This document shows positions 1-64,000 of a stretch of 64,000 bases of DNA, in pieces. The notes beneath the pieces were generated by a model. That model was not told the DNA's origin and did no database searches. It saw nothing but the letters and a program-made list of their open reading frames with translations. Position numbers and translations under genes: made by a program. Source of the stretch: Nemertoderma westbladi. Taxonomy: Eukaryota > Animalia > Xenacoelomorpha. Positions within the stretch are counted from its first letter, which is position 1; every line of letters starts with the position of its first letter. The stretch covers positions 1-64,000 of the forward strand of contig JAUCBJ010005512.1 in NCBI GenBank assembly GCA_032718475.1, read 5' to 3'.

Positions 1-3000
1 TGAAACATTGAGAAGGTAGATCCACCTTCCCTCTGTTGATTAAAAGTGGAACGGTCTCGATCCGATATATAGTAACAGAGCTAGAGCGCTTACGAAATTG
101 GCTCAAATGGCCCAAAATTGGCGCAGTAATGTCTACGACTTGCCCATAGCCGACCACTGTATGCCTTTTGGCTGAAATTTTCAGAGAACATGCCCACAGT
201 ATAGGCGCGTTTGTAGTATAAGTTTCAACCCCATAGGCCTAAAGCTCTATGAGCTAGGGGCTGCGGAATGTCGAAAAATAGCGTTTTTGATAATTTTTCT
301 GGGAAAAATGGATTCATTTAAAAATGGCCAATTTTTGAAATCTGAAATTTTGATAGAATGTGCATCATTTATATAGCTAGAAAAAACCCACACGACATTG
401 CGTGGTTTGTATTTGATTTTTTCGAGAAAATTGAGCCCGAATGAAAAAAAACGTGATTTTTTCAAAATTTTCAATGTTTGACCTTTGACCTTTGACCCTT
501 AAAGGTGGAATTTTTCAAAAAACGAAGCTCAACTTTTCTAACGGGCGGGATGTCTGTACGCACGCAAAATTTCAGCTTCCGAGCTTTATCCCTTCTGGGT
601 GCTAGTACGAACTCCGCCGCCAATCCTATATATAGAAACCTGTACAGGGGAAGGTTGGCTTCCTGACTGCGGAAGCCAACAGGTTTACTCTTTATTTTTT
701 TACTTTCTGAGAGTCCGCATATCCAACGAGGGGGCGGATGCTAGGAGGGAGAGAGAAGAGAGAGAGAGAGTATGGGAGGGGGTGGGGTGGAGTGGAATGT
801 CAATGGGAAGAGTGGGGAGAAATAAAAGATTGATTGAATTGAGAGATCAATGCTAACTGACATATGGGGAGTGTGAAGATATACTATCGCACAAATATAA
901 TATAAATGCAAGGATATAAAGTAAATAAAATAGTAGATGAATTTATGAAATCTTCATAGAGAACCCACCATCCCTCCCGAATAAGTTAGGATATCATGAT
1001 ATTATAAAACATTATATAACACCCTAATTCATTACCCATTGATTATAACCCCTATCTCTGCACAAACACAAATGCAGATTAAATAATAATTTAAATAACA
1101 ATTGTTTTTATAAATAATAAATTATATAAATAAAGTACCAGTGTATGAACTGAACAATGCATATTAAACTCAAATATAAACAATTAAAGTATTAAATAGG
1201 GAACAACCCATCAAACACAAGATACGATATTCAATTCAAATATAAATAATAATGAATTTTAACAACAAATATTGTAGGCACTTTATATAAACAAAAAGTT
1301 AGCAATATTAAAAGTTTAATTATACTACCTTCAGTACCTTGTAACATAATAGTATTTGATGCATACGAAATAGCCAGCCACCCACAGTTGATCTCTCAGC
1401 AATAAAATGTTAGGCAGCCAGGCTGCGGGGGGGGGGGGGGGGGGGGGGCAACTAAAGAGTTGTCATTTGCGCCCCAACGCACATCAACACAAGTGTTGAT
1501 GAGCGTTGGGGATAGTTATTTTACATAATTGAATAAATATACTCGGTTAATTTTATTATAAAAGAACTTGACAGTATTTGCCCTTGTAGTTTATCACAAA
1601 ATTTCAACATTACGAAATATTGATAACTTAACAACTTGCTGTTAATACAAATGGTGCGTTGTATATAATGTGTAATGTTGTCATAATGATTGTAACAATT
1701 TTGTAATAAAATATCAGAATGACAACGATTGCAAATTTGCGAAATTAACTGAACAAATACACTAGAATATTCTCAATAAAAAATACAATATATTTGAATA
1801 ATTATAAACAAATAATAAATAACGCAGGGAATGGAAGTAATCAATAGAGGCCTATTATTAAATAAAATCCCCAAAGCTCGGATCCCACCAAATGCGTGCA
1901 GAGTACCAAAATACAACCATAAATCAGTGCGGGGTACATCTGAGTTCCTGGGTGACTAATTCAACTGAATCCCATTGCGGTACAATTCTTCTAGACTAAC
2001 GGGAAGCTTTCCGTTTATTTCGCACATGCTTTAACTCACAATGAACTGCTCTGGACTTGCCACTCACAGCCGTAACAACATGTGGGTTTACAGGATTTAT
2101 ATATCTACCCTTTAACATCAAGGCGAACCCGGTCATATGTGACAGTAAGTAAACTTACTGGCTGAATGGGTTGAATGAACTGCGCGGCACTTTACGAAAG
2201 CAAAATCCGTGACACATAATATCAGCGGTTTGTACCTAACTAAATGATACATAACAGCTTTGGTACACCCATTATTCGTCAAACCCCAAATCGCTTTAAT
2301 GAATTTAATTCTACCCACATGAACAAATGCTGAAATGGTGGCGATTCTGGACCACAATAAAAAAATAAACCAAATAAATATAAACAAATCCTGAATCAAA
2401 TACGGTTGCTGGGTATACAGTGTTCAGCCTACCTGTCTGGTATGTAGGCCTATCCATTAGGCAGTATTTATGCTCAGATAATTCATTAGGCCTATATTAT
2501 TATTAATTAACTTAGTCAGTTAGTAAATGTATTTAAATTCGTCACCAACTGACTCTCCCAATGTCACCATGTATCTCTGCCTATACCGGGTTGAATTCTG
2601 GGCTACTACTGGCAGTCAAGAAAGGTTGGTTGGTACGTGGTTGGTTTAGCCTTCACCACAACCCCAAGGGCATAATTATTCAGTATATCTCCATAGCAAC
2701 CAACAATAACTCCAACATGTCCAGGAACTATCAGTGTTACCCACCCCACTCCCTCCCTTCCCTGGCTTCTGTGTGATAAGGTTAATGACCAGGCATGTAA
2801 TGACATTAGATGTGCGTCCCCATTAAAACGCTTATAACTCATGAAGAATAATAGATATAATGACGGTATATAGCTCAAACGATTCGTATTGAACGCGCGC
2901 ATCTACTAATACCAAATAGAAGATGATACGATAAGGAATAACCGATCTGGAAATAGATTAATAAATTTAAAAAAAATTTCATTAAAAATACGGTTTTTAA

Positions 3001-6000
3001 AGTGCTCTAAATTTTTTTTGGTTGGGCGAAATCGAAAACGGTTTCGAAATTTGGAATCAGCGCATCAATATTTACCAGAAAAAGTGTTTTCGGGCAAAAA
3101 AATTTTTTTTGCGCAAATCGCCAAAAATTGACAAATCTCGTAAGGGGGGGTAGCACCGTGATTTTTGGCCAAAAATAAAAAACGCTGAAATTTGGTGAAA
3201 AGTTGCGCAAGAATAAATGGTATAATAAGTTATTGGACCATTTTCGATAAAAACCACTTTTGGCCAATTTATGGCCAATTTAGTAAAAAAAATTGGCCCT
3301 TTTTTAAAAAGGTTTGTCCCCCCTATGGCCCCTGAAGATTAATTTTTTTTATAAAACAATGTATAGTGGATTTGTAGAACTCAAAAAATCAGACAGGCTT
3401 CATTTTTTTTTTGGAGCGCCTAGACCAAGGGTTCTCGAGATATTGGCTCCCGAAAATTTGCGTTTTTACAAAAAAACGGAATTTTTGACGGACAAAAATT
3501 TCCGTCGTCTACTTACTCACAGAAGGAAGGTCTTTTAGTCTTAACGTTCTCTACGTATGTTATAGAGCTTGAGTAGCTCTATAATATATTAAAGTTTCAA
3601 AAGAAAAAAATGAACAAATTTTGAAAAAATTAATTTTCCCCAAAGTGGTTTTTTCAGATTTTCCGATTTTCCCCCTTTTTTCCCCCCATTTTCCCCCTCT
3701 AAAATTGACCAAGGTCAGGATCTGAAACATTGAGAAGGTAGATCCACCTTCCCTCTGTTGATTAAAAGTAGAACGGTCTCGATCCGATATATAGCAACAG
3801 AGCTAGAGCGCTTACAAAATTGGCTCAAATGGCCCAAAATTGGCGCAGTAATGTCTACGACTTGCCCATAGCCGACCACTGTATGCCTTTTGGCTGAAAT
3901 TTTCAGAGAACATGCCCACAGTATAGGCGCGTTTGTAGTATAAGTTTCAACCCCATAGGCCTAAAGCTCTATGAGCTAGGGGCTGCGGAATGTCGAAAAT
4001 TAGCGTTTTTGATAATTTTTCTGGGAAAAATGGATTCATTTAAAAATGGCCAATTTTTGAAATCTGAAATTTTGATAGAATGTGCATCGTTTATATAGCT
4101 AGAAAAAACCCACACGACATTGCGTGGTTTGTATTTGATTTTTTCGAGAAAATTGAGCCGGAATGAAAAAAAACGTGATTTTTTCAAAATTTTCAATGTT
4201 TGACCTTTGACCTTTGACCCTTAAAGGTGGAATTTTTCAAAAAACGAAGCTCAACTTTTCTAACGAGCGGGATGTCTGTCAGCACGCAAAATTTCAGCTT
4301 CCGAGGTTTATCCCTTCTGGGTGCTAGTACGAACTCCGCCGACAATCCTATATATAGAAACCTGTACAGGGGAAGGTTGGCTTCCTGACTGCGGAAGCCA
4401 ACAGGTTTACTCTTTATTTTTTTACTTTCTGAGAGTCCGCATATCCAACGAGGGAGCGGATGCTAGGAGGGGGAGAGAAGAGAGAGAGAGAGGGGATAAA
4501 AGAGGGGGGTAGAGTTAGGGAATATGAAGGTTTTACAAAATGACTGACAGGTGTGTAGGTACACTGTACGATGTTGTAATATTATTCAAGAATGTAAATA
4601 GAATATTAAGTCTAGATTTTTTATGAACTTCTGAAGTCTCCATAGTAAACCCGCCATCCCTCCCAAATTACAATAATATATTGTATTTTACATAATTGTT
4701 TGTCGTCTTATTCCTTGACCTATTGACTACAAGCCCTGTTAACCCCCTATCTTATCCACATATAATAAATTATTGTATGAATAATATTCAATTGTTATAA
4801 GAAATTTGGGTACCCACATAATAAGCATGAATGGACAGGGTCATACTGGGGAAGGGGGGGGGGGGGGGGGTAATAAACATATTATATTTTATAGCCCCAA
4901 TCCCATCAACACAAGTGTTGATGAGGATTGGGGAGAAACACTTTCTATATAAGAATAAATATAGTTTATCTTTGCACTTTTCAGTTTCGTGTCCACCTCC
5001 AGTTTCATAGCCAACCTGGAATTAGGTGCTTCTAACATATTTATGTATAATAGGTACAATTCCATCATAATGTACCTAAAACATCTTAAAATATGTTTAT
5101 GCATCTACTAATACCAAATTCAAGTTGATACAATAAGATTTACAAGATTTGAAAAAATTAAAAAAAAAATTTTTTTTATCATATATTTGAAATTCCAGAA
5201 TTGAAAATGCTCTAATTTTTTTTCTATTGATTTTAATCGAAAACGGTTTCGAAATTTGGAATCAGCGCATCAATATTTACCAGAAAAAGTGTTTTCGGGC
5301 AAAAAATTTTTTTTGCGCAAATCGCCAAAAATTGACAAATCTCGTAAGGGGGGTTAGCACCGTGATTTTTGGCCAAAAATAAAAAACGCTGAAATTTGGT
5401 GAAAAGTTGCGCAAGAATAAATGGTATAATAAGTTATTGGACCATTTTCGATAAAAACCACTTTTGGCCAATTTATGGCCAATTTAGTAAAAAAAATTGG
5501 CCCTTTTTTAAAAAAGTTTGTCCCCCCTATGGCCCCTGAAGATACATTTTTTTTATAAAACAATGTATAGTGGATTTGTAGAACTCAAAAAATCAGACAG
5601 GCTTCATTTTTTTTTTGGAGCCCCTAGACCAAGGGTTCTCGAGATATTGGCTTCCGAAAATTTGCGTTTTTTGAAAAAAACAGAATTTTTGGTGGATAAA
5701 AATTTCCGTCGTCCATTTACTCCAAAGTAGTAGATTTTTGGGCTTAACTTTCTGTCTACGGAAGATAGCTATTGAGTAGTACTAAAACATGTTAAAGTTT
5801 AAAAAAAAAATAAACAGAGAATTTTGAGAAAATTAATTTTCCCCAAAGTGGTTTTTTCCGATTTTCCGATTTCCCCCCTTTTTTCCCCCCATTTTCCCCC
5901 TCTAAAATTGACCAAGGTCAGGATCTGAAACATTGAAAAGGTAGATCCACCTTCCCTCTGTTGATTAAAAGTGGAACGGTCTCGATCCCATATATAGCAA

Positions 6001-9000
6001 CAGAGCTAGAGCGCTTACGAAATTGGCTCAAATGGCCCAAAATTGGCGCCATAATGTCTACGACTTGCCCATAGCCGAGCACTGAATGCCTTTTGGCTGA
6101 AATTTTCAGAGAACATGCCCACAGTAGAGGCGCGTTTGTAGTACAAGTTTCAACCCCATAGGCCTGAAGCTCTATGAGCTAGGGGCTGCGGAATGTCGAA
6201 AAATAGCGTTTTTTGATAATTTTTCTGGGAAAAATGGATTCATTTAAAAATGGCCAATTTTTGAAATCTGAAATTTTGATAGAATGTGCATCATTTATAT
6301 AGCTAGAAAAAACCCACACGACATTGCGTGGTTTGTATTTGATTTTTTCGAGAAAATTGAGCCGGAATGAAAAAAAACGTGATTTTTTAAAAATTTTCAA
6401 TGTTTGACCTTTGACCTTTGACCCTTAAATGTGGAATTTTTTAAAAAACGAAGCTCAACTTTTCTAACGGGCGGGATGTCTGTCCGCACGCAAAATTTCA
6501 GCTTCCGAGCTTTATCCCTTCTGGGTGCTAGTACGAACTCCGCCGCCAATCCTATATATAGAAACCTGTACAGGGGAAGGTTGGCTTCCTGACTGCGGAA
6601 GCCAACAGGTTTACTCTTTATTTTTTTACTTTCTGGAGATCCGCATATCCAACGAGGGGGCGGATGCTAGGAGGGGGAGAGAAGAGAGAGAGAGAGTATG
6701 GGAGGGGGTGGGGTGGAGTGGAATGTCAATGGGAAGAGTGGGGAGAAATAAAAGATTGATTGAATTGAGAGATCAATGCTAACTGACATATGGGGAGTGT
6801 GAAGATATACTATCGCACAAATATAATATAATGCAAGGATATAAAGTAAATAAAATAGTAGATGAATTTATGAAATCTTCATAGAGAACCCACCATCCCT
6901 CCCGAATAAGTTAGGATATCATGATATTATAAAACATTATATAACACCCTAATTCATTACCCATTGATTATAACCCCTATCTCTGCACAAACACAAATGC
7001 AGATTAAATAATAATTTAAATGACAATTGTTTTTATAAATAATAAATTATATAAATAAAGTACCAGTGTATGAACTGAACAATGCATATTAAACTCAAAT
7101 ATAAACAATTAAAGTATTAAATAGGGAACAACCCATCAAACACAAGATACGATATTCAATTCAAATATAAATAATGATGAATTTTAACCACAAATATTGT
7201 AGGCACTTTATATAAACAAAAAGTTATCAACATTAAAAGTTTAATTATACTATCTTCAGTACCTTGTAACATAATAGTATTTGATGCATACGAAATAGCC
7301 AGCCACCCACAGTTGATCTCTCAGCAATAAAATGTTAGGCAGCCAGGCTGCGGGGGGGGGGGGGGGGGGGGGCAACTAAAGAGTTGTCATTTGCGCCCCA
7401 ACGCACATCAACACAAGTGTTGATGAGCGTTGGGGATAGTTATTTTACATAATTGAATAAATATACACGGTTAATTTTATTATAAAAGAACTTGACAGTA
7501 TTTGCCCTTGTAGTTTATCACAAAATTTCAACATTACGAAATATTGATAACTTAACAACTTGCTGTTAATACAAATGGTGCGTTGTATATAATGTGTAAT
7601 GTTGTCATAATAATGTAACAATTTTGTAATAAAATATCAGAATGACAACGATTGCAAATTTGCGAAATTAACTGAACAAATACACTAGAATATTCTCAAT
7701 AAAAAATACAATATATTTGAATAATTATAAACAAATAATAAATAACGCAGGGAATGGAAGTAATCAATAGAGGCCTATTATTAAATAAAATCCCCAAAGC
7801 TCGGATCCCACCAAATGCGTGCAGAGTACCAAAATACAACCATAAATCAGTGCGGGGTACATCTGAGTTCCTGGGTGACTAATTCAACTGAATCCCATTG
7901 CGGTACCATTCTTCTAGACTAACGGGAAGCTTTCCGTTTATCTCGCACATGCTCTAACTCACCATGAACTGCTCTGGACTTGCCACTCACAGCCGTAACA
8001 ACATGTGGGTTTACAGGATTTATATATCTACCCTTTAACATCAAGGCGAACCCGGTCATATGTGACAGTAAGTAAACTTACTGGCTGAATGGGTTGAATG
8101 AACTGCGCGGCACTTTACGAAAGCAAAATCCATGACACAGAATATCAGCGGTTTGTACCTAACTAAATGATACATAACAGCTTTGGTACACCCATTATTC
8201 GTCAAACCCCAAATCGCTTTAATGATAACATCTACCCACACTACCAAATGCTGAAATGGTGGCGATTCTGGACCACAATAAAAAAATAAACCAAATAAAT
8301 ATAAACAAATCCTGAATCAAATACGGTTGCTGGGTATACAGTGTTCAGCCTACCTGTCTGGTATGTAGGCCTATCCATTAGCCATTATTTATGCTCAGAT
8401 AATACATTAGGCTATGCCTATATTATTATTAATTAACTTAGTCAGTTAGTAAATGTATTTAAATTCGTCACCAACTTACTCTCCCAATGTCTACGTGTAT
8501 CTCTGCCTATACAGGGTTGAATGCTGGGCTACTACTGGCAGTCAGGAAAGGTTGGTTGGTACCTGGTTGGTTTAGCCTTCACCACAACCCCAAGGGCATA
8601 ATATTCAGTATATCTCCATAGCAACCAACAATAACACCAGCATGTCCAGGAACTATCAGTGTTCCCCACCCCACTCCCTCCCTTCCCTGGCTTCTGTGTG
8701 GTAAGGTTAATGACCAGGCATGTAATAACATTAGATGTGCGTCCCTATTAAAACGCTTATAACTCATGAAGAATAGTAGATACAATGATGTTATATGGCT
8801 CAAACGACTCGTATTGAACGCGCGGATCTAATAATACCAAATAGAAGATGATACGATAAGGAATAACCGATCTGGAAATTGATTAATAATATAAAAAAGA
8901 ATTTCCATTAAAAATACGGTTTTTAAAGTGCTCTAAAATTTTTTTGGTTGGGCGAAATCGAAAACGGTTTCGAAATTTGGAATTAGCGCATCAATATTAC

Positions 9001-10375
9001 CCAGAAAAAGTGTTTTCGGGCAAAAAATTTTTTTTTGCGCAAATCGTCAAAAATTGATAAATCTCGTAAGGGGGGACCGCACCGTGATTTTTGGCCAAAA
9101 ATAAAAAACGCTGAAATTTGGTGAAAAGTTGCGCAAGAATAAATGGTATAATAAGTTATTGGACCATTTTCGATAAAAACCACTTTTGGCCAATTTATGG
9201 CCAATTTAGTAAAAAAAATAGGCCCTTTTTTAAAAAAGTTTGTCCCCCCTATGGCCCCTGAAGATTAATTTTTTTTATAAAACAATGTATAGTGGATTTG
9301 TAGAACTCAAAAAATCAGACAGGCTTCATTTTTTTTTTGGAGCCCCTAGACCAAGGGTTCTCGAGATATTGACTTCCGAAAATTTGCGTTTTTTGAAAAA
9401 AACTGAATTTTTGGTGGACAAAAATTTCCGTCATCCATTTACTCCAACAAAAATAGATTTCTGTGCTTAACTTTCTGTCTACAAAAGGTAGCTATTGAGT
9501 AGTACTAAAACATGTTAAAGTTTAAAAAAAAAATAAACAGAGAATTTTGAGAAAATTAATTTTCCCCAAAGTGGTTTTTTCCGATTTTGCAATTTTCCAC
9601 CTTTTGTCCACCCTTTTTCCCCCCCTAAAATTGAACGAGGTCCGGATCTGAAATATTGAGCAGGTAGATCCACCTTCCCTCTATTGATTAAAAGTGGAAC
9701 GGTCTCGATCCGATACATAGTAACAGAGCTAGAGCGCTTACAAAATTGGCTCAAATGGCCCAAAATTGGCGCAGTAATGTCTACGACTTGCCCATAGCCG
9801 ACCACTGTATGCCTTTTGGCTGAAATTTTCAGAGAACATGCCCACAGTATAGGCGCGTTTGTAGTATAAGTTTCGACCCCATAGGCCTAAAGCTCTACGA
9901 GCTAGGGGCTGCGGAATGTCGAAAAATAGCGTTTTTGATAATTTTTCTGGGAAAAATGGATTCATTTAAAAATGGCCAATTTTTGAAATCTGAAATTTTG
10001 ATAGAATGTGCATCATTTATATAGCTAGAAAAAACCCACACGACATTGCGTGGTTTGTATTTGATTTTTTCGAGAAAATTGAGCCGGAATGAAAAAAAAC
10101 GTGATTTTTTCAAAATTTTCAATGTTTGACCTTTGACCTTTGACCCTTAAAGGTGGAATTTTTCAAAAAACGAAGCTCAACTTTTCTAACGGGCGGGATG
10201 TCTGTACGCACGCAAAATTTCAGCTTCCGAGCTTTATCCCTTCTGGGTGCTAGTACGAACTCCGCCGACAATCCTATATATAGAAACCTGTACAGGGGAA
10301 GGTTGGCTTCCTGACTGCGGAAGCCAACAGGTTTACTCTTTATTTTTTTACTTTCTGAGAGTCCGCATATCCAAC
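1..10375 (-). repeat. Head-to-tail array of a Helentron/HINE (DINE-1-like) non-autonomous element: conserved ~1.45 kb core (1-770 partial, ~3030-4490, ~5236-6700, ~8956-10375) alternating with a long spacer A and a short spacer B
   Basis: Near-identical cores recur at offsets of 3722 and ~2204 (dimer period 5926). The minus strand shows aaacctg..caggttt inverted repeats around the hairpin gttggcttcc/ggaagccaac, plus gataaagctcggaagctgaaatttt and (ggtcaaa)n motifs resembling HINEs. The repeat is directly seen; the Helentron assignment is inference. Confidence 0.65.
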
Positions 10376-10540
10376 TAGCCAAGTTGCTCTAAAAGTTGCC
10401 GGCCAAGTTGCCGGCCAAGTTGCCGGCCAAGTTGCTGGTAAAGTTGCCACGTGTAAACAGCGATTAAATTAAGTTGCTCCAAAAAAAGTTGCTAGTTGCC
10501 GAGAAAGTTGCTCTAAAAGTTGCCACGTGTAAACAGGCCT
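10376..10540. mobile_element. Truncated MITE end with internal (aagttgccggcc)n repeats, possibly Harbinger/Tourist-like
   Basis: Short tandem aagttgc repeats end in gtgtaaacaggcct followed by taa; only one terminus is visible. Confidence 0.4.
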
Positions 10541-10969
10541 TAATTGAAATTTGCATCGCTTCTACCCCTACATACACACACACCCCCCACACCCACATAC
10601 ACGTACACATGTTTTAAAAATTTGTATTGCATTTAAAACGCTTTTCAGATAGTTCTAAAACAACGTGTTTAAAAGTCCACTATCTATTTTTCCTTTTGAG
10701 ACGAAAAGTGAGGGGGAGATGTCATGGCGAGATATCGCCTTGGATGAATAGTCCGGGACTAGAGTCCAGGACGAAAGTACTACTATAATCGGCCTACTGC
10801 ATTGAAGCTACACATTGAGATGCTATGCTGGCTTGACAAACATATTGTGGCCACCACCAAGCAATCCGCAATTGGTATGCCCCAATGCGGCGTTCATTAA
10901 GAATGCTCTGCCGGCTCATCAACAAAATTGCACAACCACAACTATCTAATCCCTTGACTTTTGCGAGAT

Positions 10970-12150
10970 TATCCGCATTTTCAAGGCCAGTGTCCTTTAG
11001 GAGGCGTCTCCTGAGTGTCCGTCTCCTGAATGAGCTGTCCACCATGCTTATTTTCTCCATGGGGGTGACAATGCACAAGATTGTGTGCAGGCTGATCCTC
11101 ACGGCGAAAGCAATGTCCTGCAAAGTAGAGGCGGCTTTGTTCAAGTGTCAAGCTTGGTGGAACCAATGAGACACCTCTCCGATATTATAAAGTTTCTGAT
11201 GTGTGACTTGTACTTGATATAGTGAACCCGACGTAGCATTCTTGTAATTGTGCCATCCATAGATTTGGTGTCCTCAGCAGTTAGAGCCCAGCATGTACTC
11301 CCATAGAGGAGTACTGGTACTACTGCTGCTCTAAATTATCGGACCTTAAGTTTCCGATGTATTCTGTGTGACTTCCAAATCTTGGAAAGGCCATTCAATG
11401 CTGCCCATCATGCATTTCCCTTACGTATTCGAAGTTCCTCACTGGACTTCCGGATCCACGATCCCAGCTAACAGAAGTCGTCCACATATTCAAGCATACA
11501 GTAGGCCCCACCATCCTTTGAGCTCATGCTCATACTATCAAATATTTCCTGATGACTTTCAAAGTTGGCTGTCAAAATGTTGGCCTTCTTGGAGTTAATA
11601 AAAAGACTAATATTAGAAGTAGCCTGTTCTAATGCGCTGAAGAGCCGTTGGGCTCCCTCTAGTGATTCTGAGAGTATACCCCTTCTCCTAAGTCATCAGC
11701 AAAGTGGCAGGATTTCCTCGACTTCTGGAGCCAGTTGCTGGAGTTACCATCACCCCATCATCATTATGATGATCTAAGGACATGCGTAGAACATAGTCAA
11801 CCACAATTATTAATAAGAATGGTGCAACTGTATCTCCCTGGAAGACACCCCATAACACTTATAATGGTTCAGTGTCACCGTCAACAGTAGACACACGCTC
11901 GTGGGGTCTTCGCGCAGCAGGAAGTGAGCAAAGCCTTAGCATATAGGGGCCCCAAACGAGTTGTCTGTCGTTAGTCAGAAGTCGTCAACACAATACTCGT
12001 CTCGCTATATTTGCCTCGACAGCTAGGAGTCTCTCTTTCTTTTTTGATAACTTTTCAATTATCCTTCTAAGTGCCAAAATGGGCTCCATGGTCCCACGAC
12101 CTTAGTGGAACCCATTCTGAGTAAATATCTCCGAATGGGATGCCTGATGC
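10970..12150 (-). mobile_element. Degenerate RTE-like non-LTR retrotransposon (RT and C-terminal remnant)
   Basis: Minus-strand fragments ILALRRIIE, GVFQGDTVAPFL and RLYFAGHCFRREDQPAHNLV match the LINE at 17945-19666; many stops and frameshifts. Confidence 0.8.
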
Positions 12151-13361
12151 AATTTAAACTAATTATATTTTATTTATTTGTATGGAATTAAATTCGCACT
12201 GGCAAATCGCCAGGGCGACATATTTTCTAACTTTATATCGCAGTGCAACTTTATTTCTCAGTATGTCCCTACGCCATACATTTTACTATGTATTTCCAGT
12301 ATGTCACCGCGTCAATAATAGGTTGTTCTAGAAAGTTTAAGTGCATAACTACAAATAATTCCCCACAAATAAATACAATTAGATTCGCCATGATCATAGA
12401 TTTGTTCTTAATTAGCCCTTTAAAGCTTTTACGGCCCTCGTTCAATTATTTCAGTCGCTGTCGCTCGGGAAACAAAACCACCCGTGCCGTAATCCTATAA
12501 AGAGCTATTTTATGAACAATAACGTACTGTATATAGTTAGTATAGTATAGCTTTAAAGCAATCGAGATCAACGAGATTCCCCGAAAATATTCATAGAGTG
12601 TTATGTTGACTTTCTTGTAAACTGGCACCAACTTAATGTTTTTATTTCTTGTTGGATTTCTGTAGGTAGGTTCTTGCCCAGGTCACCGGTGGTGGTATCA
12701 TTAGATAAAGAGTTTGTTTAGTTTGCTGGACATATGTCTAAGTGACCAAATGGAATCAAAAGAAAAAGATGTTACGATATGGGTATATTTCGGGCAACAT
12801 CCCTTTATCAACTTGCGACAAAATTATCAAAAGAAAAAGATGTTACGATATGAGTATATTTCGGGCAACAGCCCTTTATCAACTCACGACAAAATGCGTT
12901 CTTGTTGGACTTTCGTTCTGAACGTACCGTACATGTCTATTGTCTATTAAGATGGGGACGAAAAGTCCGGGAAGAAAAGTCCGGGCGAAAAGTCAGGGAT
13001 GAATCATATTCCCAAGCCTACCTTTTGTTTGGTTTGAACAGTATATTTATGTATAGTATATAGTATACAGTATATACAGTATATTTATGTATAGTATATA
13101 GTATATATACAGTATATTATGCAAATATCCGTATAATTTCCGTAAATAAACATATTTAATCCGCATAATATAATTTATAGATTTGTTTGGCATTAAGAAG
13201 GTAATAACTAAAGAGTACAATATTAGGGTAGTTTGATTGCGTATGTAATGTACAGTGGACTATGAGTTTATGAATACATTATAGCTACTCAGTATCTATG
13301 TTTATCCATTTATTCAATAATTACAACTTCATCACTATTCCACACTTTTGATATCATAACG

Positions 13362-14138
13362 TCACATTCCCTTGGATTTAAACGCGTTGACAATTTGTGG
13401 GAGATACACAACGCCTTTAAACTTCTTTTTCCTCTCTTTGGGTTTTTTACGGAGAGTTTTAAGAAAGCTCCAAGAATACCGGCCCTTATTCCAGGCATTG
13501 TAGGCCGCGTCATCGAGTTTAGTGTCTACCTCGGGAATCTCAAGATGAGCGTAATCCTTCGGCATTGGCGAAATAACGAAGGTGATTGGACAGGACAAAT
13601 CCTGGGGGTCTGGATACGGACCAACTCGCGTGGGTCCCAGACTGTACGGACCGTCCACAGTATGGAGTTGTTGATTGTCAGAAGACATTCGGACTGGTTT
13701 CAACATCGCCAGGGGGATTTTTAAAGAGTCGTTATGGTTTTCTATTAATGGATTGTTTTCCTGTTCATCGATTAGTGATGTTTTCATAAGAACCTGACAT
13801 TTATTTTTCCAGTCTTTCATTAATATCTCTCTGGCTTTGTATACTTCATTTGTATGGGAGTCAGAGGATTCTGTTCGGTTTGATTCTGTACTGTAATTGA
13901 GTCTATTATTGGCCCTTAGACTTTCAATCTGGGTTCGGTATGTAATTGGTTTATTTAGTTTCATTCCATTCACTTGTTTGCCAGCCGGTTCTATGGAACA
14001 AGAATAATCAATAGATTGCTGCATTTCGTAAGACTTGTTTAGATTTGCTATCTTTAGGCCACCATATTGGAAGTCATTATTCATATAAGGCGAATACATC
14101 GGCGAATTGAGCAGGTCATTTTCGTTTAAACTCATTAC
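13362..14138 (-). CDS. Uncharacterised host gene, exon 2 (terminal coding exon)
   Basis: 777-nt open frame starts at acceptor ttgcag|GTA in phase 0, matching the exon 1 donor. A minus-strand AATAAA lies ~50 nt past the stop (~13310). Confidence 0.75.
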   Translation of the reverse strand, partial: VMSLNENDLLNSPMYSPYMNNDFQYGGLKIANLNKSYEMQQSIDYSCSIEPAGKQVNGMKLNKPITYRTQIESLRANNRLNYSTESNRTESSDSHTNEVYKAREILMKDWKNKCQVLMKTSLIDEQENNPLIENHNDSLKIPLAMLKPVRMSSDNQQLHTVDGPYSLGPTRVGPYPDPQDLSCPITFVISPMPKDYAHLEIPEVDTKLDDAAYNAWNKGRYSWSFLKTLRKKPKERKKKFKGVVYLPQIVNAFKSKGM

Positions 14139-15078
14139 CTGCAACAATTACAATAAAAGGTGAAATATTTCAATTATTAATGCTGTAGGGACTATTATTA
14201 TTCAGTTTATCGATATTGATAACAATTTATATTTGTGTTGAATACCACACAGACACAACACCATACAGTTCTGTCATATGGCAGCTAAGTGAACTGCGAG
14301 GGTGAGAGGAAACATGGTGTTCGGCTGTCGCTATTTACATTTCTGGAATGCATGCTAAAGAAACTTGTCTTGATAATACAAATCAATGGCTTACACATGG
14401 GTGATGGTGCGAATTGGTGTTCCGATTTAGAAACTCCCGCAAATGCATCCCCCTAACGGTGTTTGCCGATATTCGTAGGCCTACACTTACGGTGTAGCGC
14501 AAACCACACACAATCAGTATTGTACCACATTCATACCATTAATTCTCCTTTTGGTATTGATATATTTAGTGTTATGCAAAGGAATAATGATAACACACAA
14601 TATGAACACACAGAAGGTGAAGCAAAGTCTCAAATCGAAAGTATTTTGATAAGGGAATAGATATCTGGAAAGGTGATGTTTGCAGGGTGATAATTGAATG
14701 CAGATTTAATAAAGGCGACATTCCTAATTTAAATATTATATTCAATATGACACGCTATATAGTGTTTCTTTACTTCTGGTGACACTTTATAAAATGATAC
14801 TGTGCGCAATATTATATTTTATTCACTATGTAAATATGTAGCTATACAATATTTTTCTGTGTACTACTGTACTGTATGTCAGCTTGATATGTATGAAATT
14901 AAATAAGTATAAACCTCTAGAGCAATGAATTGTCATTAACAAATTCTAGTTAATAAATTTAGTTAATTTAAAATAGTTAATAATAAGATCTTAACTCATA
15001 GTAAATTATTTAAGACGACTTCCAAAGAAGTCCAGTATGTATGTAGGCCTAACAAAATACGAAGCATTTAAGAAATAC

Positions 15079-15864
15079 CTGGGTCAACACATTGCGTTTG
15101 GTATTATTTGGGTGATTATATGCACTTTCCTCCCACTCTCTCGCTGTGATTGGCCCAACCTTCCAATGCCACGGTTTCTCTAAGGAAATATCGGTGTTGT
15201 AAACGTTCTCAGCTAGAGATAATGTCCCCGGTCGTACCCGACCGTTACCATAACTACCAGTGGAAACATCTTGAAATCGGACTTTTAATCCCTGTGTCTT
15301 GCGGTGCCAATCAAGTTCCTCTTTAGTTTCCAACCAAGAATTCGCTTCCTGGTATTGGTCAACCATTTTTCTAGGGGAATCACGTGATTGGACGACCAAT
15401 CGCGGCAGACCTTCTCTTATAACGTGTCCCTTATCGGTCAATATCGGTATTGGTCGATAGGGGGCGTCTTTAGGTCTACCTGACGGTTTGTAGATAGGTA
15501 TTACTCTTGTAGGTTGAACTAACTTCCCATAAAGTTGTTCGAAGGCGCTTTCCTTGACTGCTTGCGGTTTATTTATAATATGGGAAGGGGAAATATTAGA
15601 TGGCTGTGGTTTATTTACTATAGGTGTGCTAGTAACGATCCCTGAGTTAAAATTAAATAGTTTGTTCATGGCTCGTCTAGGTGAGTCCAGCATTGATTGA
15701 CGATGTGTCTGCTGGTCTGCTGCCGCTGCGGGTTTGTGATGTATAAAGTTTGTCGATTTCTTACCATTTTGTGTGATGGGCTGACCTGTACCTGCCACTA
15801 CTGGCAGAGCGCCGTTAATTTTATCCTGTGATGGAAGTGAGTTCTTAATCTTGGCGGCAGCCAT
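15079..15864 (-). CDS. Uncharacterised host gene, exon 1 (spliced product ~520 aa, no recognised domain)
   Basis: ATG at 15864, 262 open codons, donor CAG|gtattt at 15078; a 940-nt intron joins in frame to 14138. Confidence 0.75.
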
Positions 15865-16711
15865 CTCATCAGTGAAATAATTTGATACTTTGAAACAGTG
15901 AAAACAGCAGTCACAATAAAAATCACAGAATCGTTACACAGTGCTATAAAATGATTAATGAATCGTAGGCAAGCTACAGTACTTTATATTATTATAATGT
16001 GTAAGTGTTATTTCGGATAATTTAATTTTTATAAAGGTTCAACAAGGAATTACTGTATTGTGTTATAATCAATTGTTATCCTGGCACTGTTGAATTCATT
16101 ATAGGTTTATGTAATGTTTTATGTTCTCGGATTAATTCCATTACACCTTAGTATTGTGACTTGCGAGTGGTGAAGGTTAGCAATGATACCGTGACACTGT
16201 TATCCTGTACAGGATATACCGCGTAATATTGTTTATGCATGAATAGGTTTATTGTAAAATTTTCTAAAAACCACTTGATAATAGTATCAATTGTCAAAGC
16301 GCACACAGTTAATCACAGATTTAGGTAGATCACAAAAGATGGATTAAAGTTTTTGTCTTGATATAATTTCTACAAATTTAACACAGTTACTATTAACCAA
16401 ATACATTGCCGAGGGGTCGGTCAATGACTCTCCTTTTCTCAACATCCAATAATATTGCCCGTTTTATAAATGCTTTCAGTTGTTATGGGGCTGTTCTGTT
16501 TGATAAGTTCCTGCATTCTTTCCTTATTACAGTTAGTCACTGCAAACAATCACTCATTAGGTAAGTACCGGCATACCGCTAATATTTAAATGTAAGTAAA
16601 TATATGTCTTGATTGTTGCTGTATGTGAGCACTTGTAATTGCTTCAATTTTATCCTGTATGTACTTTTCCTGGCTGATGTTGTAGGCCAATTTAAGATCG
16701 TTCTTAGCTTT

Positions 16712-17907
16712 TGTTCGCGCTTTCAGACCTTTAGCAGTTTAACCTGCCAAATTTGGATGTCTTCTAGATAATAAATCGACTTTAGCCTATGACGAGTATT
16801 TGATACACTACATTAGCCGAAGCCAGTCTATGCGCGACCATTCACCCGCTGGATATACCCGGGAGACTGGATTCGGAAGCCTAACCTTATTGCGGTGTAG
16901 GCCTACTGTATTATTCGACTGATCGTAATATATATTCTCTGACAAATATTATTCACTTTCGGGAAATATTAACAGTTCCTTTAGGACGTGGCGCTCTAAA
17001 TATGTAAACAGAGTTATGACTTACACTAGACACAACGGGATGGCTATGGATTCACGTATATAGCGCATTCTTTAGGAGATGCTTTGTTATCAGTCACAAT
17101 CATGTACACTGTCGCACAATGCTGCACACCGATCTGCAGACCTAAACTTATTTTAGTCACATATAAAGAGAACAACAACCGACTCATGTAGTGCCTATGA
17201 AATAGCATTAGATTCACTCCAAAACCACTTTAATGTAAGTCGCAATTGTTATATGTAACCGGTCTCTCTAACCTTCAGTATATCAAGAAGATTGGGGTTT
17301 CTGATTATTGATCGATATTATCCAAATATAATAATATTCCATCAACCGATATAATTAATGACCGACAGTAAATAGCAGTAAAAATGCGGTGTTTGTGGTT
17401 GACAATATGATTAGGTGAGTAGGATGGGTAGGCATGAATTGGTATGATATGTGGTTTGATAACAGATATACGTTTCGATGATCAAGCCTACTAATGTTGG
17501 GCTAAAGCCTGAAAACACAGAGGTTCCAAAGCCGGTCTTCTGGCTGTGGACAAAATACACATACTGACTCAACTGCACGAGTTTCTGTATACAATCTCCA
17601 ACACAGAGTCAAAAAACGCTCTGATTGGTCGACCGAACAAAGAAAGAACAGAGAACAAAGGAAAAGCTCCACGTGTACAGATCAGCTGTTAGCCGTCGTC
17701 ATAGTAACTACACGGTGTCAAGAGGATTTAGCGTATTGCGCCATAATATTGCTAGTTATGTCCGCTAAAGTACACATACAGACGAAATGGCTTTTTATGT
17801 CCACTAAAACACCAGTACAGTAATGAAACGGCTTTTTATGCCCGTTAAACCAACTACAGAGTACTTTGCGGGGAAAATAACCAGCCAATTCCGCAAAAGC
17901 TTTTACA
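16712..17907 (-). mobile_element. Solo LTR (1196 bp) of the same BEL/Pao family, 5-bp TSD GCTTT
   Basis: Reverse complement begins tgtaaaagcttttg and ends aaagcgcgaaca like the LTRs at 33934 and 52041; gcttt flanks both ends (16707-16711, 17908-17912). Confidence 0.93.
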
Positions 17908-18396
17908 GCTTTCTCAACCTTGTTAATGTTTTCGGTTGCTGTATATGAGGTATCTGGTCGGAAAAGTTGTGCAAAGGGGTGCCTCAAAGCCGATAGTCCT
18001 GAAGAACGTGTTGGGAAGTGGAAAAATCACTTCAGCAACTTGCTTGGGCATCCACCAAACATCGAGGTCAGCCCTACAAGGAAAATATATGACAAGACAC
18101 TACCTATAGAAACAGGGGACTTCACACCTGCCGAACTCCAAAGAAGCATTAAAAGCATGTCCAATAATAAAGCAAGTGGATTAGATGAAATCCCAGCGGA
18201 GGTATGGAAAACCGGAGTGCCATTATTCAGATATTATTATTCAGATGTTATTATTACAGACCATTATTGAATGTTTGCAACCGGATGTTAAAAGGGGAAA
18301 AGCCACCACCAATTTGTACTAAAGGTCTACTAAAGCCTCTCCCCCAAGAAAGGAGACCTCGGCATACCAACAAACTATCGTGGGATCTGTCTGCTT

Positions 18397-19506
18397 GTGG
18401 TAGCTGCCAAAATATACAATAAAATGATTCTATATAGGATTAGGCCTCACATAGAGAAACTACTGCGTAAGAGCCATAACGGATTTCGACCAAGTAGATC
18501 AACAATAGCTCAGATACTTGCACTACGAAGACTGATTGAAGGAATTAAGTCAAAAATTCTCCCCGCAGTCATGACTTTTGTGGACTTCAAAAAGGTATTC
18601 GACTCCATCCATAGAGGTAAAATGCTTGAAATCCTAAGAGCTTATGGAATACCAGAAGTAATTGTTGCTGGCATTGGATTGTTATATTGTGACACAGAAG
18701 CGCAGGTACTCTCACCAGATGGTGAATCTGATATTTTCTCAATCCTGGCTGGCGTACTGCAAGGTGACACATTAGCACCATTACTATTTGAAATTGTGCT
18801 GGATTACGCAATGAGGACGGCCACAAAGGGTGAAGAAGATCTGGGATTCACACTTCAAGAACGTAGAAGTAGTAGATATCTGGCAACTACAGTCACAGAC
18901 ACCGACTTTGCGGATGACATGGCCCTGCTCTCTAATACGCTAGCAGATGCACAGCTTCTACTAAATAAAGTGGAGAGGGCTGCTATGGAGGTTGGATTGC
19001 ATATAAATGCTACCGAGACCGAATTCATGACATTTAATGTGGATGGAAACTTGACAATCATTGATAATAATGAACTAAGGAAGGTCGATGACTTCCAGTA
19101 CCTTGGATCATGGATAGAGAGTAGCAAAAAGGACATAGAAGTTAGGAAAGCAAAGGCTTGGGCAGCTCTATCAAAAATGGATACCATCTGGAAATCAGAT
19201 CTCTCCAGGCACCTGAAGACTAAGAACTTTCGAGCCACAGTGGAAAGTGTATTTTTATATGGGGATGAGACCTGGACACTGACTAAAAAATCACTTGAAC
19301 AACGAATTGATGGTTGCTACACAAGACTACTAAGGGCAGCCCTAAACATCAGCTGGAGACAACACATTACAAACGCCGAGCTTTATGGTACAATACCACC
19401 TGTATCAACCACCCTCCGTGAACGCAGATTAAGATTCAGTGGGCACTGCTGGCGAAGTAAAGACGAGGTCATACCATATCTACTTCTCTGGCAACCAACT
19501 CATTGA
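18397..19506 (+). pseudogene. LINE ORF2 reverse transcriptase domain (disrupted)
   Basis: Non-LTR RT motifs FVDFKKVFDSI, QGDTLAP and FADD in the ORF track. Confidence 0.9.
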
Positions 19507-19764
19507 AAGCGTAGTCGTGGACGACCGGCCATAATATATATAGATCAACTTGAAAGGGATACTGAACTTGGTAGACACGAAATTGCGACAACTATGGAGA
19601 ATCGGGAAGCCTGGAAGGATCTCATTTCCACTGTCTGAGTTCGGTCGACCTAGTAGTAGTAGTAGTACTGTAGGCCTACCGCATACCGGTGTGCTTGTTT
19701 CTATTGAATCCCCCTGAAAAAAGACTCCCTTGAATGGAGATTCATTCCAACTTACTGTATGTTG

Positions 19765-22700
19765 AATACAACCTAGGTTAAAAGATGTCTCTGGGTTTAA
19801 ATGAATCCCTTGATTAACACGATTCAATACAACCTAGGTTAAAAGATGTCTCTGGGTTTAAATGAATCCCTTGATTAACACGATTCAATACAACCTAGGT
19901 TAAAAGATGTCTCTGGGTTTAAATGAATGCCTTGATCAACACGATTCATTACAACCTAGGTTAAAAGATGTCTCTGGGTTTAAATGAATCCCTTGATCAA
20001 CACGATTCAATACAACGTAGGTTAAAAGATGTCTCTGGGTTTAAATTAATCGCTTGATTAACACGATTCAATACAACGTAGGTTAATAGATGTCTCTGGG
20101 TTTAAATGAATCCCTTGATTAACACGATTCAATACAACCTAGGTTAAAAGATGTCTCTGGGTTTAAATGAATCCCTTGATTAACACGATTCAATACAACC
20201 TAGGTTAAAAGATGTCTCTGGGTTTAAATTAATCGCTTGATTAACACGATTCAATACAACGTAGGTTAATAGATGTCTCTGGGTTTAAATGAATCCCTTG
20301 ATCAACACGATTCAATACAACCTAGGTTAAAAGATGTCTCTGGGTTTAAATGAATCCCTTGATCAATACGATTCAATACAACGTAGGTTAATAGATGTCT
20401 CTGGGTTTAAATGAATCCCTTGATCAACACGATTCAATACAACCTAGGTTAAAAGATGTCTCTGGGTTTAAATGAATCCCTTGATCAACACGATTCAATA
20501 CAACCTAGGTTAAAAGATGTCTCTGGGTTTAAATGAATCCCTTGATCAACACGATTCAATACAACCTAGGTTAAAAGATGTCTCTGGGTTTAAATGAATG
20601 CCTTGATCAACACGATTCAATACAACGTAGGTTAAAAGATGTCTCTGGGTTTAAATGAATGCCTTGATCAACACGATTCAATACAACCTAGGTTAAAAGA
20701 TGTCTCTGGGTTTAAATGAATGCCTTGATTAACACGATTCAATACAACCTAGGTTAAAAGATGTCTCTGGGTTTAAATGAATCCCTTGATTAACACGATT
20801 CAATACAACCTAGGTTAAAAGATGTCTCTGGGTTTAAATGAATCCCTTGATCAATACGATTCAATACAACGTAGGTTAATAGATGTCTCTGGGTTTAAAT
20901 GAATCCCTTGATCAACACGATTCAATACAACCTAGGTTAAAAGATGTCTCTGGGTTTAAATGAATCCCTTGATTAACACGATTCAATACAACCTAGGTTA
21001 ATAGATGTCTCTGGGTTTAAATGAATCCCTTGATTAACACGATTCAATACAACCTAGGTTAAAAGATGTCTCTGGGTTTAAATGAATCCCTTGATCAACA
21101 CGATTCAATACAACCTAGGTTAAAAGATGTCTCTGGGTTTAAATGAATCCCTTGATTAACACGATTCAATACAACCTAGGTTAAAAGATGTCTCTGGGTT
21201 TAAATGAATGCCTTGATCAACACGATTCATTACAACCTAGGTTAAAAGATGTCTCTGGGTTTAAATGAATCCCTTGATCAACACGATTCAATACAACCTA
21301 GGTTAAAAGATGTCTCTGGGTTTAAATTAATCCCTTGATTAATACGATTCAATACAACGTAGGTTAAAAGATGTCTCTGGGTTTAAATGAATCCCTTGAT
21401 TAATACGATTCAATACAACGTAGGTTAAAAGATGTCTCTGGGTTTAAATGAATCCCTTGATCAACACGATTCAATACAACGTAGGTTAAAAGATGTCTCT
21501 GGGTTTAAATGAATCCCTTGATTAATACGATTCAATACAACGTAGGTTAAAAGATGTCTCTGGGTTTAAATGAATCCCTTGATTAACACGATTCAATACA
21601 ACCTAGGTTAAAAGATGTCTCTGGGTTTAAACGAATCCCTTGATCAACACGATTCAATACAACCTAGGTTAAAAGATGTCTCTGGGTTTAAATGAATGCC
21701 TTGATCAACACGATTCATTACAACCTAGGTTAAAAGATGTCTCTGGGTTTAAATGAATCCCTTGATCAACACGATTCAATACAACCTAGGTTAAAAGATG
21801 TCTCTGGGTTTAAATGAATCCCTTGATTAACACGATTCAATACAACCTAGGTTAAAAGATGTCTCTGGGTTTAAACGAATCCCTTGATCAACACGATTCA
21901 ATACAACCTAGGTTAAAAGATGTCTCTGGGTTTAAATTAATCCCTTGATTAACACGATTCAATACAACGTAGGTTAAAAGATGTCTCTGGGTTTAAATGA
22001 ATCCCTTGATCAACACGATTCAATACAACCTAGGTTAAAAGATGTCTCTGGGTTTAAATGAATCCCTTGATCAACACGATTCAATACAACCTAGGTTAAA
22101 AGATGTCTCTGGGTTTAAATGAATCCCTTGATCAACACGATTCAATACAACCTAGGTTAAAAGATGTCTCTGGGTTTAAATGAATCCCTTGATTAACACG
22201 ATTCAATACAACCTAGGTTAAAAGATGTCTCTGGGTTTAAATGAATCCCTTGATTAACACGATTCAATACAACCTAGGTTAAAAGATGTCTCTGGGTTTA
22301 AATGAATCCCTTGATCAACACGATTCAATACAACCTAGGTTAAAAGATGTCTCTGGGTTTAAATGAATCCCTTGATTAACACGATTCAATACAACCTAGG
22401 TTAAAAGATGTCTCTGGGTTTAAATGAATCCCTTGATTAACACGATTCAATACAACCTAGGTTAAAAGATGTCTCTGGGTTTAAATGAATCCCTTGATTA
22501 ATACGATTCAATACAACGTAGGTTAAAATATGTCTCTGGGTTTAAATGAATCCCTTGATCAACACGATTCAATACAACCTAGGTTAAAAGATGTCTCTGG
22601 GTTTAAATGAATCCCTTGATTAACACGATTCAATACAACCTAGGTTAAAAGATGTCTCTGGGTTTAAATGAATCCCTTGATTAACACGATTCAATACAAC

Positions 22701-25700
22701 CTAGGTTAAAAGATGTCTCTGGGTTTAAATGAATCCCTTGATTAATACGATTCAATACAACGTAGGTTAAAATATGTCTCTGGGTTTAAATGAATCCCTT
22801 GATCAACACGATTCAATACAACCTAGGTTAAAAGATGTCTCTGGGTTTAAATGAATCCCTTGATTAACACGATTCAATACAACCTAGGTTAAAAGATGTC
22901 TCTGGGTTTAAATGAATGCCTTGATCAACACGATTCATTACAACCTAGGTTAAAAGATGTCTCTGGGTTTAAATGAATCCCTTGATCAACACGATTCAAT
23001 ACAACCTAGGTTAAAAGATGTCTCTGGGTTTAAATGAATGCCTTGATCAACACGATTCAATACAACCTAGGTTAAAAGATGTCTCTGGGTTTAAATGAAT
23101 CCCTTGATCAACACGATTCAATACAACCTAGGTTAAAAGATGTCTCTGGGTTTAAATGAATCCCTTGATCAACACGATTCAATACAACGTAGGTTAAAAG
23201 ATGTCTCTGGGTTTAAATGAATCCCTTGATTAACACGATTCAATACAACCTAGGTTAAAAGATGTCTCTGGGTTTAAATGAATCCCTTGATCAACACGAT
23301 TCAATACAACCTAGGTTAAAAGATGTCTCTGGGTTTAAATGAATCCCTTGATCAACACGATTCAATACAACGTAGGTTAAAAGATGTCTCTGGGTTTAAA
23401 TGAATCCCTTGATTAACACGATTCAATTCAACCTAGGTTAAAAGATGTCTCTGGGTTTAAATGAATGCCTTGATCAACACGATTCAATACAACCTAGGTT
23501 AAAAGATGTCTCTGGGTTTAAATGAATCCCTTGATCAACACGATTCAATACAACCTAGGTTAAAAGATGTCTCTGGGTCTAAATTAATCCCTTGATCAAC
23601 ACGATTCAATACAACCTAGGTTAAAAGATGTCTCTGGGTTTAAATTAATCCCTTGATTAATACGATTCAATACAACGTAGGTTAAAAGATGTCTCTGGGT
23701 TTAAATTAATCCCTTGATTAACACGATTCAATACAACGCAGGTTAAAAGATGTCTCTGGGTTTAAATTAATCGCTTGATTAACACGATTCAATACAACGC
23801 AGGTTAAAAGATGTCTCTGGGTTTAAATTAATCGCTTGATTAACACGATTCAATACAACCTAGGTTAAAAGATGTCTCTGGGTTTAAATGAATCCCCTGA
23901 TTAACACGATTCAATACAACCTAGGTTAAAATATGTTTCTGGGTTTAAATGTATCCCTTGATCAACACGATTCAATACAACGTAGGTTAATAGATGTCTC
24001 TGGGTTTAAATTAATCCCTTGATTAACACGATTCAATACAACCTAGGTTAAAAGATGTCTCTGGGTTTAAATGAATGCCTTGATTAACACGATTCAATAC
24101 AACCTAGGTTAAAAGATGTCTCTGGGTCTAAATGAATCCCTTGATCAACACGATTCAATACAACCTAGGTTAAAAGATGTCTCTGGGTTTAAATTAATCC
24201 CTTGATCAACACGATTCAATACAACCTAGGTTAAAAGATGTCTCTGGGTTTAAATGAATCCCTTGATTAACACGATTCAATACAACGTAGGTTAAAAGAT
24301 GTCTCTGGGTTTAAATGAATCCCTTGATTAACACGATTCAATACAACCTAGGTTAAAATATGTCTCTGGGTTTAAATGAATCCCTTGATTAACACGATTC
24401 AATACAACCTAGGTTAAAAGATGTCTCTGGGTTTAAATTAATCCCTTGATTAACACGATTCAATACAACCTAGGTTAAAAGATGTCTCTGGGTTTAAATG
24501 AATGCCTTGATTAACACGATTCAATACAACCTAGGTTAAAAGATGTCTCTGGGTTTAAATGAATCCCTTGATCAACACGATTCAATACAACCTAGGTTAA
24601 AAGATGTCTCTGGGTTTAAATGAATCCCTTGATCAACACGATTCAATACAACGTAGGTTAAAAGATGTCTCTGGGTTTAAATGAATCCCTTGATTAACAC
24701 GATTCAATTCAACCTAGGTTAAAAGATGTCTCTGGGTTTAAATGAATGCCTTGATCAACACGATTCAATACAACCTAGGTTAAAAGATGTCTCTGGGTTT
24801 AAATGAATCCCTTGATCAACACGATTCAATACAACCTAGGTTAAAAGATGTCTCTGGGTCTAAATTAATCCCTTGATCAACACGATTCAATACAACCTAG
24901 GTTAAAAGATGTCTCTGGGTTTAAATTAATCCCTTGATTAATACGATTCAATACAACGTAGGTTAAAAGATGTCTCTGGGTTTAAATTAATCCCTTGATT
25001 AACACGATTCAATACAACGCAGGTTAAAATATGTCTCTGGGTTTAAATTAATCGCTTGATTAACACGATTCAATACAACGCAGGTTAAAAGATGTCTCTG
25101 GGTTTAAATTAATCGCTTGATTAACACGATTCAATACAACCTAGGTTAAAAGATGTCTCTGGGTTTAAATGAATCCCCTGATTAACACGATTCAATACAA
25201 CCTAGGTTAAAATATGTTTCTGGGTTTAAATGTATCCCTTGATCAACACGATTCAATACAACGTAGGTTAATAGATGTCTCTGGGTTTAAATTAATCCCT
25301 TGATTAACACGATTCAATACAACCTAGGTTAAAAGATGTCTCTGGGTTTAAATGAATGCCTTGATTAACACGATTCAATACAACCTAGGTTAAAAGATGT
25401 CTCTGGGTCTAAATGAATCCCTTGATCAACACGATTCAATACAACCTAGGTTAAAAGATGTCTCTGGGTTTAAATTAATCCCTTGATCAACACGATTCAA
25501 TACAACCTAGGTTAAAAGATGTCTCTGGGTTTAAATGAATCCCTTGATTAACACGATTCAATACAACGTAGGTTAAAAGATGTCTCTGGGTTTAAATGAA
25601 TCCCTTGATTAACACGATTCAATACAACGTAGGTTAATAGATGTCTCTGGGTTTAAATTAATCCCTTGATTAACACGATTCAATACAACCTAGGTTAAAA

Positions 25701-28700
25701 GATGTCTCTGGGTTTAAATGAATGCCTTGATTAACACGATTCAATACAACCTAGGTTAAAAGATGTCTCTGGGTTTAAATGAATCTTTTGATCAACACGA
25801 TTCAATACAACGTAGGTTAAAAGATGTCTCTGGGTTTAAATGAATCCCTTGATTAACACGATTCAATACAACCTAGGTTAAAAGATGTCTCTGGGTTTAA
25901 ATGAATGCCTTGATTAACACGATTCAATACAACCTAGGTTAAAAGATGTCTCTGGGTTTAAATGAATCCCTTGATCAACACGATTCAATACAACGTAGGT
26001 TAAAAGATGTCTCTGGGTTTAAATGAATCCCTTGATTAACACGATTCAATACAACCTAGGTTAAAAGATGTCTCTGGGTTTAAATGAATCCCTTGATCAA
26101 CACGATTCAATACAACGTAGGTTAATAGATGTCTCTGGGTTTAAATGAATCCCTTGATCAACACGATTCATTACAACCTAGGTTAAAAGATGTCTCTGGG
26201 TTTAAATTAATCCCTTGATTAACACGATTCAATACAACCTAGGTTAAAAGATGTCTCTGGGTTTAAATTAATCCCTTGATTAACACGATTCAATACAACG
26301 TAGGTTAAAAGATGTCTCTGGGTTTAAATGAATCCCTTGATCAACACGATTCAATACAACGCAGGTTAAAAGATGTCTCTGGGTTTAAATTAATCCCTTG
26401 ATTAACACGATTCAATACAACCTAGGTTAAAAGATGTCTCTGGGTTTAAATTAATCCCTTGATTAACACGATTCAATACAACGTAGGTTAAAAGATGTCT
26501 CTGGGTTTAAATTAATCCCTTGATTAACACGATTCAATACAACCTAGGTTAAAATATGTCTCTGGGTTTAAATGAATCCCTTGATCAACACGATTCAATA
26601 CAACCTAGGTTAAAAGATGTCTCTGGGTTTAAATGAATCCCTTGATCAACACGATTCAATACAACGCAGGTTAAAAGATGTCTCTGGGTTTAAATTAATC
26701 CCTTGATTAACACGATTCAATACAACCTAGGTTAAAAGATGTCTCTGGGTTTAAATTAATCCCTTGATTAACACGATTCAATACAACGCAGGTTAAAAGA
26801 TGTCTCTGGGTTTAAATTAATCCCTTGATTAACACGATTCAATACAACCTAGGTTAAAAGATGTCTCTGGGTTTAAATGAATCCCTTGATCAACACGATT
26901 CAATACAACCTAGGTTAAAAGATGTCTCTGGGTTTAAATGAATCCCTTGATTAACACGATTCAATACAACCTAGGTTAAAAGATGTCTCTGGCTTTAAAT
27001 TAATCCCTTGATTAACACGATTCAATACAACGCAGGTTAAAAGATGTCTCTGGGTTTAAATTAATCCCTTGATTAACACGATTCAATACAACCTAGGTTA
27101 AAAGATGTCTCTGGGTTTAAATGAATCCCTTGATCAACACGATTCAATACAACGCAGGTTAAAAGATGTCTCTGGGTTTAAATTAATCCCTTGATTAACA
27201 CGATTCAATACAACCTAGGTTAAAAGATGTCTCTGGGTTTAAATTAATCCCTTGATTAACACGATTCAATACAACGCAGGTTAAAAGATGTCTCTGGGTT
27301 TAAATTAATCCCTTGATTAACACGATTCAATACAACCTAGGTTAAAAGATGTCTCTGGGTTTAAATTAATCCCTTGATTAACACGATTCAATACAACGTA
27401 GGTTAAAAGATGTCTCTGGGTTTAAATGAATCCCTTGATCAACACGATTCAATACAACGCAGGTTAAAAGATGTCTCTGGGTTTAAATTAATCCCTTGAT
27501 TAACACGATTCAATACAACCTAGGTTAAAAGATGTCTCTGGGTTTAAATGAATCCCCTGATTAACACGATTCAATACAACCTAGGTTAAAATATGTCTCT
27601 GGGTTTAAATGAATCCCTTGATCAACACGATTCAATACAACGCAGGTTAAAAGATGTCTCTGGGTTTAAATTAATCCCTTGATTAACACGATTCAATACA
27701 ACCTAGGTTAAAAGATGTCTCTGGGTTTAAATGAATCCCCTGATTAACACGATTCAATACAACCTAGGTTAAAAGATGTCTCTGGGTTTAAATGAATGCC
27801 TTGATTAACACGATTCAATACAACCTAGGTTAAAAGATGTCTCTGGGTTTAAATGAATCCCTTGATTAACACGATTCAATACAACCTAGGTTAAAAGATG
27901 TCTCTGGGTTTAAATTAATCCCTTGATTAACACGATTCAATACAACCTAGGTTAAAAGATGTCTCTGGGTTTAAATGAATCCCTTGATTAACACGATTCA
28001 ATACAACCTAGGTTAAAAGATGTCTCTGGGTTTAAATTAATCCCTTGATTAACACGATTCAATACAACCTAGGTTAAAAGATGTCTCTGGGTTTAAATGA
28101 ATCCCTTGATTAACACGATTCAATACAACCTAGGTTAAAAGATGTCTCTGGGTTTAAATGAATGCCTTGATCAACACGATTCAATACAACCTAGGTTAAA
28201 AGATGTCTCTGGGTTTAAATGAATCCCTTGATTAACACGATTCAATACAACCTAGGTTAAAAGATGTCTCTGGGTTTAAATTAATCCCTTGATTAACACG
28301 ATTCAATACAACCTAGGTTAAAAGATGTCTCTGGGTTTAAATGAATCCCTTGATTAACACGATTCAATACAACCTAGGTTAAAAGATGTCTCTGGGTTTA
28401 AATGAATGCCTTGATCAACACGATTCAATACAACCTAGGTTAAAAGATGTCTCTGGGTTTAAATGAATGCCTTGATCAACACGATTCAATACAACGTAGG
28501 TTAAAAGATGTCTCTGGGTTTAAATTAATCCCTTGATTAACACGATTCAATACAACCTAGGTTAAAAGATGTCTCTGGGTTTAAATTAATCCCTTGATTA
28601 ACACGATTCAATACAACCTAGGTTAAAAGATGTCTCTGGGTTTAAATGAATGCCTTGATCAACACGATTCATTACAACCTAGGTTAAAAGATGTCTCTGG

Positions 28701-30097
28701 GTTTAAATTAATCCCTTGATTAACACGATTCAATACAACCTAGGTTAAAAGATGTCTCTGGGTTTAAATTAATCCCTTGATTAACACGATTCAATACAAC
28801 CTAGGTTAAAAGATGTCTCTGGGTTTAAATTAATCCCTTGATCAACACGATTCAATACAACCTAGGTTAAAAGATGTCTCTGGGTTTAAATTAATCCCTT
28901 GATTAATACGATTCAATACAACCTAGGTTAAAAGATGTCTCTGGGTTTAAATTAATCCCTTGATTAACACGATTCAATACAACCTAGGTTAAAAGATGTC
29001 TCTGGGTTTAAATTAATCCCTTGATTAACACGATTCAATACAACGTAGGTTAAAAGATGTCTCTGGGTTTAAATGAATGCCTTGATCAACACGATTCAAT
29101 ACAACGTAGGTTAAAAGATGTCTCTGGGTTTAAATGAATCCCTTGATTAACACGATTCAATACAACGTAGGTTAAAAGATGTCTCTGGGTTTAAATTAAT
29201 CCCTTGATTAACACGATTCAATACAACCTAGGTTAAAAGATGTCTCTGGGTTTAAATGAATCCCTTGATTAACACGATTCAATACAACCTAGGTTAAAAG
29301 ATGTCTCTGGGTTTAAATTAATCCCTTGATCAACACGATTCAATACAACCTAGGTTAAAAGATGTCTCTGGGTTTAAATTAATCCCTTGATTAACACGAT
29401 TCAATACAACCTAGGTTAAAAGATGTCTCTGGGTTTAAATTAATCCCTTGATTAACACGATTCAATACAACCTAGGTTAAAAGATGTCTCTGGGTTTAAA
29501 TTAATCCCTTGATTAACACGATTCAATACAACGTAGGTTAAAAGATGTCTCTGGGTTTAAATGAATCCCTTGATTAACACGATTCAATTCAACCTAGGTT
29601 AAAAGATGTCTCTGGGTTTAAATGAATGCCTTGATCAACACGATTCAATACAACCTAGGTTAAAAGATGTCTCTGGGTTTAAATGTATCCCTTGATCAAC
29701 ACGATTCAATACAACCTAGGTTAAAAGATGTCTCTGGGTTTAAATGAATCCCTTGATCAACACGATTCAATACAACCTAGGTTAAAAGATGTCTCTGGGT
29801 TTAAATGAATCCCTTGATCAACACGATTCAATACAACCTAGGTTAAAAGATGTCTCTGGGTTTAAATGAATGCCTTGATCAACACGATTCATTACAACCT
29901 AGGTTAAAAGATGTCTCTGGGTTTAAATTAATCCCTTGATTAACACGATTCAATACAACCTAGGTTAAAAGATGTCTCTGGGTTTAAATGAATGCCTTGA
30001 TCAACACGATTCAATACAACCTAGGTTAAAAGATGTCTCTGGGTTTAAATGAATCCCTTGATCAACACGATTCAATACAACCTAGGTTAAAAGATGT
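19765..30097. repeat. 61-bp satellite array, about 169 copies
   Basis: Consensus caacctaggttaaaagatgtctctgggtttaaatgaatcccttgat(t/c)aacacgattcaata; the register shifts one base per 60-nt line. Confidence 0.98.
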
Positions 30098-30413
30098 GAA
30101 TACTAGAGGTCTCGCTACGCGGACCTACTAACGGAGTGAATACTAGAGGTCTCGCTACGCGGACCTAAAAACGGAGTGAATACTAGAGGTCTCGCTACGC
30201 GGACCTACTAACGGAGTGAATACTAGAGGTCTCGCTACGCGGACCTACTAACGGAGTGAATACTAGAGGTCTCGCTACGCGGACCTACTAACGGAGTGAA
30301 TACTAGAGGTCTCGCTACGCGGACCTAAAAACGGAGTGAATACTAGAGGTCTCGCTACGCGGACCTAAAAACGGAGTGAATACTAGAGGTCTCGCTACGC
30401 GGACCTAAAAACG
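30096..30413. repeat. 40-bp minisatellite, about 8 copies, each with a hairpin
   Basis: Unit gtgaatactagaggtctcgctacgcggaccta(ct/aa)aacgga directly abuts the 61-bp satellite. Confidence 0.95.
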
Positions 30414-30955
30414 CCAGCATTTGAAGGGCACCTACAGTACCTGTAGAGAGAGGAATGAACTATTTAATAATGCTTAGATAGTAAGATAGATGACATTGTT
30501 AGACCCCGATAATTGCTGACGTGTTTACCAAGTTGGCTTGATTGGCATGTCATCATATTTAAGAATTAATTGCTATCAGCGTTATCAGGGAAGTGAGCGA
30601 AGGCCACCTGGTAAGGGTTACCACCATACGCTCTCTACTGCACTGTATTGATTGTACCAATAATTAGTATATTTTAGTGGTGATTATTACTATTTTCAGA
30701 CGTCGATAATGCTAGAAAGTGAAATAAGTAAAGAAAAAAGTCCATTAAAAATTTATCGATAAGTTGTAATAACTGTAACATTCCGGCATATATAATGTAC
30801 CTATGAATAGTGAATGTTGTTTCACAAAAAAAAACGAAAAAAAAATAATTATTTTCTGAGGTCGGAAATATTCAGTTTACCCTTTAAATTTTTCTTGCAA
30901 ATTCAAGTTACTAAACTAATAAATCTCTCGTTAAAACCATACACAAAAATCCACC

Positions 30956-31013
30956 ATGAAGAAGTGTACAGTGGTGATTCTTTTGGTTTGCCTGTCTTTA
31001 GCTTTCGCTGCTG
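30956..31013 (+). CDS. Astacin-family metalloprotease, exon 1 (signal peptide MKKCTVVILLVCLSLAFAA)
   Basis: Kozak ccaccATG, hydrophobic signal peptide ending A-F-A-A, and a phase-1 donor G|gttagt compatible with the acceptor at 48277. Linkage across the 17 kb intron is inferred. Confidence 0.7.
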
Positions 31014-31183
31014 GTTAGTAATTATTATTTGTACGTACACTTACAGTATTATTCCTACTTCCCCTCCTGCTCCTGTATTTGTGTTGTGTTTTTGTATATT
31101 GTCGACTCCGCGAAGGTTACAAAGAGTCAAAGGTTATATACAAGATGTCGAAGGTTAAAAAATTGCTCTTTCGAAAATGGCAT

Positions 31184-32701
31184 GTCAAAGGTTACAAAAT
31201 ACCGAGTCGAAAGTTACAATTAGCCAGTCAAAGGTTACAAAATACCGAGTCGAAAGTTACAATTAGCCACTCAAAGGTTACAAAATACCGAGTCGAAAGT
31301 TACAATTAGCCACTCAAAGGTTACAAAATACCGAGTCGAAAGTTACAATTAGCCAGTCAAAGGTTACAAAATAACGAGTCGAAAGTTACAATTAGCCACT
31401 CAAAGGTTACAAAATACCGAGTCGAAAGTTACAATTAGCCACTCAAAGGTTACAAAATACCGAGTCGAAAGTTACAATTAGCCAGTCAAAGGTTACAAAA
31501 TACCGAGTCGAAAGTTACAATTAGCCAGTCAAAGGTTACAAAATACCGAGTCGAAAGTTACAATTAGCCAGTCAAAGGTTACAAAATACCGAGTCGAAAG
31601 TTACAATTAGCCAGTCAAAGGTTACAAAATACCGAGTCGAAAGTTACAATTAGCCAGTCAAAGGTTACAAAATACCGAGTCGAAAGTTACAATTAGCCAG
31701 TCAAAGGTTACAAAATACCGAGTCGAAAGTTACAATTAGCCACTCAAAGGTTACAAAATACCGAGTCGAAAGTTACAATTAGCCAGTCAAAGGTTACAAA
31801 ATACCGAGTTGAAAGTTACAATTAGCCAGTCAAAGGTTACAAAATACCGAGTCGAAAGTTACAATTAGCCAGTCAAAGGTTACAAAATACCGAGTCGAAA
31901 GTTACAATTAGCCAGTCAAAGGTTACAAAATACCGAGTCGAAAGTTACAATTAGCCAGTCAAAGGTTACAAAATACCGAGTCGAAAGTTACAATTAGCCA
32001 GTCAAAGGTTACAAAATACCGAGTCGAAAGTTACAATTAGCCAGTCAAAGGTTACAAAATACCGAGTCGAAAGTTACAATTAGCCACTCAAAGGTTACAA
32101 AATACCGAGTCGAAAGTTACAATTAGCCAGTCAAAGGTTACAAAATACCGAGTTGAAAGTTACAATTAGCCAGTCAAAGGTTACAAAATACCGAGTCGAA
32201 AGTTACAATTAGCCAGTCAAAGGTTACAAAATACCGAGTCGAAAGTTACAATTAGCCAGTCAAAGGTTACAAAATACCGAGTCGAAAGTTCCAATTAGCC
32301 AGTCAAAGGTTACAAAATACCGAGTCGAAAGTTACAATTAGCCAGTCAAAGGTTACAAAATACCGAGTCGAAAGTTACAATTAGCCAGTCAAAGGTTACA
32401 AAATACCGAGTCGAAAGTTACAATTAGCCAGTCAAAGGTTACAAAATACCGAGTCGAAAGTTACAATTACCCAGTCAAAGGTTACAAAATACCGAGTCGA
32501 AAGTTACAATTAGCCACTCAAAGGTTACAAAATACCGAGTCGAAAGTTACAATTAGCCAGTCAAAGGTTACAAAATACCGAGTCGAAAGTTACAATTAGC
32601 CAGTCAAAGGTTACAAAATACCGAGTCGAAAGTTACAATTATCCAGTCAAAGGTTACAAAATACCGAGTCGAAAGTTACAATTAGCCAGTCAAAGGTTAC
32701 A
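31184..32701. repeat. 43-bp minisatellite, about 35 copies (22+21 bp subrepeats)
   Basis: Unit gtcaaaggttacaaaataccgagtcgaaagttacaattagcca. Confidence 0.97.
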
Positions 32702-32923
32702 CAATTCAATTACATTACCCCAAGTTTTGCAAGAATAATTTGCTGCTAATAGCAGGTCAATGGTTTCAAATTACGAGTAAATGTAAATATTGAATGGGAG
32801 AATCTTTTAGGCTCGTTAAGCCAATGAATGCCTTTCACCACCATGGGTGAACAGTAAATCAGATCCACAGTAAACCCTTCCACTCTGTTTCCCAAGTTGC
32901 CTTGGTTCCCATTTATCGACAAG

Positions 32924-33740
32924 TTAATCCTAAACCCGGGGGGGGGGGGGGGGGGGGGGGTCAATATGACCTGGACCCCCGTGGTTTTTTTGTTATAACT
33001 CTGAAACAAACGCAGTTGGGAATCTGAAATTTTATGACTTTTCCTAAACATCTATTGTCTTTCTAATAATGAAAACGGTTTTCAAAAATATTGGAAAGTT
33101 TTCGTGTTGTAGCGCCATTGTTTAACCCTACTTTTGGCACTTTTTTTAGGCGTTTTTTGAAATTTACAATTTATGAAATTTGATTTGTAACATCTCTATT
33201 TTTTATTTACACCGGTTTTTTGGTGTTTTGCTATTGGAAGGAATACATATAAATTAATTTAGAAATTTTAAATTTGTTTTTTTTTCGGCGGGTGCCAAAT
33301 GTTGGTGCCAGCACCAAATTTTGAAACATGTAAATTTTGTAAATTGATTGTTTGAACCTGTTTTTGCGCAATAGGGGTTTTTTAGGGTTCTGGTTTCGAT
33401 GGAATATATAAAAGTTGCACCAGGCGTATCTAACTTGTATTTTTTTGGCGCTACAGTATGTGCAAAATTTAGTGCCAGCACGAAATTTTGAAAATCCATT
33501 GAATAGTTCAATTGCTTGTGAAAACTTATTTCTGCGTTTTATGGGTTTATGGCGGTTCTGAATTCAATGGAATAAATAATTATCTAACTAGACATCTCAA
33601 AGTTGTATTTTCGGAAGTGGGTGCAAAATTTGGTGCTAGCACCAAATTTTGAAAACCATCAAATATATCAATTGATTGTGTCACCTTATTTCTTGCTTTA
33701 TACTTGTTTGTGAGGATTCTGAATTCAATAGGATCAGTAA
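32924..33740. mobile_element. Non-autonomous DNA transposon fragment (TTAA-flanked, possibly piggyBac-like) with ~165-bp internal repeats
   Basis: Starts ttaatcctaaacccg(G)n gtcaatatgacc; palindromic core aaatttggtgc(t/c)agcaccaaattt recurs near 33296, 33465 and 33626; no second terminus found. Confidence 0.45.
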
Positions 33741-33933
33741 AAATTGCATAATTCACGTACAGGATAGTAACAGTTCCGTTTCAGATGTTGCTCTCTAGAT
33801 AACAGACAGGTCTCTCTCTGACTTACGGTAATTACAACAGATTATTACTAAGAATAATAGTTTGTAACATCCTTTAGGGATGTGGTATTATAGACCCGAC
33901 TGAAATACACTCTGGGACCTGATTTACTGGCTT

Positions 33934-35101
33934 TGTAAAAGCTTTTGCGTCATTAACCGGTTATTTTCCCTTAAAGTACTCTGTAGTTGGTTTGCCAGGC
34001 ATAAAAAGGCCGTGTCCTTGCTGTACTGGTGTTTTAGAGGACATAAAAGTCATTTCTTCTGTATTTGTACTGTATTTGTACTTTAGAGGACATAATCCGC
34101 AATCTCGTGACGCGATAAGCTAGATACTCTTGAAAACAGTGTCGCTACCATGACGACGGCTAGCAGCTGATATTGCCACGTCGACATTTCTTTGTTTCTT
34201 TGTTCTCTCGTTGTTCGGTTGACCAATCAGAGCGTTTTTTGTCTCTGTGTTGGAGGTGTATACAGAACTCAGTAGTTCAGTGTTATGTTTTTGCCCAGAG
34301 CCTAAGAACATCGGATTTTGGCACCTCCGTGTTTTCAGTCTTTAGTCTTACATTAGTAGGCTTAATTATAGAACGTATATCTGTTATCACGAGTTACACA
34401 AGTTAACTCATTCACTTAATAATCATTTATACATTAATATTACTGCTTTTACTGTCGGTTATTCATTATATTGGTTGATGAATTATTATATCGGAATACT
34501 GATCAATAGTCAGACACCCCACCTTCTTGATATACAAAAGGTTAGAGAGACCGGTTACAGATAAACGATTGCGACCTATGTTGAGTGGTTTGAAGTGAAT
34601 CTAATGCTATTTCATATGCCCAACATAAATTGTCTGTTGCTCTCTTTATACGTGACCAAATTTAGTGAAGGTCGGCAGATTAGTGTGCAGTATTGTGCAG
34701 CATTGTGTATGAGTGTAACTGATAACAAAGCATCTCCTAAAGAATGCGCCATATACGTGAATCTATAGCCTTTTCGTTGTGTCTAGTTTAAGCCATAACT
34801 CTGTTTACATATTTAGAGCGCCACGTCCTAAAGGAACTGTTAATATTTCCCGAAAGTGAATAATATTTGTCAGAGATTATATATTACGATCAGTCGAATA
34901 ATACAGTAGGCTTACACCATCAATCATTAAGCCCCGAACTCAGTCTCCCGGGTATATCCAACGGGTGAATGATTGCGCATAGACTGGCTTCGGCTAATGT
35001 AGTGTATCAAATACTCGTCATAGGCTAAAGACTATCTATCATCCAAAAGACATTCTAATTTTGGCAGGTTAAACTGTCAAAGGTCTTCAAAAGCGCAAAC
35101 A
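33934..35101 (+). repeat. 5' LTR of element 1
   Basis: tgtaaaagcttttg...caaaagcgcaaaca; direct repeat of 45579-46746. Confidence 0.96.
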
Positions 35102-35112
35102 ATAACAGATAT
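35102..35112 (+). promoter_or_regulatory. Non-tRNA primer-binding site, complementary to LTR positions 34377-34387
   Basis: ataacagatat abuts the LTR with no TGG and is the exact reverse complement of atatctgttat in the LTR. Confidence 0.75.
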
Positions 35113-37307
35113 TGCTTCTGGATTGCGGTGTAAGCAATCAAGTCTAAAGTACCGGTACCGGTTGAACGGTAACCTGTACTGCTGTAGGCCTGTAGGCCCA
35201 ACTGCCCGAACCGGTACTTACGGTACAGGTACATCAGTATTATTCGATTTTGATAATTATATACCGGTAGGCCTCAATAATTAATCAGGGACGGCCGCCC
35301 TGGTTTTTTATTGAGATTTTACTTGTTTCTGTCAAGTTTTATTTATTTGTAGGCCAGTATTGAGCAGAAGGCGTGTAAGCCTGCGCAGATTGTACAGATA
35401 ATTTGTAGGCTTGACTGTTGGCTGACTGTTGATTAGGTCTGAACGGATTGCAGTGCATGTAGAGTGTATGTCCGATAAAGAACGGTTAGGAAGTAGGGGC
35501 AGCCATTGCTGTAAGGTAAACCCCCATCTAAAGAATAAGTCGTACTAGGGCCTACTGGGTTAGAACGCATACTACTTAACCATTTCGGAGTCTGCATGTC
35601 CTGTGGTTTATTTAGGCCTGATAGGAGTCCGCCGGCGTTTGGTCTGTACTTTGTTTGTGTAGTCTGTACGGGTAGCGTATAATTTTATTTAGATAATTTG
35701 TAGGCTGGATAGTTGTCTGGCTGCTGTTGGGTTTGAGGAAATTTCGGTGTGTGTAAAGCATCTGTCCGATAAAGAACGGTTAGGAAGTAGGGGCAGCCAT
35801 TGCTGTAAGGTAAACCCCCATCTAAAGAATAAGTCGTACTACTGGGTTAGAACGCATACTACTTAACCATTTCGGAGTCTACATATACCGTAGTTTGTTT
35901 AGGCTTGATAGTAGTCTGTCAGTATTTGGTCTGCATTTTGTTTGAATGGTTTGTACGCGTAGCGTAATATTTATTATTCAGAGTTTATGCGATTATTCGC
36001 AACATTCATTCCCCAAGTTTGTTCCTACAGTAATTGTGTTTGTTATACATACCGTTATAGTTAAACTAACCCCGGTACTATACGGGCTGCTTGGCGTAGG
36101 TAAAGACTGGTGATTTTGTGCACCGGTCACTCCAGCAGATGCCGTGGTTCTTTTAGCTGTTCAAGTATTTTTAACTACTAATTATTTGTTATACAAGTAT
36201 TTGTACCTAATTTAGGGTTTAGTGTACAGTGCTTTCCGAAAGCAATTAGTGTGTAGGCAGTATATTTGTGTTGTAAAGTGGTTAATAGGCACGTTGGTTC
36301 TGGTAGACCTCGGTAATTAACTTCTAGGTAGGGACACTCCGTGATACATAACGTAGTACCTATAGCGATACGGTTATAGGTCGTCAGGCGGTGGTATTTT
36401 CCTATCTGGACAGCGCAGTATATTTACTACTACTTATTATTTTCAAATACCGTAGTAACCTGTCCGTTGTAATAACCAGATATTCTAACCCTTTGTTAGG
36501 CTGGTTAGTAAACTTCTTGTAAAATTACCCTAAAAATTTGTATTTGTGTATTTGTAATTAAATTTTTGTGTTTATTTAGAGATTGTAATCTCAACCCGAA
36601 TTGTACGTAATTTATAGTATTAAGTAACTTAGGTAAATTAGAATTATTTGTTTTAGTGTCTAACAAGTAGCACTCCACTGAGAGCGCACAGCTTATGTGT
36701 AGTGACTCCCCCAGAAATAATAACATTTATTTCAAACATTGACAAAACCCATTAAACGGGTATATATATATTATAAATCAACTCAAACGATTTATAAATA
36801 GTAGGCCTGCCATACAACAATTAGGTCTCAATATCAGTTGGACTACTGCTTAAATAACGGTAATAAAGTAAGTTAAAGTAACCAAGTAACCCTTAAAATT
36901 CAGAAATTCAATTATTTAAAATAATTGATATACCGGTATTTACGATAGGCCTATTATATATTTATATACTTGTGCTGAAATCATACCGGTATTCTGTAAT
37001 TAATTCTAGTCTGTAATTATACTTATATATATACATTATAGGTGTAAACTGCATACCGGTATCCACGATAGGCCTATTATATATTTATATATATTTGTGC
37101 TAAAATTATATACCGGTTTCTGTGAAAAACCTAGTCTGTAATAATACTTATATATACAATAAGCATACCGGTATTCTAATATTATATATATATCACGCTA
37201 CACTGAGTAGCAGTATCGGTAATTAATTACTAGGCTAGCAGTTAATACTGAATTACTAGACTTACTTAGACTGTAATAGCAGTAGACATTCAACTGTGTA
37301 AACAAAC

Positions 37308-40300
37308 ATGTCTGATACTAAGCAGAACCTGTCAGACAGTTTATTAGATGTAACTATCTGCGACTCAGATAGAGGTGTAGAACCGTCTAGTCCTAAGTTC
37401 AGTTCACCTCCCACTGTGAGGAAGGTCATCCCTCCAGTAGTAATAACAGAACCTAGGCTGGTCCAACATCGTAGGTCTATCATAGGCACTCGAGCTCAGG
37501 TCAAGCGGGACCAAGAAGCAGCGGAACAGCAACAACCCGCGAGCCAAGAACTTATTTCTCAGCGGCCCGACAGCTCCAGTAGTGAAGATACTGTAGAACT
37601 GACACCCGAGCGCGGAGCAAAGATGACGGATGCGGTTTATTCGGATCCCCTTCTCATCCTTCCTGCAGCCGTACTCACTAGGTTATTGATCGCGGTGGAA
37701 GAACACCAGATCGATTGGGCGAGAAGTAAGCGATCAACTAAAGATAGTTATGAGGGATACACAAGGGAAGAACTGAAGTCTATGGTCGAGTCGCAATGGA
37801 ACTTCCCCGGACCCGGACTCCCGTTTGATTTATCAGAAGCTGCCTGGGAAGACATACACCGGATGGGAGTAGCCAAGGAAACCATCGATCCAGCTGTATG
37901 GAAGAGGTCCGCAGCCGGATACGCACAAGGATTCTTCAGCTCTATGGAGCGAGTAGAAAAACAACAACCTCAAGGACCTCAAGAGCAGGGACAACTGCTT
38001 TATCAAGTTAGAGAAAGAATTCTGCGAATTAGGCTAATCTTATCGGCCTTTGAGGAGGCTTCTAAAAGAAGACAAGACACGTCGTTGCAAGTTGCCGTAA
38101 AGACTTGGTTTCAACGTGTGAGTCGCCAGGTTCAAGGAACAGCTCAGTGGAAAGCTCAGCTGGAGGAGCGCTCAACCCATGGAGAATCAACAGACGCTAC
38201 TTTTTCCCAAGTGGAAAGTGAAGCGACGGCAGAGAAACCGCATAAGAGGGATGCCATTGACATCTATCTGTCAGACTATCAGCGTTTTTTGGGAGACGAA
38301 GAGTTGAGGAGAAGGCTAGATGGACTTAGCCCTAATAGTGAAGGAGCCCAGCGTGTGTTGGACGCAATTGATGTGGATAGGTTAGCGGCGAACCAAGCTA
38401 AATTCGATGAACAACTCCGCATCGCTAGAGACCAAGAAGAAAGGGTGAAGAAAAAACGCATAGAAGACAGAAAGAAAGCAGCAGTAGCAGCGGCAGAAGC
38501 GGAACGAAAAGCGGTAGAAGTGGATAGAAAAGCGGCAGAGGAAGCGGCAGAGGCAGCGGCAGAGGCAAAAGCGGCAGCGGCAGAGGCAAAAGCGGCAGCT
38601 GCAGCAGTAGAAGCCGAAAGAAAGGTGGCCGAAGCGGAAAGAAAGGTGGCAGCAGCAGAAGCGAAAAGAAAAGCATCTGAAATGGAAAGAAAAGCGGCAA
38701 TGGCAGCGGCAGAAGCAGAACGGATAGCGGCTGAAGAGATCGCCCAATTAGAATTGGAAAATATTCAGGAGAATCAAGACTGCATAAATAAACAGTTAAC
38801 AGCTAGTAATATGCAGATGATGAATCGATCTACTCCCAAAAGACAGGGATATACATCATCTGAGGAAGGCGATACCACCGATACTGAAGGCAAAGGAAAT
38901 AGATCTCACCTAAGCAGACGCAAAAGAACATTCCACCGTCAAAAATTGCCTGATTTGCCTCCAGCTGTTAGAAGGCAACTAAATAACACCAACTTAGGTA
39001 GTACAGAACCCACAGACCAAATAATTACAATAGAGAGACTCCCTACTATAGTAGATGAGCCTGAAATAGTTAGGTCTGTTCCCGAAGCCACCCTTTCGGT
39101 CGTAGAGACACCTGTCCTCCCTGAACCTACCTCTCAATTCCCTTTGCACAGCACTAAGCTACCTGTGCCCAGCAGAACAGCCCATGAGACAGTTCATGCC
39201 CTGGACTCCGAGCAAAATATTCATGATTTGTCGCCCGTTGTCCCTCGTCCGCCCGCTACAACGTTGGCGAATCCCGCTTCGGCGGTTGAATGGGTGGATG
39301 AGAGACAACGGGGGATGGATCTCCTGCTCGGACAGATGCAGGAGACCGTTCAGCAATTCAAGGGCACAGTAAGGGAAAGTAGGCTAGAGTTGCAAGAAGT
39401 GCAGCAAAGTATCGCGTTAGAACGCGATAAATTAGTAAATACACAAAAGGGTATACCACCACCCCCTGTAACAATGTGTCAACCTGTTAGGTCTGAAGTA
39501 TCTCATGCGCGCGCAAGGTGTGGAGCCTACACGCATCTATACTGCTAGCGAAGTAGAAACTCCTATAGTGAACCCTATTAAGGGTAATTATAGACCTGTT
39601 GATAATGATATTCCCTATAGACCGGATCATAATCCGAGAAATTTATATACCGATAACTCGATATTAAATAACACGATGGCCCAAGAAAGTTTTACGCGTC
39701 AAATGGCTAGAACCGAAGCCCGGCAAGCGGTAAAGGTGGGAGAGATCGTCAAGTTCAATGGAGATGAGATGAAATGGTTACCTTTTAATGAATATTACAA
39801 AGATAACATACAGAACTCTGTGCTATCTAATGGAGAGAAACTTAGATTCCTCATCGAGTGCTTGGAAGGATCTCCCAAGTTAATGGCGTTAAAGTTTATT
39901 GGACATCCAGACGGATTAAGACAAGTTTGGGATACACTAAACATCAGGTATGGTAATAGGAATAACATAGCTGGGTATTTGTATGCAAAGTTGGTAGCGC
40001 CCCGAAAGTTTCTTAGCAGCGGGATTATAGAGTTTTCCGATGAAATTCAGGAGATCTGCAGACAATTAGATTGGCTAGGTAAGTCTCATGAGTATCAGAG
40101 TGCTATGGTTATTAGAGCAGTGGCTTCTACTTTACCGAAGGGTGGAGTAGGTACACGCTGGGATAAGAAAGTGTTATATATGATGGAACAACAACGACGA
40201 GATCCTACCATGGCTGATCTCATGTCATTCCTAGATGGAGAAGTGAAATTACAGCTCCTGAAACTGTCCAGAGAGAAGACACCGGAAAACAAGGTAAGTG

Positions 40301-42324
40301 AAAAACCCGTCGCTAGGAGAAAGGTAACACCAGTGTGTTATACAGATGATGGCGAAAGCCAGACTTCTCAAGGAGAAGATAGCGGGAAAGACACTGACAG
40401 ATCTTATTACGTAAATAAAATGCCTAAAGATCAGGTAAGTAAATTCAAGTCTCGAACAAATGACAGGAGAGAACAGGTAAGAAAAACTCCTCCTACGTCT
40501 CCCAAGAGAATTCAGGTGAGAAAGCCCGAAGAAAAAGCAAGTGTACACAATGTTACTCAGAGTAAGGTAAGTAACATCAAACCGAAATGTGCGCTATGTG
40601 ATGGGACCCATCGCTTAAATATGTGTGATGAATTTCTAAAGAAATCATTAACTGAGAGACGTGAAGTCATGTGGGACAAGCGGTTGTGCTATAATTGCCT
40701 CAGACGAGGACACCAACGGCGAACCTGTTACTCCGACGCAAGGTGTGCAAAGTGCGGTGCGAAACATCATATCTTGTTGCACACTGAATTCGAGCGAAAT
40801 AGTCCGAGTCAGGTGAGTGATTCCGAACTACATGTGCAATTCAGTGATGTGAACGACACTGATCAATCTGAGATGGAAGGATTCTATACGGACGAGTTCT
40901 CCGACGAAAACGAATCCTGTTACATGATAAATACCGCAGTGTATCGAGCACTCACTCATGAAAAAGATACAGACAGCGACCTCACCCTAACTACTTCAGA
41001 TCAACAACAATCTTGGAAAGCGCCAACTTCAAATGTAGGAATCTGAGAATTTCCTGTAGTCCAGTTACGGGTCCACGGACCTCAGAAGAGCTATATAGTG
41101 AACGCCCTCCTGGACTCCGGCAGCACAGGAACATTCATCGATAAAGAACTAGCCGAAGACATCTTTGCTGGACAACCCAAGTTCCGAACCAAGCTAAACA
41201 TGTCAGGGATCATGCAGGTTTGGAAATCTGCTGTGGCTGCCGACTATTATATAGGTGAGTTGTCCACACCACAGGATAAACTAGGAGAATACAGTATAAG
41301 GTCAGTCAAAATGGTGGCAATAAAGAACTTCGCTACCACCCAAGTGGAACCTTATAATTGGGACGAAGATGATCATGCCCAACAACTTAACATTCCTAGA
41401 TTCGACACCGATTATCCTGGAGTACAAATATTAATCGGTCAAAACGCGCATGAGGCGCTGGAGACATTGGAGAAACGACCTGCTCAACCGCAACCACTTC
41501 AGACCTATGCGGTAAGAACTAGAGTAGGTTGGTACCTTACTGGACCTTCCCGAAGAACGCTCAGAGAAAGACTGCTTCAAGATCGCGTCTGCCAAGTGAG
41601 TGAATGGGAAGATGATACTAGTGAGGGAGACGACCCAACTGAGGGAACACCATACTCCTCAGATAATGACGATATTAGCTCCAATGTAGATCAATGGAGA
41701 TATTGCCCCAAGAAGTTTAATCCAACTGACATCGCTTCCAGAGGAGCAACTCCTCAAGAACTGACAGATACTACAGACCGGTTAGGTGAACCCGACTTCC
41801 TGAGTAAGGAGGATGAATGGCCTCCCCATCTTACTCCGACTGAGATTAGACCAGCCAAGGGAGCGGAGAAAGTCAAACCTAAAACCCGGACGGGTGGATC
41901 GGAGTTATTTGAACCCGGGATAGATCTGTCGGTATTACATATTGCCAGAGACGACGCCGTGGATCTGGACCTCCCCACCGCGAGTGGATCCTCCATGAAG
42001 ATCAGAGAGAGCGATTGGAGCTCTGGAACATCAGACGTCTCGCAGGGACTCTCACCTCTCCTGCAGGGAGCGACGGACCACTATAGCTCCTGGAATCGGC
42101 TTTGTAAGGCCGTCGTGTACCTAGAGCGATGTTTCTATCGTCACTATTCCAGGACGAAGAGGAAACCTGGAATTGTATTCGGGATGCAGCGACTCAATCA
42201 CCCAGTCGGTCGTTTGTGTTTACCGGAAGGGAATGGAGGACTCTCCGGAAACTGTGGAAGGCAAGATTCTCTTCCCACGACCACCTCCCTAATCCTTCAA
42301 ACATCTAGGGACTCCATAACGTAA
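37308..42324 (+). pseudogene. gag-pol: gag-protease-(delta RT, delta IN) polyprotein of element 1
   Basis: Three ORF pieces joined by a frameshift near 39507 and a TGA at 41044. Triple Zn knuckle and ALLDSGS protease present. RT and most of RNase H are missing at ~41675; integrase is missing at ~42158. Confidence 0.92.
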
Positions 42325-43970
42325 CAACATATGGAGTGGGTGTGTGACTCTATTATTTTGTATTTGTTTTATTTTTATATTTATGTATGTATTATTATGT
42401 AATTTTATTTTAATCGTTTTATTTAATTTTATTTAGTAGTATGGTATTTTAGAGATTATTTAGTAGATTAGTGCAATATATATTCGCGTTTATTATTTAA
42501 TTACGTATATTATATATTTAGTGCGACGGCGAGAAATAATTCTTTTTCTCTTTCCTTACTGCCCGTATTACATTATCAATACGTGACTACAGTAAGATGA
42601 AATCTTCGTACTTATTAAAGTACAATAAAGCCACTACTATATTCAAGTATTATTGGTAGGCAGAGTATTAGGAATGCAAAGTTCAGATCCTCGTGTCTCG
42701 GCTAAACCAAGCTCTGGGTAGACCTTGGAAACGACTTGCCTCTTCACACTGACATTGCTTCGTGCGATATTGCTCTCATACCGTATATTAAATAATACAT
42801 ATAGTAGCGTGATGTCCCTTTAACAGTAGCGTATAACGCAAATTAAATCTGTTAAACCCTTTGACCATATGTAATTCTAGTCGATTAAGATATCGCAGCA
42901 CCCACCGATATACTTGAAAGACAAATTCTAGAATCAATGGTTAACGTCCCCAGACAAGTTCTGGAATAAACTGGTGCCCATCCTAAATATTAATTATTAA
43001 TATTTACAAAAATCTGTCAAATATCAGATCCTTTAAAATTCTAGTCGATTAAGATATCGTAGCACTTACCGATACTCTTAAAAGGACAAAATTCCTAGAA
43101 TCAAGGATCCCAGTCCCCAGACACGTTCTGGAATCAAATTGTGTCAATTTAACATTAAATAATAAAATTTACGGGAATAAATTTAAATTCATATATTTCA
43201 ATCAATTTAATAAATTGTCATTTTGTACAATTTATAACATTCCCAAAATTCCATTAATTAATAGATCATGGGAGCGGAGATTCACTCTATTAAGTGTATT
43301 TGTGTGCGAGAATCTCCAATGTATAGTCAATAGCCGATAAAATTCATAGAATCATGTATAAAGGGGATATTGACCATTAAAGAATTACTATTAAATAGCA
43401 TCCCAGATCTGTATGCATGAGAATTACCCTAATTCTACCGCTAGCTTTCCATAATGTCACCATGGCAACAACCACGCTAGAATTAGAAGTGAGTTAAAAG
43501 AACAATAGAAAGCATGCCCCATTGAATAGCATAGGGAATAAATAGCGCACTGCTAGTATCCAAGGATACATAATAAATACAGTGACATTCTGGAAGGTAC
43601 TGACTAACGGACAAATGGCCCGAATGTGTGATAGAATGTGTACAATTTGTGACAGTTACGTGGAATTTGTGCGTTTGTAGGTGAATGTTACTACTAAGGT
43701 GTGTTTACAGTAGCGAGTCGCAATTGTGAAAGTAACCCTAACTCTCCAGTAAGAACCTGAAGTATATCTAAGCCTTTGGGACGGACGGTGGAGTGGCTCG
43801 TGCTGGTTGTTGTAGTCGTTGTGCAGCTACGACGTTGGCGATAGGCACATCGGCGAAAGTACACCAGCGCTGAGGATCTCGCACTGTCCGGGGGCAGAGA
43901 GGGGTAGGCAGCGACGCCCGCTCGCCTGAATATAAACTCATTATAATATGGATAAATTTATATAGCAGAT

Positions 43971-45500
43971 ATGATTGAGTTGATAGAAGATGATCTTGGT
44001 ATCAGGGAGCGATATACTCTACCTTTACAAGCGTTTGTCGATATCTTGATACGCGGCGACGCTGGTCCAACTGCTGCGGAGGACGATGGTCGTTATATCG
44101 AACCGCCAATGTCCCAAGAGCAGCTCACGCGTGAGTTGGACTATAGAAAATTCACCGCTCGCTATACGCATCGTAATGGTACGTATGTGGACTTCTTAAC
44201 TACTGGTCATCCTATCGACCTACACGATACGGACGATATAGACACCGAAAGGGAAATGGTTTTATTTAAATATCATACCCAGCGGAAGCGGAACGATAAA
44301 TTGAGACTCGAACACGAAAATTCTATTCGAAACCGACTCGAAAGTGCAGATGTCGAAGAGCCGGATAAACGCAGCGACTCCACCAAATACCTGGAATTCT
44401 TGAGATAAACCTATCTCGATATTACCAGTCAACAGAATCTAGAAACTCTATATCCTCAAGGTATACATCATGACCGCATGGTAGAACTCAAACGGTTCTA
44501 TTCCACTATGATGTATCTTACCGCCGATCGACCGCTACCTGTTGTACCGGATAGCTTCGAACGGATGGAAGAATATTGTAAGCTGGAGAAAGATCACTCG
44601 CGTTTCCCCTACAAGACGTGCGTTATTGGTATTTTGCGATGAATGCCCAAGACCCAACCAACAAACGGAAAGACATAAACATCCGCGGAGACGTTGCACT
44701 AAACACGGTTTTACTCGCTATACTTGCGGGAGTTTCGAGCGAAATTTGTTTGACGTATCACCTACGCTCGTTCGACTCAGACAATCCTTAAATAAACCAA
44801 TGATCAGAGTTTCGGAATACTCGATCAGATCTCCTCATTCCCTAGTGAGACCTCAGACTCTTGATCCTATTAGTATGACGGATCCTCCCGAGCTGTACTC
44901 ACTGTTCAAAGATCTAGTGTTACCTGAACAATTAGTCGGTGGCACCCGGTTGTGGGCTTCCTAGATATTAGCCCATCCTACCTAGCCGGATTGGGACGCG
45001 GACATTTAATATCGCCGTTTAACCCTTACCATCGTCCCGGCTTAACACGATATACGCGATATAACCTGTCACCAAAGTGGCGGAGAACGTTGTACCAAAC
45101 GAGTTAAACGCTATTCTACAAAGATCAGAAAGGAAACCTGCGTTTGTTCAGATAAACGTAAGTTGTAACAGCAAGTCCAAGCGATAAACGAATTGTCTTT
45201 ATCTCAGTTCGATTGTGAAATCCAGAATCTCTAAGAAGATATCGAACTTAGACAACCCCATGCTCTGCGAGAGTTTTTGGATGAACGTATCCAGCTACGA
45301 GCGGAGGAAAATCAGCTCGAGGAGAAGCATATCGAAACGGCGGATACCCCGACCATAATCCTACACCTTCTGATGCAATCATATTGCACCCTTCACCCAG
45401 GATTTATAGCCCTCCTAGTAAAGTGGCTCGCCCCAAAGAGAAAAGGACTCTTGCTAGCCTCAAAAAACTGCGTAAACGCCGTCTGCGTAAGAAAGACTAA
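43971..45500 (+). pseudogene. Accessory 3' ORF of element 1 (unknown protein, disrupted)
   Basis: Protein-like frames continue through stops and frameshifts, including FCDEC..HKHPRRRCTKH and a basic tail KKLRKRRLRKKD*; the N-terminus is conserved at 63792. Confidence 0.7.
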
Positions 45501-45578
45501 CTGTTTAGAGTATCTTTATATTTTAGAAACTGTGATTTGTTATATTTTATAGACTTAAATCCCATTTTCTGGGAGCGG

Positions 45579-46746
45579 TGTAAAAGCTTTTGCGTCATTA
45601 ACCGGTTATTTTCCCTTAAAGTACTCTGTAGTTGGTTTGCCAGGCATAAAAAGGCCGTGTCCTTGCTGTACTGGTGTTTTAGAGGACATAAAAGTCATTT
45701 CTTCTGTATTTGTACTGTATTTGTACTTTAGAGGACATAATCCGCAATCTCGTGACGCGATAAGCTAGATACTCTTGAAAACAGTGTCGCTACCATGACG
45801 ACGGCTATCAGCTGATATTGCCACGTCGACATTTCTTTGTTTCTTTGTGCTCTCGTTGTTCGGTTGACCAATCAGAGCGTTTTTTGTCTCTGTGTTGGAG
45901 GTGTATACAGAACTCAGTAGTTCAGTGTTATGTTTTTGCCCAGAGCCTAAGAACATCGGCTTTTGGCACCTCCGTGTTTTCAGTCTTTAGTCTTACATTA
46001 GTAGGCTTAATTATAGAACGTATATCTGTTATCACGAGTTACACAAGTTAACTCATTCACTTAATAATCATTTATACATTAATATTACTGCTTTTACTGT
46101 CGGTTATTCATTATATTGGTTGATGAATTATTATATCGGAATACTGATCAATAGTCAGACACCCCACCTTCTTGATATACTAAAGGTTAGAGAGACCGGT
46201 TACAGATAAACGATTGCGACCTATGTTGAGTGGTTTGAAGTGAATCTAATGCTATTTCATATGCCCAACATAAATTGTCTGTTGCTCTCTTTATACGTGA
46301 CCAAATTTAGTGAAGGTCGGCAGATTAGTGTGCAGTATTGTGCAGCATTGTGTATGAGTGTAACTGATAACAAAGCATCTCCTAAAGAATGCGCCATATA
46401 CGTGAATCTATAGCCTTTTCGTTGTGTCTAGTTTAAGCCATAACTCTGTTTACATATTTAGAGCGCCACGTCCTAAAGGAACTGTTAATATTTCCCGAAA
46501 GTGAATAATATTTGTCAGAGATTATATATTACGATCAGTCGAATAATACAGTAGGCTTACACCATCAATCATTAAGCCCCGAACTCAGTCTCCCGGGTAT
46601 ATCCAACGGGTGAATGATTGCGCATAGACTGGCTTCGGCTAATGTAGTGTATCAAATACTCGTCATAGGCTAAAGACTATCTATCATCCAAAAGACATTC
46701 TAATTTTGGCAGGTTAAACTGTCAAAGGTCTTCAAAAGCGCAAACA
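45579..46746 (+). repeat. 3' LTR of element 1
   Basis: Near-identical to 33934-35101, preceded by a purine-rich tract. Confidence 0.96.
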
Positions 46747-47807
46747 GGCTTGAGGCAATTTGATTCATGAATGAGGATCTGACAGGCTCACATACTGACA
46801 TACGTCGGCGTCGGGGCTATTAAATAACATAATACAGTATATATTCTCATGCACACCACTTGATTGTGAACCGGGACAGCTAATTTACCGACCAAAGCTT
46901 ACCTTTTCAGATATAAATAACGATAAGTTGAGATATAAGAGTTGTTAATATAACGGAATCTCCATATCATCACCAAATATACATAAATTGACCATCAAAT
47001 ATAAACATTGTATATATACAGTAAATATATATATATATATATAAACAAGTACAGCGCCAGAATGAGGCAATAATGGTGCCGGGTGAATGGCTGATGGTAA
47101 GGAAGGGAAATGTAAGATGTCGTGAGTATAGATAGAGCGATATTAAGGTTTCTTTTAAGGTTAATTAAGGTTTCAATGACAAATGCTAATTTTTTTTTTA
47201 ATTATTATATTAAAAGAAAAATTATTAATAGAAGGACTATTATTAATAGGAGGGCTGGGGCAATATTGTTAATAAGGCAGGTGGGTATACTAGGGGTACC
47301 ACCTACCTTACCTGTCTTACTTTCTTATTTTTCTTTGGACAAGCCTGGGCTGGGATAATGTGAATTCTATCTGGTCTGGATGCTAATGTTTACTTCAACA
47401 AAGTTTGCCTTGTTCGCCTGAGGAGACATTTTCATTAAAGTGAATATACAATAAAATGTAAAATGTGTATAAATGTCATAGAAATGGGATCTTTGGGAGG
47501 GGGGTCACATGTTTTTATTTGGTTTTCTTATTATTTGCTTGTGTTCGTTATAATTTTGGTTTTCATGGGTGATAAAATTAAATCAAAATTAAAAATTCAA
47601 TATTTTTTTGCATCAGTTATTAAGTATAGTGACCGTTTCTCTCAAGGGGGGGCACGTGCCCCCGTGCCCCCGTGCCCCCGTGCCCCCCCTCTGGATCCGC
47701 CCCTGCCCCTTTCCACTAGACCTACAAATCACTATAAGGTTGAAGAATGACTGTGCTGTAACTGGTGCAATATCGGCGGATATACTTTTCTTAAACGCTT
47801 GTAGCTA

Positions 47808-47933
47808 AAGAATGAAGGCAAAAATAAAAATTATGGCTCACCCAGTAAGGAGGAGTTCGTGAAACTGTTATAGAATGAAGGCAAAAATAAAAATTATGGC
47901 TCATCCAGCAAGGAGGAGTTCGTGAAACTGTTA
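47808..47933. repeat. Two-copy ~62-bp tandem duplication
   Basis: agaatgaaggcaaaaataaaaattatggctca...gtgaaactgttat occurs twice. Confidence 0.85.
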
Positions 47934-48276
47934 TATCTATGTATTTCAAATTACATGCAATCTGATGAACATGTGTGAGTAAAATTAGGGAGGGGGGGGG
48001 GGGGGGGGGGGCTGGTACCTGAATAACACCACTATATCCAAGACATTGTGTAAATAGGTGTATTATATATACGTACATTAATTTTTAATGGAAACGTTTT
48101 CTTCATAGAGTTGGGAGTGGGACATTTTCACACAATAATTTGGTTAACGGGATTTTTGGAAGAATTCCTAACCTGGGTACAGTATAAGAAGTATATGCGG
48201 TCCGGTTTAACGTCATCATTCATAATCCATCATTACTGTATATCTCCACGTTCACAATAACTCAATATTTTGGCAG

Positions 48277-48449
48277 AGAACCAACTACAAAGACAACTGG
48301 AGTCTATGGTTGAGCGTCATGGCGACCACTGTGGGAACGACTTTGTGGCAGCGAAATGCGACATTCAATGTCTGTTCGGCTGGAAGCACGATGACAACAA
48401 CTGCCCAACATGCGAATGCGTTGCTGAGGGAGATGAGCCCTTGTACCAG
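48277..48449 (+). CDS. Astacin gene exon 2: antistasin-like Cys module and start of propeptide motif
   Basis: ggcag|AG acceptor in phase 1; CGNDFVAAKCDIQCLFGWKHDDNNCPTCEC; ends EPLYQ|gtaaat. Confidence 0.85.
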
Positions 48450-48682
48450 GTAAATAAACTCATAGAGATAATTGGAATTCCTTTAGTCTTTAACATTTTT
48501 TCAATCAAATTATTATTTACAGTAATATGATGAACTATTGTAATTACGATAACAAAAAAATTAAACTTTCTTCTTCTAAAGAAAACATATATAATAGAAT
48601 TGAGAAAGCACTAATTACCGTAGTTATTCAACGTTATAGACATGTACTTAAAATGACTACAATATTTATTATTATTTGTCAG

Positions 48683-48790
48683 GGAGACATCAAATTGTCC
48701 CCGGCGGCGAAAGATATCATTTCAGGATTTAAAAGAGGCACTGTTAGCAACCTCAAGTTGCGATGGACAGATTACGATGACGGCTGCGGA
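48683..48790 (+). CDS. Astacin gene exon 3: GDI aspartate-switch motif, KR cleavage site, mature N-terminus
   Basis: tgtcag|GDIKLSPAAKDIISGFKRGTVSNLKLRWTDYDDGCG|gttagt; the spliced LYQGDI matches the astacin FXGDI motif. Confidence 0.85.
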
Positions 48791-49239
48791 GTTAGTTTAT
48801 ACATTATAATATTATATTGCCTTTAAAATATCCCCTATTGACCGCCAAGTGCGGCCAATAAAGTAAATTGTAAATTATCCAATCAATCTTCCAAAAATGT
48901 GGATAATAATATTATCCACATTTTGGATAATAATATTATCCACATGCAATAATATTATTGTATACTACAGTATCAACGATGTAGAAGATGCTGTATTCTG
49001 TTGATTATTTATTCTACATGTAGATCAGTAATTATTAATAAATTTAGTATTTAAATGTTTAATACAGTACAGTAGTAGGATTTTTGCTCCGGTAGCGGAT
49101 AACGTTATGGGACACCAGGGAAACTTGGGGGTCCTGGAATAAACAATTATTATTATTATTATAGTAGCTAGTTGAATCGAATTTTTGGTTTGATTATTTG
49201 ATTAACATTCTGAAATATCATCTTCACTGGTGTGTATGA

Positions 49240-49655
49240 CTTCTGCTATTTGGGATCATAGATCCGAAAGTCAGGTGAAAACCGTCGGATACGTAAGGGA
49301 AAGTATGGGCAGCATTGAATAATCTGTCCAGGATTTGATAGTCCCATAGAATAAAATGGAACCTCAAGGATTGATTATTTATGGCAGCAGTAATACCATA
49401 TGGGAGATGCTGGGTTCTACAGTAACTTCAGAGGACAACAAATCTCTGGATGGCACTTATACAAGGCAAGAATGCTGCGCCGGGTTCATTGTATCAAGTA
49501 CAATGAGCATATCTCCAATCAGACTCTATACAACATTGGATGTGTTTCATTAGTCTTCCCTAGCATGACACTTGAACATAACCGCCTCCGCTTTGCAGGA
49601 CATTGGTTTAGCCGTGAGGACCAGTCAGTGCATAATCTTGTGCTTTGGCTGTTAA
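49240..49655 (+). mobile_element. Degenerate RTE-like LINE 3' fragment
   Basis: KSLDGTYTR and LRFAGHWFSREDQSVHNLVLW, similar to the other LINE copies. Confidence 0.75.
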
Positions 49656-50991
49656 ATTTATTAAATTTTATTTCATGTGGTGAAATTGAAAGAGCATCTA
49701 AGTAAAAAATATTTGCACGAAATTTGAGCAAAATTCATTCATACACTCAAAAGTTATTGCATCTTTAGCATCTGCAAGGTGTAAGCCTAGGGCCTGCTAC
49801 TCCAAAATAGTACTCAATATCAAATATTGGTTTCGGCTCACTAGTTACTTAATAAATATTTCAGAACATTAAATTATTTAACATTGAGTAAGGCAGCATC
49901 ATCAGGGGTTGAAGAGTACAGTAATTTGAATCGCATTAACTATGGAAGCAATATAGGCCTAATAAAATACTGCAGTTGAAAATTTATTGTAACCCTATTT
50001 TGTTCTATATTTTACAGTATTTAAGAATTGCCAAATTATGAATACAATTACCTATTACGTGCGAAATAAACATGAACATATTTTTTTCAATCTGGATATG
50101 TTTGTTGCCGTCAATCCTGGATCCTCATGGATGGACGCCGATGTAAGTCCTGAGGAATCGCACCAAATCCCCAAGCCAGCCAACAAGCAAGTCATACACC
50201 AGCCAACAACGGTGGCTGGTGTAATGGGACTACCCGACTAGCCACCGACTACTTGATTAACTATTTTAATTAATCGCGTCAATTTATTAATTTGTAGTGA
50301 ATTGTTTGATAATAATAATAATAATAATAATAAAAGCACTAGTCACAGGTATTATTGGGTGTGGGGGGATCTTGATACCGGTATGTCATGCAGGTCACAA
50401 AAAGAAAGTAAATGTTGGTTCAATATCAAATTTATTCTTCCGAACACTACCGAAGTTACCACCGGTTACACCAATGAACTTCCTATAAGTAATCTGATAA
50501 TAAATATATGGGCTTCCCCACAACAATAATAACTCCAAATATTCATAAGAGTTAATAAACTTACGGTATAAATGACAGATAAGGATTTTACTTTATAGGA
50601 CTACTGACTTTACTTTATAAGATTTTAACCACCCCAACTAAATTTGATACCCCGTCTTTCCGGTCTGTGTCAGTCGTGTCGGGCGAGGGTAGCCCGCTTC
50701 TTTCACGTTCCGAGTCCCTTTCAGGCTCGTAGTATCCCTCCCTGGCCTAATGGCCGAATTATTTACCGTACTTGCAGTACCTTTTTAGAAAATATACAGT
50801 AGTTCTTAAGTAATGAATTGGGAGGTGTTATACAGTATCTGATATACAATATGTAGGCCTACAACAAACTGCAATAAGTAATATTTTATGAGTAAAACAT
50901 GTGGATAGACCACAATTAATTTTGTCGAAAGACTATATTATAATAATTAATAACAATGATAATTCATTCACGTCCATAACTTCTCTCCTAG

Positions 50992-51156
50992 AACTACCAA
51001 ATCCCTTACACCATATCAACTTCCAACAAAGATCTCCATTCTGCCGTTGATGCCGCTAAGGCCTGGTTCGCCGCTAACACCTGCATCACACTGGTACCCC
51101 GATCTAATCAACGGAATTACATTAAAGTTGTTCTGAAAAGCGGATGCTGGTCTCAG
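50992..51156 (+). CDS. Astacin gene exon 4: N-terminal half of the peptidase M12A domain
   Basis: ctcctag|NYQIPYTI...AKAWFAANTCITLVPRSNQRNYIKVVLKSGCWSQ|gttggg, with the typical IPY, TCI and GCWS motifs. The HEXXH exon is not in the window. Confidence 0.85.
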
Positions 51157-52040
51157 GTTGGGCCTACGCCGTAGAGTAACTACTGAATTCTTGCATTATT
51201 TATTAGTGTGATATATCGATTCATTAGTCAACTTTTATTGTAATGGTCTCACTTACTTTCGCATATTTCACACAACAACTTTTGCTGCACACGCTAACTG
51301 CATATCGAAATCTTATATTTTTATCAGAGAATCATTCATTTTCTGTGCGTATGATATTTATGCCTAACTCATGTTGTATACCACCGTGAACCTTGTTTAT
51401 ATGTTGCCTAGCAGCAGTTGTGGTAGTGCTGAACTCTTATTGGTAACTACCAGTACAGGTATTCTTGTGTCCTATTGGCTGTTCTATTTTTGCAGTATTG
51501 CTTGTTTATATAGTCGATGTTCATCCCATTACTCTCAGGCATAACCTAACACCATATTAAGCCTGTTGCGAGTAATGTAACTTGCAGGACTCGTGATATG
51601 TCACCTTGCTGCATGCATTGTACCTTGCTGTATTACATTATTTACTATTATTACTTTACTATTGTTGATGAAATACAAGACCAGAGATCAAACCAACTCG
51701 ATTTCCACACGGTTAGTGCTGACTGCGCCCTGTCGGTAATAGATTCGGTTCATTTTAGTGCGAGTGTGTGCGTCCATAGTGCTGCAATATTGTTCCCCAA
51801 CTAGTAATTGTCATCTATTAACACTATGTATGTAGCGCGAGTGAACTGTGCGCTTACCACGCACTAAGTCCAACATAGTGTCCTACCTGTAATATATGTA
51901 AGTCACACGTACATTTACTCACCAACAACACAATATAACGGAACGGTTTACACGTAACTGTCACTTTGCTCCCTTGAAGCAGTTTATAAGCGCCGAAACT
52001 ATATACTTACAGTGATTGATTGTACATTCAGGTCAGATAT

Positions 52041-53250
52041 TGTAAAAGCTTTTGTGGGATAACTGATACGTTTGCCTTTGCTGGCCAGTTCCCCCCCAGT
52101 CGCTAGAATACTCTCAAAGGGATTTATAACTAAAATAGTGCAAGCTACCAGCTTATTGGCTGATGTGCTGTGTGGAGATATCTGGGCTCAGTTTAATCGG
52201 CCAACCAGTGTAGGGAGGTTGCCTAAGCCTTGCTGTCCGTGTCGGCCAATAGAATTTGCGTAGGCGTTGATTTCGACCTATCCCAGCGCTACTGAACTGA
52301 ATTTCCTATCTCACTGCTCATCCTCTGTGTTGGACGGGAGCTTCGGGGAATAAGAGTTTTTGGTATACTCGTATAGTGGTAGTAGTCATATGATTTTATA
52401 TGATTCTGTTGTTGTGTTCCCATTTTCGCCATAACACCGGCTTTTGGGAAGAACTCTAGTAAAACTGCTTAAATTATCGAAAGTATAAACTGTTACCTAA
52501 CTAACTCACTCATTAACTAACCTTACTTAACTAATCAATCTTAACTCACTATTAATCATATTGTTTGTACTGTTATTTACCGTCAGTTATTAATTGTACC
52601 TATTTGTTGATGGAAATATTGCTCTTTGGATAATACGGATAAATCACCCAAATTTCCCAATTTTCTTGATACACTACAGGTTAGAGAGACAGGCTATACA
52701 TAACAATTGCGATTTATATTAATGTGGTGTGTATTGAATCTAATGTTATTTAGCAGACCCTACATGAGTCAATTACTGCTCTCTTTATGTGTGATCAAAT
52801 ATACTGACGGTCGGCAGAATAGTGTGCATGATTGTGATTGGTAACAAAGTATTTCCTAAAGAATACGCTTTATACTTTAATCATAAGCAGTATCGTTGCG
52901 TTTAGTATAAGTCCTAGTTCTGTTTAAATAGATAGAGCGCCACGTCCTAAAGGAACTGTTAATATTTCCCGAAAGCCAATAATATCTGTCAGAGATTAAT
53001 TATTAACGATCTATCGAATAATACAGTAGGTATACACTGCAACCTTACACTGCAATAATAAAATTTAAGCATCCGAATTCAGCCTCCCGGGTGTAGATCC
53101 ATCGGGTGAATGATCGCGCATGGGCTGACTTCGGCTAATGTTTTGCGTATTAGCATAAAATATTGTCGTATGCTAAAGGTGTTTTAATTAACTAAAAGAC
53201 ATATAAATTTTGGCAGGTTAAACTGCTAAAGGTCTTCAAAAGCGCGAACA
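52041..53250 (+). repeat. 5' LTR of element 2
   Basis: tgtaaaagcttttg...caaaagcgcgaaca; 3' half conserved with the element 1 LTR, 5' part diverged. Confidence 0.92.
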
Positions 53251-53263
53251 GTAACAGTTTATA
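53251..53263 (+). promoter_or_regulatory. Non-tRNA primer-binding site, complementary to LTR positions 52484-52496
   Basis: gtaacagtttata is the exact reverse complement of tataaactgttac. Confidence 0.78.
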
Positions 53264-55408
53264 ATCTTATTGCAGTAGGCAATAAGGTTGCAAAATACCG
53301 TAGTGACTGGTAAAACTGAACCGGTACTTCTGTAGGTCAGTAGGCCTAACTGTCATCACCGGTACCGGTACTGCTGTACAAGTACATTTAGTATTATTCG
53401 ATTTTGATTATTGTATACCGGTAGGCTGTTTAAGAGATTAGGGACTGTACACCCCTTGTTTCTTTTGGAGCTTACTTATTTCTGTCTGTTTTATTTCCTA
53501 GTAAGTTAATATTGAGCTGAAGACGTGTAAGTCTGCTCAGATTGTTCAAATAATTGTAGGCTGAACTGCTGTCTGACTGTGTTGAGTTTGGAGAGATTAC
53601 GGCGTGTGTAGAGTTTGTCTGATCAAGTGCCGTTAGTAAGTTGGGGCAGCCATATGCGGTAAGGTCAATCCCCTCTTAAAGAATAAGTCGTACTACCGTG
53701 TTAGAACGCATACTAACTAACAGTTTCAGAATCTGCATATACTGTAGTTTATTTAGGCTTGATTGTAGTCTGCCAGTGTTTTAGCCTGTGTTTGTTTGTG
53801 TGGTCTGTTCAGGTACCGTAATAGTTATTACTCAGATATTTTGTAGGCTAGATTGTTGTCTAGCTATTCTTAGGCCTGAAGGGATTGCTGCGTGTGTAGA
53901 GTTGGTCTGATAAAGTGCCGTTAGTAAGTTGGGGCAGCCATATGCGGTAAGGTCAATCCCCTCTTAAAGAATAAGTCGTACTACCGTGCTAGAACGCATA
54001 CTAACTAACAGTTTCAGAATCTGCACATACTGTAGTTTGTTTAGGCTTGATAGTAGTCTGCCAGCGTTTAGTTTGTATTTTATTTGAGTATTCTGTACGG
54101 GTAGCGTAATATTTATTATTCAGAGTTTATGCGATTATTCGCAACATTCATGTCCCCAAGTTTATTCCTACAGTAATTGTGCTTGTTATACATACCGTTA
54201 TAGTTAAATTAACCTCGGTACTACACGGGCTGCTTGGCGTAGGACAAGACTGGTGACTTTGTGCTTCGGTCACTCCAGCAGATGCCGTGGTTCTTTTAAC
54301 TGTTCAAGTATATTTAACTACTGATTATTTGTTATACCGGTACTTGTACCTAATTTAGGGTTTAGTGTACAGTGCTTTCCGAAGTAATTAGTGTAGGCAG
54401 TATATTTGTGTTGTAAAGTGGTTGATAGGCACATTCGTTAGCTCTATTAGCTTCTGGGTAGGAACAATCCGTGATACATAACGTAGTACCTATAGCGATA
54501 CGGTTATAGGTCATCAGGCGGTGGTATTTTCCTATCTGGACAGTACAATATATTTACTACTACTTATTATTTCAAATACCGTAGTACCCTGTCCGTTGTA
54601 ATAACCAGAAATTCTAACCCTTTGTTAGGCTGGTTTGTAGACTTCCTGTAAAAATTACCCTAAAAATTTCGTACGTAATATTTTGTTGTGTTTAATTAGA
54701 GAATTAATTTCACCAGTATAGTAAGTAATTTGTAGTATTAAGTAACTTAGGTAAATTAGAATTATCAGTTTTAGTGTCAAATAAATAGCACTTCACTGAG
54801 AGCGCACAGCTTCTGTGTAGTGACTCCCCCAGAAATAATAACATTTATTTCAAATATTGAAAAAAAAAACCCATTTAAACGGGTATATAACTATTATAAA
54901 TCAAATCAAACGATTTATAAATAGTAGGCCTGCCATACAACAACTAGGTAACACTATCAGTTGGACTACTGCTTAAATAACGGTAATAAAGTAAGTTAAA
55001 GTAACTAAGTAACCCTAAAATATTCAGGAATTCAATTATTCTAAAAATAATTTACATACCGGTACTTACCATAGGCTTATTATATTTATTTCTATAAATT
55101 TGAGCTGAAATCATACCGGTACTCTGTAATTAATTCTAGTTCATAATTATACTTATATATACTATAAGTGTAAGCTGTATACCGGTATTCAAGATAGGCC
55201 TATTATATATTCATATATATCTGTGTTAAATTTATATACCGGTACTCTGTGACAAACCTAGTTTACAATACTTATATATATTATAAGTGCATACCGGTAT
55301 TCTAATATACTGCAATAAATTACCGGTACTAGGCCAGTGGTCATACTGAATTACTAGACTTGCTTTAACTGTAACTATAGCAGTAAGCCTTCAACTGTAT
55401 AGCTAAAC

Positions 55409-58400
55409 ATGTCTGACACTCAGCAAAACCTGTCAGACAGTCTGATCGATACAACTATCTGTGATTCAGATAGGAGTTATAAACAGTTTACTGCTAATCA
55501 AATGCAGATGATGAGAAAATCTACTCCCAAGCGCCAGGGATACACATCCTCAGAGGAAGGCGAGACCACCGATCCTGAAGGCGGAGGAAATAGATCTCAT
55601 CTAAGTAGGCGTAGAAAAACATATTACCGTCGCAAATTGCCTGATTTGCCCCCAGCTGTTAAAAGACAGCTAACTAGCACAGACTTAGGTAGTGCAGAAC
55701 CCATAGAACAATTCATCCAGGTCAAAAGACTCCCTACTATAGTCGATGAACCTGAAATAATTAGGCCTGTTGTTCCCAAGGTCACTTCTGTGCTAGAGAC
55801 CCCTGCACTTCCAGAGCTTAACTCTAAATTCCCTTTACATAGTACTACACTGCCTGTACCCGGTGGAACAGTCCATGCAAATACCCCTGTCCAGATAGCA
55901 GAGAGAGAAATCAATAATTTGTCTCCCGTCGTCCCGCGTCAGCCCGCTACTATGTTGGCGACTCCCGCTTCGGCGGTTGAGTGGGTGGAAGAGGGACGGC
56001 GGGGGATGAATCTCCTGCTGGGACAGATGCAGGAGACTGTCCACCAACTTAAGGGAACAGTGAGGGAAGGTAGAGCAGAGTTGCAAGAGGTGCAGCAAAG
56101 TATCGCACTAGAACGCGACAAATTAGTCAATATACAAAAGGGCATACCAATACCCCCTGTAACATTGTGTCAACCTGTTAGGTCTGAAGTATTACATGCG
56201 CAAGGTGTGGAGCCTACACGCATCTATACTGCTAGTGAAGTAGAAACCCCTATAGCAAACCCTATTAAGGGTGATTATAGACCTGTTATTAATGATATTC
56301 CTTATAGACCTGATAATGATCTGAGAAATTTATATACCGATAATTCGATATTAAATAACACGATGGCCCAAGAAAGCTTTACGCGTCAGATGGCTAGAAC
56401 AGAAGCCCGCCAAGCGGTCAAAGTGGGAGAGATCGTCAAATTCAATGGAGATGAGATGAAATGGTTACCTTTCAACGAATATTACAAAGATAGCATACAG
56501 AATTCTGTACTATCTAACGGAGAGAAACTTAGATTCCTCATCAAGTGTTTGGAAGGACCTCCCAAGTTAATGGCGTTAAAGTTTATTGGACATCCAGAAG
56601 GATTAAGACAAGTTTGGGATACATTAAACATCAGGTATGGTAACAAGGATAACATAGCTAAGTATTTGTATGCAAAATTAGTAGCTCCCCGACACTTCCT
56701 TAGTAGTGGGATTATAGAGTTTTCCGATGAAATTCAAGAGATCTGTAGACAACTGGACTGGTTAGGTAAGTCGCACGAATATCAGAGTTCCATGGTTATT
56801 GGAGCCGTAGTCTCTACTTTACCAAAGGGTGGAGTATGTACACGCTGGGACAAGAAAGTGTTGTACATGAATGAACAACAACGACGAAGTCCTACCATGG
56901 CTGATCTCATGTCTTTCTTAGATGGTGAAGTCAAACTACAACTCATCAAGCAGTCCAGAGAGAAAACATCGGAAAATAAGGTAAGTGAGAAACCCACTTC
57001 TAGGAGAAGAGTAACACCGGTGTGTTACACTGACGATGGCGAAAGCCAAGTTTCCCAAGAAGAAGACAGCGGGAAAGACACCGAACGATCTTATTATATT
57101 GACAAAACCTCCAAGGACGTAAGTAAATACAAAGCTCGAACCAACAATAGGAGAGAACAGGTTACTAAGACCCCTCCTCAGTCTCCTAGCAGAATGCGCG
57201 GAAGAAAGCCCGAAGAAAGAACGAGAGTGCATCAGACTACCCAAGGTAAAGTAAGTAACATAAAACCTAACTGTGCGCTGTGCGACGGGACCCACCGTTT
57301 GAGTGCGTGTGCGGAATTTCTAAAGAAATCCCTTGTAGACAGACGTACAGTTGTGTGGGACAAGCGGTTATGCTATAATTGCCTCAGACCAGGACACCAA
57401 CGGCGAACCTGTTACTCCGACATAAAGTGTGAAAAGTGTGGTGCGAAACATCACATCTTGTTACATAGTGAGTTCGAACGAGACAAGCCGAGTCAGGTAA
57501 GTGAGTCCGAACTACATGTCCAATTCAGTGATGTAAACGACACTGATCAGGAGTCTGAGATGGAAGGATTCTATACTGACGAATTCTCCGACGCCAATGA
57601 ATCCTGTTATCTAATAAACACCACGGTGTATCGAGCACTTACTTACGAAAAGGACATCAACGAGGAGTTTCCCCCTACTACTTTTACCAAACAATCATCT
57701 TGGAAAGCTCCAACTTCCAACGTAGGAATCAGAGAATTTCCTGTAGTTCAGGTAAGAGTTCACGGTATTAACAAAAGCTACATAGTGAACGCCCTACTTG
57801 ACTCAGGCAGCACAGGAACATTCATCGATCAAGAGTTAGCCGAAGATATCTTTGCTGGACAACCCAAGTTCCGGACTAAATTGAATATGTCAGGAATTAT
57901 GCAGGTTTGGAAATCTACCCTGACGGCAGATTACTATGTAGGTGTGTTGTCTACCCCCCAGGATAAGTTAGGAACACAAGGTGTAAGGTCAGTAAAAATG
58001 GTGGCTATAAAGAACTTCGCTACTACCCAAGCAGACCTTTATAATTGGGACGAGGATGAGAGCATCCAACATCTTAAGATACCTCGATTCCAGACAGATT
58101 ATCCTGGAGTGCAAATACTCATCGGCCAAAACGCACACGAAGCGCTTGAGACATTGGAGAAACGGCCTGCTCAACCACAGCCACTGCAAACTTATGCGGT
58201 AAGAACTAGAGTAGGTTGGTACTTTACTGGCCCTTCCCGTAGAACTCTAGAAGAGAGAATGCCCCACGAACAAATATATCAGGTAAGTGATTGGGAAGAG
58301 GAAAGCAGTGAGGTGGACGAACTAACTGAGGGAACACCATACTCCTCGGATAACGACGACATCTACCAACTCTTCGAAGAAGAGAACACAATTGACCTAC

Positions 58401-61400
58401 TTACCGAAAACCAAACTTGGAAAAACCAAACGAACCTATGTCAACTGATTCGCCCAACGGAATCCACTATTTATAATGACGAACTTAATGACGAGGTAGA
58501 GCGCTACAACGCTAGAACTCGGGACGAACTCGCCGTACGATTCTTTACCCAAGAATTGGTAGAACCCAATTCATACGACAAAGCCCTGTCGATAGAAGAA
58601 GAAAGAGCCAAGCAAATCCAGGAAACAACCACACGTTTTTTAAAAGATCAAGGTAGATATGAAATCGGACTACCCTTCCGAAAACGTGAACCCAGATTTA
58701 TAAATAACAGACCCTTGGCTGAGAAAAGAATCAATCAATTACATCGACGTCTTACGGCAAACGCTTCAGCTAAGGAAATGTACCAAACTCAGTTGAAGAA
58801 ATTTATCACAAAGGGATATGCGGAGCGAGTACCGGAAGGAACTCCAATAACTGAAAGGACTTATTATCTAACACATCATTATGTTCCCAAACCCGGTAAA
58901 CCCCATGAAGTACGGGTCGTATTTGATGGCTCCGCCCTATATATGGGCCAATCCCTTAATTCCGAGTTGTTACCAGGACCCAACTTGCTCCAATCTTTGT
59001 TGGGGATACTGTTGAGATTAAGACAATATTCCATCGCGTTCGCCTCCGATATAGAAGGAATGTTCCTACAAGTCAAGGCGTTGGATCGTGATAGAGACAG
59101 CCTAAGATTCCTGTGGTGGCCTGAAGGAGATCTCAACCAGAAACTGGTAGAGTACTGGATGACCATCCAGGCCTTTGGGATTATATCAAGCCCTTCAAAC
59201 GCCTGCTCAGTGGTCCGTACCACTGCGGATGACAACCGGGATGCCTTCTCTAAAGAGGTGATAGATAACATCAAACGAGACATATACATGGACGACAATT
59301 TAAAGTCCCTTCCATCAGTAAAGGAAGCCATTGATGTCGTGAAAGGAACGGTTGAGTGTTTGAAAAGAGGTGGATTTCGATTGACGAAGTTCACCAGCAA
59401 CTCCCGTGAGTTTCTGGAAGCAATATCTGTAGAAGACCGGGGATCAAAAGATCTCGACTTAATACATGACGATCTTCCGGAAACCAAGACGCTTGGCTTG
59501 AAGTGGGACACAGAAAGAGATATCCTGTTTTTTCAATTAAAACAGCGAGATAATCCAGTTCGGACCAAACGGATTTGTTTAAGTATTCTGAGCACTTATT
59601 TCGATCCCTTGGGATTTATTAGCCCAGTTATATTGATTGCTTGGAGTTTAGTCCAACAAATGTGGCTGGAAAACCACTCGTGGGACGATCCACTCAAGGG
59701 AGAACTATTAAAGAAATGGATGAAATGGGAGGATTCGCTACCTGCCATCGAGAACTTTATAATTTCCCGTTCATATTTTGGTCATGTTCTCCCTGCGTAT
59801 TCCTATCAACTCCATGTATTTGGAGATGCCAGCGATATGGGAATCGGTATAGTAACATATCTGCGAGTCGAAACTCCGGATGGAATCAAAGTTGCCTTGG
59901 TTACCTCTAAGGCATTGATTAACAACAAGCTTAAGGTTCCTCGGGCGGAGTTAAAAGCAGCTTTATACGCTACAGCTATCGGACGGAATGTAACAGAACA
60001 GATCGATTATCCACTGGAGAAAACTGTTTATTGGACCGACGCTTTACTTGTATTGGAATATATAACGAATGAAGTCTGTCAGTTCAGCGTCTTTGTTACT
60101 AACAGAGTGGCCATTATTCTTAGTCGCACAACGATAGATCAATGGAGACATTGCCCTGGTACGATTAACCCAGCTGACATCGCCTCCAGAGGAGCAACTC
60201 CACAGGAACTGATAGATACCCCTGACTGGTTGGGTGGACCCGACTTCTTGAGCAAGGAAGAGGATGAATGGCCTCCTCACCTTACTACGGCTGAGATTAG
60301 ACAAGCCAAGGGAGCGGAGAAAGTCAAACCCAAAATTCGGACAAGTAAATCGAAGTTATTTAAACCGACAATCGATTTATCTGTATTACACACTGCCGAA
60401 AACGATACTTCGGATCCACAATCCCTCGCCGCAAACAAATCTGTTGTGGAAATTAGAGACAGAGATTGGAAATCTGAGATACCAGACGTCTCGCAAGGAA
60501 TCTCACCCCTGCTGCAGAGAGCACTGCATCATTACAGTTCCTGGAATCGTCTCTGTAAAGCTATCACATACTTAAAGAGATGTTTTCACCATCATTACTC
60601 CAGGAAGAAGACCACTAGTGATCCTGCTCCGGTAACATCTGCGCAAGTTCATGTTATTAAAGATCTACCTAAGTACAAGATATCAGACCGGTTTCTAAAG
60701 GAGAAGATCAGCTACCAGGAGCATGAAGAAACTAATAAGCAGCTACTGAGACTATTGCAATGCTATGAGGATTCCGATAGGTATTTTCTGCTATTAAGAA
60801 ATCCGCAGATGCGCTTAAGGGATCGCTTCTCTAGCACAATGATAGATGGGTTAATACGTGTTGGAGGAAGGCTGACGAACGCCCCATTGTCCTTTGATAC
60901 TAAATTCCCTATACTCATTAGTAATCTTGAAGTACAAATCAAGATGATTGTAGATGTTCACAGTAAACTGTATCATGCTGGTAGAGAACGAGTTCTTAGC
61001 GAAATTCGAACCCGCTATTATTTTCATAAACCACGTAGAGCTCTGAATCAAGTTCTTAGGAACTGCATACCTTGTAGGAAAGTATTCAGTAGGCCTTTAA
61101 CACAGCGAGAGGCAGAATTACCTAGGGAACGAGTAAGCTTTTATGAACCACCCTTTACTAATACCGGTGTGGATTTATTTGGCCCTATTGAAGTGTATCG
61201 TGCTAGAACTATAATCAAGAGATGGTGTGTAATCTTTGTCTGCATGACTTGTAGAGCTATCCATCTCGATATGGTGAACGATCTATCTACTAACAGCTTC
61301 GTCTTATGTTTACGACGACAGATCGCTCGTTTCGGCACTAGCAATACGATGAGATCCGATAAGGGAACGAACTTCATTGGTGCCAACAACGAAATTCAGG

Positions 61401-62170
61401 CTTACGTAAAGGACTGGAATCAAAGACAGGTGGATAACCAGCTACGGATAACGGCGTCTAGCTGGACCTTTAACGCCGCCGACGCCCCTTGGTGGGGAGG
61501 AAGTTGGGAGAGATTAATTCGAAGTGTCAAGACCGCATTTCACTTTATAGTGCCGTGCCGCGCATATCTCACCGACGAACTTCTACGGACGTTAATGGAA
61601 GAAATCGCTGCCTATCTTAACGAGAGACCGCTTATGCCAGTCTCATCGAGTATCGACTCCCTGGAAGCGCTAACACCTGCGCACTTCCTACTTAAGAAAC
61701 CTGTAGCCATGCTCCCACAATCCGAGATTGCCGATGGAGATGAATACTGTCGTCGAACTTGGCAGCTTATGCAGTTGCTATCCCGTCGTTTCGCTGACCA
61801 TTTTGAGAAACATTATCTGCCCACGCTACAACTTCGAACTAAGTGGTTTGCGCAGCAGGAAAATGTCAGCGCCGGAGACATGGTCCTTATTGTAGATCCG
61901 GACCTCCCACGTAGACAGTGGCAGATCGGTCGTATCATCGAGACGCACATCTCGGAGGATGGTCTAGTGCGCTCAGTAGAACTCGTCGTAATGCGGCGTA
62001 ACTTCAAGAAACCCGGGATAATCTTTGAGACGCAACAACTCAATCGCCCAGTTGGTCGTTTATGTTTGCTGGAAAGAGACAGGGAACTCTCCGGAAACTA
62101 TGGAAGACAAGACACTCTTCCCACGACCACCTCCCTAATACCTCAAACATCTAGGGGCTCTTCAACGTAG
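55409..62170 (+). CDS. gag-pol: BEL/Pao Gag-Pol polyprotein (Gag, 3x Zn knuckle, aspartic protease, RT, RNase H, integrase)
   Basis: Uninterrupted 2253 aa: CALCDGTHRLSAC/CYNCLRPGHQRRTC/CEKCGAKHHILLH, ALLDSGS, IYMDD, LHVFGDAS..VPRAEL..NPADIASRG, HHCC plus VDLFGP/SDKGTNF/WERLIRSVK. The PR-RT-RH-IN order and these motifs are typical of BEL/Pao. Confidence 0.97.
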   Translation: MSDTQQNLSDSLIDTTICDSDRSYKQFTANQMQMMRKSTPKRQGYTSSEEGETTDPEGGGNRSHLSRRRKTYYRRKLPDLPPAVKRQLTSTDLGSAEPIEQFIQVKRLPTIVDEPEIIRPVVPKVTSVLETPALPELNSKFPLHSTTLPVPGGTVHANTPVQIAEREINNLSPVVPRQPATMLATPASAVEWVEEGRRGMNLLLGQMQETVHQLKGTVREGRAELQEVQQSIALERDKLVNIQKGIPIPPVTLCQPVRSEVLHAQGVEPTRIYTASEVETPIANPIKGDYRPVINDIPYRPDNDLRNLYTDNSILNNTMAQESFTRQMARTEARQAVKVGEIVKFNGDEMKWLPFNEYYKDSIQNSVLSNGEKLRFLIKCLEGPPKLMALKFIGHPEGLRQVWDTLNIRYGNKDNIAKYLYAKLVAPRHFLSSGIIEFSDEIQEICRQLDWLGKSHEYQSSMVIGAVVSTLPKGGVCTRWDKKVLYMNEQQRRSPTMADLMSFLDGEVKLQLIKQSREKTSENKVSEKPTSRRRVTPVCYTDDGESQVSQEEDSGKDTERSYYIDKTSKDVSKYKARTNNRREQVTKTPPQSPSRMRGRKPEERTRVHQTTQGKVSNIKPNCALCDGTHRLSACAEFLKKSLVDRRTVVWDKRLCYNCLRPGHQRRTCYSDIKCEKCGAKHHILLHSEFERDKPSQVSESELHVQFSDVNDTDQESEMEGFYTDEFSDANESCYLINTTVYRALTYEKDINEEFPPTTFTKQSSWKAPTSNVGIREFPVVQVRVHGINKSYIVNALLDSGSTGTFIDQELAEDIFAGQPKFRTKLNMSGIMQVWKSTLTADYYVGVLSTPQDKLGTQGVRSVKMVAIKNFATTQADLYNWDEDESIQHLKIPRFQTDYPGVQILIGQNAHEALETLEKRPAQPQPLQTYAVRTRVGWYFTGPSRRTLEERMPHEQIYQVSDWEEESSEVDELTEGTPYSSDNDDIYQLFEEENTIDLLTENQTWKNQTNLCQLIRPTESTIYNDELNDEVERYNARTRDELAVRFFTQELVEPNSYDKALSIEEERAKQIQETTTRFLKDQGRYEIGLPFRKREPRFINNRPLAEKRINQLHRRLTANASAKEMYQTQLKKFITKGYAERVPEGTPITERTYYLTHHYVPKPGKPHEVRVVFDGSALYMGQSLNSELLPGPNLLQSLLGILLRLRQYSIAFASDIEGMFLQVKALDRDRDSLRFLWWPEGDLNQKLVEYWMTIQAFGIISSPSNACSVVRTTADDNRDAFSKEVIDNIKRDIYMDDNLKSLPSVKEAIDVVKGTVECLKRGGFRLTKFTSNSREFLEAISVEDRGSKDLDLIHDDLPETKTLGLKWDTERDILFFQLKQRDNPVRTKRICLSILSTYFDPLGFISPVILIAWSLVQQMWLENHSWDDPLKGELLKKWMKWEDSLPAIENFIISRSYFGHVLPAYSYQLHVFGDASDMGIGIVTYLRVETPDGIKVALVTSKALINNKLKVPRAELKAALYATAIGRNVTEQIDYPLEKTVYWTDALLVLEYITNEVCQFSVFVTNRVAIILSRTTIDQWRHCPGTINPADIASRGATPQELIDTPDWLGGPDFLSKEEDEWPPHLTTAEIRQAKGAEKVKPKIRTSKSKLFKPTIDLSVLHTAENDTSDPQSLAANKSVVEIRDRDWKSEIPDVSQGISPLLQRALHHYSSWNRLCKAITYLKRCFHHHYSRKKTTSDPAPVTSAQVHVIKDLPKYKISDRFLKEKISYQEHEETNKQLLRLLQCYEDSDRYFLLLRNPQMRLRDRFSSTMIDGLIRVGGRLTNAPLSFDTKFPILISNLEVQIKMIVDVHSKLYHAGRERVLSEIRTRYYFHKPRRALNQVLRNCIPCRKVFSRPLTQREAELPRERVSFYEPPFTNTGVDLFGPIEVYRARTIIKRWCVIFVCMTCRAIHLDMVNDLSTNSFVLCLRRQIARFGTSNTMRSDKGTNFIGANNEIQAYVKDWNQRQVDNQLRITASSWTFNAADAPWWGGSWERLIRSVKTAFHFIVPCRAYLTDELLRTLMEEIAAYLNERPLMPVSSSIDSLEALTPAHFLLKKPVAMLPQSEIADGDEYCRRTWQLMQLLSRRFADHFEKHYLPTLQLRTKWFAQQENVSAGDMVLIVDPDLPRRQWQIGRIIETHISEDGLVRSVELVVMRRNFKKPGIIFETQQLNRPVGRLCLLERDRELSGNYGRQDTLPTTTSLIPQTSRGSST

Positions 62171-63791
62171 TACGTCTGGAGTGGGTGTATGTCTATGTTA
62201 TTTTATCTGTTTTTATTACATTTTTATATGTAAATGTTATTATGTACGTTATTATAATCGTTTTTATTTAATTTTATTTAGTAAAATGTTATTTTAGAAT
62301 ATTTAGTAAATTAGTGCAATATATTAGTGTTTATTACGTACATAATTACTTATAATATATATTTAGTGCGACGGCAAGAAGTAATTATTTTCTCTTTCCT
62401 TACTGTCCGTATTATATTATAAATGCGAGACTATAGTAAGATGACATGTCAGTACTTCTTAAAGTACAATAAAGCCACTACTATATTTAAGTATTATTGG
62501 TAGGCAGAGTATTAGGAATGCAGAGTTCAGATCCTCGTGTCTCGGCTAAACCAAGCTCTGGGTAGACCTTGGAAACGACTTGCCTCTTCACACTGACATT
62601 GCTTCGTGCGATATTGCTCTTCTACCTTATAACAAATAATACATATAGTAGCGTGATGTCCCTCTAACAGTAGCGTAAATCGCAAATAAATCTGTTAAAC
62701 TTTTGACCATCTGTAATTCTAGTCGATTAAGATATCGTGGCACCCACCGATATACTTGAAAGACAAATTCTAGAATCAGTGGTTAACGTCCCCAGACACA
62801 TTCTGGAATAAATCGGTGCCTATCCTAAATATTAATTTAATATTTATTAAAATCTGTAAAATTCAGATCCGTTAACAATTCTAGTCGATTAAGATATCGT
62901 AGCACTTACCGATACTCTTAAAAGACAAATTTCATAGAATTAAGGATCCTATGTCCCCAGACCTGCTCTGGAATCAAATTGTGTCAATTTTAACATCAAA
63001 TAATAAAATTCACGGGAATAAATTTAAATTCATATTCGAATGAATTTCATAAATTGTCATTTTGTGCAATTTATAACATTCCCAAAATTCCAGTAATTAA
63101 TAGATCATGGGAGCGGAGATTCATATTGAGTGTACTAGAGTGCGAGAATCTCCAATATATAGTCAATAGCCGATAAAATTTATAAAATCAGGCATAAAGA
63201 GAAGATTGACAATTAAAGAATTACTATTAAATAACATCCCAGATCTGTATACATGAGAATTGCCCTAATTCTACCGCTAGTTTTCCATAATGTCACCATG
63301 GCAACACCCACGCTAGAATTAGAAGCAAGTTAAAGGAACAATAAAAAGCTTGCCCCATTGCGTAGCATAAGAGTATACATAGCGCACTATTAGTATCCAA
63401 GGATACATAGTAATAACGTGACATTCTGGAAGACACTGACTAACGGACAAATGGCATGCATGTGTGCAGTAAGTAATGATTGTATGGAATTTGTGCGTTT
63501 ATAGGTGAATGTTACTACTAAAGTGTGTTTACAGTAGCTAATCGCAATTGTAAAATAGCCCTAACTCTACCGAGATAACCTCAAGTGGATTCAAGACTTT
63601 GGGACGGAGAGTGGTGGGACTTGTGCCGGTTATCGTTGTCGTGCTGTTGCTACATGTTGGCGTAAACACTGCGACAGCGGTACATCGGCGCTGAGAAACC
63701 CACTGTCCGGGGGCAAAAGCCTAGTAGGCAGCGACGCCCGCTTGCCTAAAATATTAACTCATATTGATATTAATAAACTCAGATAGCAGAT

Positions 63792-64000
63792 ATGACGGAA
63801 TTGATAGAAGATGACCTTGGTATTAGAGAGCGATATACTTTACCTTTGCAAGCGTTTGTGGATAGCTTGATACGCGGTGAAGCCGATCCGACTATTACGG
63901 AGGACGATGGTCGTTATATCGAACCGGCGATGTCCCAGGAACAACTTACGCGTGAATTGGACTATAGAAAATTCACCGCTCGCTATACGAATCGTAATGG
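63792..64000 (+). CDS. Accessory 3' ORF of element 2, N-terminus (truncated by the window edge)
   Basis: MTELIEDDLGIRERYTLPLQAFVDSLIRGEADPTITEDDGRYIEPAMSQEQLTRELDYRKFTARYTNRN aligns to the 43971 ORF with many synonymous changes. Confidence 0.75.
   Translation, partial: MTELIEDDLGIRERYTLPLQAFVDSLIRGEADPTITEDDGRYIEPAMSQEQLTRELDYRKFTARYTNRN

Follow-up and report, generated by a model that had tools for sequence, protein, structure and literature searches.

Apparent Tf1-like self-priming in BEL/Pao retrotransposons whose PBS is complementary to their own LTR

Two related BEL/Pao retrotransposons in the 64,000-nucleotide stretch of DNA analysed here (the window) probably begin minus-strand DNA synthesis from their own RNA, in the manner of Tf1. 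Many relatives from marine animals are predicted to prime likewise. This reading of the window elements had been put forward in an initial annotation of the window and gains support from two sides: pretzel-type helices are predicted to flank the PBS, and the PBS is self-complementary in 27 of 36 related elements.

Two BEL/Pao elements and a solo LTR

The window contains two related LTR elements and one solo LTR, located as follows.

16712-17907, minus strand: solo LTR of the same family as elements 1 and 2, with the target-site duplication (TSD) AAAGC
33934-35101, plus strand: 5′ LTR of element 1, 1168 bp, TG..CA ends
37302-42324, plus strand: gag-pol of element 1, broken and internally deleted
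45571-45578, plus strand: polypurine tract (PPT) of element 1, adjoining the TG of the 3′ LTR
45579-46746, plus strand: 3′ LTR of element 1, 1168 bp, with the primer tract again at 46022
52041-53250, plus strand: 5′ LTR of element 2, 1210 bp, the 3′ LTR lying beyond the window
55403-62170, plus strand: open Gag-Pol frame of element 2, 2255 codons from stop to stop

The hallmarks of LTR elements were found, namely LTRs with TG..CA ends, a TSD and, in element 1, a PPT before the 3′ LTR. Element 1 is 12.8 kb long, has GGCTT as its TSD and carries a pair of LTRs with 4 differences over 1168 bp. An open Gag-Pol frame is present in element 2 only; residues 988-1575 and 1737-2198 of that frame have no match in element 1, which is thus missing RT, RNase H and most of the integrase.

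The Pfam matches to the element 2 frame are Peptidase_A17 (8e-35), DUF1759, DUF5641 and an integrase zinc domain. Its RT, RNase H-region and integrase motifs, which we take to be catalytic, align with those of relatives, and the order PR-RT-RH-IN was found. PF05380 is present in all 76 protein matches, the best identities being about 40%, and the named matches come from a fish, a nemertean, an oyster, insects, a nematode and an arachnid. Both elements are assigned to BEL/Pao by their polyprotein only, the RT-RNase H trees comprising PF05380-bearing proteins with neither a gypsy nor a copia outgroup; the Pao-type Pfam domains uphold the class that had been annotated. The Pfam search gave no chromodomain match in the polyprotein and, as there is no Ty3/gypsy chromovirus Pol with a chromodomain, the elements fall outside the Tf1/sushi group. 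A profile search of solved structures returned only weak matches, to foamy-virus integrase.

A tract inside the LTR is complementary to the PBS

The candidate self-primers and the sites with which they could pair are these.

34377-34387, plus strand: candidate self-primer of element 1 (LTR 444-454), next base C
35102-35112, plus strand: PBS of element 1, adjoining the CA of the LTR, without TGG
52484-52496, plus strand: candidate self-primer of element 2 (LTR 444-456), next base C
53251-53263, plus strand: PBS of element 2, the complement of LTR 444-456

The complementarity that had been annotated is exact over 11 nt in element 1 and over 13 nt in element 2. The partner site ends, as annotated, at LTR position 454 in element 1 and 456 in element 2, and the solo LTR was confirmed to retain the element 1 tract at 17459-17469 (LTR 439-449, minus strand). 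Pairing begins in both elements at the first base after the CA of the LTR (offset 0). Neither PBS has a TGG 0-5 nt from the LTR, in agreement with the reported lack of a TGG-starting tRNA PBS, and ARAGORN found no tRNA genes in the window. A published criterion for self-primers, as given in the available part of its source, asks for a complement of at least 10 bp whose start lies 0-5 nt past the end of the LTR (PMC6317226); here we find 11 and 13 bp at offset 0.

The claim of compensatory changes between the elements was borne out as well. The two tracts differ by two substitutions and one insertion, and each of the three differences is mirrored in the PBS. On the gapless MAFFT columns, tract and PBS give seven unchanged pairs, four changed on both sides and two broken. 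Swapping the primers between the elements leaves weak pairs (-6.1 and -5.7 kcal/mol, against -10.5 and -13.9 kcal/mol for each element's own pair). During plus-strand synthesis in retroviruses and Tf1, the primer is copied into the PBS. Covariation of primer and PBS is expected under such a mechanism, so that it marks the tract as a primer and does not by itself imply selection.

Complementarity of the observed length at offset 0 was reached in 18 of 20,000 dinucleotide shuffles of the LTR for element 1 and in 2 of 20,000 for element 2, or in 59 and 11 of 20,000 with offsets 0-4 allowed; because the elements share ancestry, their two p-values are not independent. Along the leader of element 1, a length of 11 nt is reached from two of the 2,183 start positions, namely offset 0 and one in a conserved U5-leader helix, while a single one of 2,132 reaches 13 nt in element 2, again offset 0. 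The elements are 37% identical over LTR 1-443 and 70% identical over LTR 541-1168, a jump that would be expected if R begins near the tract and that would put the U3/R change somewhere close to it.

Several other sources of a primer 3′ end were considered and set aside. A known ribozyme making a 3′-OH was dropped, Rfam giving nothing near the gathering score in either LTR-leader. The tract has no GT after it, and first-step splicing would thus be unable to free it. A spliced primer was likewise rejected for the window elements, the best strict junction reaching 8 in element 1 and 7 in element 2 against 11 and 13 for the contiguous match, as was a 16-nt junction in element 2, with a poor donor and an AG that is missing from element 1 and the solo LTR.

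In Logan contigs from 2-4 runs, which cover the LTR deeply, are unable to link tract with PBS and are not counted as evidence, no tract or PBS variant was seen among 40 of the 51 variant rows. The exact 22-nt LTR motif occurs in none of the metagenome contigs searched. The four viral contigs in which a 16-nt motif occurs were put down to chance, and of eight candidates from a protein scan of viral contigs none was confirmed.

Predicted helices on both sides of the PBS

In the Tf1 group the pretzel consists, according to the available part of the report, of a central primer/PBS duplex with one duplex on each side (10.1101/2022.12.06.519325). The helices predicted here on both sides of the PBS would fit that description and are new for these elements.

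34973-34978 with 35093-35098, plus strand: upstream pretzel arm of element 1, predicted
34910-34918 with 35127-35135, and 34893-34904 with 35237-35248, plus strand: U5-leader helices of element 1 enclosing the PBS, predicted
53049-53058 with 53267-53276, 53038-53047 with 53283-53292, and 53013-53024 with 53391-53402, plus strand: U5-leader helices of element 2, predicted

All 6 pairs of the upstream arm are present in each of the three LTRs, one of them changed on both sides. The downstream arms are 9-12 bp in length, and an LTR insertion specific to element 2 pairs with a leader sequence that is also specific to element 2. When the fold ends about 40 nt into the leader the primer-PBS helix has a probability of 0.5-1.0; when 320 nt of leader are included it has a probability of 0.0, which counts against the simple picture. 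The helix is probably lost in the longer fold because leader bases pair back into the LTR, and such pairing would turn the primer helix into a pseudoknot, which the nested folding of ViennaRNA can neither draw nor score. Element 2 has another stem that competes with the upstream arm, and the arm is missing from its single-sequence fold. Judged by their sequences, all three pretzel duplexes are possible in both elements, the pseudoknot itself lying outside the scoring of nested folding.

A predicted internal lock on the primer tract

A second set of partners for the tract is predicted within the LTR itself; we call this pairing, which is new here, the lock. Its strands were placed as follows.

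34720-34727 with 34382-34389 (primer 3′ half), plus strand: lock strand 1 of element 1, predicted
34751-34758 with 34373-34380 (4 nt upstream and the primer 5′ half), plus strand: lock strand 2 of element 1, predicted
52840-52846 with 52491-52497, 52869-52878 with 52480-52489, and 52884-52891 with 52464-52471, plus strand: lock strands of element 2, predicted
17085-17092 and 17054-17061, minus strand: lock strands of the solo LTR

A further lock helix is predicted about 20 nt upstream of the tract, and matched changes extend that far. The last primer base changes from T to C, and an A changes to G in both the PBS and the lock strand. Of the 9 pairs of lock helix 2, 8 are retained both in element 1 and in the solo LTR, with two changes on both sides, and helix 3 has 5 of 8 pairs in element 1 (two changes on both sides) and 4 of 8 in the solo LTR; these counts need a one-base gap moved into the primer, both helices looking broken on MAFFT's own columns. 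A formal pair count over the three sequences, which mis-bracketed three crossing helices, gave three changes on both sides (28 of 500 shuffles, not significant), with slid controls reaching up to 5. Two ordered lock helices of this total length arose in 19 and 16 of 3,000 shuffles, by a statistic devised after the fact.

Freeing the primer costs more when upstream bases are added to the fold: from 3.6 to 7-8 kcal/mol in element 1 and from 1.1 to about 9 kcal/mol in element 2. The solo LTR lacks this trend, its cost falling from 7.2 to 2.2. Since the matched changes of the lock go beyond what copying by RT would produce, they would imply selection. The lock needs RNA upstream of 444 and would thus form either in the 3′ copy (U3-R) or in transcripts that start upstream of the tract.

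Contiguous-type primer tracts of two related loci (L089:6297-6358 and L029:1079-1285) are also predicted to pair inside the LTR, an observation that is weak because most bases pair in such folds.

Self-complementary PBS in related elements

We assembled 90 loci, 80 of the 509 confirmed in an incomplete metagenome scan and 10 from MAG contigs. A repeat flanks the ORF on both sides in 37 of them, and the other 53 have none or no room for one. Thirty-six were scored; L020, with degraded ends, was omitted, only its contiguous match being looked at (7 nt after AG). The PBS is self-complementary over at least 10 nt in 27 of the 36, through a GT..AG splice junction in 21 and contiguously in 6; several of these positives are the same family in different samples, and distinct families number nearer 19. 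The remaining 9 of 36 have no 10-nt Watson-Crick match.

Where the LTR ends were defined by the repeat, 14 of 17 elements have a match of at least 10 Watson-Crick pairs at offsets 0-4. The match is contiguous in 2 of these and runs through a GT..AG junction in the other 12, whose donors are mostly of the GTAAGT type; L005 reaches 11 with G-U pairs, and L085 and L084 fall short. Cross-pairs between elements reach 10 in 14 of 342 combinations, every one of them between sister elements. With ends defined by the scan, which makes them partly circular, second-best candidates at times reaching 10-12, the first set gave 7 positives out of 9, all of the junction type (for L091 this is the candidate ranked second, which agrees with the repeat length), and the second set gave 6 out of 10 (4 contiguous, 2 junction).

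In the 28 positive relatives (including L005) and the two window elements, the paired PBS starts with GT in 25, AT in 3 and AG in 2, both of the last carrying GT one base on. The primer nearly always ends in A-pyrimidine. The base after it is C in the window elements and in all six contiguous relatives, and the same eight have, as was noted post hoc, a pyrimidine-A step at -2..+1 of the pairing start. Of the 15 junction-type LTRs examined, 14 have a poly(A) hexamer at a distance of 1-98 nt downstream from the primer end.

The closest relatives are 36-46% identical to element 2 in RT-RNase H. A FastTree phylogeny of this region (100 sequences, rooted on a nematode element, loci with fewer than 250 aligned residues dropped) places element 2 as a long branch in a clade with 0.99 support that holds all typed loci, contiguous and junction types being interleaved; six of the type labels were added from the second scan-defined set. 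Ten contigs filed in bacterial MAGs (L085-L094) carry BEL/Pao elements. They are likely animal DNA, because several have TG..CA LTRs, a PPT and sites of spliceosomal type.

A model for self-priming and its alternatives

Under Tf1-like self-priming, transcription would start at LTR 444 or some tens of bases upstream of it. The tract would pair with the PBS, which helices on both sides would hold open in a pseudoknotted pretzel. The element's own RT/RNase H might then cut directly behind the tract, between its A-pyrimidine end and the following C, so as to leave a 3′-OH on the first base after the CA of the LTR. DNA synthesis from there would continue through U5 and R as far as the cut, and its product would transfer to the 3′ R. 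Plus-strand synthesis would later copy the primer, and the PBS would in this way track each primer change. The lock, needing bases upstream of 444, could hide the tract in the 3′ R copy or up to the time of packaging; the same task would fall, in most relatives, to an intron in the LTR that interrupts the primer. Element 1 may be mobilised in trans by element-2-like copies.

More tentatively, the relatives and the window elements may belong to a BEL/Pao branch that does without tRNA priming, cuts at a conserved A-pyrimidine site and is gated by an intron or by a U3-dependent lock, the gate having been switched more than once. It is conceivable, at a similarly tentative level, that within such a branch the interchangeable gates let only the 5′ R copy prime, by an intron in most relatives and by the lock in this family.

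A self-derived primer might also act in trans, supplied by a short LTR transcript or by the 5′ part of the partner RNA in a packaged dimer. We consider this unlikely, with some features in its favour: the primer-PBS helix crosses the U5-leader helices, so that any long, structured extension at the 5′ end would need to pass through a closed loop; the matched pairing reaches about 20 nt upstream of 444; and the unspliced template and spliced primer of splice-type relatives could be two molecules. However, the same kind of pretzel forms within one Tf1 mRNA, according to the available part of that report (10.1101/2022.12.06.519325), and the pyrimidine-A step near the pairing start, although a post hoc observation, fits an 11-14-nt primer at the cap.

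We give only a slim chance to the pairing being a structural switch, in translation or packaging or in 5′-3′ circularisation, while a host tRNA fragment or small RNA primes. The tract does have two mutually exclusive partners, the PBS and the lock, and the six bases common to both tracts resemble what we take to be the anticodon loop of tRNA-Asn. Moreover, the ICTV calls the family tRNA-primed (PMC8742986), and one of 17 relatives (L027) has TGG at offset 1. A switch of this kind fits poorly with the want of a TGG in either PBS and with a pairing that runs from the first base after the CA. The PBS variants differ at base 1 and from base 8 on, and therefore no single host RNA fits both; in the relatives, the PBS is complementary to a splice junction, which is present in RNA only.

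The initial annotation had left two options for the primer. Its first, the cleaved 5′ part of the RNA, is the one favoured here, whereas the second, the processed RNA 3′ end with R ending at 454/456, appears very improbable. CA, a common context of poly(A) cleavage, does follow the tract in element 1, and a variant hexamer lies 38 nt upstream of the tract in element 2, but this hexamer is missing from element 1 and the solo LTR. No AATAAA or ATTAAA occurs upstream of the tract in element 1, element 2 or the solo LTR, the 80 nt downstream are G-poor, not GU-rich, and 14 of 15 splice-type relatives have their poly(A) signal downstream of where the primer ends; a poly(A) tail would, in addition, require removal. 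Finally, chance complementarity in A+T-rich DNA, for which the A+T-rich 1.2-kb LTR and the occurrence of both sites in only two related elements of the window could be cited, is largely refuted by the shuffles (18 and 2 of 20,000), the homologous position, the matching of all three changes and the recurrence in distant relatives.

Comparison with known priming systems

Like the window elements, Tf1 and Tf2 of Schizosaccharomyces pombe, Tj1, Tosmo1-3 and the Tf1/sushi group of Ty3/gypsy chromoviruses lack a tRNA PBS and have in the LTR a tract, about 11 nt long, that is complementary to the PBS. Two more duplexes between PBS-adjacent sequence and the LTR form the pretzel in that group, as far as the available part of the source describes it, and are predicted here. 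In the cycle described for Tf2, again in the part of the paper available, RT cuts the primer free (PMC5341516). The primer of the Tf1/sushi elements is the 5′ end of the transcript; that of the window elements may lie at the cap or some tens of bases inside the transcript. Unlike this group, the window elements have a BEL/Pao polyprotein with no chromodomain match, a distance of 714-754 nt from primer to LTR end and a predicted internal lock, and their relatives build the primer across a splice junction.

With the Belpaoviridae the elements share LTRs, a PPT, a single Gag-Pol in PR-RT-RH-IN order, Pao-type Pfam domains and animal-associated relatives (PMC8742986). In the ICTV description, genomes of this family measure 4.2-10 kb, their 18-nt PBS pairs with the 3′ end of tRNA-Arg or tRNA-Gly, and replication is called 'poorly understood' (PMC8742986). 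In contrast, the PBS in the window is self-complementary and not of tRNA type, and element 1 spans 12.8 kb.

Self-priming has been predicted, by the criterion cited above, for the plant lineages Tcn1 (gypsy) and TAR/Houba/Osr-1 (copia), which belong to other superfamilies and for which the available part of the source mentions no covarying lock or spliced primer (PMC6317226). The available parts of three papers give self-priming for Tf1/sushi, Tcn1 and TAR (PMC6317226, PMC4600332, PMC5341516). Three BEL/Pao surveys make no mention of PBS, tRNA or priming in their main texts (PMC554778, PMC3118150, PMC6238403), and nothing on BEL/Pao self-priming appears in the available parts of four further papers (PMC3601003, PMC8220671, PMC6934838, PMC8672886). 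In a search of openly available main texts we found no prior report of BEL/Pao self-priming. What would be new is self-priming of the Tf1 type in a superfamily that is described as tRNA-primed, together with a predicted pretzel and lock and a cut-site signature that the relatives share.

Self-priming having been described for Tf1/sushi gypsy elements and predicted for one copia lineage, BEL/Pao would represent a third origin, apparently widespread, in animal elements. If so, the ICTV entry on BEL/Pao would change, the failure of PBS finders on many marine BEL/Pao elements might be explained, and a simple sequence rule would be at hand for finding self-priming members. The two gates bear on a question raised by any self-priming element, namely how the identical 3′ copy of the primer is spared from use or cutting.

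Other features of the LTRs and the window

Within 34541-35067 and 52680-53216, AG/GTTAG occurs at about LTR 608-640 in all three LTRs, and TTTGGCAG, also kept in all three, lies 34 nt before the LTR end; the two could bound an intron downstream of the primer, to judge from their sequence. The stretch between them is the best conserved and is also predicted to be highly structured. An invariant stretch at 34893-34905 carries AATACA, possibly a variant poly(A) signal, and is predicted in both elements to form 11-12 pairs with the leader; through this pairing it would be masked in the 5′ copy only. The 80 nt after the primer (34388-34470 and 52497-52575) are poorly conserved in sequence and G-poor, with 7, 3 and 3 G in element 1, element 2 and the solo LTR, respectively.

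The leaders are 2.2 kb long and contain tandem repeats of about 290 bp and about 125 bp (35396-35982, 53542-54124 and 36930-37156). Between pol and the 3′ LTR, both elements have an extra sense-strand ORF (43956-45552 in element 1, where it is broken, and 63777-64000 in element 2, where it runs off the window), for which no Pfam match and no longer homologue were found. Elsewhere, satellite arrays occupy 19765-30097 (61 bp, 169 copies), 30096-30407 (40 bp) and 31184-32705 (43 bp), and an RVT_1 reverse-transcriptase fragment, probably from a non-LTR element, lies at 18334-19506. A large direct duplication was found in 1-10378, where 1-4452 and 5926-10378 are 96% identical.

Follow-up and report, generated by a model that had tools for sequence, protein, structure and literature searches.

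Within the window, by which we mean the whole 64-kb stretch of DNA analysed here, self-BLAST finds four related LTRs (Table 1). Two of them flank element 1, where they differ at 4 of 1168 positions, the third is the 5′ LTR of element 2 and the fourth is solo; TG...CA LTRs together with a 5-bp target-site duplication were found for element 1 and for the solo LTR. A single gag-pol frame in element 2 carries the Pfam domains DUF1759, Peptidase_A17, DUF5641 and Integrase_H2C2, and because it does so elements 1 and 2 and the solo LTR group are BEL/Pao LTR retrotransposons. The proteins nearest to the element 2 polyprotein, likewise BEL/Pao, are about 40–43% identical to it, and the lineage is therefore an isolated one. 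Pfam gives no chromodomain match in element 2, which does not group with the Ty3/gypsy chromoviruses (Tf1/sushi clade).

Element 1 is without the part that would match residues 988–1575 of element 2, that is the RT and most of the RNase H (tblastn), and so cannot supply its own RT; it is non-autonomous. The putative catalytic residues of the element 2 RT and RNase H are intact, going by comparison with homologs: four acidic residues at putative RNase H positions, as well as three putatively assigned to RT and one to protease, are common to element 2 and 20 of 20 homologs, with a putative integrase triad being shared with 19–20 of the 20. A PDB search with the RNase H stretch of element 2 returned no match.

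There are no tRNA or tmRNA genes within the 64-kb window. Separate from, and unrelated to, the BEL elements is an RVT_1 reverse-transcriptase fragment of 390 codons at 18334–19506. Self-BLAST also shows tandem arrays at 19762–30097, 30096–30413 and 31184–32705, with periods of ~61, 80 and 86 nt, and positions 1–10378 hold nested segmental duplications of 0.7–4.5 kb that are 92–99% identical.

Table 1. Positions in the window of the elements, their LTRs and the predicted RNA features
Feature	Position	Strand	Remarks
Element 1	33934–46746	+	LTR pair and GGCTT target-site duplication
Element 1 5′ LTR	33934–35101	+	TG...CA, 1168 nt
Predicted self-primer, element 1	34377–34387	+	11 nt, PBS complement
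G-poor variable linker 3′ of primer	34388–34440	+	likely single-stranded
Possible small three-way junction (weak)	34719–34784	+	holds helix c 5′ strand
43-nt run invariant between the two elements	34814–34856	+	no partner or fold found
Outer clamp, LTR strand	34893–34904	+	pairs with leader 35237–35248; overlaps AATACA at 34900
Downstream pretzel duplex, LTR strand	34910–34925	+	pairs with leader 35121–35135, 9+5 bp
Helix a domain	34934–34993	+	5+7 bp stem, inner CCCG/CGGG stem; loop holds helix b 5′ strand
Helix b, 5′ strand	34970–34978	+	pseudoknot with helix a
Hairpin d	35047–35087	+	z −3.45
Helix b, 3′ strand (upstream pretzel duplex)	35093–35101	+	LTR end including terminal CA
PBS, element 1	35102–35112	+	complement of LTR-internal primer
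Downstream pretzel duplex, leader strand	35121–35135	+
Outer clamp, leader strand	35237–35248	+
Element 1 gag-pol remnant	37302–42324	+	interrupted frames; tblastn, Pfam DUF1759
Element 1 3′ LTR	45579–46746	+
Element 2 5′ LTR	52041–53250	+	primer 52484–52496 (13 nt), AATAAA at 53057
Element 2 LTR strands	53013–53024; 53038–53058	+	clamp; downstream duplex
Element 2 PBS and leader strands	53251–53402	+	PBS 53251–53263; leader 53267–53292, 53391–53402
Element 2 BEL/Pao polyprotein frame	55403–62170	+	intact, 2255 codons
Solo LTR, same group	16712–17907	−	target-site duplication present

Self-primer, primer binding site and conservation

The PBS does not start with TGG and, in a comparison confined to the elements' own sequence, pairs with a segment inside the LTR. 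This primer/PBS duplex has no mismatch in either element; its length is 11 bp in element 1 and 13 bp in element 2, and the letters differ. The primer begins at LTR position 444 in each and lies 725–767 nt upstream of the PBS; it is contiguous in all three LTRs, and the element 1 primer sequence also occurs in the solo LTR (17459–17469, minus strand). Shuffled sequences reached such a match in 4 of 2000 cases for element 1 and 1 of 2000 for element 2, and the cognate duplexes, at −10.5 and −13.9 kcal/mol, fall to −6.1 and −5.7 when partners are swapped. Directly 3′ of the primer the linker has G at 3 of 53 nt in element 1, 1 of 69 in element 2 and 4 of 80 in the solo LTR, against an LTR average of 19% G. 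On the 5′ side U3 (33934–34375 versus 52041–52483) is nearly unalignable at 42% and has the same length up to the primer, which suggests a promoter swap in which the spacing was kept.

The initial annotation held the 3′ half of the LTR to be far better conserved than U3. As a comparison with U3 that stands (79%, 435 of 551 positions over 34530–35101, versus 42%), but it does not single out the 3′ half, as identity between elements 1 and 2 is higher still in the leader (84%, 1791/2129) and in the 3′ non-coding stretch (86%, 1573/1823), with four-fold degenerate sites at 71% (163/231). It is U3 that is the outlier, the 3′ LTR half being conserved like the remaining non-coding RNA. The distal leader (35991–36900 versus 54130–55000) is 87–94% identical, above R-U5 and far above the four-fold sites, and may owe this either to strong constraint, such as packaging or IRES structure, or to recent recombination.

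Block 34720–34890 is conserved, has no excess fold and has the best family coverage in 4 of 4 runs. Its 43-nt invariant run lies where summed contig depth, a rough measure, peaks in 4 of 4 runs (the contigs are mostly DNA, and the variants listed from them are unphased and an incomplete set); invariant runs of 51, 51, 45 and 41 nt in the leader match it in length. The possible three-way junction at its upstream edge has 3 double changes among 26 consensus pairs, yet its z-scores are +0.5 and −0.3. Coding of a peptide by the invariant block is unlikely because of indels and frame breaks in the alignment. An intron at 34541–34816, for which weak AG/GT and AG signals were seen by eye, was likewise set aside, there being no strong donor motif and no such joint in the contigs.

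Helices of the 3′ LTR half and duplexes with the leader

The proposal that reached us was of a covarying RNA structure occupying 34530–35101 and comprising a nested stem (helix a), a pairing of its loop with the LTR end (helix b), a long-range helix c and a terminal hairpin d. All 12 quoted motifs that were checked are where they were said to be. Helix a consists of CCGAA/TTCGG at 34934–38/34989–93 and a 7-bp stem at 34940–46/34981–87; its 12 pairs are all kept in the three LTRs, two of them with double changes, and a comparable helix appears in 1 of 500 block-shuffled alignments. Taken alone it is not unusually stable (z −0.7 and −1.1). Helix b proved longer than claimed, continuing across one A.A mismatch to the terminal CA (34970–78/35093–101), with 8 of 8 pairs kept, one of them doubly changed; an LTR-end helix of this kind is reached in 16 of 500 shuffles, and helices a and b jointly in none of 500 block-shuffled alignments.

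Helix c is not supported: 3 of its 18 cells are unpaired, only 4 bp are left in element 2 and its probability is 0.0 in the nested ensembles of both elements; each of its strands has local rival partners. Hairpin d is confirmed as stable (z −3.5 and −4.2; pairing probability 0.98 in both elements), but its changes are one-sided only, G-C to G-U. In the three-LTR alignment 4 of 43 pairs (128 cells) change on both sides, a number reached in 11 of 500 shuffles, which is no probability as the structure was derived from the same sequences. Taken over the whole 3′ half covariation is marginal: there are 15 helices of at least 5 bp with a double change versus 8.6 ± 3.6 in shuffled sequence (reached in 8 of 150), with no excess of helices of at least 7 bp (8 versus 9.5; 99 of 150). 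The sample behind all covariation counts is three LTRs and two leaders.

The proposed limits do not hold. The stretch 34530–35115 folds like its shuffles (z −0.31), the first ~360 nt of the claimed stretch (34530–34890) being without excess fold, and partners downstream of the PBS, in the leader, to which the greater part of the stability is due, had been missed. Between primer and start codon there are 41 perfect duplexes of at least 9 bp in element 1 and 52 in element 2, many of them from palindromic repeats. Two LTR-leader duplexes stand out. The outer clamp is 12 bp in both elements with pairing probabilities of 0.97 and 0.78; judged by energy, 0 of 60 leader shuffles were as good in either element, while by longest perfect match the evidence is modest (19/500 and 11/500 shuffles). 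The downstream duplex begins 4–9 nt past the PBS, has a pairing probability of 0.95–0.98, and in element 2 (53038–58 with 53267–92) amounts to 10+10 bp. By longest perfect match it is again modest (148/2000 and 71/2000), and by energy none of 60 leader shuffles was as good in element 2; the same energy test in element 1 gives 35360–85, not the PBS-proximal site, as the best partner of 34906–27. A second partner of 34906–34917, at 35373–35384, scores −19.0 in element 1 and −7.7 in element 2. The downstream duplex is not element-specific in both directions because the element 2 LTR strand pairs well with the element 1 leader (−19.0 versus −23.6 for the cognate partners); the reverse swap fails (−8.7 versus −17.6).

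When LTR end, PBS and leader are folded together as a junction domain (34888–35252), z against shuffles is −5.62, and −4.83 in element 2, with 0 of 100 shuffles reaching it in each case, the limits having been picked after the helices were known. In an unbiased scan of 360-nt windows those over the junction have z of −2.4 to −3.8 and those upstream −0.8 to +1.5, with one at −1.4; a good part of the leader elsewhere likewise has windows at −2 to −3. Folds from primer to leader +300, made for each element alone, give probabilities of 0.78–0.98 to hairpin d and to both the clamp and the downstream duplex. Of the two overlapping helices the nested ensembles choose b in element 1 and a in element 2, as expected if they form a pseudoknot, which is beyond a nested model; the primer duplex, which crosses the clamp, scores 0 in such a model. 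Carried over from one element to the other, 84 confident pairs comprise 56 that are the same, 9 with one-sided and 5 with double changes, 10 broken and 4 in gaps; in the reciprocal transfer the 85 pairs divide into 40, 7, 1, 8 and 29, respectively, with an alignment that misplaces a short duplication in element 2. The picture is of a stable predicted fold that straddles the LTR end, the PBS and the leader, a modelled RNA knot of ~360 nt that takes in the first ~150 nt of the leader.

Two other features of the leader may be recorded. Both elements have many palindromic TACCGGTA repeats (35150–35270 and 36930–37175 in element 1), possible dimerisation or protein-binding sites. A wobble-rich antisense match of 19 bp between 34965–34985 and 35982–36000, the latter within a 51-nt invariant run, was considered as a switch that would open helices a and b, but it is not the best partner in element 2 and 3 of 60 shuffles reach it.

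Readings of the junction fold

The best reading of the knot is as an enlarged Tf1-like self-priming structure, predicted to extend across the LTR end, PBS and leader of a BEL/Pao element. Tf1 has a central primer/PBS duplex and two duplexes of PBS-adjacent sequence with the LTR downstream of the primer (bioRxiv 10.1101/2022.12.06.519325), and RNase H cleavage there falls between bases 11 and 12 (PMC7175516). As described in PMC4600332, PMC7175516 and the bioRxiv preprint, the ‘pretzel’ of Tf1, Tf2, Tj1 and Tosmo, Ty3/gypsy chromoviruses of the Tf1/sushi group, shares with the elements here a PBS complementary to an LTR segment, of 11 nt there and 11–13 here, the two extra duplexes beside the PBS and the CA of the LTR end. 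The self-complementary PBS, the upstream duplex (helix b) and the downstream duplex are all found here. The scaffold half of the initial proposal, a folded domain docking the primer on the PBS, thus gains support, with helix b as one of three PBS-flanking duplexes. What differs from Tf1 is the host element, BEL/Pao, the position of the primer 725–767 nt upstream of the PBS, the addition of a 12-bp clamp, an a/b pseudoknot, hairpin d and a G-poor linker, and a fold that is probably far larger than that of Tf1.

How might such a structure work? On balance it seems likely that the knot keeps the 5′ end of the same RNA docked at the PBS, for RT/RNase H to cut it off as primer, as in Tf1. Transcription would start at or near the primer, because only with a free 5′ end at or near it could the primer wind around a PBS that is itself enclosed in a loop, and the G-poor linker would give the primer its reach. 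Helices a and b and the primer duplex would stack, b against each of the other two, with the bond after primer nucleotide 11–13 placed at the helical junction; the RT/RNase H protein would then make the cut and leave a 3′-OH. Element 1, being without RT, would be served in trans. A side job is likely, in that the LTR-leader duplexes can form only at the 5′ LTR, where they lie over AATACA in the clamp or touch AATAAA, candidate poly(A) hexamers, and so may suppress early polyadenylation. Retroviruses likewise have U5-leader pairing around the PBS that is possible only in the 5′ LTR, namely the U5-IR stem and the occlusion of the 5′ LTR poly(A) signal, and a likeness of Tf1 to U5-IR has reportedly been proposed; they are primed by tRNA, whereas here the primer would come from the same RNA.

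Could this side job be the main one? That the LTR-leader pairings act mainly in masking the 5′ LTR poly(A) signal, in packaging or in dimer formation, rather than in priming, we consider unlikely. AATACA at 34900, presumably a variant poly(A) hexamer, is common to the three LTRs and lies within the clamp strand; element 1, as initially reported, has no AATAAA in its LTR, and that of element 2 at 53057 has 2 nt in common with the downstream duplex. Two single-contig loose ends in this region also contain AATAAA, and the abundance of palindromic TACCGGTA repeats in the leader would suit packaging or dimer formation. However, AATACA is a variant hexamer only, and such a function leaves unexplained why helix b ends exactly at the PBS and why primer and PBS covary.

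Comparable doubt attaches to self-priming in which the primer end is produced by host machinery (3′-end processing, the spliceosome or a nuclease of the host), the knot doing no more than exposing the site. What speaks for it comes from distant elements. Pattern scans for relatives of the family LTR found none in three scans of viral contigs and none in genome contigs, a metagenome 15-mer scan picked up 119 loci, whose flanks showed no similarity (best E 0.005) and of which the 21 inspected were an unrelated repeat, and of the stretches flagged by protein scans of viral contigs 0 of 4 and 0 of 218 held up. Prokaryote MAG records did contain 18 BEL loci (L120–L137), 26–39% identical, that are most likely contaminating eukaryote DNA; their LTRs show no similarity to those of the elements here (best E 0.12), and a repeat search found LTR-like pairs around an internal region in 4 of the 18. 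Two of these loci, L128 and L135, have no clear self-primer. In L121 (1001–1800) and L122 (1001–1890), both within one bacterial MAG, the PBS pairs for only 8 nt with the unspliced LTR and for 11 nt when read across an LTR-internal GT-AG junction, with introns of 338 and 451 nt and with letters that differ between the two loci and compensate, so that a splice-built self-primer is likely there; an AAT(A)AAA-like run adjoins the primer end in both. In the elements of the window, however, the primer is contiguous in 3 of 3 LTRs and is not followed by GT, a motif scan gave no strong 5′ splice motif and the contigs contain no GT-AG joint, the last being weak testimony from contigs that are mostly DNA.

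The initial annotation also held that the domain may cut the self-primer, and this half of its proposal has gained no positive evidence and no Rfam family at threshold. In its developed form the knot would be a large ribozyme of a new class, hydrolysing the bond that follows the self-primer so as to leave a 3′-OH, its core being the invariant unpaired stretches at 34814–34856, in the helix a loop and in the hairpin d loop. The predicted cut site does sit at a stacked-helix junction, the domain exceeds what Tf1 needs and the 43-nt invariant run, in which no partner was found, coincides with the part that has the best family coverage in all 4 runs; even so we rate this reading as improbable. The 2 and 3 matches that Rfam scans of the two elements produced fall far short of threshold (E 2.9–7.4; best 5.3 and 2.9), and the core motifs of hammerhead, twister, HDV, group I, group II and RNase P are absent or isolated. 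As for an HDV-like nested double pseudoknot, P3, L3 and P1.1 are absent, there is no Rfam match, and only 2 nt separate the 5′ strand of b from the 3′ strand of a. Hammerhead and twister cores gave no Rfam match and their motifs are absent in element 1 or isolated; the group I, group II, lariat-capping and RNase P/MRP classes likewise gave no Rfam match, with short isolated motifs not common to both elements in a motif scan (P7/R-S, domain V, P4 with CR-I and CR-V) that a highly diverged or permuted core could escape. Only one base is shared past the cut site, the leader also has long invariant runs (51, 51, 45 and 41 nt), and the putative RNase H residues are intact in an element family that encodes the protein which does the cutting in Tf1. 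Small self-cleaving ribozymes leave a cyclic phosphate, which cannot prime, a primer needing a 3′-OH, and this counts against a small ribozyme as primer maker. The HDV-like, hammerhead and twister ribozymes of retroelements, whose products end in the same way, as found in R2, L1Tc, retrozymes and Penelope, resemble the knot in being structured, pseudoknotted RNA at an element end; they release the element RNA, and here there is no match to their families or core. If the new-ribozyme reading were true, an LTR retrotransposon would be making its own primer by RNA catalysis.

That the helices other than primer/PBS are chance pairings in closely related, recombining sequence is very unlikely, for while covariation over the whole LTR half is marginal (8/150), all non-coding DNA downstream of U3 is 79–86% identical and the upstream 360 nt and helix c would fit with chance, the same helices arise independently in the two elements with junction z of −5.6 and −4.8, and a and b together were reached in 0 of 500 alignments.

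Returning to the Tf1-like reading, three-duplex self-priming is known for the Tf1/sushi group and self-priming is predicted for some copia lineages. The predicted self-primers among TAR-lineage Ty1/copia elements and Tcn1 share with the elements here the absence of a tRNA PBS and an LTR-internal complement of at least 10 nt; they belong to other superfamilies, and the accessible text of PMC6317226 has no extended fold. A literature search at the level of titles and abstract openings, covering few subscription journals, found no paper on BEL/Pao self-priming, a BEL/Pao fold of this kind or a primer-cutting LTR ribozyme; element tables in supplements could contain BEL/Pao PBS annotations. If the reading is right, the BEL/Pao layout would have arisen independently, in a further superfamily and with a scaffold of much greater size, and would bring a new enzyme to the old question of how an RT generates its primer by cleavage within an RNA-RNA duplex.

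A last observation concerns the leader, where both elements have a tandem repeat of ~290 nt (35395–35982 and 53542–54124). Acceptor-like and donor-like splice motifs can be seen in it by eye, and a 9-nt primer match, absent in element 1, is present in each of the element 2 copies.
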